From assembly GCA_038450185.1 (NCBI GenBank), contig GCA_038450185.1_4765.1: a stretch of DNA of 64,000 bases; one strand, 5' to 3'. The position numbers and the translations under genes are program-made. Shown here one piece after another: positions 1-64,000 of this stretch. The notes beneath the pieces were generated by a model. That model searched no databases. It was not told the DNA's origin and was given only the letters and a program-made list of their open reading frames with translations. The stretch is from a phage. Positions within the stretch are counted from its first letter, which is position 1. Each line of letters starts with the position of its first letter.

Positions 1-83
1 GTTCCATCTTCCAGTAATGCAGTACCGATTTCGTTAATGCGGTCATAAGTTACGTCGGTAATGATGATTTCGATGTTAGCCAT
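1..83 (-). CDS. hypothetical protein, N-terminal part only (gene runs past window start)
   Basis: ATG at 83 on minus strand with AGGAG SD; begins MANIEIIITDV; lies downstream of promoter cassette 120-148. Confidence 0.4.
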   Translation of the reverse strand, partial: MANIEIIITDVTYDRINEIGTALLEDG

Positions 84-119
84 TTGATACTCCTTAGTAG
101 TTCGTTTCGGTATGTGTGC

Positions 120-148
120 ATTATAGGGGATCACCGATCCCCTGTCAA
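120..148 (-). promoter_or_regulatory. sigma70-type early promoter cassette (TTGACA-17-TATAAT), palindromic spacer
   Basis: Minus strand reads TTGACA GGGGATCGGTGATCCCC TATAAT; coordinates span the -10 to -35 hexamers. Confidence 0.6.
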
Positions 149-155
149 CAACTTT

Positions 156-674
156 TTAGTTATTTTTTAATTGTTCATCTTGCAATAATGCAATCACATG
201 CTGGCGATGTTCTTCCGATTGAGGTACACCGAAAAAGTTTGTTTTGTAGAAATACTCTAATCGGTCTTCTCGTGTGCTCTCTTCCATCATGATCGCGGGT
301 AGTCCGAGATTTCGGAAACGTCGCTTTTCTGCTGGCGTAAAATCACTGTAATACAACATAGAATCATCATTACAAGCAATGCTAAACTCATCCTTCATAA
401 AGGAGAATATTGCGTTTAAACGCTGTTTACCGTCCACGATTTCGATCTCATAGCGAGAGCCATCATCAATCTTAGCCATTGCGATAGCACCAACCGGAAA
501 ATCATTAATCAGGTTTTCGATAAACATACGTTTGTTTTCGGTGTCCCATACTAAAGGACGCTGATAATCTGGGTTCATGTTGATATAGCCATCTTCTAAC
601 CATGCTTCGTAAACAGAGATGACAAAGTTTTTAGTATTGGTATAGTAACGGCGTTTAGGCGTTAAACGGTTCAT
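156..674 (-). CDS. DUF262 / ParB-like (GmrS N-terminal type) domain protein
   Basis: ORF track 156..710 trimmed to ATG at 674 with AGGAG SD; motifs DYQRPLVWD, FIENLINDFPVGAI, IVDGKQRL. Confidence 0.5.
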   Translation of the reverse strand: MNRLTPKRRYYTNTKNFVISVYEAWLEDGYINMNPDYQRPLVWDTENKRMFIENLINDFPVGAIAMAKIDDGSRYEIEIVDGKQRLNAIFSFMKDEFSIACNDDSMLYYSDFTPAEKRRFRNLGLPAIMMEESTREDRLEYFYKTNFFGVPQSEEHRQHVIALLQDEQLKNN

Positions 675-675
675 G

Positions 676-1008
676 TTATAGTCTCCTGAATGGATCATCA
701 CGTAAATCAATATCTTTTAAGAACTCATCCCATGAATGGCGGATATTGTTCTTAATTCTCCAGATGAGCGCAGGGATTGAACGCTCTCCCATCTGGAAGT
801 ATGGATCATATGATCCGTATGCCCAATATGCTACTACAATTCCACAATCAGAGCAATAGTATTCTATTTCACTTGCTGGCGACCAAAGTCCATCAATATG
901 ATCGGTGATCTTGCTTTCGATGTTATGGCTATGGCAATCAGGGCAACGGATGCAATGACCTTGTTTGTCGTAATTTGACGTTAGAGAATACTTAAACAAT
1001 CTCATCAT
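676..1008 (-). CDS. small zinc-finger protein (CxxCPDCH ... CSDC)
   Basis: ORF track; ATG at 1008 with AAGGA SD; stop overlaps start of downstream DUF262 gene. Confidence 0.5.
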   Translation of the reverse strand: MMRLFKYSLTSNYDKQGHCIRCPDCHSHNIESKITDHIDGLWSPASEIEYYCSDCGIVVAYWAYGSYDPYFQMGERSIPALIWRIKNNIRHSWDEFLKDIDLRDDPFRRL

Positions 1009-1721
1009 AGATCCTTATTGGCTTCAAATACTGCCTTTGCGAATCCTCGCGGGGTAAGCGACCTGATAGTCTTTGTTCTGGTTCCTTTCCCGCCTAGCTT
1101 AGAATGCTGTTTACTGTACCCTTTATTAATCTGCAAAGGTTTCTTTTCTGGCATTATAAAGCCTTGTCCGGTCCATAAGCAAGTCTTTTTTGGGTACATA
1201 TCACGGGCGGCAATATACTCAGGAAACGTAGGATGCTTATCATCTTCCGGCAAATAACCGCCATATTCCCACGGATGGAACATATAATCAGGCTTACGCC
1301 ACATGCTAGAGATAACGCTTACAGGATTCTCTATCATGTAGGGAACTCCTAGCCATTCACCCAAATAAGCGGTTATTTTAGCTGCCCGTACATCATGAAC
1401 TTGAATCAATGGTCCTTGTCCTCGTTTCTTTCGTTCAAAGTGCGCAGCGCCACTAACAGCTAAATTGGTGCACGGTGGGAATGCAAAGATAATATCCGGT
1501 TTCCCCCATTCAAGGTCCATTGCTCTTTCCAGCCAATTCAAATCAATCCATGTGTTTACATAAGTAATGTTTGGATGTTCAAATCGGGTATTATACTTTT
1601 TGTATGTGCCGTGATCGCCATCGTCAGCATTAAAGCAGATCACCTTATGACCTTCTTTAGCCCATTCTAGCCCCATTATCCCCGATCCGTCAAAGTTGCA
1701 GAATATTAATTTTTGTTTCAT
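1005..1721 (-). CDS. putative compact DNA (cytosine-5)-methyltransferase-like protein
   Basis: ORF track; motif I-like FCNFDGSG, motif IV-like FAFPPCTNLAVSG (catalytic Cys), motif VI-like MIENPV; only about 238 aa, so target-recognition region is short. Confidence 0.4.
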   Translation of the reverse strand: MKQKLIFCNFDGSGIMGLEWAKEGHKVICFNADDGDHGTYKKYNTRFEHPNITYVNTWIDLNWLERAMDLEWGKPDIIFAFPPCTNLAVSGAAHFERKKRGQGPLIQVHDVRAAKITAYLGEWLGVPYMIENPVSVISSMWRKPDYMFHPWEYGGYLPEDDKHPTFPEYIAARDMYPKKTCLWTGQGFIMPEKKPLQINKGYSKQHSKLGGKGTRTKTIRSLTPRGFAKAVFEANKDL

Positions 1722-1963
1722 ATACGCCCCTTTAATCCAACACAGATTTTAGAAGGTTCTTTGCCGTGCCACATTAAGTAAAGTCCGTTAATGCGGCCTT
1801 GTTTTGTATATGATTCTTTTCTGATCTTCTTATAGTGTCGTGTTTCCTCAACTGATTGTTTAGAATACCAATCATAAAGGAAGAGGCACAAAGGCCAACC
1901 ATTAGCGGCCTTAATGCAGTTATTAAGAAATTCCTTATTGCGTTTAATTAATTTTCTTTTCAC
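1718..1963 (-). CDS. hypothetical basic protein
   Basis: ORF track; apparent GTG start at 1963 overlapping upstream stop (GTGA). Confidence 0.3.
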   Translation of the reverse strand: MKRKLIKRNKEFLNNCIKAANGWPLCLFLYDWYSKQSVEETRHYKKIRKESYTKQGRINGLYLMWHGKEPSKICVGLKGRI

Positions 1964-2211
1964 GCTGCCCCCATTGGTTTGATAGTAACAGAATCTAAAA
2001 GACCTTTGTTAGCCAGTTCGCGGCAAGTTTTCAGATCCGCAACTTCCCAGCCAGCCGCAATCAGGTTGTCAATGAGGCTGTTAGCAACTTCTTCGCTCAT
2101 GAAAGAGCACTGTTTGCCGATGGTGTAGCGTACACGCTGTAATTTCAGTTTACGGAAGCCTTTAACGTTCAGGTCTTTAGCGATTTTCTTTGCGGTTTCG
2201 ATGTTAGCCAT
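1960..2211 (-). CDS. hypothetical early protein
   Basis: ORF track; ATG at 2211, GGAGAATCAAA-type RBS, promoter cassette directly upstream. Confidence 0.5.
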   Translation of the reverse strand: MANIETAKKIAKDLNVKGFRKLKLQRVRYTIGKQCSFMSEEVANSLIDNLIAAGWEVADLKTCRELANKGLLDSVTIKPMGAA

Positions 2212-2251
2212 TGTTTGATTCTCCTAAGTGGTATCTCGTCTTGATGGTTGT

Positions 2252-2280
2252 ATTGTAGGGGAGTTATCCTCCCCTGTCAA
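2252..2280 (-). promoter_or_regulatory. early promoter cassette (TTGACA-17-TACAAT), palindromic spacer
   Basis: Spacer GGGGAGGATAACTCCCC on minus strand. Confidence 0.55.
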
Positions 2281-2294
2281 CACTTTTTATAAAA

Positions 2295-2462
2295 TTATTT
2301 GTTAATTTCTGGTGCGTTGCTCGGATAGTAACCTTCTTTAACACCCAGATATTTTGCAACCATCCCTACAATCTTCTGTGCTACTACAATGTCAAATTTC
2401 AGATAATCTTCGCCGTGGGTTTCAATGATATATGCTTCACATGCTGCTTTAGTCTCGAACAT
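2295..2462 (-). CDS. hypothetical small protein (paralogue of 6038..6205)
   Basis: ORF track 2295..2528 trimmed to ATG at 2462 (MFETKAACEAY); near-identical to 6038..6205. Confidence 0.5.
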   Translation of the reverse strand: MFETKAACEAYIIETHGEDYLKFDIVVAQKIVGMVAKYLGVKEGYYPSNAPEINK

Positions 2463-2495
2463 TTTGATTCTCCTATTTCGTTTCGTTATGTGTGT

Positions 2496-2525
2496 ATTAT
2501 AGGGGATCGGTGATCCCCTTGTCAA
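2496..2525 (-). promoter_or_regulatory. early promoter cassette (TTGACA-18-TATAAT), palindromic spacer
   Basis: Spacer contains GGGGATCACCGATCCCC. Confidence 0.55.
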
Positions 2526-2540
2526 CAACTTTTTTTAAAA

Positions 2541-2822
2541 TTATTCGTGATTAGTTTCGATGTTGTGCATTTTGCACCAGTTCAGCCAGTCGCCCAGATC
2601 TTGATAGTTGATGCTTTTATCTGCTGCCATCGTTTTTGTCTTGATACCCATATGTGCGTTATGAGTAAGCATTTTTACAGTGAACTCGATTTTATCGCCT
2701 TTAGCTTTAACATCAACCAGTTTGGTCCACTGGCTACCAGCGCCGCGAATGTTCATACCAACGATGTTTCCGATGTATGCTTCTTTGTTTTTCAGGATTT
2801 CGGTTGCTTTGATGAATTTCAT
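2541..2822 (-). CDS. hypothetical early protein
   Basis: ORF track; ATG at 2822 with GGAG RBS; promoter cassette upstream. Confidence 0.5.
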   Translation of the reverse strand: MKFIKATEILKNKEAYIGNIVGMNIRGAGSQWTKLVDVKAKGDKIEFTVKMLTHNAHMGIKTKTMAADKSINYQDLGDWLNWCKMHNIETNHE

Positions 2823-2855
2823 TTTTGGTTCTCCAGTTCGTTTCGGTATGGGTGT

Positions 2856-2884
2856 ATTATGCTATGTTCTTACTTTGGTGTCAA
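2856..2884 (-). promoter_or_regulatory. early promoter cassette (TTGACA-17-CATAAT)
   Basis: tgtcaa and attatg hexamers on plus strand at correct spacing upstream of gene starting 2822. Confidence 0.5.
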
Positions 2885-2892
2885 CAACTTTT

Positions 2893-3162
2893 TTAGATAT
2901 TTTCAGAAATAAATTTTAAAACTTGACGTAAATGTTTCTCATCTTTGATAGTCGCCGGAAGTTCTTCTTTTACTTCCTGTGCAAGATAGATATTTCCGTT
3001 CCAAGTGAAAGATCCGTCTTCGTTTACGCGATAGCTGAACATCCACTCGCAATCATTTTCGATTTCATATACACACAGAAGGGTGTAATCGTTAAAGCTA
3101 GTGATTTCAAGGTCGAAGCCGTGACGTTTTGCAAAGTTGGTAGTGGTTTTAGTCAGAGCCAT
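2893..3162 (-). CDS. hypothetical early protein
   Basis: ORF track; ATG at 3162; promoter cassette upstream. Confidence 0.5.
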   Translation of the reverse strand: MALTKTTTNFAKRHGFDLEITSFNDYTLLCVYEIENDCEWMFSYRVNEDGSFTWNGNIYLAQEVKEELPATIKDEKHLRQVLKFISENI

Positions 3163-3202
3163 TGTTTGATTCTCCTAAGTGGTATCTCGTTTCGATGTGT
3201 GT

Positions 3203-3231
3203 ATTATGCTATAGGCCGGATCTGGTGTCAA
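3203..3231 (-). promoter_or_regulatory. early promoter cassette (TTGACA-17-CATAAT)
   Basis: Same gtattatgctat...gtgtcaa module as 2856 and 3691. Confidence 0.5.
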
Positions 3232-3240
3232 TGCCTTTTT

Positions 3241-3266
3241 TAAAAAAGCCGACACTAAGGTCGGCA
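3241..3266 (-). terminator. intrinsic terminator
   Basis: GCCGAC-actaag-GTCGGC hairpin flanked by A-run (T-run on minus strand). Confidence 0.55.
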
Positions 3267-3270
3267 CATT

Positions 3271-3525
3271 TTAAAAATTCTTGCTATATATGCAAGCCTC
3301 ATAATCTAGAGGATGACCGCCAATCCTACCCGGCTTAATATTCCAACCGCATCGATATTTGCTGACCATGCTAACAGTTTCGGTTCTTAGAGCATTTCTT
3401 TGCAAATCATACCCCCTAAATTCTTGTCTATAAGGACAGTCCGCTTTGCAAGTTGGCGGTTCTACGTCATTTAGAGGGTCGGAAGCAGTTGGCTTTATTA
3501 TCAATTCTTTGTTTGCAATAATCAT
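3271..3525 (-). CDS. hypothetical protein (start uncertain)
   Basis: ORF track 3271..3588 starts on TTG; first in-frame ATG at 3525 overlaps 3467..3658 in another frame; a short 32-aa product from ATG 3369 is also possible. Confidence 0.25.
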   Translation of the reverse strand: MIIANKELIIKPTASDPLNDVEPPTCKADCPYRQEFRGYDLQRNALRTETVSMVSKYRCGWNIKPGRIGGHPLDYEACIYSKNF

Positions 3526-3658
3526 AAGCACATCCCATTGAAGACAATTTAACATCTTCGCAATAAGTGTTGAATCCGTCAAATACAATCACTTCGTATT
3601 TGACTCCATCAGCGATAGCTTTTACTTTATACCATCCATGCTTGTATAAAATCTTCAT
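3467..3658 (-). CDS. hypothetical small Cys-rich protein
   Basis: ORF track; ATG at 3658; promoter cassette upstream. Confidence 0.5.
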   Translation of the reverse strand: MKILYKHGWYKVKAIADGVKYEVIVFDGFNTYCEDVKLSSMGCAYDYCKQRIDNKANCFRPSK

Positions 3659-3690
3659 CTTTATTTCCTCAATCTCGTTTCGATGGGTGT

Positions 3691-3719
3691 ATTATGCTAT
3701 AGTCGTGATCTGGTGTCAA
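3691..3719 (-). promoter_or_regulatory. early promoter cassette (TTGACA-17-CATAAT)
   Basis: Hexamers at correct spacing upstream of gene starting 3658. Confidence 0.5.
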
Positions 3720-3743
3720 TGCCTTTTTTAAAATTTTATGCAA

Positions 3744-3768
3744 TAAAAAAGCCGACACTAAGGTCGGC
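3744..3768 (-). terminator. intrinsic terminator (second copy of the 3241 element)
   Basis: Same GCCGACACTAAGGTCGGC hairpin preceded by AAAAAA. Confidence 0.55.
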
Positions 3769-3776
3769 TAATGAAA

Positions 3777-4082
3777 TCATTTAGACAAATAATCATTCTG
3801 TGCAATCCGGTCAGCATGTTCCGGCGTTACGTCAATTGCAATCACTTTAACGCGCGCTTTCTTGACTGAATTTTCTCGTAGCCAGTGCGTGTGACCGTGC
3901 ACATTTTTATACTTTGATGCTTTTTCGAAAGTACGGATCGGACCTGGGTAATCAGCGTAAAGGATCTCTAGGTCTTCTGTGATGTAAAAATATACATCAT
4001 AATTACTGTTCTCTAGTTTAAGCAGAGACTTTCGGAACATTGGGAGATTTTCGCGGGTAAATTCAAAGATATTATCTTTCAT
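3777..4082 (-). CDS. hypothetical protein, HxHxHW family paralogue
   Basis: ORF track 3777..4229 trimmed to ATG 4082 with GAGGA SD; motifs YITEDLEILY, HGHTHW, VIAIDV. Confidence 0.5.
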   Translation of the reverse strand: MKDNIFEFTRENLPMFRKSLLKLENSNYDVYFYITEDLEILYADYPGPIRTFEKASKYKNVHGHTHWLRENSVKKARVKVIAIDVTPEHADRIAQNDYLSK

Positions 4083-4131
4083 AGTATTATCCTCAATAGT
4101 TGGATGAAAAGGGGGCTTAACGCCCCGTATA

Positions 4132-4419
4132 TTAAAACAGTCCTTCCTGTACACCGTAGTAGAGTTCATCGCTGATAATTTCATTAATGCGACGGTGTGC
4201 ATATTCCTGATTTGCGAAGTTGTCAGCAAGTTCTACTTTAGTTTCGCCGTCATGAGTCCATTTAGTGATAACTTTACCATCTGCAAATTTGAAGTTGAAC
4301 TCTTTAGCTACTGCATCGCGTACCAGACGTGCAAACTTATTGTTGCGGATTGCATTGTCGGTTTCGTGTGCAGCGTGAGCGAATTTGTTAACTTTCAGGG
4401 TGATAGTAATGTATGCCAT
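4132..4419 (-). CDS. hypothetical early protein
   Basis: ORF track; ATG at 4419; promoter cassette upstream. Confidence 0.5.
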   Translation of the reverse strand: MAYITITLKVNKFAHAAHETDNAIRNNKFARLVRDAVAKEFNFKFADGKVITKWTHDGETKVELADNFANQEYAHRRINEIISDELYYGVQEGLF

Positions 4420-4465
4420 AATTTGATTCTCCTAGTTAGAAAGTGTATCTCGTTTCGATGGGTGT

Positions 4466-4494
4466 ATTATGCTATACACCCAACCTCATGTCAA
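4466..4494 (-). promoter_or_regulatory. early promoter cassette (TTGACA-17-CATAAT)
   Basis: Hexamers at correct spacing upstream of gene starting 4419. Confidence 0.5.
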
Positions 4495-4500
4495 CACTTT

Positions 4501-4779
4501 TTATAAAATAATTTTTTGATATTTTTCTATGATGTTCGTGTAATTCACATCAACCGCTAGCACCGTTGCTTCGAATCCACCGTTTAGCCAATGGCTATGA
4601 TCGTGATCGTGAAAGAAACCTAGACCAGTACGAAGACCTTCTTTATATTCGGCGCGTACATTTAGATCATCATCGATAAACAGATAAAACCATGAATTTT
4701 TACTAGGATTGATGATACAACCTTTCAGATTCGGGAGAATATCACGACTAAGAATAAACTTATCACCTACTTTGAACAT
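4501..4779 (-). CDS. hypothetical protein, HxHxHW family paralogue
   Basis: ORF track 4501..4869 trimmed to ATG 4779 with GTGAGGA SD; motifs FIDDDLNV, HDHDHSHW, VLAVDV. Confidence 0.5.
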   Translation of the reverse strand: MFKVGDKFILSRDILPNLKGCIINPSKNSWFYLFIDDDLNVRAEYKEGLRTGLGFFHDHDHSHWLNGGFEATVLAVDVNYTNIIEKYQKIIL

Positions 4780-4793
4780 AATATTTTCCTCAC

Positions 4794-5102
4794 TTATAAA
4801 GTTTGACCGTTGTTTTTCGCGTAATGCTGAATGCGTGCTTGATCTGCTTCCGATGGTGATAGATTCCATGCAACCACTACAACTTCTGAAGCATCGTCAT
4901 CCGTTTCTGATACCCAATGATTGTGATTCATACAGTTATTTGCTATCGAGTGAGCAAATGATTTCATCACTGGAGACGTATAATCATAGTAACGGATTTT
5001 CAGATTTTCATCAACATACAAGTAGATCGTATACGGCTTATATTCAGTAACCAATAACAGACAGTTACGCAATTCTGGGAAAATCTTTTTAGTTAATTTC
5101 AT
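4794..5102 (-). CDS. hypothetical protein, HxHxHW family paralogue
   Basis: ORF track; motifs YVDENLKIRYYD, NHNHW, VVVAW. Confidence 0.5.
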   Translation of the reverse strand: MKLTKKIFPELRNCLLLVTEYKPYTIYLYVDENLKIRYYDYTSPVMKSFAHSIANNCMNHNHWVSETDDDASEVVVVAWNLSPSEADQARIQHYAKNNGQTL

Positions 5103-5304
5103 ATTCTAGTTCTCCGTAATACACGGTAATCCATTTTTCTTCATACTTTGTATCTTTCCAGCACACAATCCCGTTTACTGTGCAATCTTTGGAATTGACG
5201 AATGATTCATATTGTTCTGCATCTTCCATCATTTCATGAGCGGTCTTTTCATCGAATATATCGCAGATCGCTTTATATGCTCGATAATCTTTAAATTTGC
5301 TCAT
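5089..5304 (-). CDS. hypothetical small protein (tandem paralogue of 5307..5516)
   Basis: ORF track 5089..5316 trimmed to ATG 5304; shares MSKFKDY..AY N-terminus with neighbour. Confidence 0.4.
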   Translation of the reverse strand: MSKFKDYRAYKAICDIFDEKTAHEMMEDAEQYESFVNSKDCTVNGIVCWKDTKYEEKWITVYYGELEYEIN

Positions 5305-5306
5305 AA

Positions 5307-5516
5307 TTAACACCACTCAAGAGTTTTTGAAAACACATCTATCCATTGTTGAGTATATGCGGTTTCTTTCCATGACACAATACCAGTCGAATAATGGTTT
5401 TTGTTTCCAGAAAAGGACGGGCATTTTGATGCATCTTCCATCATCTTTTCGGCGAACTCTGGTGCGTATACTCGCAGGATCTGTTGATATGCTTTATAGT
5501 CTTTAAATTTGCTCAT
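5307..5516 (-). CDS. hypothetical small protein (tandem paralogue of 5089..5304)
   Basis: ORF track; ATG at 5516. Confidence 0.45.
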   Translation of the reverse strand: MSKFKDYKAYQQILRVYAPEFAEKMMEDASKCPSFSGNKNHYSTGIVSWKETAYTQQWIDVFSKTLEWC

Positions 5517-5781
5517 AATCGTTAACTACCTTATCAGCTTCTTTTATTGTTTTTACATCAACTGCGATAATCCGTAAAGGTTCGTCGAAGGTCCACCAAT
5601 GATCGTGAATATCAGCTTGTGATTTATCACCAAAGGAATCACGAATATCATTTTTACATTTATAGCTAATGTGACCGTCATAGTCAACATAAAGGTAATT
5701 ATCGAAAATCGGCGTTTTTAAGATCATACCGAAAAATCTTTCTTTGTGTGTCTTATCCAGTGTTGCAGTAATTCGCATCAT
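5503..5781 (-). CDS. hypothetical protein, HxHxHW family paralogue
   Basis: ORF track; ATG 5781 with AGAGGA SD; motifs YVDYDGHISY, HDHWW, IIAVDV. Confidence 0.5.
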   Translation of the reverse strand: MMRITATLDKTHKERFFGMILKTPIFDNYLYVDYDGHISYKCKNDIRDSFGDKSQADIHDHWWTFDEPLRIIAVDVKTIKEADKVVNDYEQI

Positions 5782-5793
5782 AATATATTCCTC

Positions 5794-5973
5794 TTAGAAA
5801 GGGATGGTCATTTCTTGAGCTTGTACATTCTCGTTAGGATTAAACTTCATCCAACCGATATTGTCTACCAGCATATGTACATTTTTATCATATCCTACGT
5901 GAGTAGTCAACACTAAATGTGCTTTACCTTCAACGATGATTTCCATGTACTTCTGAACTTCGATAGCTTTCAT
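5794..5973 (-). CDS. hypothetical 59-aa protein (below ORF-track size cutoff)
   Basis: Hand translation: ATG at 5973 after GGAGAATCAAA RBS, MKAIEVQKYMEIIVEG..., stop at 5794-5796; promoter cassette upstream. Confidence 0.4.
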   Translation of the reverse strand: MKAIEVQKYMEIIVEGKAHLVLTTHVGYDKNVHMLVDNIGWMKFNPNENVQAQEMTIPF

Positions 5974-6005
5974 TTTGATTCTCCGTTTGTTGTCTTGATG
6001 GGAGT

Positions 6006-6034
6006 ATATTACTACTCCCTTTAATCATTGTCAA
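6006..6034 (-). promoter_or_regulatory. early promoter cassette (TTGACA-17-TAATAT) with palindrome across -10
   Basis: GGGAGTATATTACTACTCCC palindrome overlaps the -10 box. Confidence 0.45.
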
Positions 6035-6037
6035 CTA

Positions 6038-6205
6038 TTATTTGTTAATTTCCGGTGCGTTGCTCGGATAGTAACCTTCTTTAACACCCAGATATTTCGC
6101 AACCATTCCGGTGATCTTCTGTGCTACTACGATATCGAATTTCAGGTAGTCTTCACCGTGGTTTGCTACAATGTATGCTTCGCATTCTGCTTTAGTCTGG
6201 AACAT
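6038..6205 (-). CDS. hypothetical small protein (paralogue of 2295..2462)
   Basis: ORF track 6038..6241 trimmed to ATG 6205 (MFQTKAECEAY). Confidence 0.5.
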   Translation of the reverse strand: MFQTKAECEAYIVANHGEDYLKFDIVVAQKITGMVAKYLGVKEGYYPSNAPEINK

Positions 6206-6239
6206 TTTTGATTCTCCTATATCTCGTTGGTATGTGTGC

Positions 6240-6268
6240 ATTATAGGGGATCACCGATCCCCTGTCAA
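6240..6268 (-). promoter_or_regulatory. early promoter cassette (TTGACA-17-TATAAT), palindromic spacer
   Basis: About 45 bp identical to the cassette at 111-155. Confidence 0.6.
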
Positions 6269-6276
6269 CAACTTTT

Positions 6277-6579
6277 TTATTCTTCGTCTTTATCTTTATA
6301 TGCGTATTTCATAAATTTGTCTGCTACTTCATCGGCATGTTCCGATTCTACGTCGGATTCGAGAACAATAGCAAGATCGGTTTCGTCGTTTCCGTCATAC
6401 CAATGATTATGAGTATCGTTTTCTTCGATATAGAATGAGTCATTTGGAGTTGGACGACAATATACATCTAAATTCTCATCGATGTAAAAGATCCAATCTT
6501 CGTAAAGAATAACCGTATTAGCCAGATTTTTATTGCCTTCAACGAAAGGTTCAGCTACAAATAGCTTAGTTTGTTCCAT
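6277..6579 (-). CDS. hypothetical protein, HxHxHW family paralogue
   Basis: ORF track 6277..6636 trimmed to ATG 6579 with GAGGAAAA SD; motifs YIDENLDVY, THNHW, LAIVLESDV. Confidence 0.5.
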   Translation of the reverse strand: MEQTKLFVAEPFVEGNKNLANTVILYEDWIFYIDENLDVYCRPTPNDSFYIEENDTHNHWYDGNDETDLAIVLESDVESEHADEVADKFMKYAYKDKDEE

Positions 6580-6595
6580 AATATTTTCCTCAAAA

Positions 6596-6787
6596 TTATA
6601 CAGCTTCGTAAACTTCCCAATGTTCAGCGCCAGCACGCTTAACGAAAAGGTTTTCTTTGATGTTATTCATAAACGTCTGGATGGATTTAATGCGGTTGGA
6701 AGGTTTCCAGTCTTCGTTAGCATTTCGGCGATACATTATAACATTACCAGATCGCTTATATTCAGCAACCATTTTAAGACCACACAT
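6596..6787 (-). CDS. hypothetical small protein
   Basis: ORF track; ATG at 6787 with GAGGA SD. Confidence 0.45.
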   Translation of the reverse strand: MCGLKMVAEYKRSGNVIMYRRNANEDWKPSNRIKSIQTFMNNIKENLFVKRAGAEHWEVYEAV

Positions 6788-6843
6788 AATATTATCCTCA
6801 ATTTGTGGGAGAGTATTACCCTCCAGATTATTGTTATACTACA

Positions 6844-7146
6844 TTACGCAAAATGGCGTGTCAATGCTTCTTTTGCTGTTCCGCTAAGATTCTCGATCTC
6901 TCCTGGCATAACATCAACCGCCAGAACTTCTACAACATCCTCTGATCCTAACCAGTGAGTATGACCTTTGTAGAACTTGATATCCCATTTATCGCTATCG
7001 CTAGCCCACCACACATCACCGTCGATAAAGTTGATGTAAAGCACACTACGACACATTGAATTAATTACTTTCAATACTGCGCCTTTCATATCTTCCACGG
7101 TATGGTCTTCCATTTTGAAGACCTCACCTACCTGAACTTTTGCCAT
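6844..7146 (-). CDS. hypothetical protein, HxHxHW family paralogue
   Basis: ORF track; motifs FIDGDVWW, KGHTHW, VLAVDV. Confidence 0.5.
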   Translation of the reverse strand: MAKVQVGEVFKMEDHTVEDMKGAVLKVINSMCRSVLYINFIDGDVWWASDSDKWDIKFYKGHTHWLGSEDVVEVLAVDVMPGEIENLSGTAKEALTRHFA

Positions 7147-7163
7147 TTAGTCACCTCTCTTTA

Positions 7164-7343
7164 TTACATAACAATCACGCCAGCCGTTGAAAGTTGATGT
7201 TTCAACTGAGCATTTTCTGCTACTGTCAAATCAATGATTTCTTGTGACGCTGCAATCATATAGCCATTGGTGATATTGTTTTTCATCAGTTCAATGGTTT
7301 CTTCGTTGTAGCGGATTTTAGCGATGATTTCGTTGAAGTTCAT
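7164..7343 (-). CDS. hypothetical small protein
   Basis: ORF track 7164..7445 trimmed to ATG 7343 (MNFNEIIAKI) with GGAGAATCAA RBS; promoter cassette upstream. Confidence 0.45.
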   Translation of the reverse strand: MNFNEIIAKIRYNEETIELMKNNITNGYMIAASQEIIDLTVAENAQLKHQLSTAGVIVM

Positions 7344-7377
7344 AATTGATTCTCCTAGTTCGTTTCGGTATGTGTGT

Positions 7378-7406
7378 AGTATAGGGGATCGGTGATCCCC
7401 TGTCAA
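7378..7406 (-). promoter_or_regulatory. early promoter cassette (TTGACA-17-TATACT), palindromic spacer
   Basis: Spacer GGGGATCACCGATCCCC on minus strand. Confidence 0.55.
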
Positions 7407-7419
7407 CAACTTTTTTGAA

Positions 7420-7896
7420 TTATTTTTCTTTATGCTCGCGCTCATACTTTTCGAAATAAAATTCTACTGGCTGGTCGTGGATTGACAGTAAGCCAAAGCG
7501 TTTAGCCGCTCGCAATCCCATATTGCGCTGAATGTACTTCTGGAAGTTCTCGCGTATACACTTACGCCAGTATTCTAAGCCCATACAGCTTTTATAAAGA
7601 TTGCATTGCACACATGCCGGATTCATGTTATCAAGTATATCATGCTCCGGTTTATGCATTCCTACAACCTTATACTTCCACGATCCATCATCATTACGGG
7701 CAATTCGTCCATTTTCATCATAGACTACCTTTGAGCGTCGCAATACTGGTTTGATGTGGTCTGCGTGCCAGCGATCCCCTAGTTCCTCGCCACAATAGGC
7801 ACAACGTCCACCATATTTCATTTTCAGGATCTGGCGTTGCTCTTTCTTTGACAATTTTTTAGGTTTAGGGGCTTTCGCCCCTTCATTATCACACAT
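7420..7896 (-). CDS. HNH endonuclease domain protein
   Basis: ORF track; CAYCGEEL...HADHIKP...CVQCNLYKS zinc-binding HNH signature; overlaps ligase gene by a few nt. Confidence 0.55.
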   Translation of the reverse strand: MCDNEGAKAPKPKKLSKKEQRQILKMKYGGRCAYCGEELGDRWHADHIKPVLRRSKVVYDENGRIARNDDGSWKYKVVGMHKPEHDILDNMNPACVQCNLYKSCMGLEYWRKCIRENFQKYIQRNMGLRAAKRFGLLSIHDQPVEFYFEKYEREHKEK

Positions 7897-9382
7897 CGAA
7901 TACCTCTTTTACTGTATTTGCAGTGGTCTTGTCGTAGCGAATACGTTTGATGATCGGGAGAAATAAAGAGAACTCCGGTTCATCTTCTTTACGTGATTTG
8001 CTGCGGATATACCCGTTGCATGTCATCTCAATGACTTTTCCAATCAGGTTATGACGGTCAGCCCATAACATTTCTCGGTCAAGTTCATTTCTACGATCGA
8101 ACGGAATCACACGTTCAATACCATCATCTTTTTCGGTTGTAGTGTCGGTCAATCCCGATCCGGTGTTGGTCATCATTCGTCCGCACGCACTACGGACAGT
8201 AAAACCGCCTACCTTATTAGGATCTTTACTATGCGGATATACATCAACAATTTCCGCGTCGAAGTCAATCACTTCTTTAAATTTAACCTGATCTTTACTG
8301 CGACGATCTTCAAATACACCATGCAGATTTTTAAGGATAATACCTTCTAATCCCATGTTTACATATCGATGATATACTTCGCGAGCTTCATCGATATTGT
8401 TAACTACAGTATTTTCGATTATCTGCACACGAGGATCGTTAAGTTCTTCAACAATCTGTTTTAGTTCTTCGAATCGATCTTTATATTGCTTCGTTGCTTT
8501 CTCGTTTCCGTAATACACATCACGGTTGATAACATCCCAGACAGTGTAAACAATACATTGGGCTTCTTCTTTTGGAATAGTTCCTTTCAGTGATTTGTTG
8601 AGGATACCATTTCCGGTCTGACGATCTGCAACAACGGATTCTTTTACTGCTTCCGCTACTGGCGTTAATGGCATTTCCTCTTCTTCAAATATCCATGACA
8701 GAGTACCATCATAAACGCTTTCAACGAAGTTCTGCGCTGGTGTTTGCGAAAGGGTAGGCATATATACCAATTCGCCATCTAGAACAATTCCACGGCCTCG
8801 TAGACGCTCTAAAACAGCAAACAAATCATCCAGCCCCTGATAGGTATTACCTGAACGGGTATATATTGCTAGTGTTTCCCCGTCAATATCAGCCATACCA
8901 CGAGCGCCATCACTTTTAAGTTGTGCATATGCCGGATATTTGATATTAGCAATAGCCTTATCAGAATATGACGATGCAAGGTGGCATGGTTGCTGTGGGA
9001 TCAGTTTCTTCCATACCTTGTTTGCAGTGGTAGCGGAACAACCGCATTCCAGATCACGATTCAGGACCATCATTGCAACTTTAGCATCATCTTCTGACAA
9101 GCAAGTCAGAGTATCGGTAACTAGTTGTAATGCAGCATTACCAGTTACTTGACGCGTGGCAAGTTTATTTTTAAAGACCTGTAATGCACCGGATAAAGAC
9201 AATACAGACGAATAACGCGATGGTTTATCGTATTTCTTTACGCCAAACGTAACCTGTTTGCAATATGCCAGATAAAAGCATTCTTTCAGCGTTTCATTGC
9301 TTGCAGATTCTTTCAGGATCTTTTCTTTCAGCGATGTTTTGTCTGTCGCTGCAAGCTGATTAATGATATTAAGAATTGACAT
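7889..9382 (-). CDS. 30: ATP-dependent DNA ligase (T4 gp30-like)
   Basis: ORF track 7889..9388, ATG at 9382 with GAGGTG SD; strong similarity to my recollection of T4 ligase (DLECG, AYAQLKSDGAR, GNGILNKSLKG, GLEGIILKN). Confidence 0.9.
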   Translation of the reverse strand: MSILNIINQLAATDKTSLKEKILKESASNETLKECFYLAYCKQVTFGVKKYDKPSRYSSVLSLSGALQVFKNKLATRQVTGNAALQLVTDTLTCLSEDDAKVAMMVLNRDLECGCSATTANKVWKKLIPQQPCHLASSYSDKAIANIKYPAYAQLKSDGARGMADIDGETLAIYTRSGNTYQGLDDLFAVLERLRGRGIVLDGELVYMPTLSQTPAQNFVESVYDGTLSWIFEEEEMPLTPVAEAVKESVVADRQTGNGILNKSLKGTIPKEEAQCIVYTVWDVINRDVYYGNEKATKQYKDRFEELKQIVEELNDPRVQIIENTVVNNIDEAREVYHRYVNMGLEGIILKNLHGVFEDRRSKDQVKFKEVIDFDAEIVDVYPHSKDPNKVGGFTVRSACGRMMTNTGSGLTDTTTEKDDGIERVIPFDRRNELDREMLWADRHNLIGKVIEMTCNGYIRSKSRKEDEPEFSLFLPIIKRIRYDKTTANTVKEVFDV

Positions 9383-9848
9383 TTTCACCTCGTTTTGTTA
9401 AACGTTCACGAATATCATTGAGGATACTACAAAATTCCGATTCGGTCAATATGGTCTTTAACGGATCAGTTCCACCTATACTATGACGTAATTTCTTATT
9501 TCCTGTAGCAAGTAATGCTTTACAAAATTCTGGGTTATTCCGTGCCATCGTAACAAATGCCAGATGTACCAGTCTGTAATAATGCTCACTCATTCGATGA
9601 ATCTGGCGACCCTGAAAATATAACATGTGATTCTCAATCTTTTCAGTTCTTCCGGTTCTTTTTGCTTTGCCACCGTGCATCAAAAAGATTTCTCTTTGTC
9701 TCTGAGGGTTCTTAAATCTTAGCCCCTGTAAAAATCCTTCTGTGCTGTTAATATCGCAACCAAATAGACGGAATGGTCTTTTATTGAAATTACTCAATTC
9801 ACCCGATGGATAAGGTCCACCCGCATAGATATCAATTTCAGAAGTCAT
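9369..9848 (-). CDS. putative NADAR / YbiA-like (DUF1768) protein
   Basis: ORF track; by-eye resemblance to YbiA-type pattern (ELSNFNKRPF, SEHYY, ALLATGNKKL, ILNDIRERL); not verified by search. Confidence 0.35.
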   Translation of the reverse strand: MTSEIDIYAGGPYPSGELSNFNKRPFRLFGCDINSTEGFLQGLRFKNPQRQREIFLMHGGKAKRTGRTEKIENHMLYFQGRQIHRMSEHYYRLVHLAFVTMARNNPEFCKALLATGNKKLRHSIGGTDPLKTILTESEFCSILNDIRERLTKRGENVNS

Positions 9849-10002
9849 TGAAACTAATCTCGCTAATCAGAGAGAACGGATCATAATCGTCATTAGGAAT
9901 ATCGATAGTAATCGAATGAGGATTTACCCATACACCAAACTGGTCTTCTTCGGTGAATACTTCGGTATGGATTTCGTGGATGTTTACATTCATAGTTTTC
10001 AT
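9838..10002 (-). CDS. hypothetical 54-aa protein (below ORF-track size cutoff)
   Basis: Hand translation: ATG 10002 with AAGGA SD, MKTMNVNIHEIHTEV..., stop 9838-9840. Confidence 0.3.
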   Translation of the reverse strand: MKTMNVNIHEIHTEVFTEEDQFGVWVNPHSITIDIPNDDYDPFSLISEISFNDF

Positions 10003-10047
10003 AATAAAATTCCTTAATAATCAATAACTTACAAAATCATATAGCCA

Positions 10048-10073
10048 AAATATAGGCGGGATTATTTCCCGCC
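10048..10073 (-). terminator. intrinsic terminator after gene 31
   Basis: GGCGGGA-ttatt-TCCCGCC hairpin, U-rich tail on minus strand. Confidence 0.5.
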
Positions 10074-10084
10074 GTTTAAAATCA

Positions 10085-10408
10085 TTAACCGTAAACTACC
10101 ACAATATTCTGTTTGTGCGTTACAGTCCATTTCAGGTCGATCTCTTCTTCCTTCTTAACGCCGTTAATAACGTCTGGATGAGGAACTTTATTCATCTTTC
10201 CATGTGGCAGTAGAACAGTTTTACCCAGCAACTCTTTATCTACCGTTTCACCAATATCAATAATCTTACCTACCAGCGGAATCTCGCCCATAGTGCGCTT
10301 TTGCTCAATAATGATCCCCATAGAGCTTTTTACTTCGGTCCCTGCGCTTTCTGCTTTAGCTTCGATAATTACATAATCACCAAGTGCTTTAGGAGTTTTA
10401 ACGGTCAT
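10085..10408 (-). CDS. 31: co-chaperonin GroES-like (T4 gp31-like)
   Basis: ORF track; about 107 aa at the position between ligase and cd as in T4; pattern loosely matches gp31. Confidence 0.55.
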   Translation of the reverse strand: MTVKTPKALGDYVIIEAKAESAGTEVKSSMGIIIEQKRTMGEIPLVGKIIDIGETVDKELLGKTVLLPHGKMNKVPHPDVINGVKKEEEIDLKWTVTHKQNIVVVYG

Positions 10409-10449
10409 AATTTTATTACCTCTTCAAATCAATACAGTTTAATGATGAA

Positions 10450-10764
10450 TTATTTATAAATTTCGACGATCTGCGCTGGAGTCAGCCCGTCTACATTAAT
10501 CAGACTATCAAGCCCAAAACTACGGAAACCTTCAACTGCAATTTCATATACTGGCAAAGATGTTTCTGATTCTTTATGCGGTTTTTCAACATTCGGAACT
10601 AACCACTTTTCGTATGTTTCAAACGGCATCAGTGCCGGATCTCGCGTGGCGATCATCTCACGGACAGTACCATCTTTCTTAGTAAACTGTAAAGAGTGAG
10701 TACCTACAGCAAGCATTTTCTTTAGTGCTTCACGAAGTGCGATATTATCAATTTGTTCAGTCAT
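10450..10764 (-). CDS. hypothetical protein
   Basis: ORF track 10450..10770 (TTG); ATG at 10764. Confidence 0.4.
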   Translation of the reverse strand: MTEQIDNIALREALKKMLAVGTHSLQFTKKDGTVREMIATRDPALMPFETYEKWLVPNVEKPHKESETSLPVYEIAVEGFRSFGLDSLINVDGLTPAQIVEIYK

Positions 10765-11263
10765 TATCAATACCCTTCAAATCAGTCAATAATGCTTTTG
10801 GAATACGCGTAACCGTAATGTCGGCTTTATCCAAAATATCAGCCCAATCACGCCCACCATTTCGGTCGTATGTATCGCAATAGTATAGATGTTTAATACC
10901 ACTGTTTGCAATTGCTTTAGCGCAATCTGGACACGGTGAAGCAGTACACCACATACTAGCGCCTTCAATCGATACACCGCTACGGGCAGCAAACAAAATA
11001 GCATTTAATTCAGCGTGGATCTCGTTTTTCTGTGACCATGCACTATGTTCTGGTCGTTTTTCTGGGATCATTTTACCGTCACCATCCAGCCAACCGCTTT
11101 TATGTGCATGACAGCTACAATTTACTTGCCCTGCTGGAGTGCCATTAAATCCAGTAGAAATGATTCGCCCGTCTTTTTCAATTAGTGCGCCTACCTTCCA
11201 CGAAACACATTTAGAGTTCTTTGCGATTAGATAGGCGATCTGCATGTAAGTTTGTGACAACAT
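10757..11263 (-). CDS. cd: dCMP deaminase
   Basis: ORF track; zinc-binding deaminase motifs HAELNAILFAA and PCPDCAKAI. Confidence 0.85.
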   Translation of the reverse strand: MLSQTYMQIAYLIAKNSKCVSWKVGALIEKDGRIISTGFNGTPAGQVNCSCHAHKSGWLDGDGKMIPEKRPEHSAWSQKNEIHAELNAILFAARSGVSIEGASMWCTASPCPDCAKAIANSGIKHLYYCDTYDRNGGRDWADILDKADITVTRIPKALLTDLKGIDND

Positions 11264-11284
11264 AATATAATCCTCACATATTAA

Positions 11285-11488
11285 TTAACCGTATACGCGA
11301 AAGTATTCTACTGATCCGTCGCTATATTGTTTTACATTGAATGTATTCACGCCATGATCATTGCTCATAATGACATACACACTGCGACGCTCATCACTAA
11401 ACGGGTTAACTGGTGCTGGTTCAATTTCAACATTAAAACCACGTTTAGCAAGTGCTTCGCCTAATTTCTTGAGTTTATCGGTAAACAT
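11285..11488 (-). CDS. hypothetical protein
   Basis: ORF track; ATG 11488. Confidence 0.4.
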   Translation of the reverse strand: MFTDKLKKLGEALAKRGFNVEIEPAPVNPFSDERRSVYVIMSNDHGVNTFNVKQYSDGSVEYFRVYG

Positions 11489-12366
11489 TAAAAGTCTCCG
11501 TAGTTAACCTGAAAACATTCTACACCAATTGAGCGGTACATGTCAACCACTTGATCACGGTCATCTACTGCCAAAACAACATGATATCGCGGTGCAATTT
11601 CAGAGAAGAAAATCTCTTTCTTTACTTCATGATCAGGACGACGATCATTAGTTTCACGTTGAAAGTGATCACTAGGTTCAATACCCTGTTCACGCAACCA
11701 TTGCAGAGTATCTTCTTCGCAAACATCCTCACGCCCTGAGCATGTAATGATACGATAGCCATTATCACGATACAGTTTAAGCATTTCGACCACTTGCTGA
11801 CGTGGTTTATCTTCTTTGACCTTTGTCCAGTCAAACGGATGACGACCGCCCTTATCCGCTAATGTTCCATCAATATCAAAGATCACTGCCTTTGGCAGCA
11901 TAGTATTCGGTTTGTATACTTCTTGACCCATATATTCCTGCATCAGATAAAATTGGTTGCGCAAATGAGAAAGTGGAATTGCTTTCTCGCCGCGATAGAA
12001 ATTACGTTTCTTTAGTGTCTCAAATGATTCATTGAACACTTGTTCAGTATACACCGCGTTAAATTCTTTTGCAAGTTCTTTGTAGAATACACGATGTTTT
12101 TCTTTCAGGTTAGTATCAGAGATAATGATACTTAATCCGCGTGATAGAGTCTCACGAGCAATCATTCTCTGAATAGACTCTACCAGCTTTTCCTTTTCCT
12201 TAGTATATTTGTATTTCAAAAGTGAGTCAACACCAAACAACATAAGACGAAGGTCATCACGATTCACATTACGATAATTACTAAACCTTTTACATGTTTC
12301 CATAGCCCATGTAGTTTTACCGGACCCAGAACAACCAACGGTTAAAATCACTTCACATTTCGGCAT
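11488..12366 (-). CDS. pseT: polynucleotide 5'-kinase / 3'-phosphatase
   Basis: ORF track 11488..12387, ATG 12366 with AGGAG SD; P-loop GCSGSGKTTWA plus HAD motif FDIDGTLAD. Confidence 0.85.
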   Translation of the reverse strand: MPKCEVILTVGCSGSGKTTWAMETCKRFSNYRNVNRDDLRLMLFGVDSLLKYKYTKEKEKLVESIQRMIARETLSRGLSIIISDTNLKEKHRVFYKELAKEFNAVYTEQVFNESFETLKKRNFYRGEKAIPLSHLRNQFYLMQEYMGQEVYKPNTMLPKAVIFDIDGTLADKGGRHPFDWTKVKEDKPRQQVVEMLKLYRDNGYRIITCSGREDVCEEDTLQWLREQGIEPSDHFQRETNDRRPDHEVKKEIFFSEIAPRYHVVLAVDDRDQVVDMYRSIGVECFQVNYGDF

Positions 12367-12821
12367 TATTTCTCCTTCGGTTTGCACCGTTCCTCATTAA
12401 GTTCTTTTCGATAATAACACATGATCAACTTACTTTCAAGTGTATATCTCTTAATATCCGCAAGCCAGACTCTGAATTTTTGGGAGTCCTCCCACGACAT
12501 AGAAACTCTAGGTTTACCGTCTATTGTATCCACTTTCAGGTCAATGTCAACTTTTTCTATTGGTGCTGGTAGTGGAGGATGTAATTTCGGTTCCTGTGAA
12601 TAATGGTCCATTGTACACGAAGAAAGAGCAAATACAATAGGTACAGCGCAGACATGGATTATGGCGGTCTGAAAATTCTTATGTGCTTTCTTAAACATCC
12701 AGTGTATCACGAAAATTGAAAACACCATCAGGATAATAATAATGCTTGCACCTATCCCCAGATAATCAACAAGATTAAAATTGTTTATCTGCTCTTGCGT
12801 AGACAATATTTCTATGCTCAT
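12366..12821 (-). CDS. membrane protein, possible o-spanin-like lipoprotein
   Basis: ORF track; ATG 12821 with AAGGAGG SD; N-terminal TM segment and internal lipobox-like FALSSC; position matches T4 pseT.2. Confidence 0.3.
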   Translation of the reverse strand: MSIEILSTQEQINNFNLVDYLGIGASIIIILMVFSIFVIHWMFKKAHKNFQTAIIHVCAVPIVFALSSCTMDHYSQEPKLHPPLPAPIEKVDIDLKVDTIDGKPRVSMSWEDSQKFRVWLADIKRYTLESKLIMCYYRKELNEERCKPKEK

Positions 12822-13141
12822 TTAGTCGCCTCCTTTAATTCTTCGGTAAACTCCTTAAATGAATCATTAAGCTGTTTCTCTACCAACTTGGGTTTTTGTG
12901 CTACTACATAGCCTCGTGTAGCGTCTTTCATTGCTTTGTTTTGTTCTTCTGCAAACTTAGTTCTTATTCCGTACATCTCCTTTTGTAGTGAGTCTACGAC
13001 CTTCATCTTTTCATCTGTCTTTTTCTTATATTCTGTAAATTCCTGATTCAGTCGATCTACCTCTTTTTTATTTTCCCACCACATATTGCCACCCACCCCC
13101 AGCAATACAGATATGATAACAATGTATATCAGCTTTGACAT
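12818..13141 (-). CDS. i-spanin-like protein (N-terminal TM, periplasmic coiled coil)
   Basis: ORF track 12818..13192 trimmed to ATG 13141 (MSKLIYIVIISVLLGVGG...); charged helical C-terminus; position matches T4 pseT.3. Confidence 0.4.
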   Translation of the reverse strand: MSKLIYIVIISVLLGVGGNMWWENKKEVDRLNQEFTEYKKKTDEKMKVVDSLQKEMYGIRTKFAEEQNKAMKDATRGYVVAQKPKLVEKQLNDSFKEFTEELKEATK

Positions 13142-13156
13142 ATTACCCCCAACGAC

Positions 13157-13180
13157 AAAAGGCGGGGAACTAGCCCCGCT
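13157..13180 (-). terminator. hairpin after rnlA
   Basis: GCGGGG-aacta-CCCCGC with short U-run on minus strand. Confidence 0.4.
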
Positions 13181-13185
13181 TATTA

Positions 13186-14355
13186 TTACCAATCAATCTT
13201 ATCAGCCGGAATAAGTTTCTTATAATTCCGTAGATAGTAAGTTTTCATTGAATCCATAATACGGTCATAATCAAGACCATCAAATGCAATCATCAGACAC
13301 ATGAAAATATATGCTTGTGCATCACCGTGTTTACGTGATTCGATAGTCGCATTTGATGCATATGTCTTTCTGTCTTCTCCCGCGTGTGCGTTATAAAATT
13401 CTGTTGCTGTCGTGAAGGCATTGCGAAGAATAGACCTGAATGCTTCCTCGAATAGCTCGATTCGTTCCATTGCTTCCGGTTCGCCTTCATATGCAGCACG
13501 CAAATCATCGGTTTCGCTTTCTACGACATAGTAGATCAGGTTATTAGGAAACATCGATGTGTTTTTAATGTTGTGCACACCAATATACCATTCACTCTTC
13601 ACTTTGAACATTTGACCGTCTTTAGTGCGGGCAACAATTCCTTCGATACCTTCTGCGATCCTAACTTCATCAAGAATATTGCTAAAACGCGCTGAATCAA
13701 CCTGTAACGCATTTACCAGATGAGGACGTAGGATTGCGTCAGCAAATAGCATTTGATGCGGTACGTACTCTCCTGTGACGTTATGGCGTACATTCAGAAG
13801 TGTTAGCGACGGTTCAGAATATTCTACAACAATTCGGTTGCTGGGTGCTGTATATTCAAAGTTGAAAGTATAATCAGACCCAATATCAGCAATCTTAGCG
13901 CGTAGATCCGCATACTTCTCTGAATACAGAAGACCGTTTGCTCTCTCTGCCTGGCTTGAGTACAAGGCCGCTTTAGACTTCAACTGAACATAGCCGTTAT
14001 CAATGTATGTGCTTACTAGACTACCGTCCATTTTGTCCATGACCATTTCCACATCTTCCGGCTTAAAGCGAGCGCGATCATTCTCGCCCAAATTAAAAAA
14101 CTTCTCCATAGGACGAGATGCAATGCGGATCGGACGACCTTTATCGTCAATTTCAAACATGATCCCGCGACACTCTAACGCATCTGGTTTATTCCACATT
14201 TCAGGTTTGCTCAAGTACAGATAACTAAAAATGCGCATACGGGTTTGCATCGCCGTAATTTCATCTTTGTAATAGAACGTATCAGATCCGTCACATAGTG
14301 CCATCAGATTTTTGAACAATGCTAAAACTTTTTTGTTGTTTTCTTTTGTTGACAT
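13186..14355 (-). CDS. rnlA: RNA ligase 1
   Basis: ORF track; similarity to recalled T4 Rnl1 (LECRGIMFE, RIASRPMEKFFNL, DGSLVSTY, FEYTAPSNRIV). Confidence 0.8.
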   Translation of the reverse strand: MSTKENNKKVLALFKNLMALCDGSDTFYYKDEITAMQTRMRIFSYLYLSKPEMWNKPDALECRGIMFEIDDKGRPIRIASRPMEKFFNLGENDRARFKPEDVEMVMDKMDGSLVSTYIDNGYVQLKSKAALYSSQAERANGLLYSEKYADLRAKIADIGSDYTFNFEYTAPSNRIVVEYSEPSLTLLNVRHNVTGEYVPHQMLFADAILRPHLVNALQVDSARFSNILDEVRIAEGIEGIVARTKDGQMFKVKSEWYIGVHNIKNTSMFPNNLIYYVVESETDDLRAAYEGEPEAMERIELFEEAFRSILRNAFTTATEFYNAHAGEDRKTYASNATIESRKHGDAQAYIFMCLMIAFDGLDYDRIMDSMKTYYLRNYKKLIPADKIDW

Positions 14356-14752
14356 AATTTGTGTTCCATTCTGGTTTAAATTTGGTGATCAAAACAGGTT
14401 CTTCGATATCGGCAGTGCTTATAATATCCTTACCCGTTGGATTCTCGATGTACAACTCAAAGCACTGTCGGTAATAGAATGTTACTGTCTTACCTTCCTC
14501 TAGCGCCTTATGAATATTCTTACTCTTGCGAGTATCCGCTGTTGGTGTTTGTCTGTTAATGCTAGTCCGGTAATAATTGATCCTCTTTCTGAGATTGACA
14601 GTCTGACCAATGTATACCAGTTCATCATCAACCGCAATAGCGTAAAGAACATTTAAACGGTTCTTCTGAGGCGGCAGAATCACATCACCATCTTTACACT
14701 CTAAACATGAATATTTAACGAATCCATAGTTTTCTATTAGCTCATTAATCAT
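14291..14752 (-). CDS. denA: endonuclease II (GIY-YIG)
   Basis: ORF track; YAIAVDDELVYIGQTVNLRKRINYYR matches T4 EndoII GIY-YIG core. Confidence 0.75.
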   Translation of the reverse strand: MINELIENYGFVKYSCLECKDGDVILPPQKNRLNVLYAIAVDDELVYIGQTVNLRKRINYYRTSINRQTPTADTRKSKNIHKALEEGKTVTFYYRQCFELYIENPTGKDIISTADIEEPVLITKFKPEWNTNYVNKRKQQKSFSIVQKSDGTM

Positions 14753-14770
14753 TATCCTTTCCTCACGTCA

Positions 14771-14795
14771 CAACAAAGGCGGGATTTCTCCCGCC
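14771..14795 (-). terminator. hairpin after gene 14803..15201
   Basis: GGCGGGA-tttc-TCCCGCC with UUUGUUG on minus strand. Confidence 0.4.
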
Positions 14796-14802
14796 CACCT
14801 TA

Positions 14803-15201
14803 TTAACTTTCCAGAATATCGCGAGCTTCGTTACGCTCCTTGATGATTTTCAGGACAAATTCCAGTTTTTCTTTGTTTAGTGTTCCGTTTTCCATTGCTT
14901 CTTTGACGGTAAACACTCCTCCACCTTGCCCGTATACAGTGACAGTGATTTCACCTAACATCGTGGTGTGAAAACCGCCAATTTTCGGTGATTCGAAAGA
15001 AACAATTACCTCGCGGACAGTATTGCCGTCGTTGATTTCTGAGAGGGTAATGTCGTTTTTGTAGGCGGTTGCTTTAACCATACGGATCAGCATAGTCTGA
15101 TCTGGGGAGATGGTCATTTTGTCCATTGCATGTTGCAATGCAGCGTAACCGAAAACTTTAACGAAGTCCAGAACGTCTTTGCGAGTTTGAAAATTAATCA
15201 T
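14803..15201 (-). CDS. hypothetical protein
   Basis: ORF track; ATG 15201 with AAGGAG SD; promoter cassette upstream. Confidence 0.45.
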   Translation of the reverse strand: MINFQTRKDVLDFVKVFGYAALQHAMDKMTISPDQTMLIRMVKATAYKNDITLSEINDGNTVREVIVSFESPKIGGFHTTMLGEITVTVYGQGGGVFTVKEAMENGTLNKEKLEFVLKIIKERNEARDILES

Positions 15202-15234
15202 CTTGATACTCCTTAGTTGTTTTGGTATGGGAGT

Positions 15235-15263
15235 ATCTTACTACTCCCGTGATATGCTGTCAA
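15235..15263 (-). promoter_or_regulatory. early promoter cassette (TTGACA-17-TAAGAT) with palindrome across -10
   Basis: GGGAGTATCTTACTACTCCC palindrome. Confidence 0.45.
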
Positions 15264-15271
15264 CTGCTTTT

Positions 15272-15421
15272 TTATGCAACCGCAAACATCAACATTTGAA
15301 CATTCTTGGCTGTCTGGCTTTCAAAGTTCTGACATTCTTTGATAATGTCCTCTACTTTCTCGCCGGAGATCTCCGCGTAAGTTTCGATTGCCATTTTCAG
15401 TACCGCGTCAAAGTTGTTCAT
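15272..15421 (-). CDS. hypothetical 49-aa protein (below ORF-track size cutoff)
   Basis: Hand translation: ATG 15421 after GGAGAATCAAA RBS, MNNFDAVLKMAIETYAEISGEKV..., stop 15272-15274. Confidence 0.35.
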   Translation of the reverse strand: MNNFDAVLKMAIETYAEISGEKVEDIIKECQNFESQTAKNVQMLMFAVA

Positions 15422-15459
15422 TTGATTCTCCTTAAAGTGTATTTCGTTTCGATGGGGGT

Positions 15460-15488
15460 ATATTACTACCCCCGTTTCATGCTGTCAA
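15460..15488 (-). promoter_or_regulatory. early promoter cassette (TTGACA-17-TAATAT) with palindrome across -10
   Basis: GGGGGTATATTACTACCCCC palindrome. Confidence 0.45.
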
Positions 15489-15707
15489 CTACTTTTTAAT
15501 GACAAGTTCGAATTTTGCTACCTTGCGTCCTCGTTTATTGAAAGCAACCCACGGACGGTTTTCAATGTAGAACAATTCTTCGCCAATAATGAATACTGGC
15601 TGATTGTAAAGGCGACCCATCAGGTCACGCTGGCGAATGGTAGTAGATTCGTATACTTCTCCCACTACAAAGTGTTTGCTGATAGAGTCGGTGCAAGTAA
15701 ATTTCAT
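15489..15707 (-). CDS. hypothetical protein
   Basis: ORF track; ATG 15707; promoter cassette upstream. Confidence 0.45.
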   Translation of the reverse strand: MKFTCTDSISKHFVVGEVYESTTIRQRDLMGRLYNQPVFIIGEELFYIENRPWVAFNKRGRKVAKFELVIKK

Positions 15708-15740
15708 TTTGATTCTCCTTTGTTTCGTTTCGATGGGGGT

Positions 15741-15769
15741 ATATTACTACCCCCGTTATTCAGTGTCAA
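15741..15769 (-). promoter_or_regulatory. early promoter cassette (TTGACA-17-TAATAT) with palindrome across -10
   Basis: Identical core to cassette at 15460. Confidence 0.45.
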
Positions 15770-15776
15770 CTACTTT

Positions 15777-15995
15777 TTACTTGTTGTATTCATTCCACCA
15801 TTGGGTTAGCTTATCAATTATTTTTGTGTTTCTATCCAACTTCTCCCACCGTTTTCTAGGGTTTATCAACCGGAATAGGTAAGGTGTACTTGTTAAGTGA
15901 ACTCGGTCAATGTAGTGATTGATGTACTGCTTTTCGATTCTAAGTTTCATCTTTTTACGATGAAAATATGCAATGACTTGTTCTTCTGTTTCCAT
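15777..15995 (-). CDS. hypothetical protein
   Basis: ORF track; ATG 15995; promoter cassette upstream. Confidence 0.45.
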   Translation of the reverse strand: METEEQVIAYFHRKKMKLRIEKQYINHYIDRVHLTSTPYLFRLINPRKRWEKLDRNTKIIDKLTQWWNEYNK

Positions 15996-16019
15996 ATGTT
16001 CCTCCGTTTCGATGTGCGT

Positions 16020-16048
16020 ATTATGCTATGGCAAGATCTGATTGTCAA
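16020..16048 (-). promoter_or_regulatory. early promoter cassette (TTGACA-17-CATAAT)
   Basis: Hexamers at correct spacing upstream of gene starting 15995. Confidence 0.5.
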
Positions 16049-16057
16049 CACCCAATA

Positions 16058-16083
16058 ACAAAAAAGTCGCCACTATGGGCGAC
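16058..16083 (-). terminator. intrinsic terminator
   Basis: GTCGCC-actatg-GGCGAC hairpin flanked by AAAAAA (T-run on minus). Confidence 0.55.
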
Positions 16084-16095
16084 TTTGAACAAACA

Positions 16096-16572
16096 TTAAT
16101 CATGACCGTGATTTGCAATATCCGCTCGTGTCGTGTCTTTGTGATTTCCTACGTCAAAGACACGATAGCCGTTTTCTCTGAGAACTTTAATCACTTCTGG
16201 GTTATCTTCGAATACTCCCACCACTTCATCTTTATCAAATGATTTAATTACCTCTAATTTGATGTGATAGTCTTTACGGGAATCGGTACGTCCTCTCATA
16301 AAGATTTTATCAAAACACACCCCGTTAGAAATTAACCAATCAATTGTTTCCATGTAAGCATGTGAACTTCGTCCTGTGAGGATGTAAATCAAATGCCCGT
16401 TGTCGGAAAGAGCATTGATAACACGGATTACATCGTAAATGGGGGAATCTCCCCCACATGCCTTGTTATATTCGATCCATGACTCGACTTTATCAAGATT
16501 TTCGGTTGGCATCTTTGCTAGTCGATGCGTTGGATCTGTGATCGTAAAATCTAAATCGACAAAATATATCAT
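16096..16572 (-). CDS. HAD-superfamily phosphatase-like protein
   Basis: ORF track; DxD motif DLDFTIT, ILTGRS, FEDNPEV; function inferred from motifs only. Confidence 0.45.
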   Translation of the reverse strand: MIYFVDLDFTITDPTHRLAKMPTENLDKVESWIEYNKACGGDSPIYDVIRVINALSDNGHLIYILTGRSSHAYMETIDWLISNGVCFDKIFMRGRTDSRKDYHIKLEVIKSFDKDEVVGVFEDNPEVIKVLRENGYRVFDVGNHKDTTRADIANHGHD

Positions 16573-17756
16573 AGATATTTCCCGAATCGGTTGTAGTCGT
16601 CGTCTGTTAAATCGGTATTAACCTGAGATACCAGATACATGATCTCTACTTCTTGCGCCGCGTTTTGAACTTCGTCAGAGTTTAACCACTTACGCATCCA
16701 CGGTAAAGGATGACGACGAACACTAAACGGGCTTTTCAGTCCGGCAGCACGCATACGGGAATCTGCCAGGTATTCTACATAGGTTTTCAGAATTTCCGGT
16801 GACAGGTTAGGAATTGCCCCCATTGCGAATAGGTGGTCTACCCATTCTTTTTCTTGCTCGACAACATCCAGAAAGATTTTCGTTGCTTCGCCTTCAAGTT
16901 CTTCCGCAATCTGTTTCCACTCATCACCATCAACCCCCGTTTGCCATTGACGAATAATGTATTGTGTGCCTTTTAAATGAAGTTGTTCATCACGCGCAAT
17001 AAATTTCATGATCTTCGCGTTACCTTCCAGTAAACCACGTTCGGCAAAGCTGAAAGTACATGCAAAGGACACATAAAAACGGATTGCTTCCAGTGCATTG
17101 ACGCAGTGTGCACACAGATAAATCGAAGCCATCAGATCTCGTTTTGTATCTTCAAAAAATCTTCTTGCATCATCTAATTCTGTCTGATCGTCTCGTTCTT
17201 CCCAATAGTGGTGGAGAACTTCTTCTTCCCAATAGCGGAGATCTTCTTTTGCATTCTCATACTTACGAATCCAATAAAGAACATCATCATAATATTTCCC
17301 GATAGATTCCGCTCGCTTCATGATAGCAGGGTTATCGATGATCTGGTCGAACTCACTAGCCGGATCAATGAAACAGTTACGCATAATGTGTGTATAGCTT
17401 CGGCTATGAATCGTTTCGCTGAATGTCCATGTTTGCAACCATGTATCGAGAGTTGGATCAGATACAATTGGACCAAATGCTGCGGACGGTGCGCGACCTT
17501 GAATAGAATCAAGTAATGTCTGATACTTCAAGTTTTCAGTAAAGAAACGCTTTTCAACGTCACCCATATTAAGATATTGAATGCGGTCGGTTGCAAGTGA
17601 AATTTCTTCTGGACGCCAGAAAAATGACAATTGCTTTTCGATCAGTTCTTCAAATACTTGATGACGCTGAATATCATAGCGAGCGATACCCAACCCACTA
17701 CCCAGAAACATTGGTTCGTTCATAATATCAACATGTTCGCGGTTAAATACGCTCAT
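16569..17756 (-). CDS. nrdB: ribonucleotide reductase small subunit
   Basis: ORF track; 395 aa immediately upstream of nrdA as in T4; continuous ORF (no intron). Confidence 0.85.
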   Translation of the reverse strand: MSVFNREHVDIMNEPMFLGSGLGIARYDIQRHQVFEELIEKQLSFFWRPEEISLATDRIQYLNMGDVEKRFFTENLKYQTLLDSIQGRAPSAAFGPIVSDPTLDTWLQTWTFSETIHSRSYTHIMRNCFIDPASEFDQIIDNPAIMKRAESIGKYYDDVLYWIRKYENAKEDLRYWEEEVLHHYWEERDDQTELDDARRFFEDTKRDLMASIYLCAHCVNALEAIRFYVSFACTFSFAERGLLEGNAKIMKFIARDEQLHLKGTQYIIRQWQTGVDGDEWKQIAEELEGEATKIFLDVVEQEKEWVDHLFAMGAIPNLSPEILKTYVEYLADSRMRAAGLKSPFSVRRHPLPWMRKWLNSDEVQNAAQEVEIMYLVSQVNTDLTDDDYNRFGKYL

Positions 17757-17938
17757 TAATTCACCTCACTATCACTTTTTAACACAAAAGAACTTAGTAT
17801 TTCTGTTTATTTCGTTATCCTGTTGCAATTCCTGCACGGCTTCAAAACAGCTTTGATGTGATGAAAACTCCACGCTGGTAACAGTTCCTTTATTATATGA
17901 TCCTACGCTAACGGAAAGCAATAACCATACAGTAGCCA

Positions 17939-18106
17939 TTATCCTACAACCTCAAAACATTTATCATCGGGAAGAATAACCCATTCTACGCCGTATTCAT
18001 CCTCAACGTAGTAGCAAGTCCCATCATATCGAGCCTCATATACATTACCGACAACAAAGCTATCAGCTAGCTCAAAATCTACAGCAACACATTTTAATTT
18101 GGTCAT
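17939..18106 (-). CDS. hypothetical small protein
   Basis: ORF track 17939..18169 trimmed to ATG 18106 (MTKLKCVAV); promoter cassette upstream. Confidence 0.4.
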   Translation of the reverse strand: MTKLKCVAVDFELADSFVVGNVYEARYDGTCYYVEDEYGVEWVILPDDKCFEVVG

Positions 18107-18137
18107 AATAAAATCCTCACTTGTTTTTGATGGTTGT

Positions 18138-18166
18138 ATTATAGCGGGGATTTCTCCCCGCGTCAA
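18138..18166 (-). promoter_or_regulatory. early promoter cassette (TTGACG-17-TATAAT), palindromic spacer
   Basis: Spacer GCGGGGAGAAATCCCCGC. Confidence 0.5.
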
Positions 18167-18174
18167 CACTTATT

Positions 18175-20418
18175 TTACAGCTTGCAAGATGAGCACTCGC
18201 TAGCGTCTTCCGTACCATCTGCACCGTCGCGAACGTTCGCATAATACAGGGTTTTCAGACCGTAATATTGAGCAAACAACATATCATCTAACACATCAGC
18301 AATATCGACTTTACCAGTCTTATAAGTGCTTGGATCATAGGATGTATTGGAACTAATCGCCTGATCTACAAACTTCTGCATGATCGCTGCCAGTGTCAGA
18401 TAGGGCTTGTTACCTTTCTTGATCAGTGTCCAAAGCAGGTCAATAACATCAGCATTATTCTCTACGTTCGGAATAACCTGATTAAATTGCCCTTCTTTCG
18501 ATCCTTTAACCGATACAATCCCGCGAGGCGGTTCAATACCGTTTGTGCTGTTAGATACCTGAGAAGACGACTCACAAGGCATCAGAGCCGAAAGCGTACT
18601 ATTACGAATGCCATATTTTTTCAGGTCTTCGCGCAGTTCTTCCCAATCCATCTCATACACAGGATCAACCAGTTCATCTACTGTCTTTTTGTACCAGTCG
18701 ATAGGCAGTTCACCGCGTCCATAACGTGTTTCGTGCATCAGTTCGCAAGCACCCTTCTCTTTAGCCAGTTGCACACTAGCCTTAATCAGAGCATATTGCA
18801 AGCGTTCAAACGTTTTATGCGTAAACTCGTTAGCGTCTTCATATGTGAAGAAATTATCCGCTAGATATGACGCAAAGTTAGTAACACCAACACCCAGAGA
18901 GCGACGTTTTTTGGCTGTCAGAGCTTGTTCTACAGGATAATCCTGATAATCTAACAGGTTGTCAAGTGCACGCACCATAACCATAGCAATGCGTTCTACT
19001 TCTTCCATGTTTTCGATATCGAAATTACCTAAAACATATGCTGCCAAAGTACATAGGCTGATCTCTGAATCATCACGCCCCATCGGTTTAGTAGGCAGAG
19101 CAATTTCACAACACAGGTTAGATTGTTTAATTGGTGCTACATTACGAATAAACGCCCCGTGATTGTTCATGTTGTCTGTGAATGTTGGGTAGATTCGACC
19201 AGTGTTAAAACGTTCAATTGCCACCGCTAAAAACAGGTCTTCGGCTTTAACACGAGTTTTACGAACACTCGGATCTTTTTCCAGTTTTTCGTAAAGCTGG
19301 CGGAAACCTTCCTCATCTCGGAAGTACAGATCCCACAACAAGCCACCTGCAACATCTGGACTAAACAGAGTAATGTAATCCCGTTTAAGGAATCGCTCTA
19401 CCATCAGGTTATTAATCTGTACGCCGTAGTCAAGATGGCGAATGCGGTTATCTTCCACGCCCTTATTGTTCTTTAACACAATCAGACTTTCAAACTCTAA
19501 ATGCCACATTGGGTAATAGAGAGTCGCCGCCCCGCCACGAATACCGCCTTGTGAGCATGACTTAACGGCAGTCTGAAAATGTTTCCAGAATGGGATAACG
19601 CCAGTATGACGAACTTCACCATGCCCGATCTTAGATCCTTCCGCGCGAATCATGCCAGCGTTGATACCGATACCAGCACGCTTGCTAATATACTTGATGA
19701 TTGCATTTGCTGTTTCGTTGATGCCCTGCAATGAGTCATCACTTTCAATCACCACACACGAACTAAATTGTCGTGTTGGAGTACGCACACCCGCCATAAT
19801 CGGAGTAGGCAGAGAGATTTGCTTATTCGCAACAGCATTATAAAAATCAATCACATGTTCAAGTCGATTTTCTGTCTCTTCTTGATGCAAACACATACCA
19901 ATCAGCATATACGCAAATTGCGGTGTTTCGATGATTTTCTTAGTGCTGCGATCCTGAACAAGATATTTCTCTTTTAACTGCATCGCACCAGCATAGGTCA
20001 TTTTAAAATCAAGTTTATGGTCGATGAATTTCTCCAGATATTCCACTTCTTCACGGGAATATTTTTGCAGAATTTCGCGATCATATTTTCCGGTTGCAAT
20101 ATTACGCTCAATATGGCTATAAAAATCAATAGGTTGGAATTGACCGTATACTGATTTACGAAGCGCGAACATTGCAAGGTTACTTGCTACATATTGATAA
20201 TCAGGCGTTTCTACAGTAATGTTATCTGCGGCGACCTTAATCAATACTTTCTGGATATCATTGGTAGACATACCTTCTGTCAGAAGTGGTTCAACCATAT
20301 CAAACAATTCATATGGATCAACGTTATGACCTTCGGCTGCCGCTTCCAGAATTTTCATTACTTTTTCTTTTTCAAACGGAACAGTCAGACCGGAAGACTT
20401 AACAACATTTTTAATCAT
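18175..20418 (-). CDS. nrdA: ribonucleotide reductase large subunit
   Basis: ORF track; 747 aa with ATP-cone N-terminus and C-terminal CSSCKL-type tail typical of class Ia NrdA. Confidence 0.9.
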   Translation of the reverse strand: MIKNVVKSSGLTVPFEKEKVMKILEAAAEGHNVDPYELFDMVEPLLTEGMSTNDIQKVLIKVAADNITVETPDYQYVASNLAMFALRKSVYGQFQPIDFYSHIERNIATGKYDREILQKYSREEVEYLEKFIDHKLDFKMTYAGAMQLKEKYLVQDRSTKKIIETPQFAYMLIGMCLHQEETENRLEHVIDFYNAVANKQISLPTPIMAGVRTPTRQFSSCVVIESDDSLQGINETANAIIKYISKRAGIGINAGMIRAEGSKIGHGEVRHTGVIPFWKHFQTAVKSCSQGGIRGGAATLYYPMWHLEFESLIVLKNNKGVEDNRIRHLDYGVQINNLMVERFLKRDYITLFSPDVAGGLLWDLYFRDEEGFRQLYEKLEKDPSVRKTRVKAEDLFLAVAIERFNTGRIYPTFTDNMNNHGAFIRNVAPIKQSNLCCEIALPTKPMGRDDSEISLCTLAAYVLGNFDIENMEEVERIAMVMVRALDNLLDYQDYPVEQALTAKKRRSLGVGVTNFASYLADNFFTYEDANEFTHKTFERLQYALIKASVQLAKEKGACELMHETRYGRGELPIDWYKKTVDELVDPVYEMDWEELREDLKKYGIRNSTLSALMPCESSSQVSNSTNGIEPPRGIVSVKGSKEGQFNQVIPNVENNADVIDLLWTLIKKGNKPYLTLAAIMQKFVDQAISSNTSYDPSTYKTGKVDIADVLDDMLFAQYYGLKTLYYANVRDGADGTEDASECSSCKL

Positions 20419-20466
20419 ATTACCTCACTTCATATTTTAGCAGGAACAAGTTTTATCCTCCATATT

Positions 20467-20482
20467 GGGGGCTTTCGCCCCC
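20467..20482 (-). other. GGGGGCGAAAGCCCCC hairpin directly after td stop
   Basis: Reads as GAAA-loop hairpin on the mRNA-sense (minus) strand. Confidence 0.4.
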
Positions 20483-20487
20483 TTTGT

Positions 20488-21723
20488 TTATACTGCCATT
20501 TGAGCGGTGATCGCTGGATGGCTTTGATAGTTGTGAATTTTAAAGTCTTTCGGAGTCTTTGTCAATACCTCATCTAAAGACTTAAATTCCGGCAACTCAA
20601 TTGTTGGTTTATCAAACGGAACACGGCTTAACTGTTCCATAACTTGATCAAAATGGTTTTTGTAAATGTGGCAATCCCCACACTGATAAACCAGTTCGCC
20701 AACTTCTAACCCGCAAATCTTCGCGATGATATGCGTTAACAGTGCATAGCTCGCTACGTTGAACGGATTCCCTAAAAAGAGATCATTCGAACGCATGAAA
20801 AATAAACAACTCAATTTGTTGTCGTTGGAAACATAAAACTGTACCATCGGATGACATACACCTAACACAGCATTATGCGTTTCCTGTACGTTCCATGAAT
20901 CAATGATAATACGACGACTATACGGATCATTCTTGATCATGTCAATAACTTTTTGTAACTGGTCTTCCCAAATCTTCGGGCGATAGACATATTCTTCATC
21001 GTCTTTAGTGCTTGATGTGTCTACGTCCATACTAGCAAAGATCGTGGTATCTGGTGCTAAAATATCCCCACCCAGATAATCACTATCAAGCAGATAACCG
21101 AAATAACCATCATCTACCCATTCCTGGAATCCCCACAAGCAATATGCATCATTAACAAAATTAGATTGAGTCTTCCAGTGATCGGCTACTAAGAATTGAT
21201 TATATTCAGAATCAAACTCTTCATAACGCATACCACGCCAGATAGCACATAAACGGTCTTCTGTTTCATTGGTTGGCGTAAAGTCTTCTACCCACGGGTG
21301 CTTAAATGTATGTGCATATTTGCTCTTAACTCGCTTAATTTTGATTTCACCGTGTGGATGAATCGGTTTGCGTCGCCACGCCATACCATACATATTGCCG
21401 ACATTATAACCATTGAATCGCAAGGGATTCTTTTCTTTCATATCAAGACAGTTGCCGCGCCAAATATCAAAGGCTTCCTCGTCAAACTTGCCGCGTGTAA
21501 TTTCCTGTAAGCGACGGCGGTCAAGTGATCCCTCCATAAACCATAGCAATTCGCCAATTACAGAGGCTGTAGCCATCTTTTTAGTGGTCAGTAAGGGGAA
21601 ACCCTTGCTTAAGTCAATTCGCATTTCTGCACCGAATTTAGAGAGCGTACCTACCCCCGTGCGGTCTTCACGAGGCCAGCCATTATCAAGAACATCACGC
21701 AACAGTTTCAAATATTCTTTCAT
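20488..21723 (-). CDS. td: thymidylate synthase with large internal insertion
   Basis: ORF track; N-terminal DRTGVGT and C-terminal SRRIIIDSWN, LGVCHPMVQFYV, NPFNVASYAL motifs flank an extra ~110-130 aa segment; continuous ORF. Confidence 0.8.
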   Translation of the reverse strand: MKEYLKLLRDVLDNGWPREDRTGVGTLSKFGAEMRIDLSKGFPLLTTKKMATASVIGELLWFMEGSLDRRRLQEITRGKFDEEAFDIWRGNCLDMKEKNPLRFNGYNVGNMYGMAWRRKPIHPHGEIKIKRVKSKYAHTFKHPWVEDFTPTNETEDRLCAIWRGMRYEEFDSEYNQFLVADHWKTQSNFVNDAYCLWGFQEWVDDGYFGYLLDSDYLGGDILAPDTTIFASMDVDTSSTKDDEEYVYRPKIWEDQLQKVIDMIKNDPYSRRIIIDSWNVQETHNAVLGVCHPMVQFYVSNDNKLSCLFFMRSNDLFLGNPFNVASYALLTHIIAKICGLEVGELVYQCGDCHIYKNHFDQVMEQLSRVPFDKPTIELPEFKSLDEVLTKTPKDFKIHNYQSHPAITAQMAV

Positions 21724-21958
21724 CCCACTTCCCCTTTTTCTTTGCTTTCTTACGCAGTTTTGCTACTGTCTCGCTAATGTTAATAAAAATATCGTCTGGA
21801 CCGAATACAGTAACAGGTCTTGATATATCGCTATTTTCTTGTACAGGAAACCATGACGCTTTCGATTCATCATAGAGATATTGCAACCCGTAAAGATCTT
21901 CTGCTACTGCGTAGTTTTCATGGGTTGCCGACCATAATCGAATAATACTGATTTTCAT
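21695..21958 (-). CDS. hypothetical protein
   Basis: ORF track 21695..21985 (GTG); first ATG at 21958 overlaps stop of upstream mini-ORF (TAATG). Confidence 0.35.
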   Translation of the reverse strand: MKISIIRLWSATHENYAVAEDLYGLQYLYDESKASWFPVQENSDISRPVTVFGPDDIFINISETVAKLRKKAKKKGKWDERIFETVA

Positions 21959-22050
21959 TATTGTTCCCGTCCGCAGTGTAAACACCGACTACCAGCAAAC
22001 ATCAAAGATTCACCACAATGTTTGCATTCATAATCTGTCAGAATTTTCAT
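21958..22050 (-). CDS. hypothetical 30-aa zinc-ribbon peptide (CxxC-x13-CxxC)
   Basis: Hand translation MKILTDYECKHCGESLMFAGSRCLHCGREQ; sits between frd stop and next ORF. Confidence 0.3.
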   Translation of the reverse strand: MKILTDYECKHCGESLMFAGSRCLHCGREQ

Positions 22051-22051
22051 G

Positions 22052-22621
22052 TTACGCCTTCTTACGTTCTAAAATTTGTTCGCTGATCAGGTAATCATCA
22101 AGGAAGTAATTATGTTCTTCTTTTGTTGCAAAGTCAAAATATAATTCCTGAATCATTTCCTTAGAGATACCAACATCATATTCGAACGGATCATTAATTC
22201 CTGCTCGTTGAACATACGTTAACACAATACGGTCCGCAAAGTCAACCGCTTTTTCAATCAGGGAAGGTCCGCCGATAACACTTACCAAACCTTGCGTTTT
22301 CTCTAGGGCTTTTAACAGATCCTTCAATTCAATTCCAGTATACACATCAGGTTGGTCGCCGTTTTTAGCTTTCGGTTCTGGCTTGTTGGTATCGGTGCTA
22401 ACAACCACATTCAAACGTCCCCAAAGTGCTTTAGGCAGACTTTCAAAGGTATTGCGTCCCATTACTACCGCAGAAAAATCAACCTCGCCAATAGTGCGGA
22501 TTTGAAAGTTTTCCATATCTTTTTTGATTGGACGACCCCACGGTAAACCGCCTTTAAAACCAAAAGCCCAATTTTCATCCGACATTTTAGTGTCACCAAT
22601 AGCAAATACACATTGAATCAT
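22052..22621 (-). CDS. frd: dihydrofolate reductase
   Basis: ORF track; GLPWGRPIKKDM and VIGGPSL motifs; adjacent to td as in T4. Confidence 0.75.
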   Translation of the reverse strand: MIQCVFAIGDTKMSDENWAFGFKGGLPWGRPIKKDMENFQIRTIGEVDFSAVVMGRNTFESLPKALWGRLNVVVSTDTNKPEPKAKNGDQPDVYTGIELKDLLKALEKTQGLVSVIGGPSLIEKAVDFADRIVLTYVQRAGINDPFEYDVGISKEMIQELYFDFATKEEHNYFLDDYLISEQILERKKA

Positions 22622-22636
22622 AATATAAATCTCCCA

Positions 22637-22966
22637 TCAAATCAGTTTGAAATAGTTTTCGTTTACATTTTCTTCTGTGATTGCTGTCTTAAATTCTTGA
22701 CCGTTATCCGGTGTGATGAAATAACGGTCAGAATAATCACGAAAACGTTTTAAGTGAGATACACCAACATTAACACCATTTTCCCAAAAACGAAAGGTAA
22801 TCATTTTTGGTTCATATCGATAGTCGCTGGTTAACACAGTACCATCACCGCGACGGGCTTCATAAACCGTAATACATTCACGATTGGCGGCTTTTAAGCA
22901 TTCTTCAATAGTGCCGCACGAGATAATACTTACTTTTTCATCTACGATTTGTTCTACAGTCCACAT
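22637..22966 (-). CDS. hypothetical protein
   Basis: ORF track 22637..22999 trimmed to ATG 22966 with AGAGGA SD. Confidence 0.4.
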   Translation of the reverse strand: MWTVEQIVDEKVSIISCGTIEECLKAANRECITVYEARRGDGTVLTSDYRYEPKMITFRFWENGVNVGVSHLKRFRDYSDRYFITPDNGQEFKTAITEENVNENYFKLI

Positions 22967-22997
22967 AATATAATCCTCTCTTTGTTTCGATATGTGC

Positions 22998-23025
22998 ATT
23001 ATACACTATTGCGTTACGCTGTCAA
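22998..23025 (-). promoter_or_regulatory. early promoter (TTGACA-16-TATAAT)
   Basis: Hexamers upstream of gene starting 22966. Confidence 0.5.
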
Positions 23026-24030
23026 CTCTTTTTCAAAAGTTTTTACGATATACATGATAGTGCTCAATTCAGACGGCGCGACTGTTTCTGTGTAGCCATC
23101 CGGCATATCTTCTTTTGAGATATAGGAAGTTTTACCTTTCATCGCTTCCTTGATCTTGTTCTCTAATTCTAAGATCTTTTGACCGTCTTGTAAAGTCAAT
23201 TCATAAAAGATCTCGTGGTCGAATTTAGATTTCGCTGATTGGTTTCTCATTCGTTCTTGTGTTGTTAAATTGGTTATTCCAAATTTGATTCCATAAAAAC
23301 ATGATTTTTTAATTAGTTTTTGAATGTATAGTGTTCCGTGTTTTAAAGTGTTGTATCCAAATCTAGCACAACTTGAACATCTATTTCCTGATAGAAACCC
23401 GTTAATTGTTGGTGTAAATGTATGACCATTACAACATTGCAATTTTAATTTTGTTGTATTTCCTTTCCATTCACCTATAAATCCATTGAATAGTATGTTT
23501 TCTTTATCAAAGATTGGTTTAATTCTAATAATATAGTCATCTTTGGGTATTGATTTTAATTCTTTCAGTTTTAACCGGTAGCATTCTTGGCAGCGTCTTC
23601 CATTTTTGAAATTGTTAATTGTTGGTGTAAATGTATGTCCATTACAACATTGTAGATTTAATTTTGTCGATGACCTTTTCCATTCACCTATAAATCCATT
23701 GAATAGTATGTTTTCTTTATCAAAGATTGGAGTTAACTTATGTAGATGTTCATCTTCCGAAAAAGATTTCATCCTTCCATTCTTTATGTCTGCACATTTA
23801 TGACAGCGATTTCCAGCGTTGAAATTGTTAATTGTTATTGTAAATGTATGACCATTACAACATTGCAATTTTAATTTTGTTGTATTTCCTTTCCATTCAC
23901 CTATAAATCCAATAAACTTTATATTTTCTTTAAAGAATGTTGGTTTTAATTCTTCGTAGTAATTCACTGGAGATTTTGAATTGTGAGCTTTTCTAACCCA
24001 TTCAATCTCATGTGCTTGACGTACTAACAT
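23014..24030 (-). CDS. triple zinc-finger repeat protein with C-terminal T5orf172 / GIY-YIG-like domain
   Basis: ORF track 23014..24075 trimmed to ATG 24030 with GGAGG SD; three ~70-aa repeats each carrying QCCNGHTFT...C..C; C-terminal FYGIKFGITNLTTQERMRNQ. Confidence 0.5.
   Translation of the reverse strand: MLVRQAHEIEWVRKAHNSKSPVNYYEELKPTFFKENIKFIGFIGEWKGNTTKLKLQCCNGHTFTITINNFNAGNRCHKCADIKNGRMKSFSEDEHLHKLTPIFDKENILFNGFIGEWKRSSTKLNLQCCNGHTFTPTINNFKNGRRCQECYRLKLKELKSIPKDDYIIRIKPIFDKENILFNGFIGEWKGNTTKLKLQCCNGHTFTPTINGFLSGNRCSSCARFGYNTLKHGTLYIQKLIKKSCFYGIKFGITNLTTQERMRNQSAKSKFDHEIFYELTLQDGQKILELENKIKEAMKGKTSYISKEDMPDGYTETVAPSELSTIMYIVKTFEKELTA
23370..23935 (-). repeat. three in-frame tandem repeats of ~210 bp inside CDS 23014..24030
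   Basis: Near-identical nucleotide blocks visible three times in this span, encoding the zinc-finger units. Confidence 0.6.
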
Positions 24031-24060
24031 AATTTTATCCTCCGTTGTTTCTATGGGTGC

Positions 24061-24089
24061 ATTATACATTACCACATCAGCATGTCAAT
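24061..24089 (-). promoter_or_regulatory. early promoter (TTGACA-17-TATAAT)
   Basis: Hexamers upstream of gene starting 24030. Confidence 0.5.
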
Positions 24090-24114
24090 ACATTTTCATA
24101 AAATTTTATGCAAT

Positions 24115-24138
24115 AAAAAAGCCTCCCCGAAGGAAGGC
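24115..24138 (-). terminator. intrinsic terminator after gene 32
   Basis: GCCTCCC-cgaa-GGAAGGC hairpin preceded by AAAAAA. Confidence 0.55.
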
Positions 24139-24149
24139 TTTAAAATTCA

Positions 24150-25124
24150 TTACATCCCTAACAGAGCGTCAAGATCATCCAGATCAGAAGCGGAGGAAGT
24201 ACCGCCACCCAGGTCCAGAGATGCCATCAGGTCATCAGCGGAAGAATCTAACGCCGTGCTAGCTGCGTTAATACCAACTACAGTGCTAGCTGCGGTCATA
24301 CCAGAATCGAATGCATTCATCTGTGCGTCAAAATCGTCAAGCTGGCTGTTAATCGCTGCCGCAGCACTGGAAGCCGCAGCACCAGCTACCATAGAAACGC
24401 CCATAGTTTTCTTAAATTTGGTTTCCAGTTCATCGAACGGTTTAAACTGGCTAGGCGCTACAATCTCACTCAGATCAACCATGTTTTCCATCAGATATTT
24501 CTGATATGCTTCGTCTTCAATTTTCGGAAGCTGTGATTGCTGCATGAAACGAGAATCATCATAGTTCTGGTGTTTATCAACCTTCTTAGCTTTCAGGAGG
24601 AAGTTAGCACCGGAGAACACACAAGTTACATCGACCGGAACTTCGCCCATGTCGGTATTCACGTTCACCATTGCAACGATCTTATCATAAATTTTCTGAC
24701 CGAAGCGGAATTTGAATACCTTACCTTCATTTTCTGGTGCTTGAGGATCTTTCAGTACCAGAATATTTGCGTAGTAAGACGCTTTACGCTTAATCAGTTG
24801 CCATTCGGTTTTATCGGTATTGTACAAGTCTTTTTCGTTAATATATTTGCACACAGGGCAAGAATCAAAATCACCGTGGGTGCTAGAGCAGTTTTCCCAA
24901 TACCATTTGCCATTAACTTTGAAGGAATGGTTTACCAGTTTCACAATCGGCAGACCGTCTTCTGTCTTAGACGGCAGGAAGCGAATCAGGGCTTCACCGT
25001 TACCTGCTGCATCAGTCTTAATCTTCCACTCTTTCGGATCTTCTTTGGAGAAACCGTTGCCACCTTTCAGTGCGGCCAGTTGAGCTTGCAATTTGGAGCT
25101 ATCTTGACGACGAAACATGTTCAT
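24150..25124 (-). CDS. 32: single-stranded DNA-binding protein
   Basis: ORF track; strong similarity to recalled T4 gp32 ([36 protein letters not shown], acidic Ser/Asp-rich tail). Confidence 0.9.
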
Positions 25125-25170
25125 AATTATACCTCTTTATACATTAACTATTGATTAATTTACGTTTTAT

Positions 25171-25199
25171 ACTATATCAGATACTTAATTGCTTGTCAA
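25171..25199 (-). promoter_or_regulatory. possible promoter for gene 32 (TTGACA-17-TATAGT)
   Basis: Hexamers about 45 nt upstream of gene 32 start; overlaps 3' end of HNH gene. Confidence 0.35.
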
Positions 25200-25781
25200 T
25201 ACTTTATCAATTATATCTAACAGTTTTGGCTTTCTATTTTCAAATTCTAACATCTCTTCGGGAGAAATGTCAACTACTTCTGTTTTGTTGAAAAAGTTTG
25301 GGTCTATAGCATCAGCAACAAAGTTTCTCGCAAGTGCTGCCGCTTTCTCATGAACATATATTCCCAAATATATCAACTTCTTTCTTTCGACCTGAATATT
25401 GGCAACATATTTACCATCTCGTTTATAAAGACTAACACCGATATATTCAGACGATCGACCTTTCTGTTTACCCATATTTCTTGAGTTTTGTTGCTCGTTC
25501 GCATCTCTCAAGTTTTCAATCCGATTATCTGTTATAATTCGGTTAACATGGTCAACGTATTTTGGCATGTATCCATGATGCATAAAGAAAATTATTCTAT
25601 GCTCTTTATGATGTTTACCATCGATACACACCAATCTGTATCCATGACTAGGATTAACTCCACCAGCTCTAGATCCGACTTTATGCTTTCGGTTTGTCGA
25701 TATCTTGCAAATCAGCTTACCGTTATCATATTTAAAGAGTTCATGACAACGAGCATACAATTCAGGATCATATGTTTTCAC
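25185..25781 (-). CDS. HNH homing-endonuclease-like protein with AP2-type DNA-binding domain
   Basis: ORF track; HNH core HGYRLVCIDGKHHKEHRII...VDHVNRIITDNRIENLR and AP2-like SEYIGVSLYKRDGKYVA; apparent GTG start with GAGGT SD; inserted between 32 and 59. Confidence 0.55.
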   Translation of the reverse strand: MKTYDPELYARCHELFKYDNGKLICKISTNRKHKVGSRAGGVNPSHGYRLVCIDGKHHKEHRIIFFMHHGYMPKYVDHVNRIITDNRIENLRDANEQQNSRNMGKQKGRSSEYIGVSLYKRDGKYVANIQVERKKLIYLGIYVHEKAAALARNFVADAIDPNFFNKTEVVDISPEEMLEFENRKPKLLDIIDKVLTSN

Positions 25782-26445
25782 CTTTTAACCTCGATATTTC
25801 TTTACACTCTTTAACTACTTTAACAAATAATGCTCTTGCTTTTGCGGCGTCAATAACAAGTAGTTTCTTGTACGCCTTCATTTTAACACTATAAGTTTGC
25901 CAAATCAAGTCTTTGGCTACCTTGTCGTGTTCGTCGATTATATTTAGAAAGCTATCTAACAACATAAACGACTCAAACGATATAATCCGATTTTGCAGTA
26001 GTTTAAAAATACCGCTTGTTTCGGTTGCGGGATTATATGTAATTAGCTCTTTAAGAGTAACCCCGCGTTTCTCGGAGAAGTATACCAGACTTTTAATGTC
26101 ATCGTCAAATCTTGTTGCTGCATCGGTTATCTTTCCTATGTATTCCATATAAAAGCCGTATGCGTCAACATCAGTGATTTCACCTACCCATGCATCGGTA
26201 TTAGCTACCAGATTGCTTAGGAATAGGAAGTATAATTCTCTTAGATTGTATTTTTCCGCTAATTTCGCGAAATAATACTTATCTCTGCGTTTATTGAATG
26301 CGGCATCAGATAACCGCATCCTCCAATTATATTTTACGCAATCATAACGCCCGTTCATATGAGCTTTCATCATGCAATATAACATATACACAGATTTAGC
26401 ATTAATTCGCATATCTGGATCTGGAGGAAGACGGTTTCTGATCAT
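25768..26445 (-). CDS. 59: helicase loader
   Basis: ORF track; similarity to recalled T4 gp59 (KSVYMLYCMMKAHMNGRYD, RRDKYYFAKL, FLSNLVAN, FMLLDSFLNIID). Confidence 0.85.
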   Translation of the reverse strand: MIRNRLPPDPDMRINAKSVYMLYCMMKAHMNGRYDCVKYNWRMRLSDAAFNKRRDKYYFAKLAEKYNLRELYFLFLSNLVANTDAWVGEITDVDAYGFYMEYIGKITDAATRFDDDIKSLVYFSEKRGVTLKELITYNPATETSGIFKLLQNRIISFESFMLLDSFLNIIDEHDKVAKDLIWQTYSVKMKAYKKLLVIDAAKARALFVKVVKECKEISRLKGENI

Positions 26446-26454
26446 ACATACCCC

Positions 26455-26724
26455 TTAAATATCGAGAGTGTTGGTCGGTTCGTCGATCACTCCCTTCCTG
26501 AGTGTTCTATTTACTATACATTCTTGTGTGATCTTGTCAATAATGGACACCGGAATATACTTCTGATAGTGACCATATTCTATAGAGTTTTCCTCTACAA
26601 ACTGAGTGGTCGCTTCAAGATAAGTCAATCCCTCTTCAACAACCAGTTTTTCGATTGCAAGACCGTTTGCTGTTTTGTTCGCGGCTTTTACCGCATGTTC
26701 ATTAAGCATTGAACACCCGATCAT
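26455..26724 (-). CDS. 33: possible late-transcription accessory protein (gp33-like by position)
   Basis: ORF track; assignment by synteny between 59 and dsbA only; start uncertain (ATG 26724 or 26709). Confidence 0.3.
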   Translation of the reverse strand: MIGCSMLNEHAVKAANKTANGLAIEKLVVEEGLTYLEATTQFVEENSIEYGHYQKYIPVSIIDKITQECIVNRTLRKGVIDEPTNTLDI

Positions 26725-26977
26725 AGAGTTCTACCGCTTCGTCGCGTTCTGCTTCGAAGGTTTCGCGCTGTTGCTGGTGATACAGTTTAAACAGAATGCC
26801 CCACATTTTACCATCTACGCCTAATTCTTCTTTAGCACGCTGTTTGATCTCTTTGATCTTATCGCCATATGCTTCTTGAATTGTTTTCTGATCGCTGGCT
26901 TCTTTAATCAGTTGTGCCAGGGTATTTCCGTGTACATTTTCATCGAATACTACTTTTTCTTTTTTCTGTTCAGTCAT
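26702..26977 (-). CDS. dsbA: possible dsDNA-binding protein DsbA-like (by position)
   Basis: ORF track; ~91 aa between 33-like gene and rnh as in T4. Confidence 0.4.
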   Translation of the reverse strand: MTEQKKEKVVFDENVHGNTLAQLIKEASDQKTIQEAYGDKIKEIKQRAKEELGVDGKMWGILFKLYHQQQRETFEAERDEAVELYDRVFNA

Positions 26978-26982
26978 AATAT

Positions 26983-27585
26983 TTAACCCTCTTTCGTCAT
27001 TAATTGAAAACCACGTTCAGCTTTTGAAATTTCGCTAGGACTTAAATCGTCACCAACATATTCTAGCATCATTTCTCGGATAATGTCAAGTGCTTTTTCA
27101 TCACCTGATTTTAACTCGAACTCAAGTTCATAATTTGCGCTTGTGTTGATAGTATATCTACCTATTCCTGCATAATTAAATGCATCTGTGCATATTTCAA
27201 CTAAGCCTACACCAGTATCAATTGTTCTAGCTACTCTCGCTGTCATCACATAAAATTGCGGTCTAAGTTGTGTTAAATTGACACCCAGACAATCAACAAA
27301 TTCAGAAAAATCTTGATAATTACATAACACTATTTCTTCTCGGTTAAATAAACCGCTTTCGTGACTTCCATGTTTTATTAGAAATTTATTTGTCTTTTTG
27401 TCAAGACGTGCATACACTCCCTGTTTATGTAAAATATATTCTTCGTCATCATAATACGATTCTAGCTTATTATAGATTTTTCTGTCTACAATACTATAAC
27501 AATCATATAACTTAGAACATGCGTCAAAAATAGACTTAAGCCCTTTGTTTGACCTTGCATAGTATTTTAATTCAAGTTCTTTCAT
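26983..27585 (-). CDS. CYTH-like (triphosphate tunnel metalloenzyme / class IV adenylate cyclase fold) protein
   Basis: ORF track; N-terminal ELELKY (ExExK) and C-terminal YELEFELK acidic strand pattern typical of CYTH; ATG 27585 with AAGGA SD. Confidence 0.45.
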   Translation of the reverse strand: MKELELKYYARSNKGLKSIFDACSKLYDCYSIVDRKIYNKLESYYDDEEYILHKQGVYARLDKKTNKFLIKHGSHESGLFNREEIVLCNYQDFSEFVDCLGVNLTQLRPQFYVMTARVARTIDTGVGLVEICTDAFNYAGIGRYTINTSANYELEFELKSGDEKALDIIREMMLEYVGDDLSPSEISKAERGFQLMTKEG

Positions 27586-27595
27586 ATGTCAATCC

Positions 27596-28543
27596 TTAGA
27601 ACTCACCAATTTTCTGCAACATTTTAACTAACGCATTTGTTACAAAATAGTTATAAATCTTACCGCGTGGTGCTGGTTTAGATTTCTCCCATGACTCCAG
27701 GATCTGATTCTGGATATTGTCTGGGATCTCGTCAAAGTCAATCAACTGACGGTTTTCATCAAAGCGTCGTGCTTCTTCCTCTGTCATCAAAGACTTTGGA
27801 TCTTCGGCATCGAAAATTTGCTCTAACCATTTGGTTGCAATTGGTTTAGCTCGTTCTCCTTCCAGTCGTGAGATAATGAAATCACTACGGCACTTGATCG
27901 AAGCTACACCGTCTTTTGCGTCACCCTTAACACATTTTACCATAAGGTCTTTGTAAGGGCTACCATATTTGCATTTCTTCCATGCTTTCTGTACTGGCGC
28001 CCACTGTTTCACGTTTTTGTATTTGTGCAACTGTGTGTAGTCACCATCGCCGGAGTTGATTAGCACCTGGCGACCTTCTACAGAAAACTTTTTAGTTAAC
28101 ACAGCGATTATATCATCCGCTTCAACTTTGTCAACCTTAATAACGTGATAAGGCATGTTCTCTTTAAACTCTTCGGTGATCTTATTGATCGCAGCAAAGA
28201 TCATCTCCCAATCACGCGGATCTGCGTCTCGTTTTTCCTTACGGTTGCGTTTATAGTAAGGGGCGATATCACGTCGCCAGTAACCTTTGCTTGAATCAAA
28301 GGCAAGTACCGTAATTGGGTATTGCTCTTTGAATTTTGTCATATTATAACGCATGGTGTCAAGAATAAGATGACGGATCATGCCTTCACTAATAGGGTCT
28401 TCCGGTTTAAAGGTATGCGAGATAGTAGCAATCATAAGCTGCGACATATCAATCAAATGCACACCTTCCGGCAGTTTATCTTCTGGATCATCGAAGAAAT
28501 CATTAAGTGTAGCGGTAGTTTTTGTAAACGGGTTATACGTCAT
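27596..28543 (-). CDS. rnh: RNase H / 5'-3' exonuclease
   Basis: ORF track; similarity to recalled T4 RNase H (GYWRRDIAPYYKRNR, INSGDGDYTQLHKY, PPRGKIYNYF). Confidence 0.85.
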   Translation of the reverse strand: MTYNPFTKTTATLNDFFDDPEDKLPEGVHLIDMSQLMIATISHTFKPEDPISEGMIRHLILDTMRYNMTKFKEQYPITVLAFDSSKGYWRRDIAPYYKRNRKEKRDADPRDWEMIFAAINKITEEFKENMPYHVIKVDKVEADDIIAVLTKKFSVEGRQVLINSGDGDYTQLHKYKNVKQWAPVQKAWKKCKYGSPYKDLMVKCVKGDAKDGVASIKCRSDFIISRLEGERAKPIATKWLEQIFDAEDPKSLMTEEEARRFDENRQLIDFDEIPDNIQNQILESWEKSKPAPRGKIYNYFVTNALVKMLQKIGEF

Positions 28544-28545
28544 AA

Positions 28546-28731
28546 TTAAGTTCTCTCCACTCTCACAACAACATATTCGCCAAACGAGTTAGATACTTCA
28601 CGATCATACCCGTATTTCTCCATAACTCGCAGAATTGCATTGTTTAATTCGGCACGGAAATAATTATAATCCTTATCAGGGATTCTGTCAACTACCCATT
28701 TTGCACCTTCTGACAAATCAACTTTAACCAT
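28546..28731 (-). CDS. hypothetical small protein
   Basis: ORF track; ATG 28731 with AAGAGGA SD. Confidence 0.45.
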   Translation of the reverse strand: MVKVDLSEGAKWVVDRIPDKDYNYFRAELNNAILRVMEKYGYDREVSNSFGEYVVVRVERT

Positions 28732-28769
28732 AATATATCATCCTCTTTTGTTTCTATCAAGCCTCATTT

Positions 28770-28777
28770 TATAAATA
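28770..28777 (+). promoter_or_regulatory. T4-type late promoter box TATAAATA upstream of gene 34
   Basis: TATAAATA about 28 nt before the ATG at 28806, followed by AAGGAG RBS. Confidence 0.65.
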
Positions 28778-28805
28778 TGAACATACTATAAAAGGAGACC
28801 CAATA

Positions 28806-31800
28806 ATGGCAGATTTTTCTCAACATTTCAAGGCCACATTTGGCTTTGACGCTGGTAATGAAAAGGTCGTCAATGTAGCATTGGCTGATAAGAATGTCAA
28901 CACCGATGCGGTCAACGTTGAATTTTTCAATTACCATAATGGTATTACTCAGTATGACACAACTCGCGGTTATGATCAATACGGAACTACAATCTATCAA
29001 AACCGTCCGTATTATGCAAAAGAAGATATCACAAAACCAGCAGGTGACTTTGACCCGACTAAATGGCAAGCACTGCGCACGGACCCACGTTGGGATTATG
29101 TTGCAGCAACTTCCGGCGATACTCCTTTAAAGTCCGGTGATTATATCGCAGCGGACTGTCAGTTTGCAAACTTGACATTCTCAATGCCTACTAATCCGGC
29201 AGAGGGCGACACTATAACAGTAAAAGATATCGGTGGCAAGTGCGGTGTTAATGAGTTATCGTTCCTTGCGGCTGGTCATGAGTTCTATCATAACGGTGTG
29301 GTAAACAACCGCAAATGGTATTGTACTACCCCTTATGCAATGAACTACTTCATTTTTGCTCGCAATCGCTGGCACGTTTACCAGACGGGAACAGAGCCGC
29401 GCGGGGTATATGCACAACCATCTATCGACCCGATTCAGATGCAAAACGGTGATCAGGTATTCCGCCGTAGTTCTTTGGGTAACATTGTTTTGATGCTTCC
29501 TAAGTTTGCTAATAACGGTGATATAATCCAGACTACCGATCTTGACGGATTGACTGCAACCAACCATGTTACGGTAAAAGTGCATGAAGGTGCGCAAGAA
29601 CAATCGATCGGTACTTTCGGGGTAAAAGAAATTGTTGGTAAGCGTAGCGGTCATGGTGTATTCATATTTGACAAACCGGAAAACTTATGGCGTTTGTGGG
29701 ATGGTGATCAGTCTGTTCGCTTGAATCCTATCATTAGTGATACTCGCTTATCCCCCAATAGCTATGTTGCAGTATTTGGTGATCGTGATGTTACCTTGAC
29801 TTTACCGACCAATGTCGAGCCGGGTGATCGTATTCAAGTTTCTATGCAGTATATGCACGGAAACCAGACTTGCCGAATCATTACCTCAGAAGAGGATACA
29901 AAAATCCTTATGCAGAAAAACATGGTTCAGTTTCCTAAGCGTAGCGAGTACCCATTCAATGGGGCCGATACATGGACGGGAGTGTCTGAATTGTCTTTCA
30001 ACGCTGCAAATGATTATGTACCTTATCTGGAGTTCTCTTATTCAGAAGGTGATGATGGTAAGAAATACTGGTTGGTGGCACATGCTCACCCGATTGTAGA
30101 ACGAGTAGATCCGACTCGTAAAGATCGTGTTGGTGTAATTGCACTGGCTACCCAGGATGAAACAAACAAAAACCATGAAGATAATCCTAGCGACGAAGTT
30201 GCGGTGACTCCAAAGGTTCTGGCTAATAAAACAGCCAACGAAACTCGACGCGGTATTGCTCGCATTGCAACTCAAGCGGAAACTCATCAAGATACTGGTT
30301 CCAGCTTCCTGGATGATGTTATCGTTACACCTAAAAAGTTAAATGACTGTGTTGCTACCGAAGCCCGTCGTGGTGTGATGGAAATTGCAACTCAACATGA
30401 AACCAACGAAGGTTTAGACGATACCCGCGCAATCACTCCTAAGAAGTTAGAAGAGCGTCGAGCGTCAGAGGATCTTGCTGGTATCGCTGAAATTGTTCAG
30501 GTAGGCGGTAATGCTGCCGCTCTAAGGGGTGAAGCTGGTACAGGGATCTATAACATCAATGACCATGCTAAAATTGTTACACCGCAAAACATCAACGAAG
30601 TTAAGGCGACCGAAACTTCCCGTGGTGTTGGGTATCTGGCGACGGATGAGGAAGTTCAAGGGGCTACTGAATCAACCCCGCAAGATGCATTGCTGATCAC
30701 TACTCGCACGTTAACCAAGCGCACTGCTACCGAATCCCGTACTGGTATCGCTGAAATTGCAACTCAAGAAGAAACAAACTTAGGCCAAAGTGATGACCAT
30801 ATCATCACACCTAAAAAACTGCATACTCGCCGCGCAACGGAAACTTTACATGGTTTAGCAGAAATTGCAACTCAAGAAGAGTTTGACGCAGGTCTTGACG
30901 ATGCTCGCATTTCTACCCCATTGAAGATTAAAACCTTCTTTGAGAATGCACAGCGTTTGAAAGTAGACCCGACTCAGGGGCTTAACCTTACTGGTGATTT
31001 GTGGCAAGGTATCATGATCAGCGGTCTGGACGCAACCGAAGACACAAAAGGTGTCGCTAAAGTTGCTACTACTCAGCTTACGGATGCTGGTCAAGATGAT
31101 ACTACAATCATCACGCCTAAAAAGCTGCAAGGCAAAAAAGCCACCGAAGGTAAAGAAGGTATTATCCGCGTTGGTACTCAAGCCGAAACCGTGGCTGGTA
31201 CACTGGCTAATGTAGCAATTTCTCCGAAGAACTTCAAATATGTTGTTCAGACAGAGGATACATGGAAAGCAACCGAAGCGCGTCGTGGATTCTTGAAAGT
31301 TGCTACTCAGGAAAACTGTTTTGTTGGTGATAATCTGCAAGGTTCTACTCAAGAACTAGGAAACTACCAGCATGACGGAATTGCTGTTACCCCGAAAGGA
31401 TTAAACTACGCACTTGCTAATTTCTTACCTAAGATGGCAACTGCTCAGAATAGTTTGAAATTGGGTAACGTAGAGGCCGCTAAATGGGCGCGTAGAGACA
31501 TTGACCAGACCATAGAGAGCAATTACACGTTTAATAAAAACGTTAACGTGAAGGGCGATTTAGAGTGCTTAAAATCAGGTTCCTTTGAAACTCTATCTGT
31601 GACTAAGAACTCGACCGATGTTCCGAGTAATGGTCATCTGGTGTTGGGTGAGCGTGGAGTTGACGGTCACACCGGAATTACTCTGCATGGCACAACCGCA
31701 TCGGAAGGCATGAAAAACTCTTGGTCTATTATCGTTGGTGGCACTGGAACAGCGCAAGTTGTTGATAGTGATGCTATCGCTTTCGGTAAAATCAATGATG

Positions 31801-32546
31801 GTGGAGTCGTTGAGCATTACGCCTTTGCTATGAAACACAATGGCGACGCGACAGCATATAGAGACTTTATTGCAGGTCGTAACCTGTATGCGAAACAAGG
31901 CGGTTTATACATTGTTGACCAGTCTAATCCGGCAATGACTCGTTCCCCAGATGGTATGCTGAATATCGGTCACGGTGGAAGTGTTAACATCAAGGCAGGT
32001 CATCAAACGTTAACTACAGAGATCGCCGGACAGAAATATCAGATCGTACACGCAGGAAACGCTGACGAAGTTCTTAACCGTCAGTTTGTTAAGAATGCTG
32101 GCGATACAATGGTCGGTAAGCTGACTATGGATAATGCGCCTATTGTTTCTGTTAAGCATGAAGCTAGCGCGGCAACCGCTCCGGCAATCGGTAACATCGG
32201 TTTCTGGAATATGCGAGTTACTACCCAGAACATCAAAGAAACTTATCCAGAGAAGAAAAACGGTACTCTGATGCAATGGGGTACTGACGCGGACGGGCTT
32301 ACCCAGCTTTGGTCCCCCGATGGTACTCATAAACATTATATCCGTTCCGGTACTGGTGGTCAATGGACCGCATGGGGTGAAATTTACACCAAACAGAATA
32401 AGCCTACCGCTCAGGAAATCGGGGCAGTAGTTGCAGAAGGTGGTTTAATGAACTCTATGACGGTTCGTGATTGGATCAAAGTTGGTAATGTTAAAATCAT
32501 CGCCAATAATCTGACTCGTACCGTAGACTTTATCTGGGAAGACTAA
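28806..32546 (+). CDS. 34: long tail fibre proximal subunit
   Basis: ORF track; 1246 aa; repeated ATETRRGIARIATQ-type motifs and C-terminus as in recalled T4 gp34. Confidence 0.9.
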   Translation: MADFSQHFKATFGFDAGNEKVVNVALADKNVNTDAVNVEFFNYHNGITQYDTTRGYDQYGTTIYQNRPYYAKEDITKPAGDFDPTKWQALRTDPRWDYVAATSGDTPLKSGDYIAADCQFANLTFSMPTNPAEGDTITVKDIGGKCGVNELSFLAAGHEFYHNGVVNNRKWYCTTPYAMNYFIFARNRWHVYQTGTEPRGVYAQPSIDPIQMQNGDQVFRRSSLGNIVLMLPKFANNGDIIQTTDLDGLTATNHVTVKVHEGAQEQSIGTFGVKEIVGKRSGHGVFIFDKPENLWRLWDGDQSVRLNPIISDTRLSPNSYVAVFGDRDVTLTLPTNVEPGDRIQVSMQYMHGNQTCRIITSEEDTKILMQKNMVQFPKRSEYPFNGADTWTGVSELSFNAANDYVPYLEFSYSEGDDGKKYWLVAHAHPIVERVDPTRKDRVGVIALATQDETNKNHEDNPSDEVAVTPKVLANKTANETRRGIARIATQAETHQDTGSSFLDDVIVTPKKLNDCVATEARRGVMEIATQHETNEGLDDTRAITPKKLEERRASEDLAGIAEIVQVGGNAAALRGEAGTGIYNINDHAKIVTPQNINEVKATETSRGVGYLATDEEVQGATESTPQDALLITTRTLTKRTATESRTGIAEIATQEETNLGQSDDHIITPKKLHTRRATETLHGLAEIATQEEFDAGLDDARISTPLKIKTFFENAQRLKVDPTQGLNLTGDLWQGIMISGLDATEDTKGVAKVATTQLTDAGQDDTTIITPKKLQGKKATEGKEGIIRVGTQAETVAGTLANVAISPKNFKYVVQTEDTWKATEARRGFLKVATQENCFVGDNLQGSTQELGNYQHDGIAVTPKGLNYALANFLPKMATAQNSLKLGNVEAAKWARRDIDQTIESNYTFNKNVNVKGDLECLKSGSFETLSVTKNSTDVPSNGHLVLGERGVDGHTGITLHGTTASEGMKNSWSIIVGGTGTAQVVDSDAIAFGKINDGGVVEHYAFAMKHNGDATAYRDFIAGRNLYAKQGGLYIVDQSNPAMTRSPDGMLNIGHGGSVNIKAGHQTLTTEIAGQKYQIVHAGNADEVLNRQFVKNAGDTMVGKLTMDNAPIVSVKHEASAATAPAIGNIGFWNMRVTTQNIKETYPEKKNGTLMQWGTDADGLTQLWSPDGTHKHYIRSGTGGQWTAWGEIYTKQNKPTAQEIGAVVAEGGLMNSMTVRDWIKVGNVKIIANNLTRTVDFIWED

Positions 32547-32551
32547 TTAAA

Positions 32552-32567
32552 GGGGGCGAAAGCCCCC
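32552..32567 (+). other. GGGGGCGAAAGCCCCC hairpin (GAAA tetraloop) between genes 34 and 35
   Basis: Perfect 6-bp GC stem with GAAA loop, no U-run; same element occurs at 20467-20482 and 7867-7882 on the minus strand. Confidence 0.45.
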
Positions 32568-32579
32568 TATGGGGTTATT

Positions 32580-33719
32580 ATGACACAAGAGATAGAATTA
32601 CGCAACACTGGAATTACGTTTGCGCATTTCGACGAAGACTCTGCGACATTTACAAGCATTTCAGAAAACAACTCTGTAATGTATAAGCTGGAAGTGCGCG
32701 GATCTAATGCAGATTCTACCAAACCAGCAAGGATTAGATTTAATGGAGTGGAGATCGTTGGTACTGGCTATGAAAATGGCCTAAATTTTAAAGTTCTTAC
32801 TCCAACTGGACAACTACACGAAGAAAAGGTATTCTATGGTCGCGGTGCTGTTTTGGCAATGCGTGATTATCTTTCTTTGCTGAAAGGTGACTATATCATT
32901 GCGATGGCAACTCATGGAGAATTGTTTGCAGATCCGATAAGTGATGTTGTATTTTCTAAGATGGGATCTGTATCATTCCCGAATCACATTTTGTTACAGC
33001 AAATGCCTCGTGTATCCTATGCAGCAATTTATTCTACTAAAATGGGTAAAATTGTGTGCGAAGGGATGCAAGCAACTAACGGGGAAGGACAAAATTCATC
33101 TATACAAATTGAGAAAGTCTATGATACTATAGATGATCTTGCTATAACAGGAACACCACAACGATTTTTAGATTATCCGGTTGAGTATGTTAGCGAAGAT
33201 GCCGAACATTTCGAGCTAATACAATGGCCTCATGATGAGACCAGCGCCCCACTTGAGGATTTTAACATAAAGGCAGGTGACAAACTATCAATATCCTTTG
33301 AATTGTTCCGTGATAGTGCCGCAGCCGCAGCCAACGTAACAGCGCGTTTCTATCACAACTACTTCACCGATGGACAATATAAAACTGGTGTTCGATACAA
33401 TGCCAGCAAAAAAGACCAGTGGGAAAAGTTTGAAGCAGTCTATACCGTACCGGAAGGTGTCGATAGTGTAGTAACTGGTTGTATCAGATATCCAACCAAC
33501 TCAAATGAAGGTATTGTTAAAATTAGAAACATACTAATAACGCCGATCAGTGGAGTCGTCAAAACTACTGGTCCGACTTCATTTGGTGTTAATGGTGTTA
33601 GAACAACTCATATTCAGGATAACGGTGATTTTACTAACCCTGTAATGAGTCTTCTTAAACTTCCTAGAGACAATAAACATATCACATCCAACAACTTTAA
33701 AGAGTTCGATGTTGATTAA
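32580..33719 (+). CDS. 35: long tail fibre hinge/connector protein
   Basis: ORF track; 379 aa directly after gene 34. Confidence 0.7.
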   Translation: MTQEIELRNTGITFAHFDEDSATFTSISENNSVMYKLEVRGSNADSTKPARIRFNGVEIVGTGYENGLNFKVLTPTGQLHEEKVFYGRGAVLAMRDYLSLLKGDYIIAMATHGELFADPISDVVFSKMGSVSFPNHILLQQMPRVSYAAIYSTKMGKIVCEGMQATNGEGQNSSIQIEKVYDTIDDLAITGTPQRFLDYPVEYVSEDAEHFELIQWPHDETSAPLEDFNIKAGDKLSISFELFRDSAAAAANVTARFYHNYFTDGQYKTGVRYNASKKDQWEKFEAVYTVPEGVDSVVTGCIRYPTNSNEGIVKIRNILITPISGVVKTTGPTSFGVNGVRTTHIQDNGDFTNPVMSLLKLPRDNKHITSNNFKEFDVD

Positions 33720-33730
33720 CATTTTTAACA

Positions 33731-33760
33731 AGCCGATCCTCGTGGTCGGCTTTATTTTTA
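33731..33760 (+). terminator. intrinsic terminator after gene 35
   Basis: Hairpin AGCCGATC...GGTCGGCT followed by TTTATTTTTA. Confidence 0.55.
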
Positions 33761-33879
33761 TACAGTTGGTTAAATTGTAACCAAAACGAAGAAAGATCTT
33801 TAGAATAATAAAAATTTGTTTCGGTTAAAAAGTAGTCAGTGCCTACGGCACGTCGCGAAGCGATATTTTGTTAACATTC

Positions 33880-33887
33880 TATAAATA
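33880..33887 (+). promoter_or_regulatory. T4-type late promoter box TATAAATA upstream of gene 36
   Basis: TATAAATA 33 nt before ATG 33921. Confidence 0.65.
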
Positions 33888-33920
33888 CTCGGAACTATAA
33901 CTAATTTTTGAGGTTACTTT

Positions 33921-35411
33921 ATGGCAGATTTGAAATATGGATCTACTGTAGGTGGATCTCCCATTTGGACGCAAGGAAACTTGACGATCCAGCCAGCGGG
34001 GGATCAGCTTTTCTACAAAGGTCATAAAATCTATACCGCTTTTGATAGACCTTCGGCTACCGATTTTGATGCTGTTAGTGCATCTGAAGGTGGCACATTT
34101 CAAAAGCAAGTTCATTTCGAGGAAGGTTTAAGCGTAGGTAGCGCATCGGCTGGAGAAACCAAAAAGAATGGTATCTTTAAAGGTCAGAGTGACGCTGCTA
34201 ATTTTGACGGCGTAAGCTGGGGTTTGCATTCATGGAAGTCAATCGGCTTTGTTAATGCCCGTGATGGCGTTATTATGGCGTATATTGACACCACAACGGG
34301 CGAATTTAAGTCTAAAGGGACTATCGAAGGGACAACCATTAAAGACACAGGTCAACGCGTCTATAGCCCTGTTAATAAACCAACGAATAATGATTTAGAT
34401 TTGGTGTCTCGTCGCGGTGATACTCTCACAGGAACATATAATTTAAACACTGTCACTGTTAAACTATCGGTTGATTCGAAATTAATTGCAAGGGAACGTG
34501 ATTTAATTAATTTTGATGCGACTAAGATCTATTATGGTAACGTTCTTGATACGTTGGTCTTCCGAAGTAAAGATGAGCCTACCATTTTTGTTAATGGCAT
34601 AGAAGGTCGTTTTTATCACACCAACAATAAACCAACTAAAGCCGATGTTGGACTAGGCAATGTCACCAATGATGCACAGGTTAAACGTGCTGGTGATATT
34701 ATGGAAGGTAACTTGCAAGCGCCTAGAATGTTGGCGACAAACGATCCTGCTGGTCCTAATGAATTGGTTCGTTTGAGCTACTTTGAGAGAAAATCAATGG
34801 TAGCAAATCCAACCATCATAGGAAACGTTGATTGGAACACTCTTATTAATCGCGGTATCTATCGTGTGGAAAATGCTGGGTCGGGTACTAATAAACCGTC
34901 TGATAGCTATTATAACGGCGTTTTGATGGTATATCGCCCAGAAGATGCGGTCGGTACTCGTCGAATTGTTCAGGTGTATTATCCTGAATCTATTGACCAT
35001 CCGATGTGCTGGCGTTCGTGTTCTAATGAATCATGGACTGCATGGAACTATGTAGATCACCGTAAATTGGCTGATATTCGCTATGTTAACGTCACTGGCG
35101 ATACCATGACAGGACCGTTAACTGTTCCTGCTGCAAATGGCGTTAGAACGGCTAGAGGTGCATATAATGGTGATAACTACTATGCTGGGTTAAATAGTGC
35201 TGATGGCACTGCTATGATTCACCGTATCAGCGATATTAAAGCCACCGAAAAATTGGGTATTACTCACGATTCTAAAGCTGTTTTCATTAAAGCGCGTGGA
35301 AATACTCAAGACACAGACCGCTATGAACTTTACCACGAAGGCCATAAACCGACACCCGCAGAGGTTGGCGCGGTTCCACTTAATGCGGTGATTGATTTTG
35401 GTACTTTCTAA
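33921..35411 (+). CDS. 36: long tail fibre distal-half small subunit (gp36-like, enlarged)
   Basis: ORF track; position between 35 and 37; 496 aa, much longer than T4 gp36 as I recall it. Confidence 0.65.
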   Translation: MADLKYGSTVGGSPIWTQGNLTIQPAGDQLFYKGHKIYTAFDRPSATDFDAVSASEGGTFQKQVHFEEGLSVGSASAGETKKNGIFKGQSDAANFDGVSWGLHSWKSIGFVNARDGVIMAYIDTTTGEFKSKGTIEGTTIKDTGQRVYSPVNKPTNNDLDLVSRRGDTLTGTYNLNTVTVKLSVDSKLIARERDLINFDATKIYYGNVLDTLVFRSKDEPTIFVNGIEGRFYHTNNKPTKADVGLGNVTNDAQVKRAGDIMEGNLQAPRMLATNDPAGPNELVRLSYFERKSMVANPTIIGNVDWNTLINRGIYRVENAGSGTNKPSDSYYNGVLMVYRPEDAVGTRRIVQVYYPESIDHPMCWRSCSNESWTAWNYVDHRKLADIRYVNVTGDTMTGPLTVPAANGVRTARGAYNGDNYYAGLNSADGTAMIHRISDIKATEKLGITHDSKAVFIKARGNTQDTDRYELYHEGHKPTPAEVGAVPLNAVIDFGTF

Positions 35412-35416
35412 TTTTA

Positions 35417-35440
35417 GCGGGGAGATAATCCCCGCTTTTC
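35417..35440 (+). terminator. hairpin plus T-run between genes 36 and 37
   Basis: GCGGGGA-gataa-TCCCCGC followed by TTTTC. Confidence 0.4.
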
Positions 35441-35481
35441 TAAATAATATTATTCTAATAACCGTTTAAGGATTTTATAAA

Positions 35482-38397
35482 ATGGCAGATTTAAGCAGAA
35501 TCCAATTTAAACGTACTAGCACTAAAGGCCGTCGACCTGATGCTGGTACGATGAATCCGGGGGAATTGGCAATCAACCTTGCGGATCAATATCTTCTTAC
35601 TAAAAATGATTCCGGTGCTATTATCAATTTAAGTTGTCCTCCGGTTTATGACAGCGATGTTACAATGGCGGGTAAGGTTAAAGGAAATAATTATATTTTA
35701 AGTAAAACCGCTAATTATTTTGAAGACCAAACCGCGCGAGATCTTAATTATTTTGGTGCGTTTCGACCGAATAATGCTGATGGTTGGTCTAACTTGATTC
35801 TGAACATTCCTCATCCCAGCGGTAAAGCACACGGTCGCGGGTTTGAATTTGAATATGGTTCTAGTTCCTCTCAGGTTAAAACCTATGGCTTTGATAAGGA
35901 TGGTAACAAGAGATTCAGCTTTCGCATGTATCACGAAGGTGATAAACCTACTCCCTCAGAATTGAACGTCTATAGCAAACAAGAAATTGACCGTATGTTT
36001 GTTAAGAACGTTAAAATGGTTGTTCCTTCTGGTGGTGCAACCCGTGGTTATTTTAAAATTGCATCCGCAATGATCCCGCAGAGTGGTCGGATGGCGTTTC
36101 TGCGAATCTATGGTGGTAATGGATATAATGTAAACTCATATGATCAAGTTGATTTTCTTGAAATTGTTATTCGTAGTGGTAATAATAACCCTAAAGGCGT
36201 TAGTATTGCTGCATATCGTCGAAATTCTTTGAACGTCCATGAAGTATTTGCAATTAATACTTCCGGTGATAACTATGACATTTATGTTAACTATGGTCGC
36301 TTCACCGATAACGTTATTGTAGAGTTTGGAAAAACTGTTGATGTTGCATTGACTGTTCACGATGTTCCTGAATTTTCGGCGACTAAACCAGAAACCGGAA
36401 CTAAATTTGATGCTCGTGTTATTACTATGTTCAACACCGAAAACAAAGCCGGAACGTTGATGTTTGATAATAACTCACAAACAACCTATGATATTGTTAG
36501 CCTTAATAACGTACCAGACAACAATAAAAAATATATGCGTAAATTCCGCAGTCGTGCGGCGGAAACAATATGGCATGAAACTGTTCAAGGTGATGTTTAT
36601 CGCCTAGCGACAGGGGCTACCGATCAGAAAGAAGTGTTAAAGATTGTAGGTAGTGATGGTTTATTTGTCAATAGACTTCATCTGCAAGGCAATAACGCGA
36701 TTCGTATGTGGCGTCCTACTGGTTGTAGTAACTATTTTGAATATATGGATCAGCGAGACGGGGCTAATAAACGTCAAGGCTGGTTTGGTTTTGGTTCTAC
36801 AGAAACCAACGATTTTCAATGGTATAGTGACGAAGGTAAAAACTTTGTTAAGCTAGAAGCAAGTGGTCAAGTATCTTTAAGCGCAGGTGCAACCAAAATT
36901 GTATACACTAATGGTCAATATGTAGCTGCCAATTCTGATGCATACCGTATGATCTTTGGTAATTATGGTGCATTCTGGCGTAATGACGGCACTAAAGTTT
37001 ATCTTATGTCTACTGCCGAAAATGATAGATTTGGTGGCTGGAATGCCTATCGTCCATTCATTTATGATTTAACTTCCGGTAACGTTCAATTAGGCGGTGA
37101 TGGTAACGAAGATGCATTAACGTTAGAAAGTGCTTCTCGTGCCGCTCGCTTTAGTAATGACGTTTACATTAAGAAAGGGCTTTTGACTTTCGACGCTGGG
37201 CGATTAAATTCCCGCGATTACTTCCGGTTTAACCATTGGGGCGATAGCAATAACGGTCGCGATAACATTTTACAGCTTGACGATAGCATAGGTCCACACT
37301 TCACCACTGAACGTACTTTAGCAACTGGTTCAATTAAAACTAAATTCTTCGGTAATTTGGAATCTGCTGGTCAAATTAAATGGGGTAAAGGGACCGCCAC
37401 ATCTACGTTTACTCTACGTGTATGGGGTAGCGATAGCCGTAAACAAATATTTGAATGCGGCGATGAAAGCGGGTGGCATTGGTATACCCAACGCGCGGGC
37501 GGTCCTGATACTTCTGCAATTGATTTTGCCATCAATGGTACTGTTAGGCCTCAAGCAATTCACACTGGCGGTAATATCACTATCAACGGTGCTGATATTG
37601 AGTTTAAACGCACTGGCAATAAGCACATCTGGTTTAGAGATCCAAACGGCTTAGAGTTAGGTCTGTTGTACTGCGATGATGCTGGCGTTATGCGTATGCG
37701 CGGTAAGAAACAAACCGAAGTCTGGAAATTCGGCGGTAAGATGATTCAACTTGAAACTGGTACTGTAACCGGTGGCGGTAGTGGTCTGATTCGTGGTAGC
37801 GTTGCTGGTGGTAGTTGGACTAGCTGGCGCGATCGTGCTTCCGGTTTACAGGTCGACTGTCAACAATCAACCGTTTCCGCTCATAACGTATGGAAAGCAA
37901 CCCATCAAGGTAAATATCATATAGCAGCAATGGGTGTACACGTTCCTAGTGGTACTATCGGAAATGCTATGGTGCGTATGCACGTACACGATGCAACTTT
38001 TGACTTTGGTGCGAGCGGTGACTTCCAGGCAAGCCGTAATGGTAATTTTAACGATGTTTATATTCGTTCTGATGCTCGCCTTAAAATCAATAAGGAAGAG
38101 TATAAGGAGAATGCCACCGATAAAGTTAATCGCTTGACGGTATACACCTATGACAAGGTTAAATCTTTAACCGACCGTACTGTCATTGCTCATGAAGTTG
38201 GTATTATTGCTCAGGATCTTGAAAAAGAATTGCCGGAAGCCGTAACAACTTCTAAGATCGGCGATCCAGATAATCCAGAAGAGATCTTAACAATTTCTAA
38301 CTCCGCTGTCAACGCTCTTTTAATTAAGGCGTTTCAGGAAATGAGCGAAGAACTTAAAGCCGTTAAAGCTGAACTAGCGGAACTTAAAAAGAATTAA
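35482..38397 (+). CDS. 37: long tail fibre distal subunit with C-terminal intramolecular chaperone domain
   Basis: ORF track; 971 aa; C-terminal SDARLK ... IAHEVGIIAQDLEKELPEAV ... ISNSAVNALLIKAFQE resembles the self-cleaving S74 chaperone domain. Confidence 0.8.
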   Translation: MADLSRIQFKRTSTKGRRPDAGTMNPGELAINLADQYLLTKNDSGAIINLSCPPVYDSDVTMAGKVKGNNYILSKTANYFEDQTARDLNYFGAFRPNNADGWSNLILNIPHPSGKAHGRGFEFEYGSSSSQVKTYGFDKDGNKRFSFRMYHEGDKPTPSELNVYSKQEIDRMFVKNVKMVVPSGGATRGYFKIASAMIPQSGRMAFLRIYGGNGYNVNSYDQVDFLEIVIRSGNNNPKGVSIAAYRRNSLNVHEVFAINTSGDNYDIYVNYGRFTDNVIVEFGKTVDVALTVHDVPEFSATKPETGTKFDARVITMFNTENKAGTLMFDNNSQTTYDIVSLNNVPDNNKKYMRKFRSRAAETIWHETVQGDVYRLATGATDQKEVLKIVGSDGLFVNRLHLQGNNAIRMWRPTGCSNYFEYMDQRDGANKRQGWFGFGSTETNDFQWYSDEGKNFVKLEASGQVSLSAGATKIVYTNGQYVAANSDAYRMIFGNYGAFWRNDGTKVYLMSTAENDRFGGWNAYRPFIYDLTSGNVQLGGDGNEDALTLESASRAARFSNDVYIKKGLLTFDAGRLNSRDYFRFNHWGDSNNGRDNILQLDDSIGPHFTTERTLATGSIKTKFFGNLESAGQIKWGKGTATSTFTLRVWGSDSRKQIFECGDESGWHWYTQRAGGPDTSAIDFAINGTVRPQAIHTGGNITINGADIEFKRTGNKHIWFRDPNGLELGLLYCDDAGVMRMRGKKQTEVWKFGGKMIQLETGTVTGGGSGLIRGSVAGGSWTSWRDRASGLQVDCQQSTVSAHNVWKATHQGKYHIAAMGVHVPSGTIGNAMVRMHVHDATFDFGASGDFQASRNGNFNDVYIRSDARLKINKEEYKENATDKVNRLTVYTYDKVKSLTDRTVIAHEVGIIAQDLEKELPEAVTTSKIGDPDNPEEILTISNSAVNALLIKAFQEMSEELKAVKAELAELKKN

Positions 38398-38439
38398 GGA
38401 AAAATCCCAGGGAAGGGAAACTATTAAGGAGAAACGGCT

Positions 38440-38679
38440 ATGGTCTATAATATCGTCATTGGTGCTTTGTCTAGTTTCGGAATGAAACTATTATCAAAGT
38501 TAATTAGTGAAAAGATGCTCACTAAAATTTTCTTCTATTGCGCTCGTCGTCTTGCGGCTTATACCAATACGCCAATTGATGATCGTTTTGTGGAAGAACT
38601 TTATAAGGAGTTTAATAAAGATCAGTCAGAAGATAGTAACGAGCAAGATAAACCTAGTGATAGTCAACTACCTAAATAA
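38440..38679 (+). CDS. hypothetical small protein between 37 and holin
   Basis: ORF track; ATG 38440 with AAGGAG SD; occupies the slot where T4 has gp38. Confidence 0.5.
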   Translation: MVYNIVIGALSSFGMKLLSKLISEKMLTKIFFYCARRLAAYTNTPIDDRFVEELYKEFNKDQSEDSNEQDKPSDSQLPK

Positions 38680-38712
38680 GAATACACTGTCATAGTTATC
38701 TTAGGGCATTAT

Positions 38713-39369
38713 ATGCAAGTTTCTGAAAAAGGGAAAGACTTTGCTATCTCAAATGTCCTGCGCGCTATTTTCACAACTAAAAGCACGGAGTTGCTCGTAC
38801 TTCGTGTTTTTGCTGCCGTCGTGTTGTCCGTATTGGCATTTGTCGTTTATAGTAAAAACGAGTTATTTGCGCTTTATAAAGAGACTCGTTATGAGACTTA
38901 TGCTCACATTCTCCAGGTAGAGAAAGACCGCAATTTTGATAATGCAGCACAGGAGCAGTTACAGATAGTTCATGTGTCGGCTGATGCCGATTTTTCTGCT
39001 GTTTTTAGCTTTCGTCCGAAAAACCTAAACTATTTTGTTGATTTGGTGGCATATGAAGGAAAGCTACCGCATACGATCGATGAAAAGAATTTAGGCGGAT
39101 TCCCTATCAATAAAACGAGTGAAGAATATCGTAGGCATCTTTTAGGTAAATCATATTTTACCGATAAAGATTTCCAGTATATTCCATCGAGGGAGAAAAA
39201 ATTAGAGAATATCGATATAGGGTTTATGTATTCTTGTCCTATATTCAATCTCGATAATGTCTATTCTGGTAGTATCGCCATTGCATGGAAGAATAAACCG
39301 GATATTGACATTGAGAATTTGGATACTCTTTGCAATCAATCTGCCAGAATCCTCGGAAGGATTAGATAA
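38713..39369 (+). CDS. t: holin
   Basis: ORF track; 218 aa; similarity to recalled T4 holin T (LEQLQIVHVS, FSAVFSFRPKNLNYFVDL, YEGKLP, CNQSARILGRIR). Confidence 0.85.
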   Translation: MQVSEKGKDFAISNVLRAIFTTKSTELLVLRVFAAVVLSVLAFVVYSKNELFALYKETRYETYAHILQVEKDRNFDNAAQEQLQIVHVSADADFSAVFSFRPKNLNYFVDLVAYEGKLPHTIDEKNLGGFPINKTSEEYRRHLLGKSYFTDKDFQYIPSREKKLENIDIGFMYSCPIFNLDNVYSGSIAIAWKNKPDIDIENLDTLCNQSARILGRIR

Positions 39370-39375
39370 CTTAAA

Positions 39376-39409
39376 GGGGAAGCCTTTCGGCCTCCCCTTC
39401 TTTTTTATT
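39376..39409 (+). terminator. intrinsic terminator after holin gene, possibly bidirectional
   Basis: GGGGAAGCC-tttc-GGCCTCCCC hairpin followed by TTCTTTTTTATT. Confidence 0.6.
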
Positions 39410-39653
39410 GGCGCATAGAAGCCCCTGAATCACATTTTGACGCTGTATGATGAAAACAGGTAGCGTACCAGTCATCGGCTTGTTTGTCTTCGTCAGAAAA
39501 CGCGTAATTTCGTTGTATGCCGTTTTCTACTTTGACCAGCGCAATAGCTGTTTCTGGAAGATCAATCAATCGGACAAAATCGCCATCTTCCCATTCTACA
39601 CGAGCAATATCATAACCCATCTCAAAGTATACAATCGCTTGTCCTAATTTCAT
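39405..39653 (-). CDS. hypothetical protein
   Basis: ORF track; ATG 39653. Confidence 0.4.
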   Translation of the reverse strand: MKLGQAIVYFEMGYDIARVEWEDGDFVRLIDLPETAIALVKVENGIQRNYAFSDEDKQADDWYATCFHHTASKCDSGASMRQ

Positions 39654-39961
39654 TCTGGAAACTTCCCGTAAATGTTCTCTGCCAACATACGCGCATCGCT
39701 AATGATATCTTTCATGCTATGACCGTAGTGTTCAGCCATTGAGTTGACACAATCAACAAAGAAATTATAACGGCGACGGTTTAAGATTTCTTCTCTGCTA
39801 TAGTTTTCATATTTGACGGTCGAGTGTGCTTTCTCGATTGCCTTGATCGCTATATTGACTTCATTGATAATGGTTTTAGCATTGTATGCGCCACGACGGA
39901 TCAGGATATTTGTCAATTCTCTTGCAATATCTTGCAATTCTTCATATTCATGTTCAAACAT
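39650..39961 (-). CDS. hypothetical protein
   Basis: ORF track 39650..39982 (TTG); ATG 39961 with GAGAGGT SD. Confidence 0.4.
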   Translation of the reverse strand: MFEHEYEELQDIARELTNILIRRGAYNAKTIINEVNIAIKAIEKAHSTVKYENYSREEILNRRRYNFFVDCVNSMAEHYGHSMKDIISDARMLAENIYGKFPE

Positions 39962-39985
39962 AATCAACCTCTCAAAATACAATCC

Positions 39986-40318
39986 TTACAGATGAAAACC
40001 TGTTACGATCACCGCATCGATCTTACCGCTAGGAATAAACGGTTCGCCCTCTTTTATTTCAACTTTGAATTGATGCCATTTCGCTAATACTTCTTCCGGT
40101 ACACCCAGCGATTCGGCGTCTGCTTTAGTTTCATCCATAATCCAACTAGGCTGCATGAGAGCATAGTTTACATAGTCCATTTCTGGGGTCATGTCATCAA
40201 TGTTAATATATTTGCAGTTGACGCGTTTCAGAATTTCAAATTCTTTATTATCAACCTGTACCATGTATAATTCAGTAGTTTCTGGAATCAGTTCCCACAC
40301 AATCAGTACATTTTTCAT
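39986..40318 (-). CDS. hypothetical protein
   Basis: ORF track; ATG 40318 with GAGGTG SD. Confidence 0.45.
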   Translation of the reverse strand: MKNVLIVWELIPETTELYMVQVDNKEFEILKRVNCKYINIDDMTPEMDYVNYALMQPSWIMDETKADAESLGVPEEVLAKWHQFKVEIKEGEPFIPSGKIDAVIVTGFHL

Positions 40319-40326
40319 AGTTCACC

Positions 40327-40695
40327 TCACTTAACAAAGATTTTCTTTAATGCTTTCAGGATCGTTGCTTCCGGCGCTTCTTCCGGTGGAGGAAGCAATT
40401 CTACCACTTCCTCTTCCAACTCGATATAGTCTACCAGATATTCTACATAGAATGCAAGTGCTTCCATGAAATTAGATGCTACATCCGATTCACCACAAGC
40501 GCCTACATGCATTGTATAAACATCACTGCGATCAAGTTTGTGGATGCTTCCCAGATAGTTTCGGTTATACCAGACTTCCCACACTTTCAGCTTTCCGGTT
40601 TTGGTTGCTGTTTTATAATCGGTTTCGTAATGATGCAATTGACGTTGCAAATCATTGATAATAACACATTTTTCGTAATTGTTTTGAATTTCCAT
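40327..40695 (-). CDS. hypothetical protein
   Basis: ORF track; ATG 40695 with GAGGA SD. Confidence 0.45.
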   Translation of the reverse strand: MEIQNNYEKCVIINDLQRQLHHYETDYKTATKTGKLKVWEVWYNRNYLGSIHKLDRSDVYTMHVGACGESDVASNFMEALAFYVEYLVDYIELEEEVVELLPPPEEAPEATILKALKKIFVK

Positions 40696-40705
40696 GATGT
40701 AATCC

Positions 40706-40897
40706 TCACTTATCGTTAAGAAGTTCTAAAACTTTCTGTCGTACTTTGTCAATATTAGTTGATTCAAAAACTGTACGGTATCCCCAGCTTTGACCGTATG
40801 AGCGGTTGCAATCTCCATATCCCCATTGTTCAACCTGATAGTATTCAAGGAATGGGTGCTGCCGAACTATGATACCATCGCGATTAAAAATTACCAT
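40706..40897 (-). CDS. hypothetical protein
   Basis: ORF track; ATG 40897 with GTGAGGA SD. Confidence 0.45.
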   Translation of the reverse strand: MVIFNRDGIIVRQHPFLEYYQVEQWGYGDCNRSYGQSWGYRTVFESTNIDKVRQKVLELLNDK

Positions 40898-40920
40898 AAT
40901 ATAATCCTCACGTCAACAAC

Positions 40921-41208
40921 TTATTTTCGGTTGTGGTCACGATATGTTTTAAAATATCCCTCGTACCACGGTAAAACATCTGGATTTTTACCACTATACA
41001 GACCTTTAACCATCATGTCAATAAGACCGTCCGGTGTTTGATAATTACCAGCTTTTATAAGCTCTCTGATTAAAATTTCCCTGTATATGTCTTTCGGATC
41101 TTCGTAATCAACTTGTATCGTGGTTGTTGTCTCGCTTAATTTGGTTTCTGGAGTATCTTGCATCGCCTTCCACCAATCTTTTGTGATCTTCATGTTATTG
41201 AATTGCAT
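40921..41208 (-). CDS. hypothetical protein
   Basis: ORF track; ATG 41208. Confidence 0.4.
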   Translation of the reverse strand: MQFNNMKITKDWWKAMQDTPETKLSETTTTIQVDYEDPKDIYREILIRELIKAGNYQTPDGLIDMMVKGLYSGKNPDVLPWYEGYFKTYRDHNRK

Positions 41209-41219
41209 AATTTAACCTA

Positions 41220-41978
41220 TTACTTGCAAACGTATTGATCTACATCAATTGCGCCACCGAATGTAGGATGACGTTTTTCGAATCGAATAGTTCCGTCGTT
41301 TGGTTCGAAAACGGAGTATTCATATAGATCTTTCTTGCCAACATTCTTATAAAACCCGCCTTTAGTCATAACGGTTTCTTGTACGTTTGCTTTGTGTACG
41401 TTGTATTCATCAATGTATACAAAATCAACCATCTTCCCATTTTTAATTGTTACTTTAAGATCTCCTGGTTGGTTTCCATATTTGGCATACAGTGGCGCTT
41501 CTTTAATTTTTGTGGAAATTCCATCTTTCATACTCCACTCATAACGAACGGTGCATTGATAGGTAAAAGTTTCGACCTTCGGTTCTTCTACCACTTTTTC
41601 TTCCTGTTTCGGTTGTTCTTCTTCAACCTTCACAGAAGTCTCTGAATCGCTTTCTGACGCGGTTTCTTCTTTAGGTAATACATTCATCAAGTTTTGGATT
41701 TGAGCGTTGTATACAGCCTCCAGTGGCTGAATCTGCCCGATATTGATCATTGTATCACGAACAGTTTTATTCCAGTTGCGTTGCTCTTGTTTCAGAGACG
41801 GATCAATCTTAACAGCTTTAACATATACTTCATGAAGTTTCGAATCCAGTGCGGAGATTGACTCATTAACACAAATAAACTTCTCTGATTTGGTAGTAGC
41901 CTTAGTGCAATCAAAGGACGCAGCATTAGCACCTAAAGCAGTAGCAGAAAGAACGATAGCAGCGATAATGTTTTTCAT
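41220..41978 (-). CDS. secreted protein with DUF1311 / LprI-like N-terminal domain
   Basis: ORF track; signal peptide MKNIIAAIVLSATALGANA; SFDCTKATTKSEKFICVNESISALDSKLHEVY pattern; promoter cassette upstream. Confidence 0.45.
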   Translation of the reverse strand: MKNIIAAIVLSATALGANAASFDCTKATTKSEKFICVNESISALDSKLHEVYVKAVKIDPSLKQEQRNWNKTVRDTMINIGQIQPLEAVYNAQIQNLMNVLPKEETASESDSETSVKVEEEQPKQEEKVVEEPKVETFTYQCTVRYEWSMKDGISTKIKEAPLYAKYGNQPGDLKVTIKNGKMVDFVYIDEYNVHKANVQETVMTKGGFYKNVGKKDLYEYSVFEPNDGTIRFEKRHPTFGGAIDVDQYVCK

Positions 41979-42012
41979 AATATATTCCTCAATGTTTTGT
42001 CTTGATGGGAGT

Positions 42013-42041
42013 ATCTTACTACTCCCTTAATCCGGTGTCAA
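42013..42041 (-). promoter_or_regulatory. early promoter cassette (TTGACA-17-TAAGAT) with palindrome across -10
   Basis: GGGAGTATCTTACTACTCCC palindrome. Confidence 0.45.
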
Positions 42042-42048
42042 CTACTTT

Positions 42049-42204
42049 TTAAATTTCTTCTACAGTAAAGTCTTCAATGTTGTTGTGCTCGGCGAACGTT
42101 GCCAGACCAGCATTCCATGCATCATCCTCAGAGAAGAATACACCGTAACGTTCATATCCTTTAGCGCCTTCAAATTTAACCATTAATTTGTGAGTATGTT
42201 TCAT
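42049..42204 (-). CDS. hypothetical small protein
   Basis: ORF track 42049..42264 trimmed to ATG 42204 (MKHTHKLMV) after GGAGAATCAAA RBS. Confidence 0.4.
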   Translation of the reverse strand: MKHTHKLMVKFEGAKGYERYGVFFSEDDAWNAGLATFAEHNNIEDFTVEEI

Positions 42205-42235
42205 TTTGATTCTCCTTCGTTGTCTTGATGAGTTC

Positions 42236-42264
42236 ATTATAGGGGATCGCAGATCCCCTGTCAA
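42236..42264 (-). promoter_or_regulatory. early promoter cassette (TTGACA-17-TATAAT), palindromic spacer
   Basis: Spacer GGGGATCTGCGATCCCC. Confidence 0.55.
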
Positions 42265-42276
42265 CTATTTTTTAAA

Positions 42277-42537
42277 TTATTTTCGCCATTCACCGGAAAC
42301 AATGAAGTTTGTAAAGTGATTGTGGTCCGTGATAATGTCATTAAGTACCATATGCGGATATGCTTTAGTGTAATCACGTTTACGATCAGTCATCCAACCA
42401 ACGAAAGTCGGTGCAAAGTACGGCACACCGTCAGATGATGCCATATTAAACCCTTTATCAGCCATAAATGCAGCCGCCCTAAGATTTTTAATTGAAGTAG
42501 TGCGACTAATTTCAAAAACTTTATCGGTAAAATTCAT
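42277..42537 (-). CDS. hypothetical protein
   Basis: ORF track 42277..42558; ATG 42537 with GGGGG SD adjacent to upstream stop. Confidence 0.35.
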   Translation of the reverse strand: MNFTDKVFEISRTTSIKNLRAAAFMADKGFNMASSDGVPYFAPTFVGWMTDRKRDYTKAYPHMVLNDIITDHNHFTNFIVSGEWRK

Positions 42538-42538
42538 T

Positions 42539-42748
42539 TTAAACCCCCACTCGTGCATTAATACGCATTTTCTGCATAGCCATGATCTGGCTTACTGCTT
42601 CTTCTTTACGTTCTTGCGTGATAACGTGACCAGATTCCGCAAACTCTCCCGTAACTTCTTCTATGATCTCGCGAACTTGAGAACGTCCAAAGATGCGGTT
42701 TCCTTCGTAGCTCATAAATTCAGTCACTACTTGCTCAATAGATTTCAT
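42539..42748 (-). CDS. hypothetical protein
   Basis: ORF track; ATG 42748; promoter cassette upstream. Confidence 0.45.
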   Translation of the reverse strand: MKSIEQVVTEFMSYEGNRIFGRSQVREIIEEVTGEFAESGHVITQERKEEAVSQIMAMQKMRINARVGV

Positions 42749-42777
42749 GTGATTCTCCTTTCGTTTGGTATGGGAGT

Positions 42778-42806
42778 ATCTTACTACTCCCTTATCTTTA
42801 CGTCAA
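42778..42806 (-). promoter_or_regulatory. early promoter cassette (TTGACG-17-TAAGAT) with palindrome across -10
   Basis: GGGAGTATCTTACTACTCCC palindrome. Confidence 0.4.
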
Positions 42807-42813
42807 CCAGTTT

Positions 42814-43056
42814 TTAGAAATTTTTCGCTTCTTCTTCGGTCATCATCACCGCGCATTCGTGCATAACTTTGAAAACCGGGTCAATCATATCGAATGCTTC
42901 GCGGGACAGTTTACGAGAAGCGATTTTGATTGCTTCAACGTCTTCTACTACAGGAACAAAAACAGTTTTCAGTTCGTCGAGCACGGCAGCTTCTTTTTCA
43001 TTCAGGAAGATTCCAGCGTCGTACAATGCAACTTCGATAACATTAACTTTAACCAT
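42814..43056 (-). CDS. hypothetical acidic protein
   Basis: ORF track 42814..43119 trimmed to ATG 43056 (MVKVNVIEV). Confidence 0.4.
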   Translation of the reverse strand: MVKVNVIEVALYDAGIFLNEKEAAVLDELKTVFVPVVEDVEAIKIASRKLSREAFDMIDPVFKVMHECAVMMTEEEAKNF

Positions 43057-43090
43057 TTTTATTTCCTCCAGTTCGTTTCGGTATGGGAGT

Positions 43091-43119
43091 ATAATACTAC
43101 CGATGACCTTTGGCGTCAA
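43091..43119 (-). promoter_or_regulatory. early promoter cassette (TTGACG-17-TATTAT)
   Basis: Hexamers upstream of gene starting 43056. Confidence 0.4.
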
Positions 43120-43320
43120 CTAGTTTTTGTTATTTTCGTGAAAATTTTTCGTCGCCTCATGTGCTTTTCGCTGGGCTTCTTGTTGTGCTTGCTGGCGTGC
43201 TGCCTCTTGCGATGCCATAACAGACGCATTTGCAGCAGTTACAGCCGCGACCATCGCTGCGGTATTAGCATTTACCGTACATGCACTAGCCAGCAAAGCA
43301 ATTGCAATCATTTTCTTCAT
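43120..43320 (-). CDS. small secreted or lipoprotein-like protein
   Basis: ORF track; signal peptide MKKMIAIALLASACTVNA, Ala/Gln-rich mature part; ATG 43320 with AAAGGGGA SD. Confidence 0.45.
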   Translation of the reverse strand: MKKMIAIALLASACTVNANTAAMVAAVTAANASVMASQEAARQQAQQEAQRKAHEATKNFHENNKN

Positions 43321-43487
43321 AGTTTCCCCTTTAGGTTATCTTCGACCTTCACCCATTCCGCGTATTCTTGCGCGGCTACTTTCGGATTTAAGCCGTCTTC
43401 GTACATTGCTTCAAGTAATTCTTCGTCGGTTGGCTTATACCCTAGATAAGCCTCCACCTGATTTTTCCAAATTTTATACCAGTTCAT
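43317..43487 (-). CDS. hypothetical small protein
   Basis: ORF track 43317..43556; first ATG not overlapping the upstream gene is 43487. Confidence 0.3.
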   Translation of the reverse strand: MNWYKIWKNQVEAYLGYKPTDEELLEAMYEDGLNPKVAAQEYAEWVKVEDNLKGKL

Positions 43488-43491
43488 ATTA

Positions 43492-43764
43492 TCACCAGTC
43501 AAGAGCGCGTGTCTCTGCGTCTTCCCATGCTTGATCCATAACAGCCTTGAAAACATATTCTAGAGTATCATCTTTAGAGAATCCGAAGACTTTAGACGGA
43601 ATATCTTCGATTGCTACTCCCGCAACTTCTGCATTACGCGCTTGGCAATAATGCAACTCTAAGTTATCGAGATAGCGACCGCCTAATTTCTCCATATCAT
43701 CCCAGCATTTCCAGTAACCTACTTTATCTGCAATTGCCAACACTTTGCTGTTTTCGTTGTTCAT
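43492..43764 (-). CDS. hypothetical protein
   Basis: ORF track 43492..43827 trimmed to ATG 43764 (MNNENSKV) after GGAGAATCAAA RBS. Confidence 0.4.
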   Translation of the reverse strand: MNNENSKVLAIADKVGYWKCWDDMEKLGGRYLDNLELHYCQARNAEVAGVAIEDIPSKVFGFSKDDTLEYVFKAVMDQAWEDAETRALDW

Positions 43765-43795
43765 CTTTGATTCTCCTTTTGTTTGGTATGTGTGT

Positions 43796-43824
43796 ATTAT
43801 GCAATGATGGATTATGGAAGTCAA
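43796..43824 (-). promoter_or_regulatory. early promoter cassette (TTGACT-17-CATAAT)
   Basis: Hexamers upstream of gene starting 43764. Confidence 0.45.
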
Positions 43825-43835
43825 CAACTTTTAAA

Positions 43836-43863
43836 ATAAAAAAGCCGACCACAAGGATCGGCT
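43836..43863 (-). terminator. intrinsic terminator
   Basis: AGCCGA...TCGGCT hairpin preceded by A-run. Confidence 0.5.
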
Positions 43864-43873
43864 TAATAATCAG

Positions 43874-44269
43874 TTACTTACTAAATTTCTTTTTGGCTTC
43901 GTCTACTGCATGAGATGCTAGTACCGCTGCCGCATGTGCACTTTTATCTGTGTTGCAGAGAACACCCAGATAAACATCACGCCAAAGTTTAATCATCTCA
44001 TAGATCATATCAATATCATTTTCTTGTTTGTTGGCGATGCTATTCGTCGTTATCTGGTAAGGTAACGGCTTGATCTGTACTGGTTCCGCCATCGGGCTAA
44101 TCGGTTTCGGATCAGTCATAATAGGTGCTGTTGTGGGTGGTGTTTTCCATACATCATTATTCCACGGTTTAATCGTTGTGTCGTAAAGTTTATAAGGATT
44201 TTTGTCTGGGTCAACCATCCATGCATGATGAGTACCCAAACCATTTGAAGTGATGCGTCGTTCAGTCAT
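43874..44269 (-). CDS. hypothetical protein
   Basis: ORF track; ATG 44269 with GGAGGG SD. Confidence 0.45.
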   Translation of the reverse strand: MTERRITSNGLGTHHAWMVDPDKNPYKLYDTTIKPWNNDVWKTPPTTAPIMTDPKPISPMAEPVQIKPLPYQITTNSIANKQENDIDMIYEMIKLWRDVYLGVLCNTDKSAHAAAVLASHAVDEAKKKFSK

Positions 44270-44465
44270 ACTTTCCCTCCAAAAATTCTTTCATCAAATA
44301 GTCTATCGTTACTCTGTGTTCTGGTGTGTTTGTTATCTCTGCTAACTTATTCAGAGATTCAATAGTGATCCGGTTGGCTTCTTCCATAGTCTCAACGACC
44401 ATCGGTACAATCTTTTTATTGTTGTACACGAAAGCCACATAACCGCCTTCTGGATATTCTTTCAT
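44262..44465 (-). CDS. hypothetical protein
   Basis: ORF track 44262..44471 (TTG); ATG 44465. Confidence 0.4.
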   Translation of the reverse strand: MKEYPEGGYVAFVYNNKKIVPMVVETMEEANRITIESLNKLAEITNTPEHRVTIDYLMKEFLEGKYD

Positions 44466-44467
44466 AA

Positions 44468-45832
44468 TCAACCCTTCTTAAGTTCTTTAAGATCTTTCTT
44501 ATATTCCTTCATTGCGGTCGTCTTTGTCCAATACTCATATTCACTATGATGTTTATCGGCATCTTTGACCAGTCGATCATACTCTTCTTGAGTAACGCTA
44601 TACAATGGCATAGAAACTAGCTTATCGGCGTATGGACGCAGTTTTTCATGTCCATTGATGGATTGCATTACCTCGGCCTTTTTCTTTCCCTGTAGCTCGA
44701 TTTCGCCCTTAATTACAAGGTCGATAAATTCAGCTTTAGCCATTGCATAATTGTATGCTTCCAGTGTTTCCGCTTGCATCAATTCAATGCGTTTATCTAC
44801 ATAGCCTAATCGGATTTCGACGAATCGACGGATCAGATCGCTCGCTTTTTCGAATACTTCTACTAAACCACGTTCGTTAACTACTACGATATTCTGGGCT
44901 ACTAACTGCGTTAGTTTAAAATCCTTCATGATTTGCTCATGTCGAGCGGATTCATCTTCGCTTTTGAAATAATCACGTTTCAGTGTTACTTCAAATCTGA
45001 ATCCGTCCTTAGAGCAACGGTCATTATACGATACAATCAGATCTTTTTCTTCCAGTGCATCCAGTACCGCTACATATTCTTCACGGTCGAACTTATAAGG
45101 AACTTCTGATATTGTCAGTTTAGTCTTGCCGTTTAGTTCATATGTACCCTCAAGAATCACACCATCGCGATCATCTCGCGGGATAACTTTACCCGTGAAT
45201 TTCGGGAATTGAACACTAGGTTCTTTATCCAGTTTTCCGGCAAGTGCTAGCTCTGTGCATTCAATAAGGCTTTCCAGTGAATGCGGTAAAATGTCAGTTT
45301 TATACCCTGTAGCAATACCACTAATACCGTTAGCCAATACCATTGGAACAACTGGCAAGTAGAACGCTGGCGGGATGTGTTCCAGATCTTCGTGCTTAGG
45401 TGCGCAATTCATATCTTTATAGATTTTAAAGAAGTTTTCATGAACACGAGCAAAGATATAACGTGCCGCACCTGCTTTCTGGACTAAACGCGATCCGAAG
45501 TTACCTTGACCGTCAAGCAGTGGAGTATTATTGCTCCATGTATTCGCCATGAGTGATCCGGCTTCTACGGCATTAGTTTCCCCGTGGTGATAACCCAACT
45601 CAGCAACACCAGATCCAATATCTGCCATCTTACGGAATTTCTTACGGTCGCCTTTACTCTTTTGAAGTGCGCACTCCATAACAAAGCGTTGCACTGGTTT
45701 AAGCCCATCCACTAATTGAGGAATCCCGCGTTCCTCGGCAGAATAGATCGCATATTCCTTAGCTTCATTATGTACAATGCTTTCAAGGCTGCGGTAAGTA
45801 AATGTGTTTACAATTTGACTAATTTTATCCAT
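44468..45832 (-). CDS. 52: DNA topoisomerase II medium subunit
   Basis: ORF track 44468..45847; ATG 45832 with GAGGTG SD; similarity to recalled T4 gp52 (GLKPVQRF, LGYHHGE, PLLDGQGNFGSR, ARYIFAR). Confidence 0.85.
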   Translation of the reverse strand: MDKISQIVNTFTYRSLESIVHNEAKEYAIYSAEERGIPQLVDGLKPVQRFVMECALQKSKGDRKKFRKMADIGSGVAELGYHHGETNAVEAGSLMANTWSNNTPLLDGQGNFGSRLVQKAGAARYIFARVHENFFKIYKDMNCAPKHEDLEHIPPAFYLPVVPMVLANGISGIATGYKTDILPHSLESLIECTELALAGKLDKEPSVQFPKFTGKVIPRDDRDGVILEGTYELNGKTKLTISEVPYKFDREEYVAVLDALEEKDLIVSYNDRCSKDGFRFEVTLKRDYFKSEDESARHEQIMKDFKLTQLVAQNIVVVNERGLVEVFEKASDLIRRFVEIRLGYVDKRIELMQAETLEAYNYAMAKAEFIDLVIKGEIELQGKKKAEVMQSINGHEKLRPYADKLVSMPLYSVTQEEYDRLVKDADKHHSEYEYWTKTTAMKEYKKDLKELKKG

Positions 45833-45839
45833 CTTCACC

Positions 45840-46202
45840 TCATACACGCTTACAAATCACATTCTTTACTTTATCAGATTTATCAGCCCAATCCAATAGC
45901 CATTTTAACGGAAGGATTGAAACAATAAACGGGGCAGCAATCAAAGCAAACATGATACCCCTGATAATCAGGAAAGCGCAAGTGACAAAACTGGCGATAG
46001 TGATCCCGACAAAACAAAATACCATAGAAAACAGAGTAATGATATAGAAAGGCCAGAATACCCACTCCCGCATCTTAACTCCTTTGTATTCTCTGAATTG
46101 CTTAAAATCTACAAACAACTCTCGGATAGACGCGTACAGGACCGAAAAATCATCTTTCATTGCTCTGAATGAGCAATCTTCTATTTTAGAATGACCTAGC
46201 AT
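45840..46202 (-). CDS. integral membrane protein
   Basis: ORF track; two or three hydrophobic helices. Confidence 0.45.
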   Translation of the reverse strand: MLGHSKIEDCSFRAMKDDFSVLYASIRELFVDFKQFREYKGVKMREWVFWPFYIITLFSMVFCFVGITIASFVTCAFLIIRGIMFALIAAPFIVSILPLKWLLDWADKSDKVKNVICKRV

Positions 46203-46204
46203 TA

Positions 46205-46498
46205 TTAACCGCCTTTAACCATTGATACAGGAATTGTTTTCTGATTTGTGTATAAGTGGCCTACTTCAATTTTTTCTTGAATCACCACGACGTTACAATA
46301 TCCACTGTCTTTAAGTTTTCTGATAATGACTCGCTTTTGTTCGTCGGTGATAGGATTGACTGTTCTCACCAATTCACCACAAATAATAGCACCATCTTTA
46401 CAATTACCAGTAACTTTCATGCTACGACCGTGAACAACAACCACGTCACCGTAAATCACATTTTCGTCGTCGTATTTGGTAATAACCGTGACCGTCAT
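46205..46498 (-). CDS. hypothetical protein
   Basis: ORF track; ATG 46498 with AGAGGG SD. Confidence 0.45.
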   Translation of the reverse strand: MTVTVITKYDDENVIYGDVVVVHGRSMKVTGNCKDGAIICGELVRTVNPITDEQKRVIIRKLKDSGYCNVVVIQEKIEVGHLYTNQKTIPVSMVKGG

Positions 46499-46513
46499 AA
46501 TGTATACCCTCTA

Positions 46514-46536
46514 AGAAAGGCCGCTTTGCGCGGCCT
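46514..46536 (-). terminator. hairpin after gene 46544..46861
   Basis: GGCCGC-tttg-GCGGCC with UUUCUU on minus strand. Confidence 0.4.
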
Positions 46537-46543
46537 ATGTTTA

Positions 46544-46861
46544 TTATTGTTCTACAGTATAACCGTTGTTTTCAAGCCATGCAATAACAATCTTTTCGCC
46601 AATTTCATCGAGCATTTCATCAGCGCCATATTCTTTAATGAAAGTCGATGGATCATTATTGCTTACTACGTGCTGGATCACAACATGTTCAGGGATTGCA
46701 TCTAACAGTTCATCATGGTCATACTCGTTAGCAATATCTTCAACGGTAACATTATTAGCCAGATCCACATCGTCTAAAGTCACCGTAACGCGTCGAGATG
46801 GATATAATACCTGTTCTACTTCAACATGTGCACTTTCGCAAGTAACCTTCATATCAATCAT
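46544..46861 (-). CDS. hypothetical acidic protein
   Basis: ORF track; ATG 46861 with AGAGGA SD. Confidence 0.45.
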   Translation of the reverse strand: MIDMKVTCESAHVEVEQVLYPSRRVTVTLDDVDLANNVTVEDIANEYDHDELLDAIPEHVVIQHVVSNNDPSTFIKEYGADEMLDEIGEKIVIAWLENNGYTVEQ

Positions 46862-46875
46862 AATTAATTCCTCTA

Positions 46876-47877
46876 TTAGTAATGGCTAAAACCTTCGGTT
46901 ACATCTTCAACCACATAGTAACGATGACAGCGCATTTTGGCATTCGCATAATCTTTCGGGATACTTACAACGTGACGCGGATCAACTTTGCATTTAATGA
47001 TTCGGCCTCGCCCACCGCCATAGTGCGGAATATAGTGTTTCGCTGCAACGTGGAGGCCATTAGAGCAAGTGCGATCATCATCTGGGTCCACGTCTTTACG
47101 CTTCATTTTAACCGTGCGCCCTGGGCTATTATCAAACGTATGCGTAAAGAAATCTTTATAATCAACATCAACACGTTTCCATGCATAGAAACAACCATCT
47201 TCCCCGATCTCAATGTCGTTGTGCTCTAAGAAGTCAAACAGACGATCTACGGCCTTACGGCTAGGGTTTTTCTTGCACTTCTCAAAGAAGTTCAGATAGT
47301 GCGTATATGGCTTATTCTCTTTAATCGACTCCACCACTCGACGAGTCAGATTATTATCAAGAACAATATTATGATAATACACAATACCATTTTCGATACG
47401 GAAAGCACCGTGATAATATACTTCAACCGCTTTCTTAATGTCAATCAGCGTAATAGCTTTGATGAAATCATTATGTTTAATCGCTTCCAGTGCTTCATTA
47501 AAGTTAACATGTGATGGGTCAGCAGTATAAACAATGTCACCACATGTAATAGTAATAAATTTAGATGAGGCTATTGCTACGATTTTTGAGGAAGTAGTCA
47601 CGGGCTTTTTTGCGCGTTCACCGCCTTTTCCTTTACTGGTTTTACGGCGTGCTTTACGGTTTTCCAGTGCCTTGCGACCTTCCGCTACTGCGTCTTTCTG
47701 AATCAGTAATACACGAGAGGCAGTGCGACGAGATACACCGAATGCTGCCGCAAGTGCTTCGCGGGTAGTAAACTTACCTTCGCCCCACTGTTTAGCCAGT
47801 TTGATTTGTTTTGCGGAGTCCAGACATTGAACGTTACGGTCAGAGACGGTGATTTTTGCTTTAGTCATATTATTCAT
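46876..47877 (-). CDS. rIIB: rIIB protein
   Basis: ORF track; similarity to recalled T4 rIIB (PSRKAVDRLFDFLEHNDIEI, FDNSPGRTVKM, RYYVVEDVTEGF). Confidence 0.8.
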   Translation of the reverse strand: MNNMTKAKITVSDRNVQCLDSAKQIKLAKQWGEGKFTTREALAAAFGVSRRTASRVLLIQKDAVAEGRKALENRKARRKTSKGKGGERAKKPVTTSSKIVAIASSKFITITCGDIVYTADPSHVNFNEALEAIKHNDFIKAITLIDIKKAVEVYYHGAFRIENGIVYYHNIVLDNNLTRRVVESIKENKPYTHYLNFFEKCKKNPSRKAVDRLFDFLEHNDIEIGEDGCFYAWKRVDVDYKDFFTHTFDNSPGRTVKMKRKDVDPDDDRTCSNGLHVAAKHYIPHYGGGRGRIIKCKVDPRHVVSIPKDYANAKMRCHRYYVVEDVTEGFSHY

Positions 47878-47930
47878 TCCTCTATTAGTTGGGCGACTCT
47901 CGCCGCCCGATTCACATCATTATACCAGAA

Positions 47931-48062
47931 TTATTTTGCTTCTACAACCTTGCGGATTGTGCGGTCTGATACATTATAGATTCGTGCCAGTTCGCCTTTA
48001 GTCAAGCCGCGAGCGTATTGTTTACGGATGGTTTCTTTCTGGATAGCGGTCAGTTTAGTCAT
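47931..48062 (-). CDS. hypothetical 43-aa helix-turn-helix-like protein (below ORF-track size cutoff)
   Basis: Hand translation MTKLTAIQKETIRKQYARGLTKGELARIYNVSDRTIRKVVEAK; ATG 48062 with AAGAGGTGA SD. Confidence 0.4.
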   Translation of the reverse strand: MTKLTAIQKETIRKQYARGLTKGELARIYNVSDRTIRKVVEAK

Positions 48063-48073
48063 AATATCACCTC

Positions 48074-50179
48074 TTAAAATTTAACATTCTTAACCAGTTT
48101 CATAAAGTCTTGTGCGCGTTTGTCGTTATGCAGAATACGATACCAGTTATCTACAATATCATACAGTAACGGGCTATTCTCTTTAAACTTCGCACAAACT
48201 GCTTTAATTCGTTCGTTTGCTGCCGTGAATTTTTCATCACAAATCTTTTTAGTTTCTTCGTCCATAATCCAACGAGTACGAAGGAGTAACTTGGAAACCT
48301 CTTTATTATAATGACGACCGTACAGTCTGTCAATAAATTCTGGAATACAGCGTTCTAGTTCATCGTCATGAAACAACATAGTGATCACACCCAGATATTC
48401 GCCATACCCCAGATGATTGGTCTTAACCTTCTTAGCCAGACCAGCCAGCTTACCGCGAACAAATTCTAGCGCACATTCCAATTGTTCGTCAACGAGATAT
48501 TTTTGTGTCTCGTTTCTAGTAATAATATACTTTGTTACCCCGAAGTAGTCAAGCGCCGTGTGTAATGTATTTTCACTATAGATCGATTTACGACTACGGC
48601 TTTCGAATGCATCACCTACGCGGAACATGTGCAAGCCTGATAACTCGCGAATCTCTGCCGCTTTCATGTGATGGCTGGTTTTATGCCAACTGTCACCAAT
48701 CTTTTCCATGATATACACGTTAGGCAGCTTGGGAGTCGCTTCACGTTGTGTGCTCGGTCTTTCCGGTTTAACTGCTTTAGCACGCAGATCATCGGCCTCT
48801 GATACCTTAATCACGGTCATTTCAGAATCATCATAATACTGTTTGATGTACTCGAAAGTCTCCATATGTTTTTCGTTGTTCTGACGGAACACCAGTACCT
48901 TTTTATTGATGCCGTATTCTTGGACCATGCCGTTAAGAGTCAGTGCACGCAGTTTCGGTTTATCAGTATCATCAATAAGACACGTAATATCTTCTTTATG
49001 CATCCATACAAAATGCGTAATGTTGTATTGACTGCTAACGAAAGCAGGGCGCAATTTGCTGATTGTGTGACGAGTACGATACAGAGTATACACCTGACCT
49101 TCTACGTCATTTGGCGAATCTTTACCCGCATTCACAAACTTATTATAGGTTGCTACCGGATCATCCCACTGCCCGATCTTACCCATCTTGCTAATAATAT
49201 TGCGTTGAGTCGATGAATACTCGCTCATAAATTGCGCAAGTTTACGCTCTGTTTTAATGTTGGCGATCTTTTCTTTAACCTTTTCCAACATCATTTCATT
49301 GATTTCTGCAATGCGTTTTTCGATGTTCGCTTTAGTCTCAATTGACAAGTGAACTTCTTCACGCGATGGCATCAGGTCCAGATCACCCAACTCAAAACTA
49401 ATGTAAATGGTCTGGTGCTGGCGGTTTACAGCTTCTAACCATGTTCCGCGAACATATTCATACGGGATCGGATACTGGATCTTACCCATGATTGCATATA
49501 CTACATAGGAATCGTTATCACGCCCATTACAAACATAATAATTATCAAAGCTAGGGAAATAATTAATTTCGATTGCATTGATATTCGGTTTGTGTTCCCC
49601 AAAATGACGCAGTACAAATTGCGCTTCTCGATGCCATGTCTGAATGTCTTTTTCTTTCACCGGAATAGTGATTTTCAGACCGTTGTCTTCATAGGTCGGT
49701 TCGTCGAAAATCTGCACCATTTTCGGAATAGAGTTTTGCACAAATGCAGTAAAGCCATAAGCGCGACCATTGTAGTAGTTTACGATTGTAAAGGTGTCAG
49801 TATAGCTATAAGCAGACTTCGCACCTAAACCAAAAGATCCGATATAATCATTAGTCTGGTCTTTGGTTGATTCAAAGTAAACAGTAAACAGTTGTTCTAA
49901 TTCTTTCTTAGACGGAATACCCGTACCATAATCACGCACAGAGAAATAAGGTTCAATTGCGGTAGGCAAATGAATATCAAACGGACGATCTAAGGTTCCG
50001 GCTTCTTTGTGGGTGTCGGTAGCATTACATGAATACTCACGGACACAAGCACGTTCACAATATTGATAAGTGTTCTTAGAAAGCACCATAAAAGCCTTGC
50101 TACTTGCTTTCAGAGAAAAATCAACCGCACCGCTCAAGTCACTGCCAAATACTTCTTCATTATCAATATGCATTTTCAT
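48074..50179 (-). CDS. rIIA: rIIA protein (GHKL-type ATPase-like)
   Basis: ORF track; 701 aa; IGSFGLGAKSAYSYTDTFTI matches recalled T4 rIIA; adjacent to rIIB. Confidence 0.75.
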   Translation of the reverse strand: MKMHIDNEEVFGSDLSGAVDFSLKASSKAFMVLSKNTYQYCERACVREYSCNATDTHKEAGTLDRPFDIHLPTAIEPYFSVRDYGTGIPSKKELEQLFTVYFESTKDQTNDYIGSFGLGAKSAYSYTDTFTIVNYYNGRAYGFTAFVQNSIPKMVQIFDEPTYEDNGLKITIPVKEKDIQTWHREAQFVLRHFGEHKPNINAIEINYFPSFDNYYVCNGRDNDSYVVYAIMGKIQYPIPYEYVRGTWLEAVNRQHQTIYISFELGDLDLMPSREEVHLSIETKANIEKRIAEINEMMLEKVKEKIANIKTERKLAQFMSEYSSTQRNIISKMGKIGQWDDPVATYNKFVNAGKDSPNDVEGQVYTLYRTRHTISKLRPAFVSSQYNITHFVWMHKEDITCLIDDTDKPKLRALTLNGMVQEYGINKKVLVFRQNNEKHMETFEYIKQYYDDSEMTVIKVSEADDLRAKAVKPERPSTQREATPKLPNVYIMEKIGDSWHKTSHHMKAAEIRELSGLHMFRVGDAFESRSRKSIYSENTLHTALDYFGVTKYIITRNETQKYLVDEQLECALEFVRGKLAGLAKKVKTNHLGYGEYLGVITMLFHDDELERCIPEFIDRLYGRHYNKEVSKLLLRTRWIMDEETKKICDEKFTAANERIKAVCAKFKENSPLLYDIVDNWYRILHNDKRAQDFMKLVKNVKF

Positions 50180-50193
50180 AATATAATCCTCAC

Positions 50194-50451
50194 TTAATTA
50201 AAATCTTCTTTGTCCATCTCTGCGTAGATTACATCCCACGCCCATAAATCAATAAACGCATTATATGTCACGGTGCAATCGTTGTCAATCACTTCTTTCG
50301 CATATTTCTTGATGTTTTCGTAGGAAACTTGCGGATCAATTTTGTGTTTACGAAGGTGTGCATATTCATACCTCAAACATTTCATAAACAGGTCCATCGA
50401 TTTCTTTTCTCGATGGTACTTGGCGAACATAAAATCAAAACTTCTATTCAT
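50194..50451 (-). CDS. hypothetical protein
   Basis: ORF track; ATG 50451 with AAGGAG SD. Confidence 0.45.
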   Translation of the reverse strand: MNRSFDFMFAKYHREKKSMDLFMKCLRYEYAHLRKHKIDPQVSYENIKKYAKEVIDNDCTVTYNAFIDLWAWDVIYAEMDKEDFN

Positions 50452-50461
50452 TTTCTACTCC

Positions 50462-50656
50462 TTATACATTTTCAATCACCCATTGCAGATGGGCTTCTGC
50501 GTCAACCAGTTCAGCGCGGCTTTTCTCTAAGCACTTGCTGTATTCTTTACGTTCCCAATCAGCAATTTCGTTTTTCAGGACTTCTTCATAGTAAGCAATT
50601 ACGCCTTTCAGATCGGAAACTTTACGGCTTGCCAGTTCGATGTAATGGTTACGCAT
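50462..50656 (-). CDS. hypothetical protein
   Basis: ORF track; ATG 50656 with GGAGAATCAAA RBS. Confidence 0.45.
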   Translation of the reverse strand: MRNHYIELASRKVSDLKGVIAYYEEVLKNEIADWERKEYSKCLEKSRAELVDAEAHLQWVIENV

Positions 50657-50843
50657 TTTGATTCTCCTTTGTTACTAGATAACGAATTTGGTCTTGCATT
50701 GCAATCAGTTCCCAGCGTGCTACTTTCATCATAGAAACCGACTCTTTGAACATAATATTAGCTTTTTCCTTATCCCCTGTCAAGTAGATTTCTGCAATTT
50801 TTTCACAAAATTTTTGAGTTTCTTCATTCTTAAACGGTTTCAT
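50649..50843 (-). CDS. hypothetical protein
   Basis: ORF track 50649..50852 (TTG); ATG 50843; promoter cassette upstream. Confidence 0.4.
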   Translation of the reverse strand: MKPFKNEETQKFCEKIAEIYLTGDKEKANIMFKESVSMMKVARWELIAMQDQIRYLVTKENQNA

Positions 50844-50873
50844 ATAAGTCAACCTTTTGTTTTCGATGGGGAT

Positions 50874-50902
50874 ATTATGATATATCCCCGATCCAGTGTC
50901 AA
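50874..50902 (-). promoter_or_regulatory. early promoter cassette (TTGACA-17-CATAAT) with palindrome
   Basis: GGGGATATTATGATATATCCCC palindrome across the -10 box. Confidence 0.45.
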
Positions 50903-50909
50903 CAGATTT

Positions 50910-51209
50910 TTAATCTTTTTTCAGTGCATCCATTACTCGCTCTGCGATCAGTTCTCTTAAGCACTGATAACCATGATATTTGATGGCAATGTCACGCAGA
51001 TCATTAACCAGTTCCCGTACTTCATGGTCTTTCAGATCGTCTCTGTATTTCGATTTAATCGTATCTTTAGGTGGATTGCGGATAACCTGAAAACCTTGTT
51101 CTGCAATCACTGCGGCTTCTCGCTGGCGTTCATGCTGTACGGTATTTTTGATCAGGTCTGCTTCCATGAACTTTGCCATACTCATCATCATGTTATTCTT
51201 TTTGCTCAT
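50910..51209 (-). CDS. hypothetical protein
   Basis: ORF track 50910..51290 trimmed to ATG 51209 (MSKKNNMMM) with GAGGAT SD; consensus promoter just upstream. Confidence 0.4.
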   Translation of the reverse strand: MSKKNNMMMSMAKFMEADLIKNTVQHERQREAAVIAEQGFQVIRNPPKDTIKSKYRDDLKDHEVRELVNDLRDIAIKYHGYQCLRELIAERVMDALKKD

Positions 51210-51243
51210 CGTTAAATCCTCATAAAAGAAAAGGGAGACTCCC

Positions 51244-51271
51244 ATTATAGAGAATCTCCCTTGTATGTCAA
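51244..51271 (-). promoter_or_regulatory. consensus sigma70 promoter (TTGACA-16-TATAAT)
   Basis: Immediately after gene 39 stop, upstream of gene starting 51209. Confidence 0.55.
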
Positions 51272-51274
51272 GTG

Positions 51275-53098
51275 TTATGATTGCATCCAAATTTTGCGCT
51301 GATCTGCATCTTCACTATAGAGCAAATCGAATAGCTCTTTATAGTTTTCCGGTAACGTGATGATCTCCATGACAGGATCGTTGATCACGCGATGATAGTC
51401 GGATTCTGTGAGCGATGCTAAACCTTTGATATATCGAATGTTGTAACCTTTGATATTATCTCGGTCGTTCTCGAAATCTTCTAGGTCATAATACCATCGA
51501 ACATCATCACCTTTCTTTGGTTCAGCAATGATAATAGGTGTTTTGATAAACCGGATTCGTCCATCTTCAAACAATTCAGGCCAACGTGCAAAGAAAGAGA
51601 TCAGACTAGGTTTAATAGACCCGATCCCGTCAGTATCAGCGTCGGTCATAATCGCAATATTTTTGTATTGCATAACTTCCAATGCATCAACACCAAATTG
51701 CAAACCAGTGATCGCCATGATGTTAAAAATTTCGGCGTTCTTAACGATCTTTGCCTCTGGTTGTTCCCACGTTGTAAGAGTTTTACCTCGCAACGGGAAA
51801 CCGCCATGTAAATCTTGATCACGTACAGAGATCAGATAGTTGATCGCGGAATCACCTTCCGTCAAAAACAGGGTAGTTTCTGCGTCAGTTCCAATAAGGT
51901 TAGCTTTAACGTGTTTTGCTACCTTAGCCCGTTTCGCTGCTTTTGCTGCCTTAGTCGCTGCCGCTTTATCTGCTGCCTCTTTGCGTGCCAGGACTACAGC
52001 AATAATAGGCATGATAATGTTTTCTTTCTTCGCAATGACTTTAGCCAGCTTTTTAAAATCAAGAACAATATGACGCTTGATATCACCAGTTGGGTTAGTC
52101 AAGCGTTCTTTTGTCTGTGAATCAAAGCGCAAGTTAGGCAATTCACGAACAATAAGAATACAGGTCAATCCAGACTTAACCGCAGCTTTAGTAACATCAA
52201 CCTTATATTCTTTCTTGATTCGTTTTACAATCTCTTCACAAAGATCATCTGTCACATAATCAACGTGTGTTCCCCCGTTTTTGGTAAACAGACCATTAGC
52301 AAAGGATACTGATTTAAAACCTTCTCCCTCGACCGCCGGAACTAGAGCAAGTGAAAAGTTTTTATCTTCAATGACAAACGGATCATCATTGTATAGTTTA
52401 GCATAATCCTTGAACTTACTAACAATGCGTTTACCATTAAACTTAAACGTGATCTTAGGAAAGATTACGCTCAATGATTGCAGACGATCATGAACAATAT
52501 CTAAAACAGAGTTGTCCATCATATAACCTTCGAAGTGGTCGAAGTCTGGGCAAAATGTAACCTTTGTTCCCTTCAATTTTGATGGTTTTGATGACCATGT
52601 GATATTTTCAGCACCGTTTGTGCATTGAACGGTCATTTCTGTTTCGCCGTCACAGGTCACACCAGTAAACCAATCGCTAAAGAAATTTGACAACGACGAC
52701 CCCACACCGTTCATCCCTTGCGTTAATCGATTGGTATCATCAAAGTTAGACCCTGCTTTTGTTCGTGTCCATGCGGCTACAGGTTGCGGAATCTGCGTAC
52801 CCTCTGGGGTAGTAACCATATGTTGAGGAATACCGCGACCATTGTCTGTTACCGTAACAATATTGTTTTGGATATCGACGCTAATCACATTGGCAAATTC
52901 AAAATTAGTGCGGATCGCCTCGTCTACAGAGTTGTCGATGATCTCATCAATGATTTTAACCAGTCCAGGAACGTATGAAATTTTTGTCCATTTACCGAAC
53001 AGGAAACGTTGATGTTCTTCGTAAGTTGTTGATCCTATATACATTCCTGCACGCTTAAGGACATGTTCACGATCAGATAAAATGCGAAACTCACTCAT
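51275..53098 (-). CDS. 39: DNA topoisomerase II large subunit, unsplit (39 plus 60 equivalent)
   Basis: ORF track; 607 aa; GyrB-type ATPase N-terminus and Toprim region in one continuous ORF. Confidence 0.85.
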   Translation of the reverse strand: MSEFRILSDREHVLKRAGMYIGSTTYEEHQRFLFGKWTKISYVPGLVKIIDEIIDNSVDEAIRTNFEFANVISVDIQNNIVTVTDNGRGIPQHMVTTPEGTQIPQPVAAWTRTKAGSNFDDTNRLTQGMNGVGSSLSNFFSDWFTGVTCDGETEMTVQCTNGAENITWSSKPSKLKGTKVTFCPDFDHFEGYMMDNSVLDIVHDRLQSLSVIFPKITFKFNGKRIVSKFKDYAKLYNDDPFVIEDKNFSLALVPAVEGEGFKSVSFANGLFTKNGGTHVDYVTDDLCEEIVKRIKKEYKVDVTKAAVKSGLTCILIVRELPNLRFDSQTKERLTNPTGDIKRHIVLDFKKLAKVIAKKENIIMPIIAVVLARKEAADKAAATKAAKAAKRAKVAKHVKANLIGTDAETTLFLTEGDSAINYLISVRDQDLHGGFPLRGKTLTTWEQPEAKIVKNAEIFNIMAITGLQFGVDALEVMQYKNIAIMTDADTDGIGSIKPSLISFFARWPELFEDGRIRFIKTPIIIAEPKKGDDVRWYYDLEDFENDRDNIKGYNIRYIKGLASLTESDYHRVINDPVMEIITLPENYKELFDLLYSEDADQRKIWMQS

Positions 53099-53201
53099 TA
53101 TTAAACCTCTTCATAACATAACCATAACTTACTGCAACCGCCACAAAGACGGCTGCAACAATCATATTAAAAATTGAGTGATTGTCAAGTATATGACTCA
53201 T
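53091..53201 (-). CDS. hypothetical 36-aa hydrophobic peptide
   Basis: Hand translation MSHILDNHSIFNMIVAAVFVAVAVSYGYVMKRFNNE; start overlaps upstream stop (ATGA), stop overlaps gene 39 start. Confidence 0.25.
   Translation of the reverse strand: MSHILDNHSIFNMIVAAVFVAVAVSYGYVMKRFNNE
53161..53188 (-). promoter_or_regulatory. possible promoter upstream of gene 39 (TTGACA-16-TATGAT)
   Basis: Hexamers about 60 nt upstream of gene 39 start; lies inside a proposed mini-ORF. Confidence 0.3.
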
Positions 53202-53371
53202 GACACGCGCACATTTTTATCATAGTACCCGCCATTAATCCCGCGCGGGGCAGTTAATCCCTGTTTGCATTCTTTACCACATTCAGGGCATTCTGCCTTT
53301 TCACGCTCGGAAATTTTGCGGATTTTCTGAAATTGACCGTGTTCTTCACAAGAATAATCGTATAATGGCAT
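53198..53371 (-). CDS. FmdB-type zinc-ribbon protein
   Basis: ORF track 53198..53452 trimmed to ATG 53371 (MPLYDYSCEEHGQFQ ... CPECG) with AAGGGGA SD. Confidence 0.45.
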   Translation of the reverse strand: MPLYDYSCEEHGQFQKIRKISEREKAECPECGKECKQGLTAPRGINGGYYDKNVRVS

Positions 53372-53372
53372 A

Positions 53373-54041
53373 TTATCCCCTTTGTTTCTTAACTGAATTT
53401 GGATCTGGATTTTCTGGTAGGTCTTCCAGACCCATAGCATAACGTTGTGCATAGATTAGCATAAGAATATCGCGAGCGCAATCATGAATTGCATCATGTG
53501 CGATAAAACCATCTAGCGTACCCATTGGTAACGGACACTCACACATCCCGCGATGCATCAATGTACGCTCAATGGCGGTGCGAACATCTCGGATGTTCCA
53601 GAATCGCACAGGTTCAAGATTGAACGTCTCTCGTGTATTGTGTGCACAGCGGATCATATCAACTAGTAACGGAATATCAAACGCATTACCGCGTGACCAC
53701 ATTACGGATTTAACCGGATCTACCCCTACGGCTTCACAGAATGCGTTAAAACGCGCTAAACCTTCTTTAGTTGATACTTCCGTACCATTTGTGATTAATT
53801 GCTTTCTCATACCTTCTGAGGCGGTATTCTTCCACCATTCAACCACACCATGATCAAACACCCTTACACCTTTCTGGGAAGGAATATCAAATTTTACCAG
53901 AAAGGAATTGTCGACCAGTTCTTTAAATGTAGGTGGATTGTGCGGATCTTCTTTAAATCCGATTGCCGCCATATTGATAACCGCCCCATCGGGCGGATAA
54001 CCTAAACTTTCAAAGTCAATCATTAAATCCACTGGAAGCAT
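53373..54041 (-). CDS. dexA: exonuclease A
   Basis: ORF track 53373..54113 trimmed to ATG 54041 (MLPVDLMIDFESLG); similarity to recalled T4 DexA (VEWWKN, FNLEPVRFWNIRDVRT, CPLPMGTLDGF, YAMGLED). Confidence 0.75.
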   Translation of the reverse strand: MLPVDLMIDFESLGYPPDGAVINMAAIGFKEDPHNPPTFKELVDNSFLVKFDIPSQKGVRVFDHGVVEWWKNTASEGMRKQLITNGTEVSTKEGLARFNAFCEAVGVDPVKSVMWSRGNAFDIPLLVDMIRCAHNTRETFNLEPVRFWNIRDVRTAIERTLMHRGMCECPLPMGTLDGFIAHDAIHDCARDILMLIYAQRYAMGLEDLPENPDPNSVKKQRG

Positions 54042-54042
54042 T

Positions 54043-54285
54043 TTAAATATCCTCCGCGATATGCCGGAACAACTCCAGATCGTTTTTATCCAGAATGAAA
54101 CCGCTACAATCAATAATCCCGTTACCGTAATTATCGGTTAACAGTCGTTCCGTTGCCATGTATGCGCGTACTTTGTTGTTAAAATTCATTACATGTTGTG
54201 CATAGTCACAATGAATCTTTTGACGGTTCCACGCGACAATTGATTGTAGATGTATTACATTAGCCACATTATTAATAACAACCAT
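54043..54285 (-). CDS. hypothetical protein
   Basis: ORF track 54043..54348 trimmed to ATG 54285. Confidence 0.35.
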   Translation of the reverse strand: MVVINNVANVIHLQSIVAWNRQKIHCDYAQHVMNFNNKVRAYMATERLLTDNYGNGIIDCSGFILDKNDLELFRHIAEDI

Positions 54286-54286
54286 A

Positions 54287-54463
54287 TCAAAACCCTCGCT
54301 TAGTGGAATGTTCTGGCATTTTATTGATACATTCAGCTTGGTCGTCACGAGATTTTTTTGACGAATTAAGAGCTACAGCCAAAAAATCCTGTAACTGTTC
54401 GTTTGTCATTTTTGGCTTACACCGCGTATCTAAACCCTTCGTTCTTCTAGCTTCATTAGCCAT
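54287..54463 (-). CDS. hypothetical 58-aa protein sharing C-terminal tail with 54465..54632
   Basis: Hand translation MANEARRTKGLDTRCKPKMTNEQ ... AECINKMPEHSTKRGF. Confidence 0.35.
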   Translation of the reverse strand: MANEARRTKGLDTRCKPKMTNEQLQDFLAVALNSSKKSRDDQAECINKMPEHSTKRGF

Positions 54464-54464
54464 A

Positions 54465-54632
54465 TCAAAACCCTCGCTTAGTGAAATGCTCGATCATTTT
54501 ATTGATACATGCAGCTTCACTATCGCCGGACACGTTCCAGCCGTATAGACCCCATCTAAAGCACATGGTAACAGTTCCATTGTGACGGCTTACCGTCACA
54601 TCATTAAATTCTGGGATACTTCGCATAATCAT
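54465..54632 (-). CDS. hypothetical 55-aa protein sharing C-terminal tail with 54287..54463
   Basis: Hand translation MIMRSIPEFNDVTVSRHNG ... AACINKMIEHFTKRGF; GAGGA SD. Confidence 0.35.
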   Translation of the reverse strand: MIMRSIPEFNDVTVSRHNGTVTMCFRWGLYGWNVSGDSEAACINKMIEHFTKRGF

Positions 54633-54642
54633 AATAATTTCC

Positions 54643-56034
54643 TCAAATATAGTCTACTCGATACCGCGCACGGGTAACACCCACATATAATAACTGCATT
54701 GCCAATTCAAAGTCAACATTGTCTGTACACATGCAAGGAGTATACAGGAACACGCGGTCTACGCTGATCCCTTGTGACTTATGAATGGTGCAAGCTGGTA
54801 ATGCTTTTACATTCAAGAACATACGCTTCATCGTCCAGAAGGAATCCCAATCTGGTTTAAATTTTGGATTCTCTTTCTTCATTTCGCGATATTGTCCGGC
54901 GACCGTATTCAGATAGATAGAGAAAATGTTCTTCTGACGTTGTTCTGTCAGAATGTTGATTTCTACTAAATCTGGTTTATCTGTAGTGATTCCGACTGCA
55001 TCTAAACCGACTTTCTGATTTAGGATTTCTTTGTCTTCGTCATCATCGACGCTTTCCACTTTCAGAGTATAGCCTAAAACTGGTTGCGGATCTACCCCCG
55101 TGCAACGTAATGTAAATTCGCGCGGGATGACCTCTTTAACTCGGATCATCTCACCATTGTTAAAAATAACATTGGGAATCTTCTTCCCGCGTTCATCTCG
55201 CAGATATTCGATCAATGGTTCCTGAGTAACCAGAATTTCATCTACAATCACTGGTTCATCGGTGTTATAAACGCGCTTACGCACAATTTCATTGAGTTTT
55301 TCGACGCTCTTGTTAGTGTAGGCCAGAATACGGTTTTCTAGCAGGTCTTCCGGCGTTTTAACGGTTTCGAAATAATGCTTCATAAACTCCGGCAGAGTTG
55401 AGCTATGGAATACACCCTCGTTGCCGCACTGCTTTTCGAATACCCATTTACCATTACGGACAGCGGTCGCCACATCAATGATCGGTGCATTAGATCGTTT
55501 AATTTCTGTCAACTCCACGTTTTGAAAATTTTCATCCGTGAAGAAAGGAGAGATCGACGTTGCACCGCTCGGATCAACTGGTCGTAACTGGTGCGGATCG
55601 CCAACTGCAATAACAACAATTCGACCGTTGATACTCTTCATGAGAATATCAAATAGTTTCTTATCGACCATACTCGCTTCATCAACAATGATGATCTGAA
55701 CATCATCTAGCTTAGGAGTATCTTTTTGTTCAAATACTTGAGTATCTTCATAGTTGGTTGGATTTAGTCGCAGTAGTGCATGTAAAGTAAATGCTTGACG
55801 ACCTACCGCCTTACTCAAAACTTTTTTAGCCTGGTGGGTAGGCGTTGCCAAAACCACACCAGTTACACCACGGCGGACCATTTCCTGAACAATGAATTTC
55901 ATCATTGCGGTTTTACCAGTACCCGCCGCACCACGGACAGTTGTATGCTTCTTTTGTTCAATACGTTTCATTAGAACATCAAAAGCATGTTTTTGCCCGT
56001 CTGTTAACATATCGAAAGTTAATACTCTGCTCAT
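54643..56034 (-). CDS. dda: SF1 DNA helicase
   Basis: ORF track; Walker A GAAGTGKT, similarity across length to recalled T4 Dda (IKRSNAPIIDVAT, LLYVGVTRARY). Confidence 0.85.
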   Translation of the reverse strand: MSRVLTFDMLTDGQKHAFDVLMKRIEQKKHTTVRGAAGTGKTAMMKFIVQEMVRRGVTGVVLATPTHQAKKVLSKAVGRQAFTLHALLRLNPTNYEDTQVFEQKDTPKLDDVQIIIVDEASMVDKKLFDILMKSINGRIVVIAVGDPHQLRPVDPSGATSISPFFTDENFQNVELTEIKRSNAPIIDVATAVRNGKWVFEKQCGNEGVFHSSTLPEFMKHYFETVKTPEDLLENRILAYTNKSVEKLNEIVRKRVYNTDEPVIVDEILVTQEPLIEYLRDERGKKIPNVIFNNGEMIRVKEVIPREFTLRCTGVDPQPVLGYTLKVESVDDDEDKEILNQKVGLDAVGITTDKPDLVEINILTEQRQKNIFSIYLNTVAGQYREMKKENPKFKPDWDSFWTMKRMFLNVKALPACTIHKSQGISVDRVFLYTPCMCTDNVDFELAMQLLYVGVTRARYRVDYI

Positions 56035-56348
56035 TATCCTAAAATCCTCACCTTGCGAACACAGATAGTATTGAGTTCTCGCCGTACCCGTTCTTTTTCA
56101 TATTCAGGAATTTTATATTCGATACCATCCCGAACAATTTCAGAAGACCGGATTATGCCAAATTTTCGTTTAGGTACAACCTTGTATTTCGGTTCACCCG
56201 CCAATAGACTCTCACAATAATCTATCTGATCACACATTGACGCTAACGCAGCATCATGTGTTTCGCAAGTTAGGACGCGACCCTTCGCGTCCACTGAGTA
56301 TTGAAAGAATCCGTCTTTATCACGATAACATACAGCAAATACATGCAT
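56034..56348 (-). CDS. hypothetical protein
   Basis: ORF track 56034..56384 trimmed to ATG 56348 overlapping upstream stop (TAATG). Confidence 0.4.
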   Translation of the reverse strand: MHVFAVCYRDKDGFFQYSVDAKGRVLTCETHDAALASMCDQIDYCESLLAGEPKYKVVPKRKFGIIRSSEIVRDGIEYKIPEYEKERVRRELNTICVRKVRILG

Positions 56349-57103
56349 TATAAACCTACCTTCGCTTTCATCAATTCGATCCACGACGCATCAATCGGAA
56401 GCCCGTATTTCACGCGTTCTTTTTGTGCTGGCGTTAAGTTCTCATACTTAGAAAGAGATTCAATCAAAACGCTGGTATATTTTAGCACGATTTCGGTATT
56501 GTTTGCAATAGCCTTAAGTTTTTCTTCTTTCTTGTTGATTTCGCTAAGGGCTTGCTTGAGATCTGCAATTTTCTGATAACGTTCTTCCATACGTAAGAGA
56601 GTATTTTTAATCGCTCGCTCGGCTGCCTCTGCTTTCTCCGGTTCGTTGTGCTTTTTGTGGCGCTCTATTGCTAATTTCTTTTCTTCGATTGCCATTTCCT
56701 GATTTTTGATGCGATTCTCGTTAAGTTCGATCCACTCGATGTACTTCGCACGTAGGGCAATTTCATCATCAGAAAGTTTACCGTTAGTTCCTAGTTCCTG
56801 GATCTCTTTAAGAGATTCGATAGTGTGATTGCCACGGAAAGAATTGTATTTCAGTTTAACCGGAATTACATTGCCATCAACATATCCCAGATTGCAATCA
56901 ATGCGCTCTAAGGAGAGTCCGTCATCACCTTCACCGAAAGCCTCACCTGAATAGGCACAATGAGTCTGGCGGTAAATGTTACGCACAGTGACTAAGCTCA
57001 TAGAGAAGTCTTTGTTGCGACGTGAAGCACCAGCCATGATAGAGTTCAGCCGGAAAACAACCAGCGCCAATTCTTCGTTAGATTTAAAAGCAAACAGTTT
57101 CAT
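56348..57103 (-). CDS. hypothetical protein with coiled-coil C-terminal half
   Basis: ORF track; ATG 57103 with AAGGAG SD; promoter cassette upstream; position corresponds to srd/mod region of T4 but identity unverified. Confidence 0.45.
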   Translation of the reverse strand: MKLFAFKSNEELALVVFRLNSIMAGASRRNKDFSMSLVTVRNIYRQTHCAYSGEAFGEGDDGLSLERIDCNLGYVDGNVIPVKLKYNSFRGNHTIESLKEIQELGTNGKLSDDEIALRAKYIEWIELNENRIKNQEMAIEEKKLAIERHKKHNEPEKAEAAERAIKNTLLRMEERYQKIADLKQALSEINKKEEKLKAIANNTEIVLKYTSVLIESLSKYENLTPAQKERVKYGLPIDASWIELMKAKVGL

Positions 57104-57131
57104 AATTGATTCTCCTTAGTTGGTATGTGTG

Positions 57132-57161
57132 TATTATTGTCTATCTGGTTTGTGCTGTCAA
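57132..57161 (-). promoter_or_regulatory. early promoter cassette (TTGACA, weak AT-rich -10)
   Basis: tgtcaa plus gtattatt upstream of gene starting 57103. Confidence 0.4.
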
Positions 57162-57164
57162 CAC

Positions 57165-57668
57165 TTAAATTAAAGAAAATTTGTAAATCTCTATCAGATC
57201 GCCATTACACGCGTAAACTTCCTCGATCTCATCAAGGATCATGGTCGTCCCTGTCTTGTATATGCACTCGCGCTCATCTGCCAACATAGCATACAAAGAC
57301 AGTCGAGTAGTCGGATTGTCATACTCTTTAGACACCACTCGGTCAATAGCATGTTCGTAATAATTCATGCAAGGCTTGGTAGGTTTTATTGCAATAATCT
57401 TTCCTGTTGCATAAACATCGGTTGCAAAGTCCTCTGCTGTTGATTGCAGTGGCGTAAAGCTCATAGGACGCTCTACAACGAAAGAATCGCCTACAATTAA
57501 GGTATCCAGCTTACGGCCTTCTCTTTTGCTCACACCGCGATACAAGGCTTCATGATGCACTAACCGCTCAGTCTTTTCAATCAATCCATTAAGGATCGAC
57601 ATATCGATATTTTCTTTAGAGTTCATCACCTCATCAATGATGTTAAGTTCTTCTGGTGTAAATTGCAT
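57165..57668 (-). CDS. putative ADP-ribosyltransferase (Mod-like)
   Basis: ORF track; R (ALYRGV), S-T (FTPLQST) and E-x-E (ADERECI) spacing consistent with ART fold; synteny with T4 modA/modB. Confidence 0.4.
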   Translation of the reverse strand: MQFTPEELNIIDEVMNSKENIDMSILNGLIEKTERLVHHEALYRGVSKREGRKLDTLIVGDSFVVERPMSFTPLQSTAEDFATDVYATGKIIAIKPTKPCMNYYEHAIDRVVSKEYDNPTTRLSLYAMLADERECIYKTGTTMILDEIEEVYACNGDLIEIYKFSLI

Positions 57669-57670
57669 AA

Positions 57671-57701
57671 TAAAAAAGCCTCCAATCTTTCGACGGGAGG
57701 C
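57671..57701 (-). terminator. terminator-like hairpin whose 3' arm is the SD of the mod-like gene
   Basis: GCCTCC...GGAGGC hairpin followed by TTTTTTA then ATG 57668. Confidence 0.45.
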
Positions 57702-57730
57702 ATAATAAAACCATTATAGAGTAGTGTCAA
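57702..57730 (-). promoter_or_regulatory. possible promoter (TTGACA-17-TATTAT) abutting a terminator hairpin
   Basis: Hexamers between gene 56 stop and the hairpin at 57678-57701. Confidence 0.3.
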
Positions 57731-57737
57731 CTAATTT

Positions 57738-58256
57738 TTAGTAGCCGCGTTCTTGACGGGCGAAGTTTTCAGCATTTTTCAGATAGTACAGAATAAAGAG
57801 TTCTTGAGCGTCAATACCCAGCGGGATCATCTTTGACAGAATGAAGTGGATCGCGTCCACAAATTCAAATTTCACTTCAAGCTGATCTTCCGGTGACAGT
57901 TCAGAGAATTTACGCGCTCGCGCTTCCCCGTGGTTCTTTTTCCACATTTTCCAGATTGCACTTGCATCTTTACCATTGGACATTCCACCCAGAGATGTGT
58001 AAAGCTCTCGTGTTTCGTCTGCGATAGCGTCATCCATCCGTTGCATCCAATCCAGCATTTCACCGCAAGTCTCTAGCTTAGTTGGATTTGGGACCCAATC
58101 AAATTTTTCGGATAATGCAACCTGCAAACCAGTTTGCATTTCGAGCATCACCTGAAACGGATCTTTACCTTCTGCAATCGCGTGATGATATGCGGCGATA
58201 GCCGCGTTAATATCTTTTTCGTTAACCAGACCAGCACAAGAATTAAATTCTGACAT
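57738..58256 (-). CDS. 56: dCTP pyrophosphatase (MazG-like)
   Basis: ORF track 57738..58262 (GTG); ATG 58256; similarity to recalled T4 gp56 (KDPFQVMLEMQ, ASAIWKMWKK, LSPEDQLEVKFE, YYLKNAENFARQERGY). Confidence 0.75.
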   Translation of the reverse strand: MSEFNSCAGLVNEKDINAAIAAYHHAIAEGKDPFQVMLEMQTGLQVALSEKFDWVPNPTKLETCGEMLDWMQRMDDAIADETRELYTSLGGMSNGKDASAIWKMWKKNHGEARARKFSELSPEDQLEVKFEFVDAIHFILSKMIPLGIDAQELFILYYLKNAENFARQERGY

Positions 58257-58270
58257 ATTCACCTCATTAA

Positions 58271-59299
58271 TTAAAATTTACAATATTTCATAAACCGCAT
58301 TTTAGCCATCAGACCTTGTACGGTGTTCTCTTTGATATATTCCATGATCTGGTCGCGTGTAGCGCCCTCGTCCTGAATCATGGCGTTAACGTCTTTAGAA
58401 TGCCACGGGCAGCGATCCCACAAAACAATCTTTTCCCCTGCATTGATAAACTTTTCCAGTCGGTGCATTGTATCGGCAGACCGTGGTTCCGCATCAAGTA
58501 CAAACACTCGCTGATCAGGGAAAGGAATTTCATCTAATCCCAAAGTACCGCCAGTAATTGCACACCCGTTATCAATAAACAATGAATCGATCGGACCTTC
58601 TAAGAAATACACAGGTTTACTCGGATCGGCGCGTTCAAGACCATAGACCTTACTCGCTAACTCATGAGTTTTAATCGTCATATATTTGGTCTTTCCGTAA
58701 TCCTTTCTCAATGCTCGCCCCTGAATGGATTCTATCTTGTTCTCGCGGTTAAAGATAGGAATCACTAAACGCGGTTCAGGTTGTGGATTCTTGAAAGTAT
58801 CAGCCTTAATGTGATTTGCTACCTTTTGCCATTCTCTCGTGAAATACAGAAGATCCCATTTATCGTGAGGAATACAGCGATCACTGACATACTTTATTAT
58901 AGGATGATTAGCCGGAAGAGTATCTAATCTCTCGCAGAAAGGCAATGTTTGCACTTTCTTAATCTCCGGCTTTTCTACCTTTTTCAGTGGCTTGAACGTG
59001 GTGTTCTTGTGGTCGCCTTGTTCCTTCCGTCTCTCCATAAGCCATTCCCTGAATAGGTCCGGCTTATACTGTTTGAGAAATTCACCTAACGGCTGATTGT
59101 AGTTACAGTTGAAACAACCACAACGCAAACTATCTTTATAGGTATAGATACGGAATCGCGCTTGAGTATGATTTTTCTTTGAGTCACCGCAGATCGGACA
59201 ACTACAGACCAGCGTAAATGAGCTAGTATGCAACCGTTTAAAATTTCGTTCGCCGTATATGGCTTTTTCCGCTATTTCATAATCTGCGTAGTAAATCAT
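58271..59299 (-). CDS. 61: DNA primase
   Basis: ORF track; 342 aa; N-terminal zinc ribbon CSCPICGD...CFNC plus Toprim-like core. Confidence 0.8.
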   Translation of the reverse strand: MIYYADYEIAEKAIYGERNFKRLHTSSFTLVCSCPICGDSKKNHTQARFRIYTYKDSLRCGCFNCNYNQPLGEFLKQYKPDLFREWLMERRKEQGDHKNTTFKPLKKVEKPEIKKVQTLPFCERLDTLPANHPIIKYVSDRCIPHDKWDLLYFTREWQKVANHIKADTFKNPQPEPRLVIPIFNRENKIESIQGRALRKDYGKTKYMTIKTHELASKVYGLERADPSKPVYFLEGPIDSLFIDNGCAITGGTLGLDEIPFPDQRVFVLDAEPRSADTMHRLEKFINAGEKIVLWDRCPWHSKDVNAMIQDEGATRDQIMEYIKENTVQGLMAKMRFMKYCKF

Positions 59300-59308
59300 A
59301 ATAACCTC

Positions 59309-59512
59309 TTATAGCTCAAATTTCATGAAAGTTCCTACACTTTCATTTTCATTCTCTCCGTTTTCATCTAAGCCAAATTTGTAGACACTACCATCTGGCG
59401 ATGTGTAAGAGAATACACGAAAACGGCCTACCGAATCAAGTTCTGTAAATTCATATTCTTTTCCGGCTTCAAAAAGTGCATATGTGCTTTTAAGACATTT
59501 CATCGTAATCAT
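59309..59512 (-). CDS. hypothetical protein
   Basis: ORF track; ATG 59512 overlapping upstream stop. Confidence 0.4.
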   Translation of the reverse strand: MITMKCLKSTYALFEAGKEYEFTELDSVGRFRVFSYTSPDGSVYKFGLDENGENENESVGTFMKFEL

Positions 59513-59652
59513 TTAAGCGCCACCGACAACAGAATGAGAACTACACCAACATACATTGTGATCTCGGATAACTTTTCTGTTTTTGTTTTGTGTCCAGATA
59601 ATCCGAAAACAACAACACCGATAATAGCGGACAGCAAGCCAACGATAAACAT
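59509..59652 (-). CDS. hypothetical 47-aa two-helix membrane peptide
   Basis: Hand translation MFIVGLLSAIIGVVVFGLSGHKTKTEKLSEITMYVGVVLILLSVALK. Confidence 0.3.
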   Translation of the reverse strand: MFIVGLLSAIIGVVVFGLSGHKTKTEKLSEITMYVGVVLILLSVALK

Positions 59653-59659
59653 GATGATA

Positions 59660-59836
59660 CTAAGCACCGTCTTTCTCCTTTTTGCGTTTTTCTTTACCCG
59701 CTACACTAGGTCCACGATTGGTAATAGATCCGCTCGTTTCACCTGCTGCGATCTTCTCAGGATTGCCGCCAGCATCGCCAGCGGTCATATCTTCTTTGAG
59801 TTTATTTTCTTCAACAAACTGTTTAAAGCCAATCAT
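59660..59836 (-). CDS. hypothetical 58-aa protein
   Basis: Hand translation MIGFKQFVEENKLKEDMTAGDAGGNPEK...; ATG overlaps upstream stop (ATGA). Confidence 0.3.
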   Translation of the reverse strand: MIGFKQFVEENKLKEDMTAGDAGGNPEKIAAGETSGSITNRGPSVAGKEKRKKEKDGA

Positions 59837-60210
59837 AGAATAATCTCTTTCAGTAAGTCAACAATCTGGTCTTTCGTCAGTTTATCCTGATTCTCTACAA
59901 TCTTGATAACACAAGCGTTAACATCTTTTCGAGTAACGCGGGAGATCGTTTTAATACGATGAAACGGTTCGTAGAAATATACTGCTTCATTATAGAGCGC
60001 AGCAATTTTTCGACGCATTTGATCTTTATCCGACAAGAAAACAAGTGCTGTTTTATGACCTTCTACACCCGCCACGTTATATAGTTCAGCAACACCCCAG
60101 CGACCTTCCGGTTCAATCATTCCGGCGTGTTTACCGTCGATAAAAATAAGAATATCTCCGTTGAATGCGGTTTTGAATGCTACATCTTCCGGCGTAATCA
60201 TATTTTTCAT
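59833..60210 (-). CDS. hypothetical protein
   Basis: ORF track; ATG 60210 with AAGGAG SD. Confidence 0.45.
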   Translation of the reverse strand: MKNMITPEDVAFKTAFNGDILIFIDGKHAGMIEPEGRWGVAELYNVAGVEGHKTALVFLSDKDQMRRKIAALYNEAVYFYEPFHRIKTISRVTRKDVNACVIKIVENQDKLTKDQIVDLLKEIIL

Positions 60211-60240
60211 AATATAGTCTCCTTAGAGTTTCATTATAGA

Positions 60241-60876
60241 TCAATCGAATGTAGAAAGCAAATGTTTTGTTTCTTTCAGTTGTCGTTCAAGATCTTTGCG
60301 TTTCTCTTTAAGTTGCATTTTAGCATTATTTCGCTGTTTTTCAACATCTTTATCAATGCTCTTATTCCAGTTATCAATATCAGAATAAGTTGGCATACCC
60401 AATTCTAGACCTAATGCGGTTGGATACAGGGTAACAGTCCATAAACCGCTAATCTTCTTAAATAGGTCGGGGTGTAGTGTACTATCTACATCTTCCGGTG
60501 TCAACTCTTTTTCTTCTTTCAGTGGTGGGATCTCGTCATATGGTTCCAGTGCATTTACTTTAATATCAGATACCTCATCAAAGAATCCGCGTACATCCGC
60601 AGGAAATACACAAGCAATTTCCCAACCGTGATCACGCAGAGAAGTAATATTTTTCACTCCCCCACCATGTGTGATGATTGATGTGACATTGCCATCAAGG
60701 TCCACCGAATTTACGAGAAATGGCTTATCGTCTGTCAGATCATTATAAAACTGTGCTTCGGCTGTAGTCATCTCCAGAAACAGATCTCGGATCGGACGAC
60801 CATCAGGTGCGTTACCTTCCTTGAGAGTATAAAAGCGACTTACGATCCATTTTGGCGGTAAAGCATTAGCGATCAT
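60241..60876 (-). CDS. hypothetical protein
   Basis: ORF track; ATG 60876 with AGGAG SD. Confidence 0.45.
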   Translation of the reverse strand: MIANALPPKWIVSRFYTLKEGNAPDGRPIRDLFLEMTTAEAQFYNDLTDDKPFLVNSVDLDGNVTSIITHGGGVKNITSLRDHGWEIACVFPADVRGFFDEVSDIKVNALEPYDEIPPLKEEKELTPEDVDSTLHPDLFKKISGLWTVTLYPTALGLELGMPTYSDIDNWNKSIDKDVEKQRNNAKMQLKEKRKDLERQLKETKHLLSTFD

Positions 60877-60926
60877 GTTATATCTCCTATCAAATCATTC
60901 ACCAGCGCCCCGCAGGGCGCATTTTA

Positions 60927-62339
60927 TTAGAAAGTCATGTTATTTGCTAGCTCGTCGAGTTTTTCTCGTTTCTCGGCTTGCTGTGCGCTTTGTGGTTTAA
61001 CTTGTGCATTCTCCTGATCTGCGATCTGGTTTGGTACTTCATACCAACGCTGATTGCCTTTCTTCACACCAACGTTAAACCGTGAATAATAGTTCTTGTC
61101 ACCGTAACGAGACTTGATCTGCTTCATGAGTTGGACGCCCATTTTAGCCAGGTCTTCGGTTTCGATAACACCCAACATAAAGTCGGCAGTAGCCGGAAGA
61201 CCTGCTGATTCAGCGGTATCACTCATGTTAAGGTCGGAAGCATCCCAACCCGCGCGGGTAGTCTGTGCCGCAGTCCAACCAACAACATCCCACTTAACAA
61301 AAAATCCTCGCAGTTCTTCCGCAATCGCCTTAACTAGTGTGTAACTATTTTCAGAGTATACACGCAAGCGAGACGATGCGCAAATCCCAAGATAGTCAAC
61401 AATCACAACATCAGGTTTAAACTGTTTCTTGAGTCGCAATTCATTCATTAACGCCTCAAAGTGATTGGAGTTTGCGCCACCAGTCGGATACTGCTTGATC
61501 ATCAATTTTCCAACCGGACGATCTCCGATCTTCTTATTCTTAACACGCTTCATGCGTGCGGAATATTCCGCAAAAGAAACATTACCATTATCCAATTCAT
61601 CTAATGTAATGTCAAGCAAGTTTGCGTCGATACGTTTTGCTACTACATGCTCTGCCATCTCCATTGAGATATACAATACATCATAACCACATTCCATATA
61701 ATCCGCAGCAAGAGAACACAATCCAAGCGATTTGCCAACGTTTACACCAGCAAGCAACACATTTAGCGTTTTTCTTTCCGCCCCTCCTTTCGTGATTTTA
61801 TTCAACATCGGCAGCTTAAATGGGATCTTATTCGCCTTAGTCTGATATAGCAAGAATCGTTTTTCAAAGTCATTAAACCAGTCATGACCTACATCAGAAT
61901 CAAACGTAATGGATAGTGCTTCCTGCATGATCTCAGGAATAGCACCCTCACTCGGCAATTTCTTATTCTGTTTCTCTTTTGGTAGTTGTGCGTTCGCCTG
62001 AATCTCTAGCGCCCGTGACATTGCATTGTACATAGCACGGTCACGAATAAATTTTTCGGTTTCCTTCATTAACCAATCAAGGTCTTCCGGTGTATTCTCC
62101 AGCGAATCGAGAAGAGTTTTAGCCCCTTCATATGTTGTCTGACTGCCTCTCTCCTTGTCTAAAGCAATCTGTAATGCAGTTGGCGTAGGAATATTGGAAT
62201 ATTCGTCTACGTGCTTTTTAATCAGCTTATAAATCAGTTTTTCTTCGTCTTCGGTGAAGTAGTCCGCTTTAAGGTGAGGCCATACATTCGTAAAGAATGC
62301 GCCATTGTAAATCAACTGTGAAAAGATAGTTTTAATCAT
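60927..62339 (-). CDS. 41: replicative DNA helicase (DnaB-like)
   Basis: ORF track; Walker A GVNVGKS, RecA-like core, 470 aa. Confidence 0.9.
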   Translation of the reverse strand: MIKTIFSQLIYNGAFFTNVWPHLKADYFTEDEEKLIYKLIKKHVDEYSNIPTPTALQIALDKERGSQTTYEGAKTLLDSLENTPEDLDWLMKETEKFIRDRAMYNAMSRALEIQANAQLPKEKQNKKLPSEGAIPEIMQEALSITFDSDVGHDWFNDFEKRFLLYQTKANKIPFKLPMLNKITKGGAERKTLNVLLAGVNVGKSLGLCSLAADYMECGYDVLYISMEMAEHVVAKRIDANLLDITLDELDNGNVSFAEYSARMKRVKNKKIGDRPVGKLMIKQYPTGGANSNHFEALMNELRLKKQFKPDVVIVDYLGICASSRLRVYSENSYTLVKAIAEELRGFFVKWDVVGWTAAQTTRAGWDASDLNMSDTAESAGLPATADFMLGVIETEDLAKMGVQLMKQIKSRYGDKNYYSRFNVGVKKGNQRWYEVPNQIADQENAQVKPQSAQQAEKREKLDELANNMTF

Positions 62340-62653
62340 ACATAGCCCCCAACTACACGCATAACAAAGGTCTTGAGTTTATACCAGAAAGTTTCTTTTT
62401 TCAACTTTTCTTCTGCTTCTTTGATCTGCGCGGTTAACGCCTTAATGACGTGTGGATATACCACATCACGATCTGACGGCGTGGAGTAGTCGACCACAAT
62501 ACCTTTAGTGTCTGGATCGTATTCAACATTATGAATATAGACAATATGATGTTCTCCCTCTTCATCAACAATTATCAGTTCCTGGATAACTGTCTTCATT
62601 GCTTCTTGAATCAAGCTGTGTGCTTCTTCTAAACTTGTTGGTTTCTTATCCAT
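62336..62653 (-). CDS. 40: hypothetical protein, gp40-like by position
   Basis: ORF track 62336..62707 trimmed to ATG 62653 with GAGAGGA SD located after the uvsX terminator; stop overlaps gene 41 start. Confidence 0.4.
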   Translation of the reverse strand: MDKKPTSLEEAHSLIQEAMKTVIQELIIVDEEGEHHIVYIHNVEYDPDTKGIVVDYSTPSDRDVVYPHVIKALTAQIKEAEEKLKKETFWYKLKTFVMRVVGGYV

Positions 62654-62676
62654 AATATAATCCTCTCTAGATATGA

Positions 62677-62699
62677 AAAAAGGGGCACGTAGCCCCTTT
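62677..62699 (-). terminator. intrinsic terminator after uvsX
   Basis: AGGGGC-tacgt-GCCCCT hairpin followed by TTTTTT on minus strand. Confidence 0.55.
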
Positions 62700-62709
62700 A
62701 CTACCATTG

Positions 62710-63780
62710 TTATGCTAACATATCTTCGATTTCTTTGTCAACTGCTTCGTCGCTGATCACTTGCCCCAGCTTATAATGATCGTTGATTGCTTCGTTAAAC
62801 TTATCGTTTGTCAGAAGTGGTTTCCAGAACTCAATGCTATTGGTTTCTTTAGCACGGAACTTGCGTTCTTCGGTTTCCATCTCTCCGGTCTCGGTATTTA
62901 GGATTGAACGAGAATACCAGCCGTTTGACGGTTTCACTACCCAGCCTAACTCTACAGCCAATTCCAGCAAGCCGGAATAAGGATCGATGCCACCGCTAAA
63001 TGTTACGCTAATCGGGAACTTCGATTTTTCTTTAACTGTTCGTGATTTTTCCGCATTCAGGATAAAATCATAACCAGTAATTTCGGTTCCTTCTTTCTGC
63101 TGACGACGACCAATAATGAAAACTTCATTGGCTGAATACATCGCGCCCGTACCGCCGGACATAACGGTCTTACTAAACATTTCTTGCGTTTCGTAAGTGT
63201 GGTTAATAGCGATGCACGGGATATCATTCATAGTCAGATATGGCGTCACCATACGGAACAAGCCTTTAAGTGCTTTAGCTCGCGTCATATCCTGTGCGGA
63301 TTTCTCATTAATCGCGTCTTCAACTTCTTTTTTACTTGCTAAGTTACCGATTGAGTCAATAAAGATGATCACTTTATCTTCACGGGTAATTTGCTCAAGC
63401 TGGTTCATGATTTCAAATTTAAGTTCTTCGATGTTCTTGATTGGAACATGCACCACGCGATCAGGATCTACACCCATAGATTCCAGATATGCGGAAGTAA
63501 TACCGAACTCAGAATCAAAGAACAAACAAGCCGCATCGGGATTCTGTTTCATGTATGCACTAACACAAGTTAATCCCATGTTTGATTTAAAGTGCTTAGA
63601 CGGACCAGCAAAGAAAATCAGACCAGATTGAAAGCCTTTTTTAAGATCACCAGAAAACGCAATATTCAGCATCGGTATCTTAGTGCGAGTATTTGTTTTT
63701 TCGTTAAAGAAGCTGGATTTAGACAGTACCGCAGTAGTTTTCAGGGTAGAGTTCTTTTTCAGTTTTTCCAGTACAGACAT
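62710..63780 (-). CDS. uvsX: RecA-like recombinase
   Basis: ORF track; similarity to recalled T4 UvsX (KIPMLNIAFSG, LIFFAGPSKHFKSN, IAINHTYETQEMFSKTVMSGGTG). Confidence 0.9.
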   Translation of the reverse strand: MSVLEKLKKNSTLKTTAVLSKSSFFNEKTNTRTKIPMLNIAFSGDLKKGFQSGLIFFAGPSKHFKSNMGLTCVSAYMKQNPDAACLFFDSEFGITSAYLESMGVDPDRVVHVPIKNIEELKFEIMNQLEQITREDKVIIFIDSIGNLASKKEVEDAINEKSAQDMTRAKALKGLFRMVTPYLTMNDIPCIAINHTYETQEMFSKTVMSGGTGAMYSANEVFIIGRRQQKEGTEITGYDFILNAEKSRTVKEKSKFPISVTFSGGIDPYSGLLELAVELGWVVKPSNGWYSRSILNTETGEMETEERKFRAKETNSIEFWKPLLTNDKFNEAINDHYKLGQVISDEAVDKEIEDMLA

Positions 63781-63791
63781 TATTAATACCT

Positions 63792-63980
63792 CTATTCAGT
63801 TAATCCGTAATACTTTAATTGCTTCATTGTTATTCGATCTTTGTAGTGCTCTTGAATTAACTTTTTCATCGCATCAACATCGATCGTCACAAATACTTCG
63901 TTGCTGTGATTTCCGTGAACTTTCTTGAAATGCTCTATGCCTTCCTCACGTTCACGTTTAATCTTTTCAATGTCTCTCAT
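63792..63980 (-). CDS. hypothetical protein
   Basis: ORF track; ATG 63980. Confidence 0.35.
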   Translation of the reverse strand: MRDIEKIKREREEGIEHFKKVHGNHSNEVFVTIDVDAMKKLIQEHYKDRITMKQLKYYGLTE

Positions 63981-64000
63981 AATATATTTCTCACATCGGC

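Follow-up and report, generated by a model that had tools for sequence, protein, structure and literature searches.

What three nearly identical hairpins do at gene borders is the question raised by this locus. The window, by which we mean the whole 64,000-nt stretch of DNA that was analysed, carries G-C-rich stems capped by GAAA between genes 34 and 35, after td, and at the start of an HNH endonuclease gene. The sequence-only reading had suggested that these are RNA stability or processing elements, or translational-coupling structures, rather than classical terminators. In a megablast search, the window was assigned to an RB49-like T4-type phage of the genus Krischvirus, with 95–99% identity to RB49, phi1, JSE, GEC-3S, and about 55 others, and the gene names given earlier (34, 35, td, nrdA, ligase, and HNH) agreed with homology and with RB49-type annotation. 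Genomes of the RB49 type are dense with G-run/C-run stem-loops. In RB49 and phi1, the PeSL cassette couples a strong sigma-70-like promoter with a stem-loop that follows the stop codon of the preceding gene (Arbiol et al. 2010, PMC2839356), and the form of the stem-loops has been given as 'GN-loop-CN' (Comeau et al. 2014, PMC4122927). The three hairpins are members of this described population, which the sequence-only reading overlooked. The genes that flank them are as follows.

28806–32546, plus strand: gene 34, long tail fibre proximal subunit, upstream cistron of hairpin 1 (annotation of RB49, TB34, and others)
32580–33719, plus strand: gene 35, tail fibre hinge connector, downstream cistron of hairpin 1
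20488–21723, minus strand: td, thymidylate synthase, upstream cistron of hairpin 2 (RB49 annotation)
18175–20418, minus strand: nrdA, downstream cistron of hairpin 2 (RB49 annotation)
7889–9388, minus strand: gene 30, DNA ligase, upstream cistron of hairpin 3 (annotations)
7420–7896, minus strand: HNH endonuclease ORF, corresponding to RB49 ORF212c, with an annotated ATG that overlaps the ligase stop codon

Structure and position of the hairpins

The hairpins themselves, with their approximate predicted stabilities, are listed below.

32551–32568, plus strand: hairpin 1, A-GGGGGC-GAAA-GCCCCC-T, a C(GAAA)G tetraloop on a stem of 7 bp, at the gene 34/gene 35 junction, about −14.9 kcal/mol
20467–20482, minus strand: hairpin 2, GGGGGC-GAAA-GCCCCC, at the td/nrdA junction, about −13.3 kcal/mol
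7867–7882, minus strand: hairpin 3, AGGGGC-GAAA-GCCCCT, with a variant outer pair, after the ligase stop codon, about −11.6 kcal/mol

The exact 16-mer GGGGGCGAAAGCCCCC occurs at positions 32552–32567 of the plus strand and 20467–20482 of the minus strand. The third copy, AGGGGCGAAAGCCCCT at 7867–7882 of the minus strand, differs from it by two mismatches that replace the outer G-C pair with A-U. The earlier description of three copies of one hairpin therefore holds for the two exact copies and for the 14-nt core GGGGCGAAAGCCCC, which is identical in all three, whereas the third copy as a whole is a variant. Three matches were obtained in 0 of 100 dinucleotide-preserving shuffles (expected number, 0.01); the hairpins are real and non-random. 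A sequence search of the whole RB49 genome (164 kb, assembled from four sequence segments) found no copy beyond these three, and the Rfam covariance models gave no match at the gathering score on either strand of the window. These stabilities are those of the isolated RNA hairpins, and in folding predictions the hairpin dominated the local fold at all three sites. The fold z-scores were modest (−2.0 to −2.7 in contexts of 61–66 nt), which counts against a protective function. The stems, of 6–7 bp and −11.6 to −14.9 kcal/mol, are G-C-rich, like those of intrinsic terminators, and each is capped by a GNRA-type C(GAAA)G loop with a Watson–Crick closing pair. As the sequence-only reading stated, the GAAA lies on the sense strand in all three copies.

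In terms of position, each stem starts 5–7 nt past the stop codon of the upstream gene.

Copy 1, gene 34 stop codon to stem: TAA-ttaaa-GGGGGC
Copy 2, td stop codon to stem: TAA-acaaa-GGGGGC
Copy 3, ligase stop codon to stem: TGA-taatga-AGGGGC

The locations reported earlier were all confirmed. Copy 1 lies between genes 34 and 35, 5 nt past the gene 34 stop codon (4 nt if the extra A-U pair is included), and ends 12–13 nt before the gene 35 ATG. Copy 2 directly follows the td stop codon with a gap of 5 nt, and the nrdA ATG lies 48 nt beyond its end. Copy 3 is inside the 5′ end of the HNH gene, at nucleotides +15 to +30 of the annotated ORF; it begins 6 nt past the ligase stop codon and 11 nt beyond the HNH ATG, and spans codons 6–10 together with the final base of codon 5. 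Copies 1, 2, and 3 thus lie at different distances from the next start codon (12, 48, and −15 nt, respectively). The feature common to all three is nearness to the upstream stop codon, a point that the sequence-only reading missed.

The position of copy 3 depends on where the HNH protein begins. The annotated ATG overlaps the ligase TGA (ATGTGTGA) and has a Shine–Dalgarno sequence, GAGG, 7 nt upstream; the ribosome-binding site is annotated in Makalu_003. The Pfam HNH match starts at residue 32 of the ORF, and in distant homologues (about 36% identity) the protein starts at a point equivalent to residues 14–17. A TTG at codon 15, at position 7854, would yield a canonical N-terminus and lacks a Shine–Dalgarno sequence. 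Whichever start is used, copy 3 lies outside the HNH core, in an N-terminal extension that is not conserved, and fits best as the 3′ hairpin of the ligase cistron. If the annotated start is used, copy 3 is translated and the hairpin would be opened, which counts against a protective role at this site. The 'terminator' annotated in Makalu_003 under the ligase/HNH match is not copy 3 but a PeSL hairpin that follows the HNH gene.

Transcription signals around the hairpins

The earlier statement that the hairpins have no U-run, and so are not classical terminators, holds on the sense strand. When a U-tract was defined as about five or more U in the 8 nt directly 3′ of the stem, none of the three sense tails (TATGGGGTT, AATATGGAG, and AAACCTAAA) contained one, and a pattern scan gave no sense-strand call. 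On the antisense strand, the stem is followed by T-rich tails at copy 2 (TTTGTTTATA) and copy 1 (TTTAATTAG), which had been missed; they are weak, yet the pattern scan called terminators there, and only on that strand. Copy 3 received no terminator call on either strand. The GenBank records that annotate a terminator at the 34/35 site conflict, with a plus-strand call in TB34 and a minus-strand call in Makalu_003, so that 'terminator' annotation at these sites is unreliable. The following signals frame the hairpins.

28770–28777, plus strand: late promoter motif TATAAATA, serving the 34–35 unit, 36 nt 5′ of the gene 34 ATG
33730–33752, plus strand: canonical terminator after gene 35, AAGCCGATCC-TCGT-GGTCGGCTT followed by TATTTTTTAT, annotated as a terminator in TB34
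20537–20565, minus strand: near-consensus sigma-70-like promoter TTGACA-17-TAAAAT within the 3′-terminal part of td, about 55 nt 5′ of hairpin 2, with both hexamers conserved in relatives

The next TATAAATA on the plus strand is at 33880, 41 nt 5′ of the gene 36 ATG. None occurs between genes 34 and 35, and there is no promoter motif between hairpin 1 and the gene 35 ATG. On these signals, the predicted transcription unit is promoter–34–hairpin 1–35–terminator, in which gene 35 depends on read-through of hairpin 1 because no promoter lies between the two genes. The T-run terminator after gene 35 means that the phage uses a U-tract where the unit does end, and hairpin 1 differs from it in this respect. 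Neither copy 1 nor copy 2 marks the end of a transcription unit: the unit of copy 1 ends at 33730–33752, and the promoter-like site near copy 2 is upstream of the hairpin, not downstream, so transcripts starting there must also pass hairpin 2. The scan found no sense-strand promoter-like site beside copies 1 and 3. When the sequence before each hairpin was read for recoding signals, no −1 frameshift slippery heptamer, read-through context, gene-60-type bypass, or SECIS-like arrangement was present. A RegB site was also considered; GGAG lies 3′ of the hairpin at copy 2 only and is not common to the three.

Conservation and similar hairpins elsewhere

The hairpins were present in every Krischvirus sequence aligned (six to eight per site), with only single-base indels at the stem edges. 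Hairpin 2 was kept in eight aligned sequences with edge indels only, and hairpin 3 was invariant in six aligned genomes. Among the GenBank Krischvirus records, 59 of 59 matched the 34/35 region at ≥94.7% identity, and the ligase/HNH region was matched in all 59. The aligned sequences, 95–99% identical at the three sites, are too similar to yield compensatory stem changes and contained none; the structure is backed by conservation and thermodynamics only. More distant comparisons came from two contigs, L213 and L211, both covering the 34/35 site. Searches of IMG/VR starting from td, gp35, and HNH, and a single metagenome scan starting from gp35, yielded no other useful intermediate relative. 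Among GenBank phages, gp35 identity leaves a gap between ≥90% and <30%. In L213, whose gp35 is 88% identical, the hairpin is unchanged, and the 33-nt spacer contains one difference, compared with 15/150 and 11/150 in the flanking coding DNA. In L211 (gp35 86% identical), the GGGGGC/GCCCCC stem is intact, the loop has changed from GAAA to TTT, the flanks are altered, and on the sense strand TTTT comes directly after the stem. What stays constant in these sequences is the stem and not the loop, and the L211 element looks more like a weak sense-strand terminator. In T4, no hairpin was found at the 34/35 junction, where the genes are 8 nt apart, or at the td/nrdA.2 junction, where they are 20 nt apart, indicating that the elements are not conserved across T4-type genera and are dispensable for the T4-type plan.

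A census of all hairpins of −9 kcal/mol or lower between co-directional genes in the whole RB49 genome placed the three copies among their neighbours. Tetraloops of the GNRA or UNCG type faced the sense strand in 15 cases and the antisense strand in none, and this was true for genes on both genome strands. The 15-to-0 bias points to a role at the RNA level; strand composition alone does not explain it, because UUCG is pyrimidine-rich and GAAA is purine-rich. The RB49 intergenic hairpins fell into three groups: PeSL-type hairpins that contain or are surrounded by a promoter, T-run terminators of the canonical kind, several of which are UUCG-looped, and a small residue with neither promoter nor T-run. 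This residue, roughly ten hairpins as judged by eye, includes the three GAAA copies and hairpins after gene 18 and upstream of rIIB. The UUCG-capped hairpins of RB49 have a T-run after the stem and resemble canonical terminators.

Among the matches listed in IMG/VR, the same 14-mer was found in >120 unrelated contigs. Of the 109 listed loci with enough flank, 84 had the end of a long ORF ≤40 nt upstream when read on the GAAA strand and 23 when read on the other strand; of 115 distinct contexts, only 44 had a T-rich tail after the 14-mer. Placing a GGGGC-GAAA-GCCCC hairpin, with GAAA in the message, just past a gene is thus a common convergent phage design that often lacks a U-tract and belongs to the RNA level. 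The three hairpins therefore most plausibly act in RNA.

Candidate functions and known counterparts

We put at roughly 0.5 the probability that the three elements are gene-end intercistronic RNA hairpins, protective or attenuating, that favour the upstream cistron; this agrees with the earlier proposal of RNA stability or processing elements. Under this reading, each hairpin would form in the sense transcript just past the stop codon of gp34, td, or DNA ligase. Lying within polycistronic units without a U-tract, it would mostly be read through by RNA polymerase; once an endonuclease has cut downstream, PNPase and RNase II, the 3′→5′ exonucleases of the host, would be halted at the stem. The 34, td, and ligase messages would retain a protected 3′ end, and those of 35, nrdA, and HNH would decay faster, perhaps with a minor contribution from transcription pausing or termination. 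Ribosome geometry suggests that, with a spacing of 5–7 nt, a ribosome holding the stop codon in its A site would have the stem at the entrance of its mRNA channel; being outside the terminating ribosome, it would never have to be melted by translation of the upstream gene. The elements have the structure expected of protective 3′ stem-loops, in that they are stable, lack a U-tract, and lie within polycistronic units at the point where the upstream cistron ends. That exonucleases are blocked, that the cistrons differ in stability, and that expression ratios shift is inferred from sequence, position, strand bias, conservation, and operon context. A literature search found no study of transcript ends, half-lives, or expression for any Krischvirus. 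The lack of a T4 counterpart and of compensatory changes among close relatives counts against this reading. The long tail fibre of T4 contains a gp34 trimer and a single gp35, which lowers the demand for gp35 relative to gp34, and expression of the free-standing homing endonucleases of T4-type phages is as a rule held low. A lower output of gp35 than of gp34 would fit this stoichiometry, and a low output of HNH would fit the homing-endonuclease pattern.

The main rival is that the hairpins are leaky transcription attenuators, at which pausing or partial termination on the sense strand, despite the missing U-tract, lowers the transcription of 35, nrdA, and HNH. We consider this possible but distinctly less probable than the preferred reading, and the two effects may coexist. 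Some of its support comes from other RB49 stem-loops. The three hairpins share the GN-loop-CN form given for the PeSL stem-loops of RB49 and phi1 (PMC4122927), and the PeSL211/210 stem-loop, which lies at RB49 123271–123289 and reads AGGGGATCACGTATCCCCT then ATACTACAC on the sense strand without a U-run, was reported to cut lacZ expression about as much as the rrnB T1 terminator (PMC2839356). That result means that termination, not decay protection, could be the main effect here too, although the lacZ assay cannot tell termination from RNA decay. The sense-strand TTTT in the divergent L211 and the plus-strand annotation in TB34 also favour attenuation, whereas the lack of a sense-strand U-run or scan call at any of the three copies speaks against it. 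Furthermore, gene 35 has no promoter of its own and gp35 is essential in T4, which leaves no room for strong termination at hairpin 1.

Translational control of the downstream gene, antisense termination, and roles at the DNA level are less likely than both the preferred reading and attenuation. We regard it as unlikely that the hairpins govern translation of the next gene, with HNH made only by termination–reinitiation at copy 3 and copy 1 acting from 12 nt upstream of the gene 35 ATG. The overlap of the HNH ATG with the ligase TGA, with the hairpin starting just beyond, would suit such control, as would the low expression typical of homing endonucleases, and in the predicted fold the HNH Shine–Dalgarno sequence and AUG are unpaired with the hairpin just downstream. 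On the other hand, no Shine–Dalgarno sequence or start codon is sequestered by any of the hairpins in the predicted folds, copy 2 is far from the nrdA start, and what the copies share is an upstream stop, not a distance to a downstream start. The proposal of translational-coupling structures is thus conceivable for copy 3 only and does not extend to the three as a set. Even more unlikely, in our estimate, is that the hairpins are intrinsic terminators on the antisense strand, directed against stray or convergent transcription and using the T-rich tails of copies 1 and 2. The antisense calls of the pattern scan and the minus-strand annotation in Makalu_003 are consistent with this, as are the early genes downstream of gene t, which are directed at the tail-fibre genes, and the antisense primer transcript inside gene 34 of T4, at oriG. 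However, the loop on that strand is UUUC, which is not stabilising, all 15 RB49 intergenic GNRA/UNCG tetraloops face the sense strand, and the ORF-strand bias of the 14-mer in viral contigs weighs in the same direction. Copy 3 has no T-run on either strand, and the T-runs of the other copies are short and interrupted, and are explained equally well by A-rich sequence after a TAA stop codon. Upstream of copy 2, the plus strand of the window carries no TATAAATA, and the genes called there are all on the minus strand; the scan for plus-strand sigma-70-type promoters near copy 2 covered positions 20200–20700.

We judge it very unlikely that the element works in DNA, as a d(GCGAAAGC) mini-hairpin in single-stranded intermediates of replication or recombination or as a short recombination linker, or that the palindromes are neutral products of convergence or duplication. 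The d(GCGAAAGC) sequence does form an ultra-stable DNA mini-hairpin, which is found at the priming origin of phage G4 and resists SSB and exonucleases (PMC13037366), and PeSL repeats mediate recombination and mini-circle formation in RB49 (PMC2839356). In further support, copies 1 and 2 have flanks in common, with AAA ahead of the stem and TATGG behind it. However, the loop orientation tracks the direction of transcription on both genome strands, and a role in DNA does not readily account for the placement just behind stop codons. The 14–19 nt of identity is far below the roughly 100-bp homology of PeSLs, and core genes would be lost if copies 2 and 3 recombined. To our knowledge, T4-type replication has no need for mini-hairpin or repeat signals, which also counts against a DNA-level role. 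Least probable of all is a sequence-specific operator, made up of the stem and GAAA loop and read by a phage or host RNA-binding factor, in a small post-transcriptional regulon. Such a factor would coordinately set the ratio of read-through, decay, or reinitiation at 34→35, td→nrdA, and ligase→HNH; the idea arises because the three copies are alike while the other hairpins of RB49 vary.

If the preferred reading of gene-end hairpins favouring the upstream cistron is true, they would be simple, portable devices that tune the ratio of neighbouring products within one transcript, with an excess of gp34 over gp35 as a plausible case. The stem-loop half of the PeSL cassette occurs alone beside core genes. 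Our current understanding of T4-type gene expression is unchanged by this, and a specialist would not find it surprising.

Several known systems resemble the three hairpins in part. The central 8 nt of each copy are exactly those of the d(GCGAAAGC) mini-hairpin of Hirao and colleagues (PMC13037366); that motif is known from the origins of single-stranded DNA phages and from synthetic uses, whereas the orientation seen here tracks transcription, which argues against a single-stranded DNA role. Like intrinsic terminators, the elements are G-C-rich hairpins directly after a gene, and some GenBank records call the 34/35 copy a terminator; unlike them, they have no U-tract on the transcribed strand, and gene 35 needs read-through. 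Hairpins with C(UUCG)G or GNRA tetraloops were first described in T4 mRNAs in 1988 (recounted in PMC4371310). These are also very stable and intercistronic, and both kinds occur in RB49, in every case on the sense strand. In contrast to the UUCG-capped hairpins of RB49, which have T-runs, the three GAAA-capped hairpins have none, and T4 lacks a hairpin at the homologous junctions. In E. coli, protective 3′ stem-loops without a U-tract, the nearest experimentally tested parallel to the proposed mechanism, shape the differential decay of operons such as malE–malF, and are intergenic or often within the first ~100 nt of the downstream ORF (Dar & Sorek 2018, PMC5927463). Copies 1 and 2 are likewise intergenic, and copy 3 is within the start of the HNH ORF. 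The E. coli elements differ in being sequence-diverse and host-encoded; the malE–malF element is a REP repeat with no sequence in common with the three hairpins.

The hairpins also resemble the PeSL stem-loops, which occur in the same phage group, have the GN-loop-CN form, follow an upstream stop codon, and lack a U-run. Several PeSL hairpins are also GAAA-looped on the sense strand, for example that at 18144–18161 of the window. True PeSLs of the window, such as those at 125, 2501, 6245, 7383, 18144, and 42241, have the layout TTGAC-hairpin-TATAAT (e.g., TTGACA-GGGGATCGGTGATCCCC-TATAAT). The three hairpins differ from them in two respects. The promoter of the cassette, TTGACA-N17-TATAAT at the stem-loop, is absent from copies 1 and 3, and the promoter-like site about 55 nt upstream of copy 2 does not have the PeSL layout. 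Furthermore, PeSLs vary between close relatives and cluster around ORFans in hyperplastic regions, whereas the three hairpins flank core genes and are conserved. The element is thus a promoter-less form of the RB49 GN-loop-CN stem-loop, and an ordinary member of the already described tetraloop-capped hairpins at gene ends.

Repeated hairpins, terminators and PeSL cassettes

The GAAA-loop stem-loops, designated hairpins 1 (between genes 34 and 35), 2 (between td and nrdA) and 3 (in the 5′ end of the HNH ORF), occur among other repeated or capped hairpins in the window and in the related Krischvirus genome RB49:

33730-33752, plus strand; RB49 34498-34519, 149963-149985 and 159773-159795: second repeated hairpin family, (A)AGCCGATCC-loop-GG(G)TCGGCT(T)
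RB49 45339-45360, 97820-97839, 98977-98996, 58718-58739 and 140946-140965: classical terminators, each with a C(UUCG)G cap and a long T-run
125-143, 2257-2275, 2501-2519, 6245-6263, 7383-7401, 18144-18161 and 42241-42259, all read on the minus strand: canonical promoter-early stem-loop (PeSL) cassettes
15454-15473 and 15735-15754, read on the minus strand: two copies of GGGGGTA-GTAATA-TACCCCC

Every copy of the second family is followed by a T-run, and these hairpins are canonical terminators, one of them located after gene 35. Because several further hairpin sequences likewise recur in the genome, a repeated hairpin is not in itself unusual here. The five RB49 C(UUCG)G terminators, which follow genes 38 and 32 among others, all lie outside the window or at its edge. 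They demonstrate the use of UUCG loops by the phage for true terminators, and of GAAA loops with and without T-runs alike.

At the seven canonical PeSL sites, the layout is TTGAC(A)-G-rich hairpin-TATAAT/TACAAT, such that the stem-loop itself constitutes the 17-nt promoter spacer; in the cassette at 18144-18161, moreover, the loop is GAAA (GCGGGGA-GAAA-TCCCCGC). The GGGGGTA-GTAATA-TACCCCC copies have TTGAC a few bases upstream and a -10-like sequence within the loop, and belong to the subclass of PeSLs whose hairpin extends over the -10 box.

Coding sequences adjoining hairpins 2 and 3

20488-21723, minus strand: td ORF, 411 aa
20420-20449, minus strand: mini-ORF between hairpin 2 and nrdA, with GGAGG at 20457-20461
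7852-7896, minus strand: N-terminal extension of the HNH ORF, 13-16 residues (MCDNEGAKAPKPKKL)

The mini-ORF reads TTG TTC CTG CTA AAA TAT GAA GTG AGG TAA and begins 7 nt after GGAGG; its stop is separated by 1 nt from the nrdA ATG, and the nrdA Shine-Dalgarno sequence lies inside it. It may act as a translational-coupling leader. The GGAG preceding it is also a RegB-type motif, and the spacer between its Shine-Dalgarno sequence and TTG has one A fewer in RB49 than in the window. The 266-position Pfam profile for thymidylate synthase extends over td residues 2-411, which means that the Krischvirus enzyme has a large insertion or extension; other viral td genes could be aligned with its last ~160 residues only.

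The HNH extension is missing from distant homologues. Codon 15 is TTG (7854-7852), and a start there would give the canonical N-terminus, although this codon is not preceded by a Shine-Dalgarno sequence.

The 14-mer in an unrelated contig and promoter-like sites

L073 (IMG/VR contig 3300017735_000250), 11902-11915 and 12176-12189: two copies of the 14-nt core of hairpins 1-3, in an unrelated viral contig
20537-20565, minus strand: near-consensus sigma-70-type promoter, TTGACA-17-TAAAAT (11/12), in the td 3′ end
32335-32363, minus strand: near-consensus promoter, TTGACC-17-TATAAT (11/12), antisense to the gene 34 3′ end

Both L073 copies are preceded by AAAAG and followed by a Shine-Dalgarno sequence and ATG, and one has TATAAATA, a T4-type late-promoter motif, ahead of it, suggesting that another T4-like lineage employs the same gene-end hairpin.

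The site in td, which precedes hairpin 2 by ~55 nt, probably serves nrdA as an early promoter; no promoter is annotated at this site in RB49 or GEC-3S. The site antisense to gene 34 lies ~190 nt from hairpin 1, and by our own rough estimate, chance alone would yield ~1 match of this kind per window. In T4, gene 34 contains an antisense primer transcript (oriG).

Follow-up and report, generated by a model that had tools for sequence, protein, structure and literature searches.

The tail-fibre/lysis locus of an RB49-like coliphage: a distal fibre subunit with a predicted self-cleaving chaperone and a putative PM2 P18-family lysis protein in the position of gene 38

The stretch of phage DNA analysed here (64 kb; referred to as the window) is ~98% identical to Krischvirus (RB49-like) phages outside the fibre genes, and this likeness identifies it as the late block of tail-fibre and lysis genes of an RB49-like, T-even-related coliphage. 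The tail-fibre/lysis locus of these coliphages is ordinary and has been described previously, so the arrangement is already known. The features of interest are listed in Table 1. The ORF calls confirm the layout given in a preliminary description of the sequence, in which a 79-aa ORF (ORF79) with a good ribosome-binding site is situated between gene 37 and the holin gene; the holin assignment is secure (Pfam Phage_holin_T, E 2e-61; phrog_860 holin, E 4e-88). Because there are no terminator-like sites between g36, g37, ORF79 and t, the four genes likely share a late transcript that starts at the T4-type promoter motif upstream of g36, and ORF79 would thus probably be co-transcribed late with the holin gene.

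Table 1. Positions of genes and sequence features in the tail-fibre/lysis locus (window coordinates)
Feature	Coordinates	Strand	Basis
T4-type late promoter motif TATAAATA	33880..33887	+	exact motif match; upstream of g36
Gene 37, long tail fibre distal subunit precursor, 971 aa	35482..38397	+	ORF; phrog_1699; nt identity
Gp34_trimer-like domain in the gp37 shaft, aa 418-528	36733..37065	+	Pfam PF21446, E 9.6e-31; PDB 4uxe, 5nxf
Predicted autocleavage site R862^S863 in DVYIR^SDARLKI	38065..38070	+	motif comparison
C-terminal intramolecular chaperone / Peptidase_S74, aa 863-971, 109 aa	38068..38394	+	Pfam PF13884; alignment to 6F45_A
Shine-Dalgarno AAGGAG, 8 nt before the ATG of the 79-aa ORF	38426..38431	+	direct sequence reading
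79-aa ORF, homologue of RB49 ORF251w/dc5, assigned to the PM2 P18/gp l family	38440..38679	+	phrog_402; PF26925; hhalign
Holin t, 218 aa, 33 nt after the end of the 79-aa ORF	38713..39369	+	Phage_holin_T; phrog_860

The gene 37 product belongs to phrog_1699 (E 6e-178; annotated 'long tail fiber protein distal subunit'), and its gene has 87–93% nucleotide identity to its counterparts in RB49-like phages, relative to which the central part of the protein is variable. A phmmer search of full-length gp37 against the PDB returns T4 gp34-like shaft domains only (4uxe, 5nxf), and the alignment of the C-terminus to the S16 gp37 chain 6F45_A (E 2.3e-4) surfaced only when the C-terminal 149 residues were searched alone. 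Residues 863–922 of 971 match Peptidase_S74 (PF13884, E 1.5e-11; the score of 44.8 bits exceeds the cut-off of 22). The first residue of SDARLK is number 863 (nt 38068), and the segment from there to the C-terminus comprises 109 residues; the earlier suggestion that the last ~110 residues from this motif onward follow the intramolecular chaperone/S74 autoprotease pattern is thus borne out.

The motif places a serine at the predicted cleavage site and a lysine five residues downstream (S-x4-K), the spacing described for the Ser-Lys dyad of S74 autoproteases in work on endosialidases and T5. Here the dyad would consist of S863 and K868, in a domain that ends in a helical tail. Cleavage has been mapped to DLNVS^SDRRIKK in S16, with DVYIR^SDGRLKI the aligned motif in the fPS phages (PMC7917993), and the gp37 sequence DVYIR^SDARLKI matches both motifs. 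A homologous chaperone segment is present in 964 phage records, including g37 of T2. From these comparisons we infer that gp37 of this phage cleaves itself and would release 109 residues; the segment would help the fibre trimer to fold and then be removed by Ser863/Lys868 autoproteolysis, exposing the gp37 tip as a docking place for a separately encoded gp38 adhesin.

A gp38 is not encoded behind gene 37, as the preliminary description had it, nor elsewhere in the window, where a tblastn search with RB49 gp38 gives a single match at E=4.3 and inspection of the ORFs reveals no glycine-rich product of ~250 aa. However, RB49 and all of the relatives checked encode a T2/S16-type gp38 adhesin of 257–258 aa (tblastn), with the RB49 protein (RB49p079) matching Pfam GP38 (E 7e-72) as well as Gp38_N. 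In every Krischvirus relative listed the gene is 54–57 kb from g37, a distance that reaches past the window's end. By analogy with these relatives, the gp38 gene of this phage is proposed to be ~55 kb from g37 and outside the window; the gene would have moved in the RB49-like group as a whole, with receptor recognition proceeding on the T2 scheme.

The idea that fibre assembly here departs from both T4 and T2 therefore holds for one of the two. In T4, gp38 is a separate chaperone and receptor binding falls to the tip of gp37 itself (PMC9569957), whereas the present gp37 ends in an S74 chaperone and has no gp38 gene behind it, so its folding would be unlike that of T4. The T2 half of the claim fails, since this chaperone segment is also encoded by gene 37 of T2 and the relatives carry a T2/S16-type gp38; for the same reason the proposal that receptor recognition is unlike that of T2 is not borne out. 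The lack of a g38 beside g37 thus does not imply a gp38-less fibre in RB49-like phages, and host-range prediction for members of the group relevant to therapy must seek the displaced adhesin gene.

The profile search of the 79-aa protein that had been suggested places it in phrog_402 (E 5.5e-20), a family that also contains gp l of phage PM2 (E 8.2e-14). Proteins 92–94% identical to ORF79 carry a precomputed match to PF26925 (Phage_PM2_Gpl), and direct comparison of ORF79 with PM2 gp l by hhalign gives a probability of 88% (E 2.9e-6), although with a modest 20% identity over 40 columns. RB49 was itself named among the phages with P18 homologues in 2007 (PMC1950889). On this profile evidence ORF79 belongs to the lysis-factor family of PM2 P18/gp l and is not a fibre protein, and the earlier statement that its role is unknown is outdated. 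Pfam and NCBIfam scans of ORF79 give nothing meaningful; the Pfam result is empty because the set used did not contain PF26925, and PM2 gp l and the protein P0062 were likewise unmatched. Literature searches for the family name Phage_PM2_Gpl, or for PM2 P18 together with spanins, gave no match.

The family has 320 representatives, nearly all of 55–90 aa; one of them, P0129 (4303 aa), is a repeat-rich adhesin and was discarded as a compositional false positive. In 28 aligned sequences the residues F13, F31, F32, A35, T42, T44, D47 and D48 are invariant or nearly so and form a core FF..A......T.T..DD. ORF79 is cationic and amphipathic in its N-terminal half (net +5), where K16 and E24 are conserved, and acidic in its tail (net -6); it also carries the conserved motif TxTPxDD. 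Neither hydropathy nor the family alignment points clearly to a signal peptide or a transmembrane segment (Kyte-Doolittle averages over 19 residues peak at 1.45), and in PM2 gp l no hydrophobic stretch is seen. An AF2 model predicts three helices with a mean pLDDT of 67, a low-confidence result for a short protein, and the dN/dS of 0.35 relative to RB49 says little, coming from five substitutions only.

Other identities for ORF79 were considered. It is not a divergent gp38, in that the GP38 profiles are unmatched; the GP38 and Gp38_N models both match RB49 gp38, so they work. An adhesin of the T2/T6/S16 type (~250–260 aa) was rejected on the lack of any Pfam match at E<=5, the length of 79 aa and the absence of glycine runs, and an assembly chaperone of the T4 gp38 or lambda Tfa type on the lack of any such Pfam, PHROG or NCBIfam match. 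ORF79 was rejected as a spanin as well: a lipobox cysteine context is lacking, no spanin PHROG is matched, and the genuine spanin genes are at another place in the window. Assignment as a classical holin or SAR-type antiholin was not adopted given its weak hydrophobicity and the conserved charges in its N-terminal half.

In PM2, P18 is required for disruption of the outer membrane at lysis, with permeabilisation of the cytoplasmic membrane assigned to P17 (PMC6356626, PMC9502842). Members of the family adjoin holin genes in Krischvirus (t), Ounavirinae ('putative holin') and PM2 (P17), and directly follow lysozyme genes in Vibrio phages, a Shewanella prophage and a metagenomic phage; the GAP52 and LAh_6 homologues are within the head/tail structural module with no lysis gene alongside. 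P18 or a homologue of it is present in PM2, PaP3, P-SSM2, P-SSM4 and S-PM2 (PMC1950889), and all five are in the published list of spanin-less phages. The present phage has both spanin subunits, which are of the T4 type and are encoded on the minus strand of the window at 12818–13141 and 12366–12821 (see also Kongari 2018), and an outer-membrane disruptor would therefore be redundant. This redundancy, the structural-module setting in GAP52 and LAh_6, the lack of a clear signal for export or membrane insertion and the modest likeness to PM2 gp l all count against an outer-membrane role for ORF79. ORF79 is nonetheless most likely an accessory outer-membrane factor, as judged from its family: a small helical lysis protein, and no fibre component, now in the old g38 position, it would, together with the T4-type spanins, help to breach the outer membrane when holin and endolysin have done their work.

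A quite different interpretation is that the phage has no gp38 at all, that the cleaved gp37 tip binds the receptor as in T5 pb1, and that ORF79 is a new factor in fibre assembly or recognition. The empty window accords with this, as does the occupation of the classical g38 slot by an ORF with a strong ribosome-binding site, but the GP38-family gene common to all of the Krischvirus relatives, the mapping of RB49 host range, including host-range mutations, to gp38 (Golomidova 2022, PMC9569957), a published account of gp38 displacement in RB49-like phages dating from 2011 and the lysis-factor family of ORF79 together make it highly improbable. No more credible is the proposal that the P18 family comprises fibre- or knob-associated assembly or virion proteins whose linkage to lysis genes is incidental. 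The family gene does follow a fibre-like gene in Krischvirus (gp37) and Ounavirinae (tail fibre), a gene for a needle-knob-domain protein in LAh_6 and one for an Ig-like/tail protein in GAP52, and tailspike genes are near it in Vibrio phages. However, PM2 genetics give a lysis role, the Shewanella prophage copy is far from fibre genes, and holin genes often follow fibre genes (T4 t), such that adjacency to fibres may mirror adjacency to holins.

A closer competitor, if still an unlikely one, retains the lysis role and makes ORF79 a partner or regulator of the holin (a co-holin or antiholin-like timing factor) with no part in outer-membrane disruption. The three types of holin beside which the family is found (T, the 'putative holin' with TM plus coiled-coil, and P17) are unrelated, spanins are already present in the phage, and the cationic amphipathic half and acidic tail of ORF79 would suit binding to a membrane surface. 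Against this, the phenotype of PM2 P18 concerns the outer membrane and it is P17 that acts on the cytoplasmic membrane, the Vibrio and Shewanella copies have no recognisable holin beside them, and RB49 already has rI for lysis inhibition.

Around the observed domain and family assignments, gene order and gp38 genes of the relatives, the whole scheme (an S74-type gp37, a displaced gp38 and ORF79 as a P18-family accessory lysis factor) has in our estimate a probability of roughly 0.75. More tentatively, and with the odds somewhat against it, ORF79 could be a spanin-independent factor that disrupts or weakens the outer membrane of a T4-like coliphage host in parallel with the spanins, for example when divalent cations stiffen that membrane. 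If so, the P18 family would be a widespread third route to outer-membrane breach, given its presence also in Ounavirinae and in several 'spanin-less' phages, and one that could be studied directly in E. coli. The role of a P18-like protein in phages that have spanins also bears on how the 'spanin-less' phages breach the outer membrane.

The closest known systems are RB49, Phi1 and JSE (Krischvirus), which share the order g37–ORF251w(dc5)–t and the same holin t, have a 79-aa ORF that is 96% identical at the protein level and differ allelically only, with the centre of gp37 variable; the ORF starts with GTG in RB49 and with ATG here. The distal fibres of S16 and T2 (PDB 6F45) resemble the present gp37 in having an S74 chaperone at the C-terminus and S-x4-K as the motif for cleavage, and the GP38-family adhesin encoded by the relatives of this phage has glycine-rich motifs and, at its N-terminus, an attachment domain that contains Trp. 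In S16 and T2, however, g38 directly follows g37, whereas in RB49-like phages it is ~55 kb away with the lysis-family ORF in its slot, and ahead of the cleavage site the present gp37 is unrelated to that of S16 except for the last residues. The g34-g35-g36-g37 module, the late promoters before g34 and g36 and the T-type holin downstream are shared with T4. The gp37 of T4 has no S74 domain, whereas the present one does.

Pseudoalteromonas phage PM2 P18 (gp l, 51 aa) shares with ORF79 PHROG 402, the Pfam family Phage_PM2_Gpl, a location adjoining a holin gene and a helical pattern K-L-L-x-E...A-K/R-x-L-A...T-x-x-D. ORF79 is the larger by 28 residues, having an additional hydrophobic stretch at the N-terminus as well as the acidic tail, and is encoded upstream of the holin gene rather than downstream; moreover, the present phage has spanins whereas PM2 is catalogued as spanin-less (Kongari 2018). 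The Ounavirinae (Felix O1, Moogle, Sf14) have a homologous small ORF (~45% identity) in the order fibre–small ORF–holin-like gene, but there the ORF is paired with a protein of phrog_4038 that combines a TM with a coiled coil, and not with a T-type holin.

The 79-aa ORF between gene 37 and the holin gene t is preceded by the Shine-Dalgarno sequence AAGGAG, 8 nt 5′ of its ATG, bearing out the good ribosome binding site ascribed to it in the preliminary description. It has no match in the local Pfam and NCBIfam libraries, although that Pfam copy lacks PF26925 (Phage_PM2_Gpl), since PM2 gp l is also unmatched there. It does match phrog_402 (E 5.5e-20), as does the 51-aa PM2 gp l (lysis factor P18; E 8.2e-14), and PM2 gp l aligns to the profile of the ORF family with a probability of 88% (E 2.9e-6). 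Precomputed PF26925 assignments are present on proteins 92–94% identical to the 79-aa ORF and on all more distant members. P18 homologues are reported to be encoded by PaP3, Felix O1, RB49, P-SSM4, S-PM2, and P-SSM2 (Krupovic and Bamford 2007, PMC1950889), and because RB49 is among them the family assignment is already in the literature, while genome annotations still say hypothetical. The small ORF had been described as having an unknown role; the profile search instead places it in the published PM2 P18 family.

Homologues are present in 388 phage records (tblastn), with ~95–100% identity in Krischvirus (RB49-like) phages, ~45% in Ounavirinae, and others in Vibrio, Erwinia, Aeromonas, and Cronobacter phages. 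Residues F13, F31, F32, A35, T42, T44, D47, and D48 are conserved, and the alignments establish the homologues as a genuine family. Searched against 1.84 billion representatives, the family profile recovers 320 members, nearly all stand-alone proteins of 55–90 aa. A 4303-aa bacterial cadherin/Big_9-repeat, repeat-rich adhesin (P0129) reached E 4e-11 with this profile by way of ten short T/D-rich repeats and was rejected as a compositional false positive; such hits call for caution when mining the family.

The RB49 record has two overlapping annotations for the counterpart (locus L001, 6001–6240): ORF251w (79 aa, GTG start) and dc5, a 65-aa version that begins at an internal ATG. The long start is an ATG in the window, and conservation of the N-terminal residues in the family alignment supports the 79-aa form over the dc5 call. 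An AF2 model built with 28 sequences predicts, at modest confidence (mean pLDDT 67), three helices (residues 2–21, 24–41, and 45–65), and the net charge is +5 in the first 45 residues and −6 in the last 34. Hydrophobicity averaged over 19 residues peaks at only 1.45, in a stretch interrupted by the conserved K16 and E24, so that the protein sequence shows no evident signal peptide, lipobox, or classical transmembrane segment.

Coordinates of features in the window and in related phages
Feature	Record	Coordinates	Strand	Basis
g34	window	28806–32546	+	ORF call
g35	window	32580–33719	+	ORF call
g36	window	33921–35411	+	ORF call
g37	window	35482–38397	+	ORF call, 971 aa
79-aa ORF	window	38440–38679	+	ORF call
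holin t, 218 aa	window	38713–39369	+	Pfam Phage_holin_T E 2e-61; phrog_860
T4-type late promoter motif TATAAATA	window	28770–28777	+	exact match, directly 5′ of g34
T4-type late promoter motif TATAAATA	window	33880–33887	+	exact match, directly 5′ of g36
i-spanin	window	12818–13141	-	phrog_739, E 8e-27
o-spanin	window	12366–12821	-	phrog_812, E 2e-32
Partner gene after P18-like gene	Ounavirinae L002	6186–6560
Partner gene after P18-like gene	Ounavirinae L007	3701–4036
Partner gene after P18-like gene	Ounavirinae L013	5203–5523
gp k (holin P17), 53 aa	PM2 L014	9780–9941
g37	Sf20	87467–90709
g38	Sf20	146128–146901		tblastn
g37	GoldenSnicker	65048–68253
g38	GoldenSnicker	122089–122862		tblastn

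The locus is an ordinary, published, and already known RB49-type arrangement, the RB49 record having the same gene order (37, ORF251w or its shorter alternative dc5, t). Gene 37 and the 79-aa ORF are 87–93% identical to those of RB49-like phages, and the downstream 22.6 kb is ~98% identical to many Krischvirus genomes. A motif search finds no T4-type late promoter before g37, the 79-aa ORF, or t, suggesting that t is transcribed by read-through from the g36 promoter; there are no terminator-like sites between g36, g37, the 79-aa ORF, and t. The 496-aa gp36 has a weak Pfam Phage_T4_gp36 match below the cut-off (E 2.6e-4), and its N-terminus (MADLKYGS...) has a motif in common with gp37 (MADLSRIQ...) and is tied to distal-subunit families by PHROG matches. 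Residues 66–133 of gp35 have a sub-threshold Pfam match to ILEI, an interleukin-like EMT inducer domain (E 5e-4; 20.9 bits, cut-off 27), which probably reflects a shared beta-rich fold only, or chance.

P18 is described as needed for outer-membrane disruption in PM2 lysis, in the accounts of Krupovic et al. 2007 given by PMC6356626 and PMC9502842. In Krischvirus the P18-like gene directly precedes t, in PM2 it is the next gene after that for holin P17, and in two lineages of Vibrio phages, in a Shewanella prophage, and in a metagenomic phage it immediately follows a lysozyme gene. In Ounavirinae it directly precedes the gene for a protein (106–124 aa, phrog_4038) that the Moogle and Sf14 records call a putative holin and whose single N-terminal TM helix and long coiled coil match the architecture of P17; the P17-like and P18-like genes may constitute a conserved two-gene cassette with reversed order. 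From homology and context, we infer that in this phage the 79-aa protein would be made late together with the holin and would act in lysis; most probably it would join the spanins in destabilising the outer membrane after the holin and endolysin have done their work.

The main rival is that the protein is a holin partner or timing factor, a role that would be consistent both with its position beside three unrelated kinds of holin and with the presence of spanins. Published work lists PM2, PaP3, P-SSM2, P-SSM4, and S-PM2 as lacking identifiable spanins and reports spanins for RB49 and Felix O1 (PMC6139136); the window has a T4-type pair adjoining pseT (11488–12366). For the o-spanin, the region matched by the profile starts at residue 55 of a mechanically called 151-aa ORF, so the true start is probably internal. 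In GAP52 and LAh_6 the P18-like gene is within the head/tail structural module with no adjacent lysis gene. A role in fibre assembly is less likely. Separately, a 252-aa protein with a signal-peptide-like N-terminus (41220–41978, minus strand), positioned equivalently to RB49 ORF260c (annotated hypothetical), matches Pfam LprI, a lysozyme inhibitor, at residues 24–76 (E 5e-5; 24.1 bits, cut-off 22); for a lytic phage, such a secreted protein could be relevant to the control of lysis or to superinfection.

As first described, gp37 ends in an S74 chaperone: Pfam Peptidase_S74 ('chaperone of endosialidase') covers residues 863–922 (E 1.5e-11; 44.8 bits, cut-off 22), and SDARLK begins at residue 863, leaving 109 residues for predicted release. 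Used alone as a query, the last 149 residues of gp37 align with the chaperone segment of its counterpart in Salmonella phage S16 (PDB 6F45, E 2.3e-4), with DVYIRSDARLK opposite DLNVSSDRRIK. S16 is cleaved at DLNVS^SDRRIKK, which has been aligned to DVYIR^SDGRLKI of other T4-like phages (PMC7917993), and the predicted site here is DVYIR^SDARLKI. Homologues of the segment are present in 964 phage records, including T2 gene 37.

No gp38 gene follows g37 or is present elsewhere in the 64-kb window, as the preliminary description held for the interval before the holin, and, judging from the relatives, it is probably missing at the g37 locus only. Two Pfam models, GP38 (E 7e-72) and Gp38_N (E 6e-18), hit RB49p079 (258 aa; NC_005066 45367–46143, minus strand), which has glycine-rich runs typical of T2/S16-type adhesins. 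The gene is present in every Krischvirus relative listed, Sf20 and GoldenSnicker among them, 54–57 kb from g37 (tblastn), a position equivalent to ~94 kb in window coordinates and past the 64-kb end; its displacement in RB49-like phages is already in the literature (Trojet et al.). The 79-aa ORF is excluded as gp38. In RB49 the gp38 monomer attaches to gp37 once the self-cleaving chaperone domain is removed, and host-range mutations map to gp38 (Golomidova et al. 2022, PMC9569957). By analogy we infer that gp37 would trimerise aided by its C-terminal chaperone, cleave itself at R862^S863, and then take a gp38 adhesin monomer encoded elsewhere, in which receptor specificity would reside. The proposal of a fibre arrangement unlike both T4 and T2 thus stands for T4 and is not upheld for T2: the displaced gp38 of the relatives, the RB49 literature, and the T2 chaperone homologue point to the common T2/S16-type design, which differs from that of T4.

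Follow-up and report, generated by a model that had tools for sequence, protein, structure and literature searches.

We examined the block of small genes between the holin gene t and gene 52 in a 64,000-nucleotide stretch of phage DNA (the window). The ORF listing places 16 open reading frames (o1 to o16) in 39405-44465, all on the minus strand and barely or not overlapping; with ATG starts they encode 51-252 aa, which confirms the number, strand and size range given earlier by a sequence-only reading. The block, its boundaries and the ORFs (lengths with ATG starts) are as follows.

38713..39369, plus strand: holin gene t, left block boundary (218 aa; 48% identity to T4 t, E 3.6e-67)
39373..39400, no single strand: bidirectional intrinsic terminator common to t (plus) and the o7-o1 operon (minus); 12-bp GC-rich hairpin, dG -23.2 kcal/mol, z -5.5, T runs on both strands
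39405..39653, minus strand: o1, 82 aa, Tad2-like / DUF2829 protein (Pfam PF11195 28.9 bits, cut-off 25, E 1.8e-6; phrog_1048)
39650..39961, minus strand: o2, 103 aa, ORFan confined to Krischvirus, four helices predicted (6 clusters only in 5.8e9 proteins)
39986..40318, minus strand: o3, 110 aa, conserved in the genus (phrog_4658; variable sites 4/3/21 by codon position)
40327..40695, minus strand: o4, 122 aa, distant Arn.4-family homologue (97.5-100% amino acid identity in 59 Krischvirus records)
40706..40897, minus strand: o5, 63 aa (phrog_6957; kept in 9/9 relatives)
40921..41208, minus strand: o6, 95 aa (phrog_15915; kept in 9/9 relatives)
41220..41978, minus strand: o7, 252 aa, predicted secreted (Pfam PF07007 24.1 bits, cut-off 22)
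42049..42204, minus strand: o8, 51 aa, variable cassette gene (phrog_19699)
42277..42537, minus strand: o9, 86 aa, variable, basic, pI 9.1 (phrog_19692; indel 42278|42546)
42539..42748, minus strand: o10, 69 aa (phrog_14966; in 9/9 relatives)
42814..43056, minus strand: o11, 80 aa, variable cassette gene (no PHROG)
43120..43320, minus strand: o12, 66 aa, variable, predicted small exported or lipoprotein-like protein (no PHROG, no family)
43317..43487, minus strand: o13, 56 aa (phrog_8655, aligned to the 56-aa form)
43492..43764, minus strand: o14, 90 aa, conserved (phrog_7287; in 9/9 relatives)
43874..44269, minus strand: o15, 131 aa, conserved (phrog_15644; variable sites 8/6/30 by codon position)
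44262..44465, minus strand: o16, 67 aa (phrog_15105)
44468..45847, minus strand: gene 52, topoisomerase II medium subunit, right block boundary (51% identity to T4 gp52, E 4.6e-146)

These ORFs are genuine genes. Across nine related genomes, variable sites in the minus frames fall 79/54/286 on codon positions 1/2/3; reading the upstream sequences by eye, we found a clear Shine-Dalgarno sequence ahead of 13 of the 16 starts; and 14 ORFs match a PHROG family. The ORFs lie end to end on the minus strand, with overlapping starts and stops, and both GC and AT skew are negative throughout the block, like those of the flanking minus-strand genes. The o16 start lies 2 nt past the gene 52 stop, so that o16 is probably co-transcribed with 52. 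Most of the encoded proteins are acidic (pI 4.4-5.8). Krischvirus Skers has 97.6% nucleotide identity across the whole block and an identical set of 16 genes; 64 related records match the block, and phage G2494 has a terminator annotated at the same site as that at 39373..39400.

The repeated promoter cassettes that the sequence-only reading had described are real, but there are five of them rather than sixteen, upstream of o14, o11, o10, o8 and o7; each of the remaining 11 ORFs touches or overlaps the gene upstream and lacks a separate promoter.

41979..42048, minus strand: o7 PeSL cassette; TTGACA-17-TAAGAT (42013-42041), then a Shine-Dalgarno sequence
42205..42276, minus strand: o8 PeSL cassette; perfect TTGACA-17-TATAAT (42236-42264), 12/12 consensus
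42749..42813, minus strand: o10 PeSL cassette; TTGACG-17-TAAGAT (42778-42806)
43057..43119, minus strand: o11 PeSL-type promoter; TTGACG-17-TATTAT (43091-43119)
43765..43873, minus strand: o14 PeSL with upstream stem-loop; predicted terminator hairpin 43842-43864, then TTGACT-17-CATAAT (43796-43824)

A strict search of the window for TTGAC-N18-TANNAT gave 23 sites against 1.18 expected, every one on the minus strand. The five block sites read TTGAC[AGT]-17-TAnnAT or CATAAT, and four of them carry hairpins. The o7 hairpin, GGGAGTA…TACTCCC (42007-42026; dG -11.9, z -2.8), overlaps the -10 box, as does that of o10 (42772-42791; dG -12.4, z -2.6), while the o8 hairpin, GGGGATC…GATCCCC, sits between the boxes (dG -13.2, z -2.9). 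The hairpin in the 43765..43873 region has a dG of -12.7 and a z of -4.3; that at the o11 promoter is degenerate (z -0.8, not significant), and the annotation of phage GEC-3S places a promoter with -10 and -35 features in this segment. Elsewhere in the window, other variable regions contain the same hairpin variants, with near-identical copies of the o8 PeSL at 120-148 and 6240-6268. The late motif TATAAATA is absent from the block. By their sequence, the cassettes are PeSL elements as described by Arbiol et al. 2010, matching the published definition and subclasses (PMC2839356, PMC4122927); for promoter and terminator activity we rely on the sequence and on experiments with other phi1/RB49 PeSLs.

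Among the relatives, genes have been gained and lost mostly at PeSL edges. The flanks, o1-o7 and o14-o16, are fixed, whereas the PeSL-rich middle (o8-o13) and an extra o14/o15 cassette vary between near-identical phages. In all, 59 records contain o4, 36 contain o8 (against 64 that match the block) and 32 contain the o11+o12 segment, whereas o9 is limited to 14 phage records, with phi1 but not RB49 among them. The breakpoints 42055|42253, 42056|42546, 42278|42546, 42827|43330 and 43797|43760 lie at PeSLs or within ~20 nt of them. In FL15, MIZ4 and phiS, which are missing o8, the break is at the o7 PeSL (42055/42056); RB49 and G2494 break at 42827, near the o10 PeSL; and in Brandy, FL04, SSG23 and G2494 an extra 68-aa cassette with a duplicated PeSL is inserted at 43765..43873. 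Two exceptions lie away from any PeSL, namely one side of the o9 indel (42546, the o10 stop) and the copy number of o2, which is single here but represented by two paralogues plus a 41-aa ORF in RB49-type genomes. PeSL recombination is therefore not the sole mechanism.

We conclude that the block is very probably the variable early accessory-gene island (the t-52 hyperplastic region) of a Krischvirus, an RB49-like or 'pseudo-T-even' coliphage, whose genes are small, mostly acidic and, we infer, expressed early. In the layout that we propose, o16 and o15 would be read through from gene 52 up to the hairpin terminator, and the five PeSLs would restart transcription of o14-o12, o11, o10-o9, o8 and a seven-gene operon, o7-o1, which would end at the strong bidirectional terminator in common with the holin gene. 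Each cassette comprises a near-consensus sigma-70 promoter, usually a G-rich stem-loop, and then a conserved Shine-Dalgarno sequence. Since host sigma-70 RNA polymerase would read these promoters without phage factors, no MotA or AsiA would be needed. In the genus as a whole asiA, motA and Mot-box promoters are absent, and its programme would consist of early and late modes. The repeated cassettes would offer portable homology for recombination, and gene content would differ in the PeSL-rich middle for this reason. The products likely serve host takeover and counter-defence, with o1, for instance, working as a Tad2-like sponge and the periplasm being the site of action of o7 and o12.

A functional refinement compatible with this island reading, namely that the locus is primarily one of counter-defence and superinfection exclusion, is possible, although we consider it doubtful. 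In such a locus, o1 would sequester the Thoeris signal gcADPR, o7 and o12 would counter incoming phage or lysis from without in the periplasm, and other acidic ORFans would inhibit host defence or housekeeping proteins. The Pfam Tad2-like match of o1 is above threshold, and Thoeris is inhibited by DUF2829 proteins of diverse phages (bioRxiv 10.1101/2023.05.01.538930), which makes o1, present in 9/9 relatives compared, a candidate anti-Thoeris signal sponge. This link is, however, a single modest match: we found no sequence link from o1 to PDB structures, and its structure model is unusable (pLDDT 43). The o1 family is very narrow, with 5 real relatives among 1.84e9 representatives. The layout of o7 comprises a predicted signal peptide (N-terminal hydrophobic segment, max KD 1.82), an LprI/DUF1311 domain, an acidic linker and a C-terminal domain of no known family, for which no known relative was found. 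Over its first 408 nt, o7 shares 95-97% identity with a gene found in 26 of 5426 E. coli genomes; this gene, its nearest relative, adjoins phage terminase and hicAB genes in one strain. As we read the alignment, the two proteins are near-identical over about the first 135 aa and far more diverged beyond (66% overall). o7 is a mosaic with an E. coli prophage gene, half of it ~96% identical in DNA. LprI is a domain name only, however, and lysozyme-inhibitor activity of o7 is putative. The leader of o12, MKKMIAIALLASAC…, is hydrophobic (max KD 1.51; pI 9.5). The acidity of most of the proteins, the absence of T4 sp and imm, and the fact that this slot in T4 holds Arn, a DNA mimic directed against McrBC, also speak for a counter-defence locus; against it, PADLOC, NCBIfam and PHROGs yielded no function for the block proteins.

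We then consider the DNA of the phage. It had been noted that alc, denB and a T4-type gp38 are missing from the window. Indeed, neither the window nor the RB49 genome gave a match at E<0.01 to these genes or to ndd, imm, sp, a-gt or b-gt, under conditions that recovered nine control genes at 32-61% identity, and the gp42 search of both matched td only. RB49 DNA is unmodified, with no hmC or ghmC by restriction digest (Yaung 2014, PMC4041780). The suggestion that the phage may have no hydroxymethylcytosine thus gains from the missing gene 42 and glucosyltransferases and from the plain DNA of RB49, but inferring 'no hmC' from 'no gene 42' is not airtight in this genus, because Krischvirus SAP is reported to contain hmC and glycosyl-hmC (PMC13390438). 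We regard it as improbable that modified cytosine is made here by a novel pathway. In its favour, 5-hmdC and glucosyl/gentiobiosyl-mdC were reported in SAP with no pathway genes found, while its 99.96% identical sister phage TB34 is unmodified (PMC13390438, 2026), and the window keeps gp56 (49% identity to T4 dCTPase) and DenA (50%). By contrast, cytosine is plain in RB49 (restriction digests, PMC4041780) and in TB34 (HPLC-MS, PMC13390438), neither the window nor RB49 has a gp42, a-gt or b-gt homologue, and the modification profile of SAP equals that of Tequatroviruses of the same collection, with SAP DNA being the least cut by BrxU (PMC13390438). It is possible that the SAP result came from mixed DNA, which is our suggestion and not a claim of its authors.

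None of the 16 ORFs had seemed to resemble MotA or AsiA, and profile searches of each ORF, named at the outset as the way to overturn this, brought out no homologue of either. In Pfam, no AsiA or MotA family reached E<=1 in any ORF, whereas the models scored 144.6 bits for T4 AsiA, 48.1 bits for a Pseudomonas-phage AsiA 29% identical to it, 230.6/205.7 bits for T4 MotA and 29.3 bits for an Acinetobacter-phage MotA. An HMM built from AsiA of six genera found nothing real among 3568 six-frame ORFs of RB49 and the window (top E 0.023, inside gp43), and hhalign probabilities were at most 2.2% against AsiA and 0.8% against MotA. Mot-box promoters were at chance (window, 1 against 0.8 expected; RB49 genome, 1 against 1.9), compared with 5 on the coding strand against 0.8 expected in T4. 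For RB49, genome annotation and tblastn, covering that whole genome, showed neither asiA nor motA, nor 42, a-gt, b-gt, alc or denB. These results support the proposal of a phage without the T4 middle-mode apparatus. It is very unlikely that the ORFs conceal an AsiA and/or MotA of extreme divergence, or a MotA that is split, and that a middle mode exists. AsiA is small and fast-evolving, as the 29% identity between T4 and the Pseudomonas phage illustrates, it occurs without MotA in KVP40 and Aeh1 (PMC1524935), and o2, one gene away from the holin, is predicted to be an all-helical protein of ~100 aa. Yet the 29%-identical control was detected where the ORFs were negative, and a Foldseek search of PDB with the o2 model (AF2, pLDDT 75, four helices) gave a best E of 0.54 with AsiA not among the matches. 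Furthermore, the sole ORF above 131 aa, o7, is predicted to be secreted, and earlier published searches were likewise negative (PMC1524935). The absence of asiA and motA is correct but ordinary: that RB49 lacks both motA and middle promoters has been known since 2002-2006 (Nolan 2006, with reference to Desplats 2002; PMC1524935). A non-homologous functional analogue of AsiA may exist among the 16 proteins, because 14 have no functional assignment and structures were modelled for two ORFs, one of them unusable. Least credible of all is that part or all of the ORFs are chance open frames. Chance easily yields ORFs of 51-70 aa, and long antisense ORFs are present too (e.g., 42859-43449, plus strand, 196 aa), but the third-position excess, the Shine-Dalgarno sequences, the PHROG families and the tiling described above speak against it.

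The new details are minor, namely the Tad2-like/DUF2829 o1, the distant Arn.4 homologue o4 and the secreted LprI mosaic o7; the remainder is already published. Like the Tad2 (SPO1)/DUF2829 sponges (Yirmiya et al., bioRxiv 10.1101/2023.05.01.538930), among which Tad2 has 89 aa and is spread across phage morphotypes, o1 is short, consists essentially of one domain and passes PF11195. Unlike Tad2, it is very divergent, with ~5 close relatives and no sequence link to solved structures. With the LprI/DUF1311 periplasmic proteins, o7 shares a signal peptide and the N-terminal DUF1311 motif, which contains Cys and scores above the Pfam threshold. Functionally, it would be a periplasmic early-gene product like T4 Spackle, to which no sequence relation was found.

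The T4 asiA-motA region (t, asiA asiA.1 arn arn.1-4 motA motA.1, 52) has the same flanking genes and orientation, and its small genes, too, are transcribed early and lie on the opposite strand to t. One family is shared: o4 has 36% identity to PG7_281 of a Karamvirus (E 1.8e-9), a gene immediately downstream of motA whose product is itself 34% identical to T4 Arn.4 (E 5.5e-8), and through this intermediate o4 is a remnant of the T4-type asiA-motA slot. In contrast to T4, the present block has no AsiA, MotA or Arn, carries 16 genes rather than 9, and has host-type promoters only, with no Mot boxes beyond chance. Closest are the PeSL hyperplastic regions of RB49/phi1 (Arbiol et al. 2010, PMC2839356; Comeau et al. 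2014, PMC4122927), in the same genus and at the same locus (RB49p255-p268). The particular cassette set of this isolate, with o9, o11 and o12 but not the 68-aa o14/o15 cassette, is identical to that of Skers. The likeness to RB49/phi1 extends to promoters close to a perfect TTGACA-N17-TATAAT, AT-rich in their upstream part and followed by a Shine-Dalgarno sequence and an ORFan, to stem-loops of G and C runs that precede the -35 box, fall between the two boxes or cover the -10 box, and to indels at the cassettes among close relatives; there is no difference in kind.

RB49-like phages are known to have a hyperplastic region between the holin gene t and gene 52 (t-52), with promoter cassettes that are known as well, and the block analysed here is this region. 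A megablast search of the phage collection with window positions 39300-44500 returned 64 matching records, most of them 90-99% identical to the block, and those whose taxonomy was checked belong to Krischvirus (RB49-like coliphages). The closest, vB_EcoM_Skers, aligns over the full length (5.2 kb) in a single piece at 97.6% nucleotide identity; in its annotation, 'holin' and 'topoisomerase' are separated by 16 hypothetical proteins. This combination of high nucleotide identity and collinearity places the phage in Krischvirus. Elsewhere, too, the window keeps to the RB49 gene map: a hyperplastic region with ORFans, then 30, 31, cd, pseT, rnlA, denA, nrdB/A, td, frd and 32; then 59, 33, rnh, 34-37, t, the block and 52; and finally rIIB, rIIA, 39, dexA, dda, srd, modB, 56, 61, 41 and uvsX.

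Sixteen small minus-strand ORFs, as proposed from the sequence, tile about 39405-44471 between t and 52. We number them o1 to o16 from the t side. The features needed below are as follows.

38713-39369, plus strand, holin gene t
39373-39400, bidirectional terminator (dG -23.2, z -5.5)
39405-39653, minus strand, o1 (82 aa)
39650-39961, minus strand, o2 locus (103 aa in the window)
41220-41978, minus strand, o7 (252 aa)
44262-44465, minus strand, o16
44468-45847, minus strand, gene 52

The ORFs encode 51-252 aa and have ATG starts, which are backed by the beginnings of PHROG profiles. Variable sites among nine related loci were distributed over codon positions 1, 2 and 3 as 79/54/286, a Shine-Dalgarno sequence could be read by eye upstream of 13 of the 16 starts, 14 ORFs matched PHROG families (each of unknown function), and the strand composition of the block is that of the flanking minus-strand genes. 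Because of these four lines of evidence, we regard the ORFs as real genes. Searches of all 16 against NCBIfam and PADLOC returned nothing meaningful, and the block contains no RNA family by Rfam and no tRNA by a tRNA scan.

We then addressed whether any of these genes encodes AsiA or MotA, neither of which had been recognized by eye. The Pfam profiles for AsiA (PF09010) and MotA (MotA_activ and MotCF, PF09114 and PF09158) gave no match at E<=1 to any of the 16 ORFs. The same library detected T4 AsiA at 144.6 bits and the 29%-identical AsiA of Pseudomonas phage Astolliot at 48.1 bits, as well as T4 MotA at 230.6/205.7 bits and the MotA of Acinetobacter phage ZZ1 at 29.3 bits. A six-genus AsiA HMM was then run, with filters off, against all 3568 six-frame ORFs (>=30 aa) of the window and the RB49 genome; the top match (E 0.023) lay within DNA polymerase, and the best match to a real ORF had an E of 2.7. 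For a MotA HMM the best E was 1.8. Alignment of each ORF family by hhalign gave probabilities of at most 2.2% against AsiA and at most 0.8% against MotA. Published searches agree that AsiA and MotA are missing (PMC1524935).

Two candidates were set aside. A weak tblastn match to MotA at window positions 14618-14932 (summed E 0.031) lies in denA and the adjoining ORF, and we took it as chance. The product of o2, the best candidate by position, being helical, about 100 aa long and encoded near t, was considered as a hidden AsiA, and hhalign gave it only 1.3%. It is a Krischvirus-only ORFan (6 clusters) whose AF2 model has four helices (pLDDT 75). Foldseek comparison of this model with the PDB gave a best, non-significant E of 0.54, mostly to designed or generic helical proteins, with no AsiA among the matches; phmmer searches of the PDB with o2, o4 and o7 found nothing.

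Matches to a Mot-box pattern (TGCTTnA-N11-13-TAnnnT) numbered 1 in the window against 0.8 expected and 1 in the RB49 genome against 1.9 expected; the T4 control had 5 on the coding strand against 0.8 expected. With motA and asiA absent from the window and the RB49 genome and Mot boxes at chance level, the view that this phage lacks the T4 middle-mode apparatus is supported.

The sequence-only reading had further suggested that alc, denB and a T4-type gp38 were absent from the window and that the DNA might be free of hydroxymethylcytosine (hmC), and had called for a search of the rest of the genome. We compared 23 T4 proteins by tblastn with the window and with the complete RB49 genome. As controls, gp56, srd, modB, dam, gp55, denA, pseT.3, rnlA and rIIB were recovered at 32-61% identity. 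At E<0.01, neither sequence contained a match for asiA, motA, arn, ndd, imm, sp, motB or modA, or for T4-type gp38, alc, denB, a-gt or b-gt, and the RB49 annotation agrees with these absences. The gp42 query matched only td (E 7.6e-5), a 411-aa thymidylate synthase, so that genes for a T4-type hmC pathway (dCMP hydroxymethylase and glucosyltransferases) were not found. The alc slot is closed, the pseT.3 match ending at 13069 and the rnlA match beginning at 13207. The C-terminal ~110 aa of gp37 (35482-38397) form a Peptidase_S74 intramolecular chaperone domain (46.9 bits), a likely reason why the phage can do without a T4-type gp38 chaperone. In RB49, a T2-like gp38 adhesin is annotated in another part of the genome (RB49p079).

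What these absences mean for the DNA itself is less direct. HpaII and NheI cut RB49 DNA, which was judged to contain neither hmC nor ghmC (PMC4041780), and Krischvirus TB34 showed canonical nucleosides only by HPLC-MS (PMC13390438). By contrast, Krischvirus SAP, 99.96% identical to TB34, was reported to contain 5-hmdC and glucosyl/gentiobiosyl-mdC without recognisable pathway genes, a difference that its authors left unexplained (PMC13390438, 2026). Plain cytosine is therefore likely for this phage but is not assured by gene content alone. Pending an explanation of the SAP/TB34 discrepancy, 'no gene 42' should not be equated with 'unmodified DNA' in Krischvirus. The window also carries gene 56 (57738-58262), a homologue of the T4 dCTPase (49%) that scores as dUTPase_2 in Pfam, and denA (14291-14752), a homologue of T4 endonuclease II (50%). 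Both are kept even though RB49-type DNA has plain cytosine, and gp56 and DenA must have other roles here than in T4.

Repeated promoter cassettes had been proposed in the block. They are present, but only five were found, and eleven of the ORFs lack a promoter of their own. The five lie in intergenic sites upstream of o14, o11, o10, o8 and o7 and read TTGAC[AGT]-17-TAnnAT or CATAAT, with 9-12 of 12 consensus positions and an AT-rich 5' part. Each is thus a near-consensus sigma-70 promoter with a 17-nt spacer, placed ahead of an ORFan with a Shine-Dalgarno sequence, and each is followed by a conserved leader, 'ACTCCCATACCAAAC…AAGGAGAATCA'. Three of the five have a stem-loop that covers the -10 box or sits between the two boxes (dG -11.9 to -13.2, z -2.6 to -2.9), and another cassette has a terminator hairpin upstream of it (43842-43864, dG -12.7, z -4.3). 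Four of the five therefore have a stable G-run/C-run stem-loop within or beside the promoter; the o11 cassette has lost its hairpin. Promoter-like sites of all kinds were not in excess in the block (15, against 21.2 in shuffles), whereas the strict pattern TTGAC-N18-TANNAT occurred 23 times in the window against 1.18 expected, always on the minus strand. The enrichment is confined to the near-consensus class.

By their sequence features, the five cassettes are promoter-early stem-loop (PeSL) elements (Arbiol 2010) as known from RB49 and phi1. Such elements were described for these two phages at about 51 per genome, concentrated in hyperplastic regions, and have been proposed as mediators of modular shuffling (PMC2839356; PMC4122927); other PeSLs of phi1 and RB49 showed promoter and terminator activity with lacZ reporters (PMC2839356). 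From their placement, o16 and o15 would be transcribed following gene 52, and the later units would be o14-o12, o11, o10-o9, o8 and o7-o1, the last ending at the strong bidirectional terminator that it would share with t. The late motif TATAAATA does not occur within the block. The window's other variable regions also hold near-identical copies of the hairpin-promoter variants seen here, at 120-148, 6240-6268, 6006-6034 and 15235-15263; dispersed copies of this kind would provide homology for ectopic recombination. Three strict sigma-70 matches lie on the minus strand within 34 and 37, which are late tail-fibre genes of the plus strand (32335-32363, 36643-36671 and 38284-38312). Their number is far above chance for that stretch, and they may be antisense early promoters.

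Comparison with nine relatives showed where gene content changes. The genes o1-o7 and o14-o16 are fixed, and o8, o9, o11, o12 and o13 are variable, as is an extra 68-aa ORF between o14 and o15. In the phage collection, o4 occurs in 59 records, o8 in 36, o11 and o12 in 32 and o9 in 14; o9 is present in phi1 and not in RB49. Indels between close relatives were associated with PeSLs: most breakpoints (42055/42253, 42056/42546, 42278/42546, 42827/43330 and 43797/43760) fall at PeSL edges, and the extra inserted cassette carries a duplicated PeSL. Across nine or more genomes, gene turnover is concentrated within 1.9 kb, a core rich in PeSLs. A second site of variation, the o2 locus, has no link to a PeSL. 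Its family is represented by a single copy in the window, Skers, Brandy and MIZ4, and by two paralogues (107 and 110 aa) around a 41-aa ORF in RB49, FL15, FL04, phiS and G2494.

Three genes of the block stand out: a Tad2-like o1, an Arn.4-like o4 and a prophage-related secreted o7. The 122-aa product of o4 is 97.5-100% conserved within Krischvirus. It is 36% identical to Karamvirus PG7_281 (E 1.8e-9), which is encoded directly downstream of motA and is itself 34% identical to T4 Arn.4 (E 5.5e-8), and they have an NFM-A-F motif in common. Direct comparison of o4 with Arn.4 was not significant (E 1.9), so that membership of the Arn.4 family, by similarity and by position in the motA-asiA interval, is transitive, through PG7_281 only. 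By this link, one gene of the ancestral slot survives. An old RB49 GenBank note likening RB49p259 to a T4 protein of the AsiA-MotA region is backed by the same chain.

The product of o1 matched PF11195 (DUF2829) at 28.9 bits against a gathering cut-off of 25, over profile positions 1-71 of 73, and its closest cluster, P0007, is likewise tagged PF11195. Tad2 proteins sequester the Thoeris signal 1''-3' gcADPR (bioRxiv 10.1101/2023.05.01.538930). An exhaustive search found only 5 true relatives besides spurious FN3-repeat matches; neither phmmer nor a 5-sequence profile matched the PDB, and the AF2 model has a pLDDT of 43. Judged from the profile match, o1 is a divergent Tad2-like protein and a candidate gcADPR sponge.

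The only ORF of more than 131 aa, o7, combines a hydrophobic leader, read as a signal peptide, with a PF07007 (LprI/DUF1311) domain at residues 24-76 (24.1 bits against a cut-off of 22). Its relatives carry the NCBI name 'lysozyme inhibitor LprI family protein', and an o7 profile had no match in the PDB. Among 5426 complete E. coli genomes, 26 have a chromosomal gene that is 95-97% identical to the first 408 nt of o7, and the C-terminal (3') half of o7 is far more diverged than the 5' part. In one strain, E. coli 266917_2, the o7-like gene adjoins phage terminase and hicAB genes. From this pattern, a virulent T4-type phage and a temperate prophage seem to have exchanged sequence recently, leaving a mosaic gene. 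Among the other ORFs, o12 has the appearance of a small exported protein; the remainder are small, mostly acidic ORFans with no match in Pfam, NCBIfam or PADLOC.

That Krischvirus lacks the middle-mode apparatus and the hmC genes is textbook knowledge, and it is already published both that RB49-like phages have lost the MotA/AsiA middle mode and hmC DNA and that PeSLs drive plasticity in their accessory regions. Our analysis therefore adds little to the knowledge of T4-type transcription. Its practical use is a checked annotation of one such accessory island, and what modest interest remains concerns the SAP report and two genes of the block, the Tad2-like one and that of the prophage-derived secreted protein.

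T4 has the same arrangement, with asiA, asiA.1, arn, arn.1-4, motA and motA.1 between t and 52; among the proteins of that T4 region, only t (48%) and gp52 (51%) have matches in the window. A wider reading, which we hold to be rather improbable, is that the t-52 slot serves across Straboviridae as a conserved early island for takeover and counter-defence, with cassette recombination swapping its contents. On that reading, o7 would possibly be a Spackle-like protector of the periplasm, and the ORFans could include new inhibitors of E. coli defence systems or a non-homologous substitute for the shut-off of host promoters by AsiA. In T4 the slot holds AsiA, MotA and Arn, an anti-McrBC mimic; in Krischvirus it would hold the putative, divergent Tad2-like gcADPR sponge o1, the secreted LprI-domain protein o7, recently exchanged with E. 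coli prophages, and about ten acidic ORFans.
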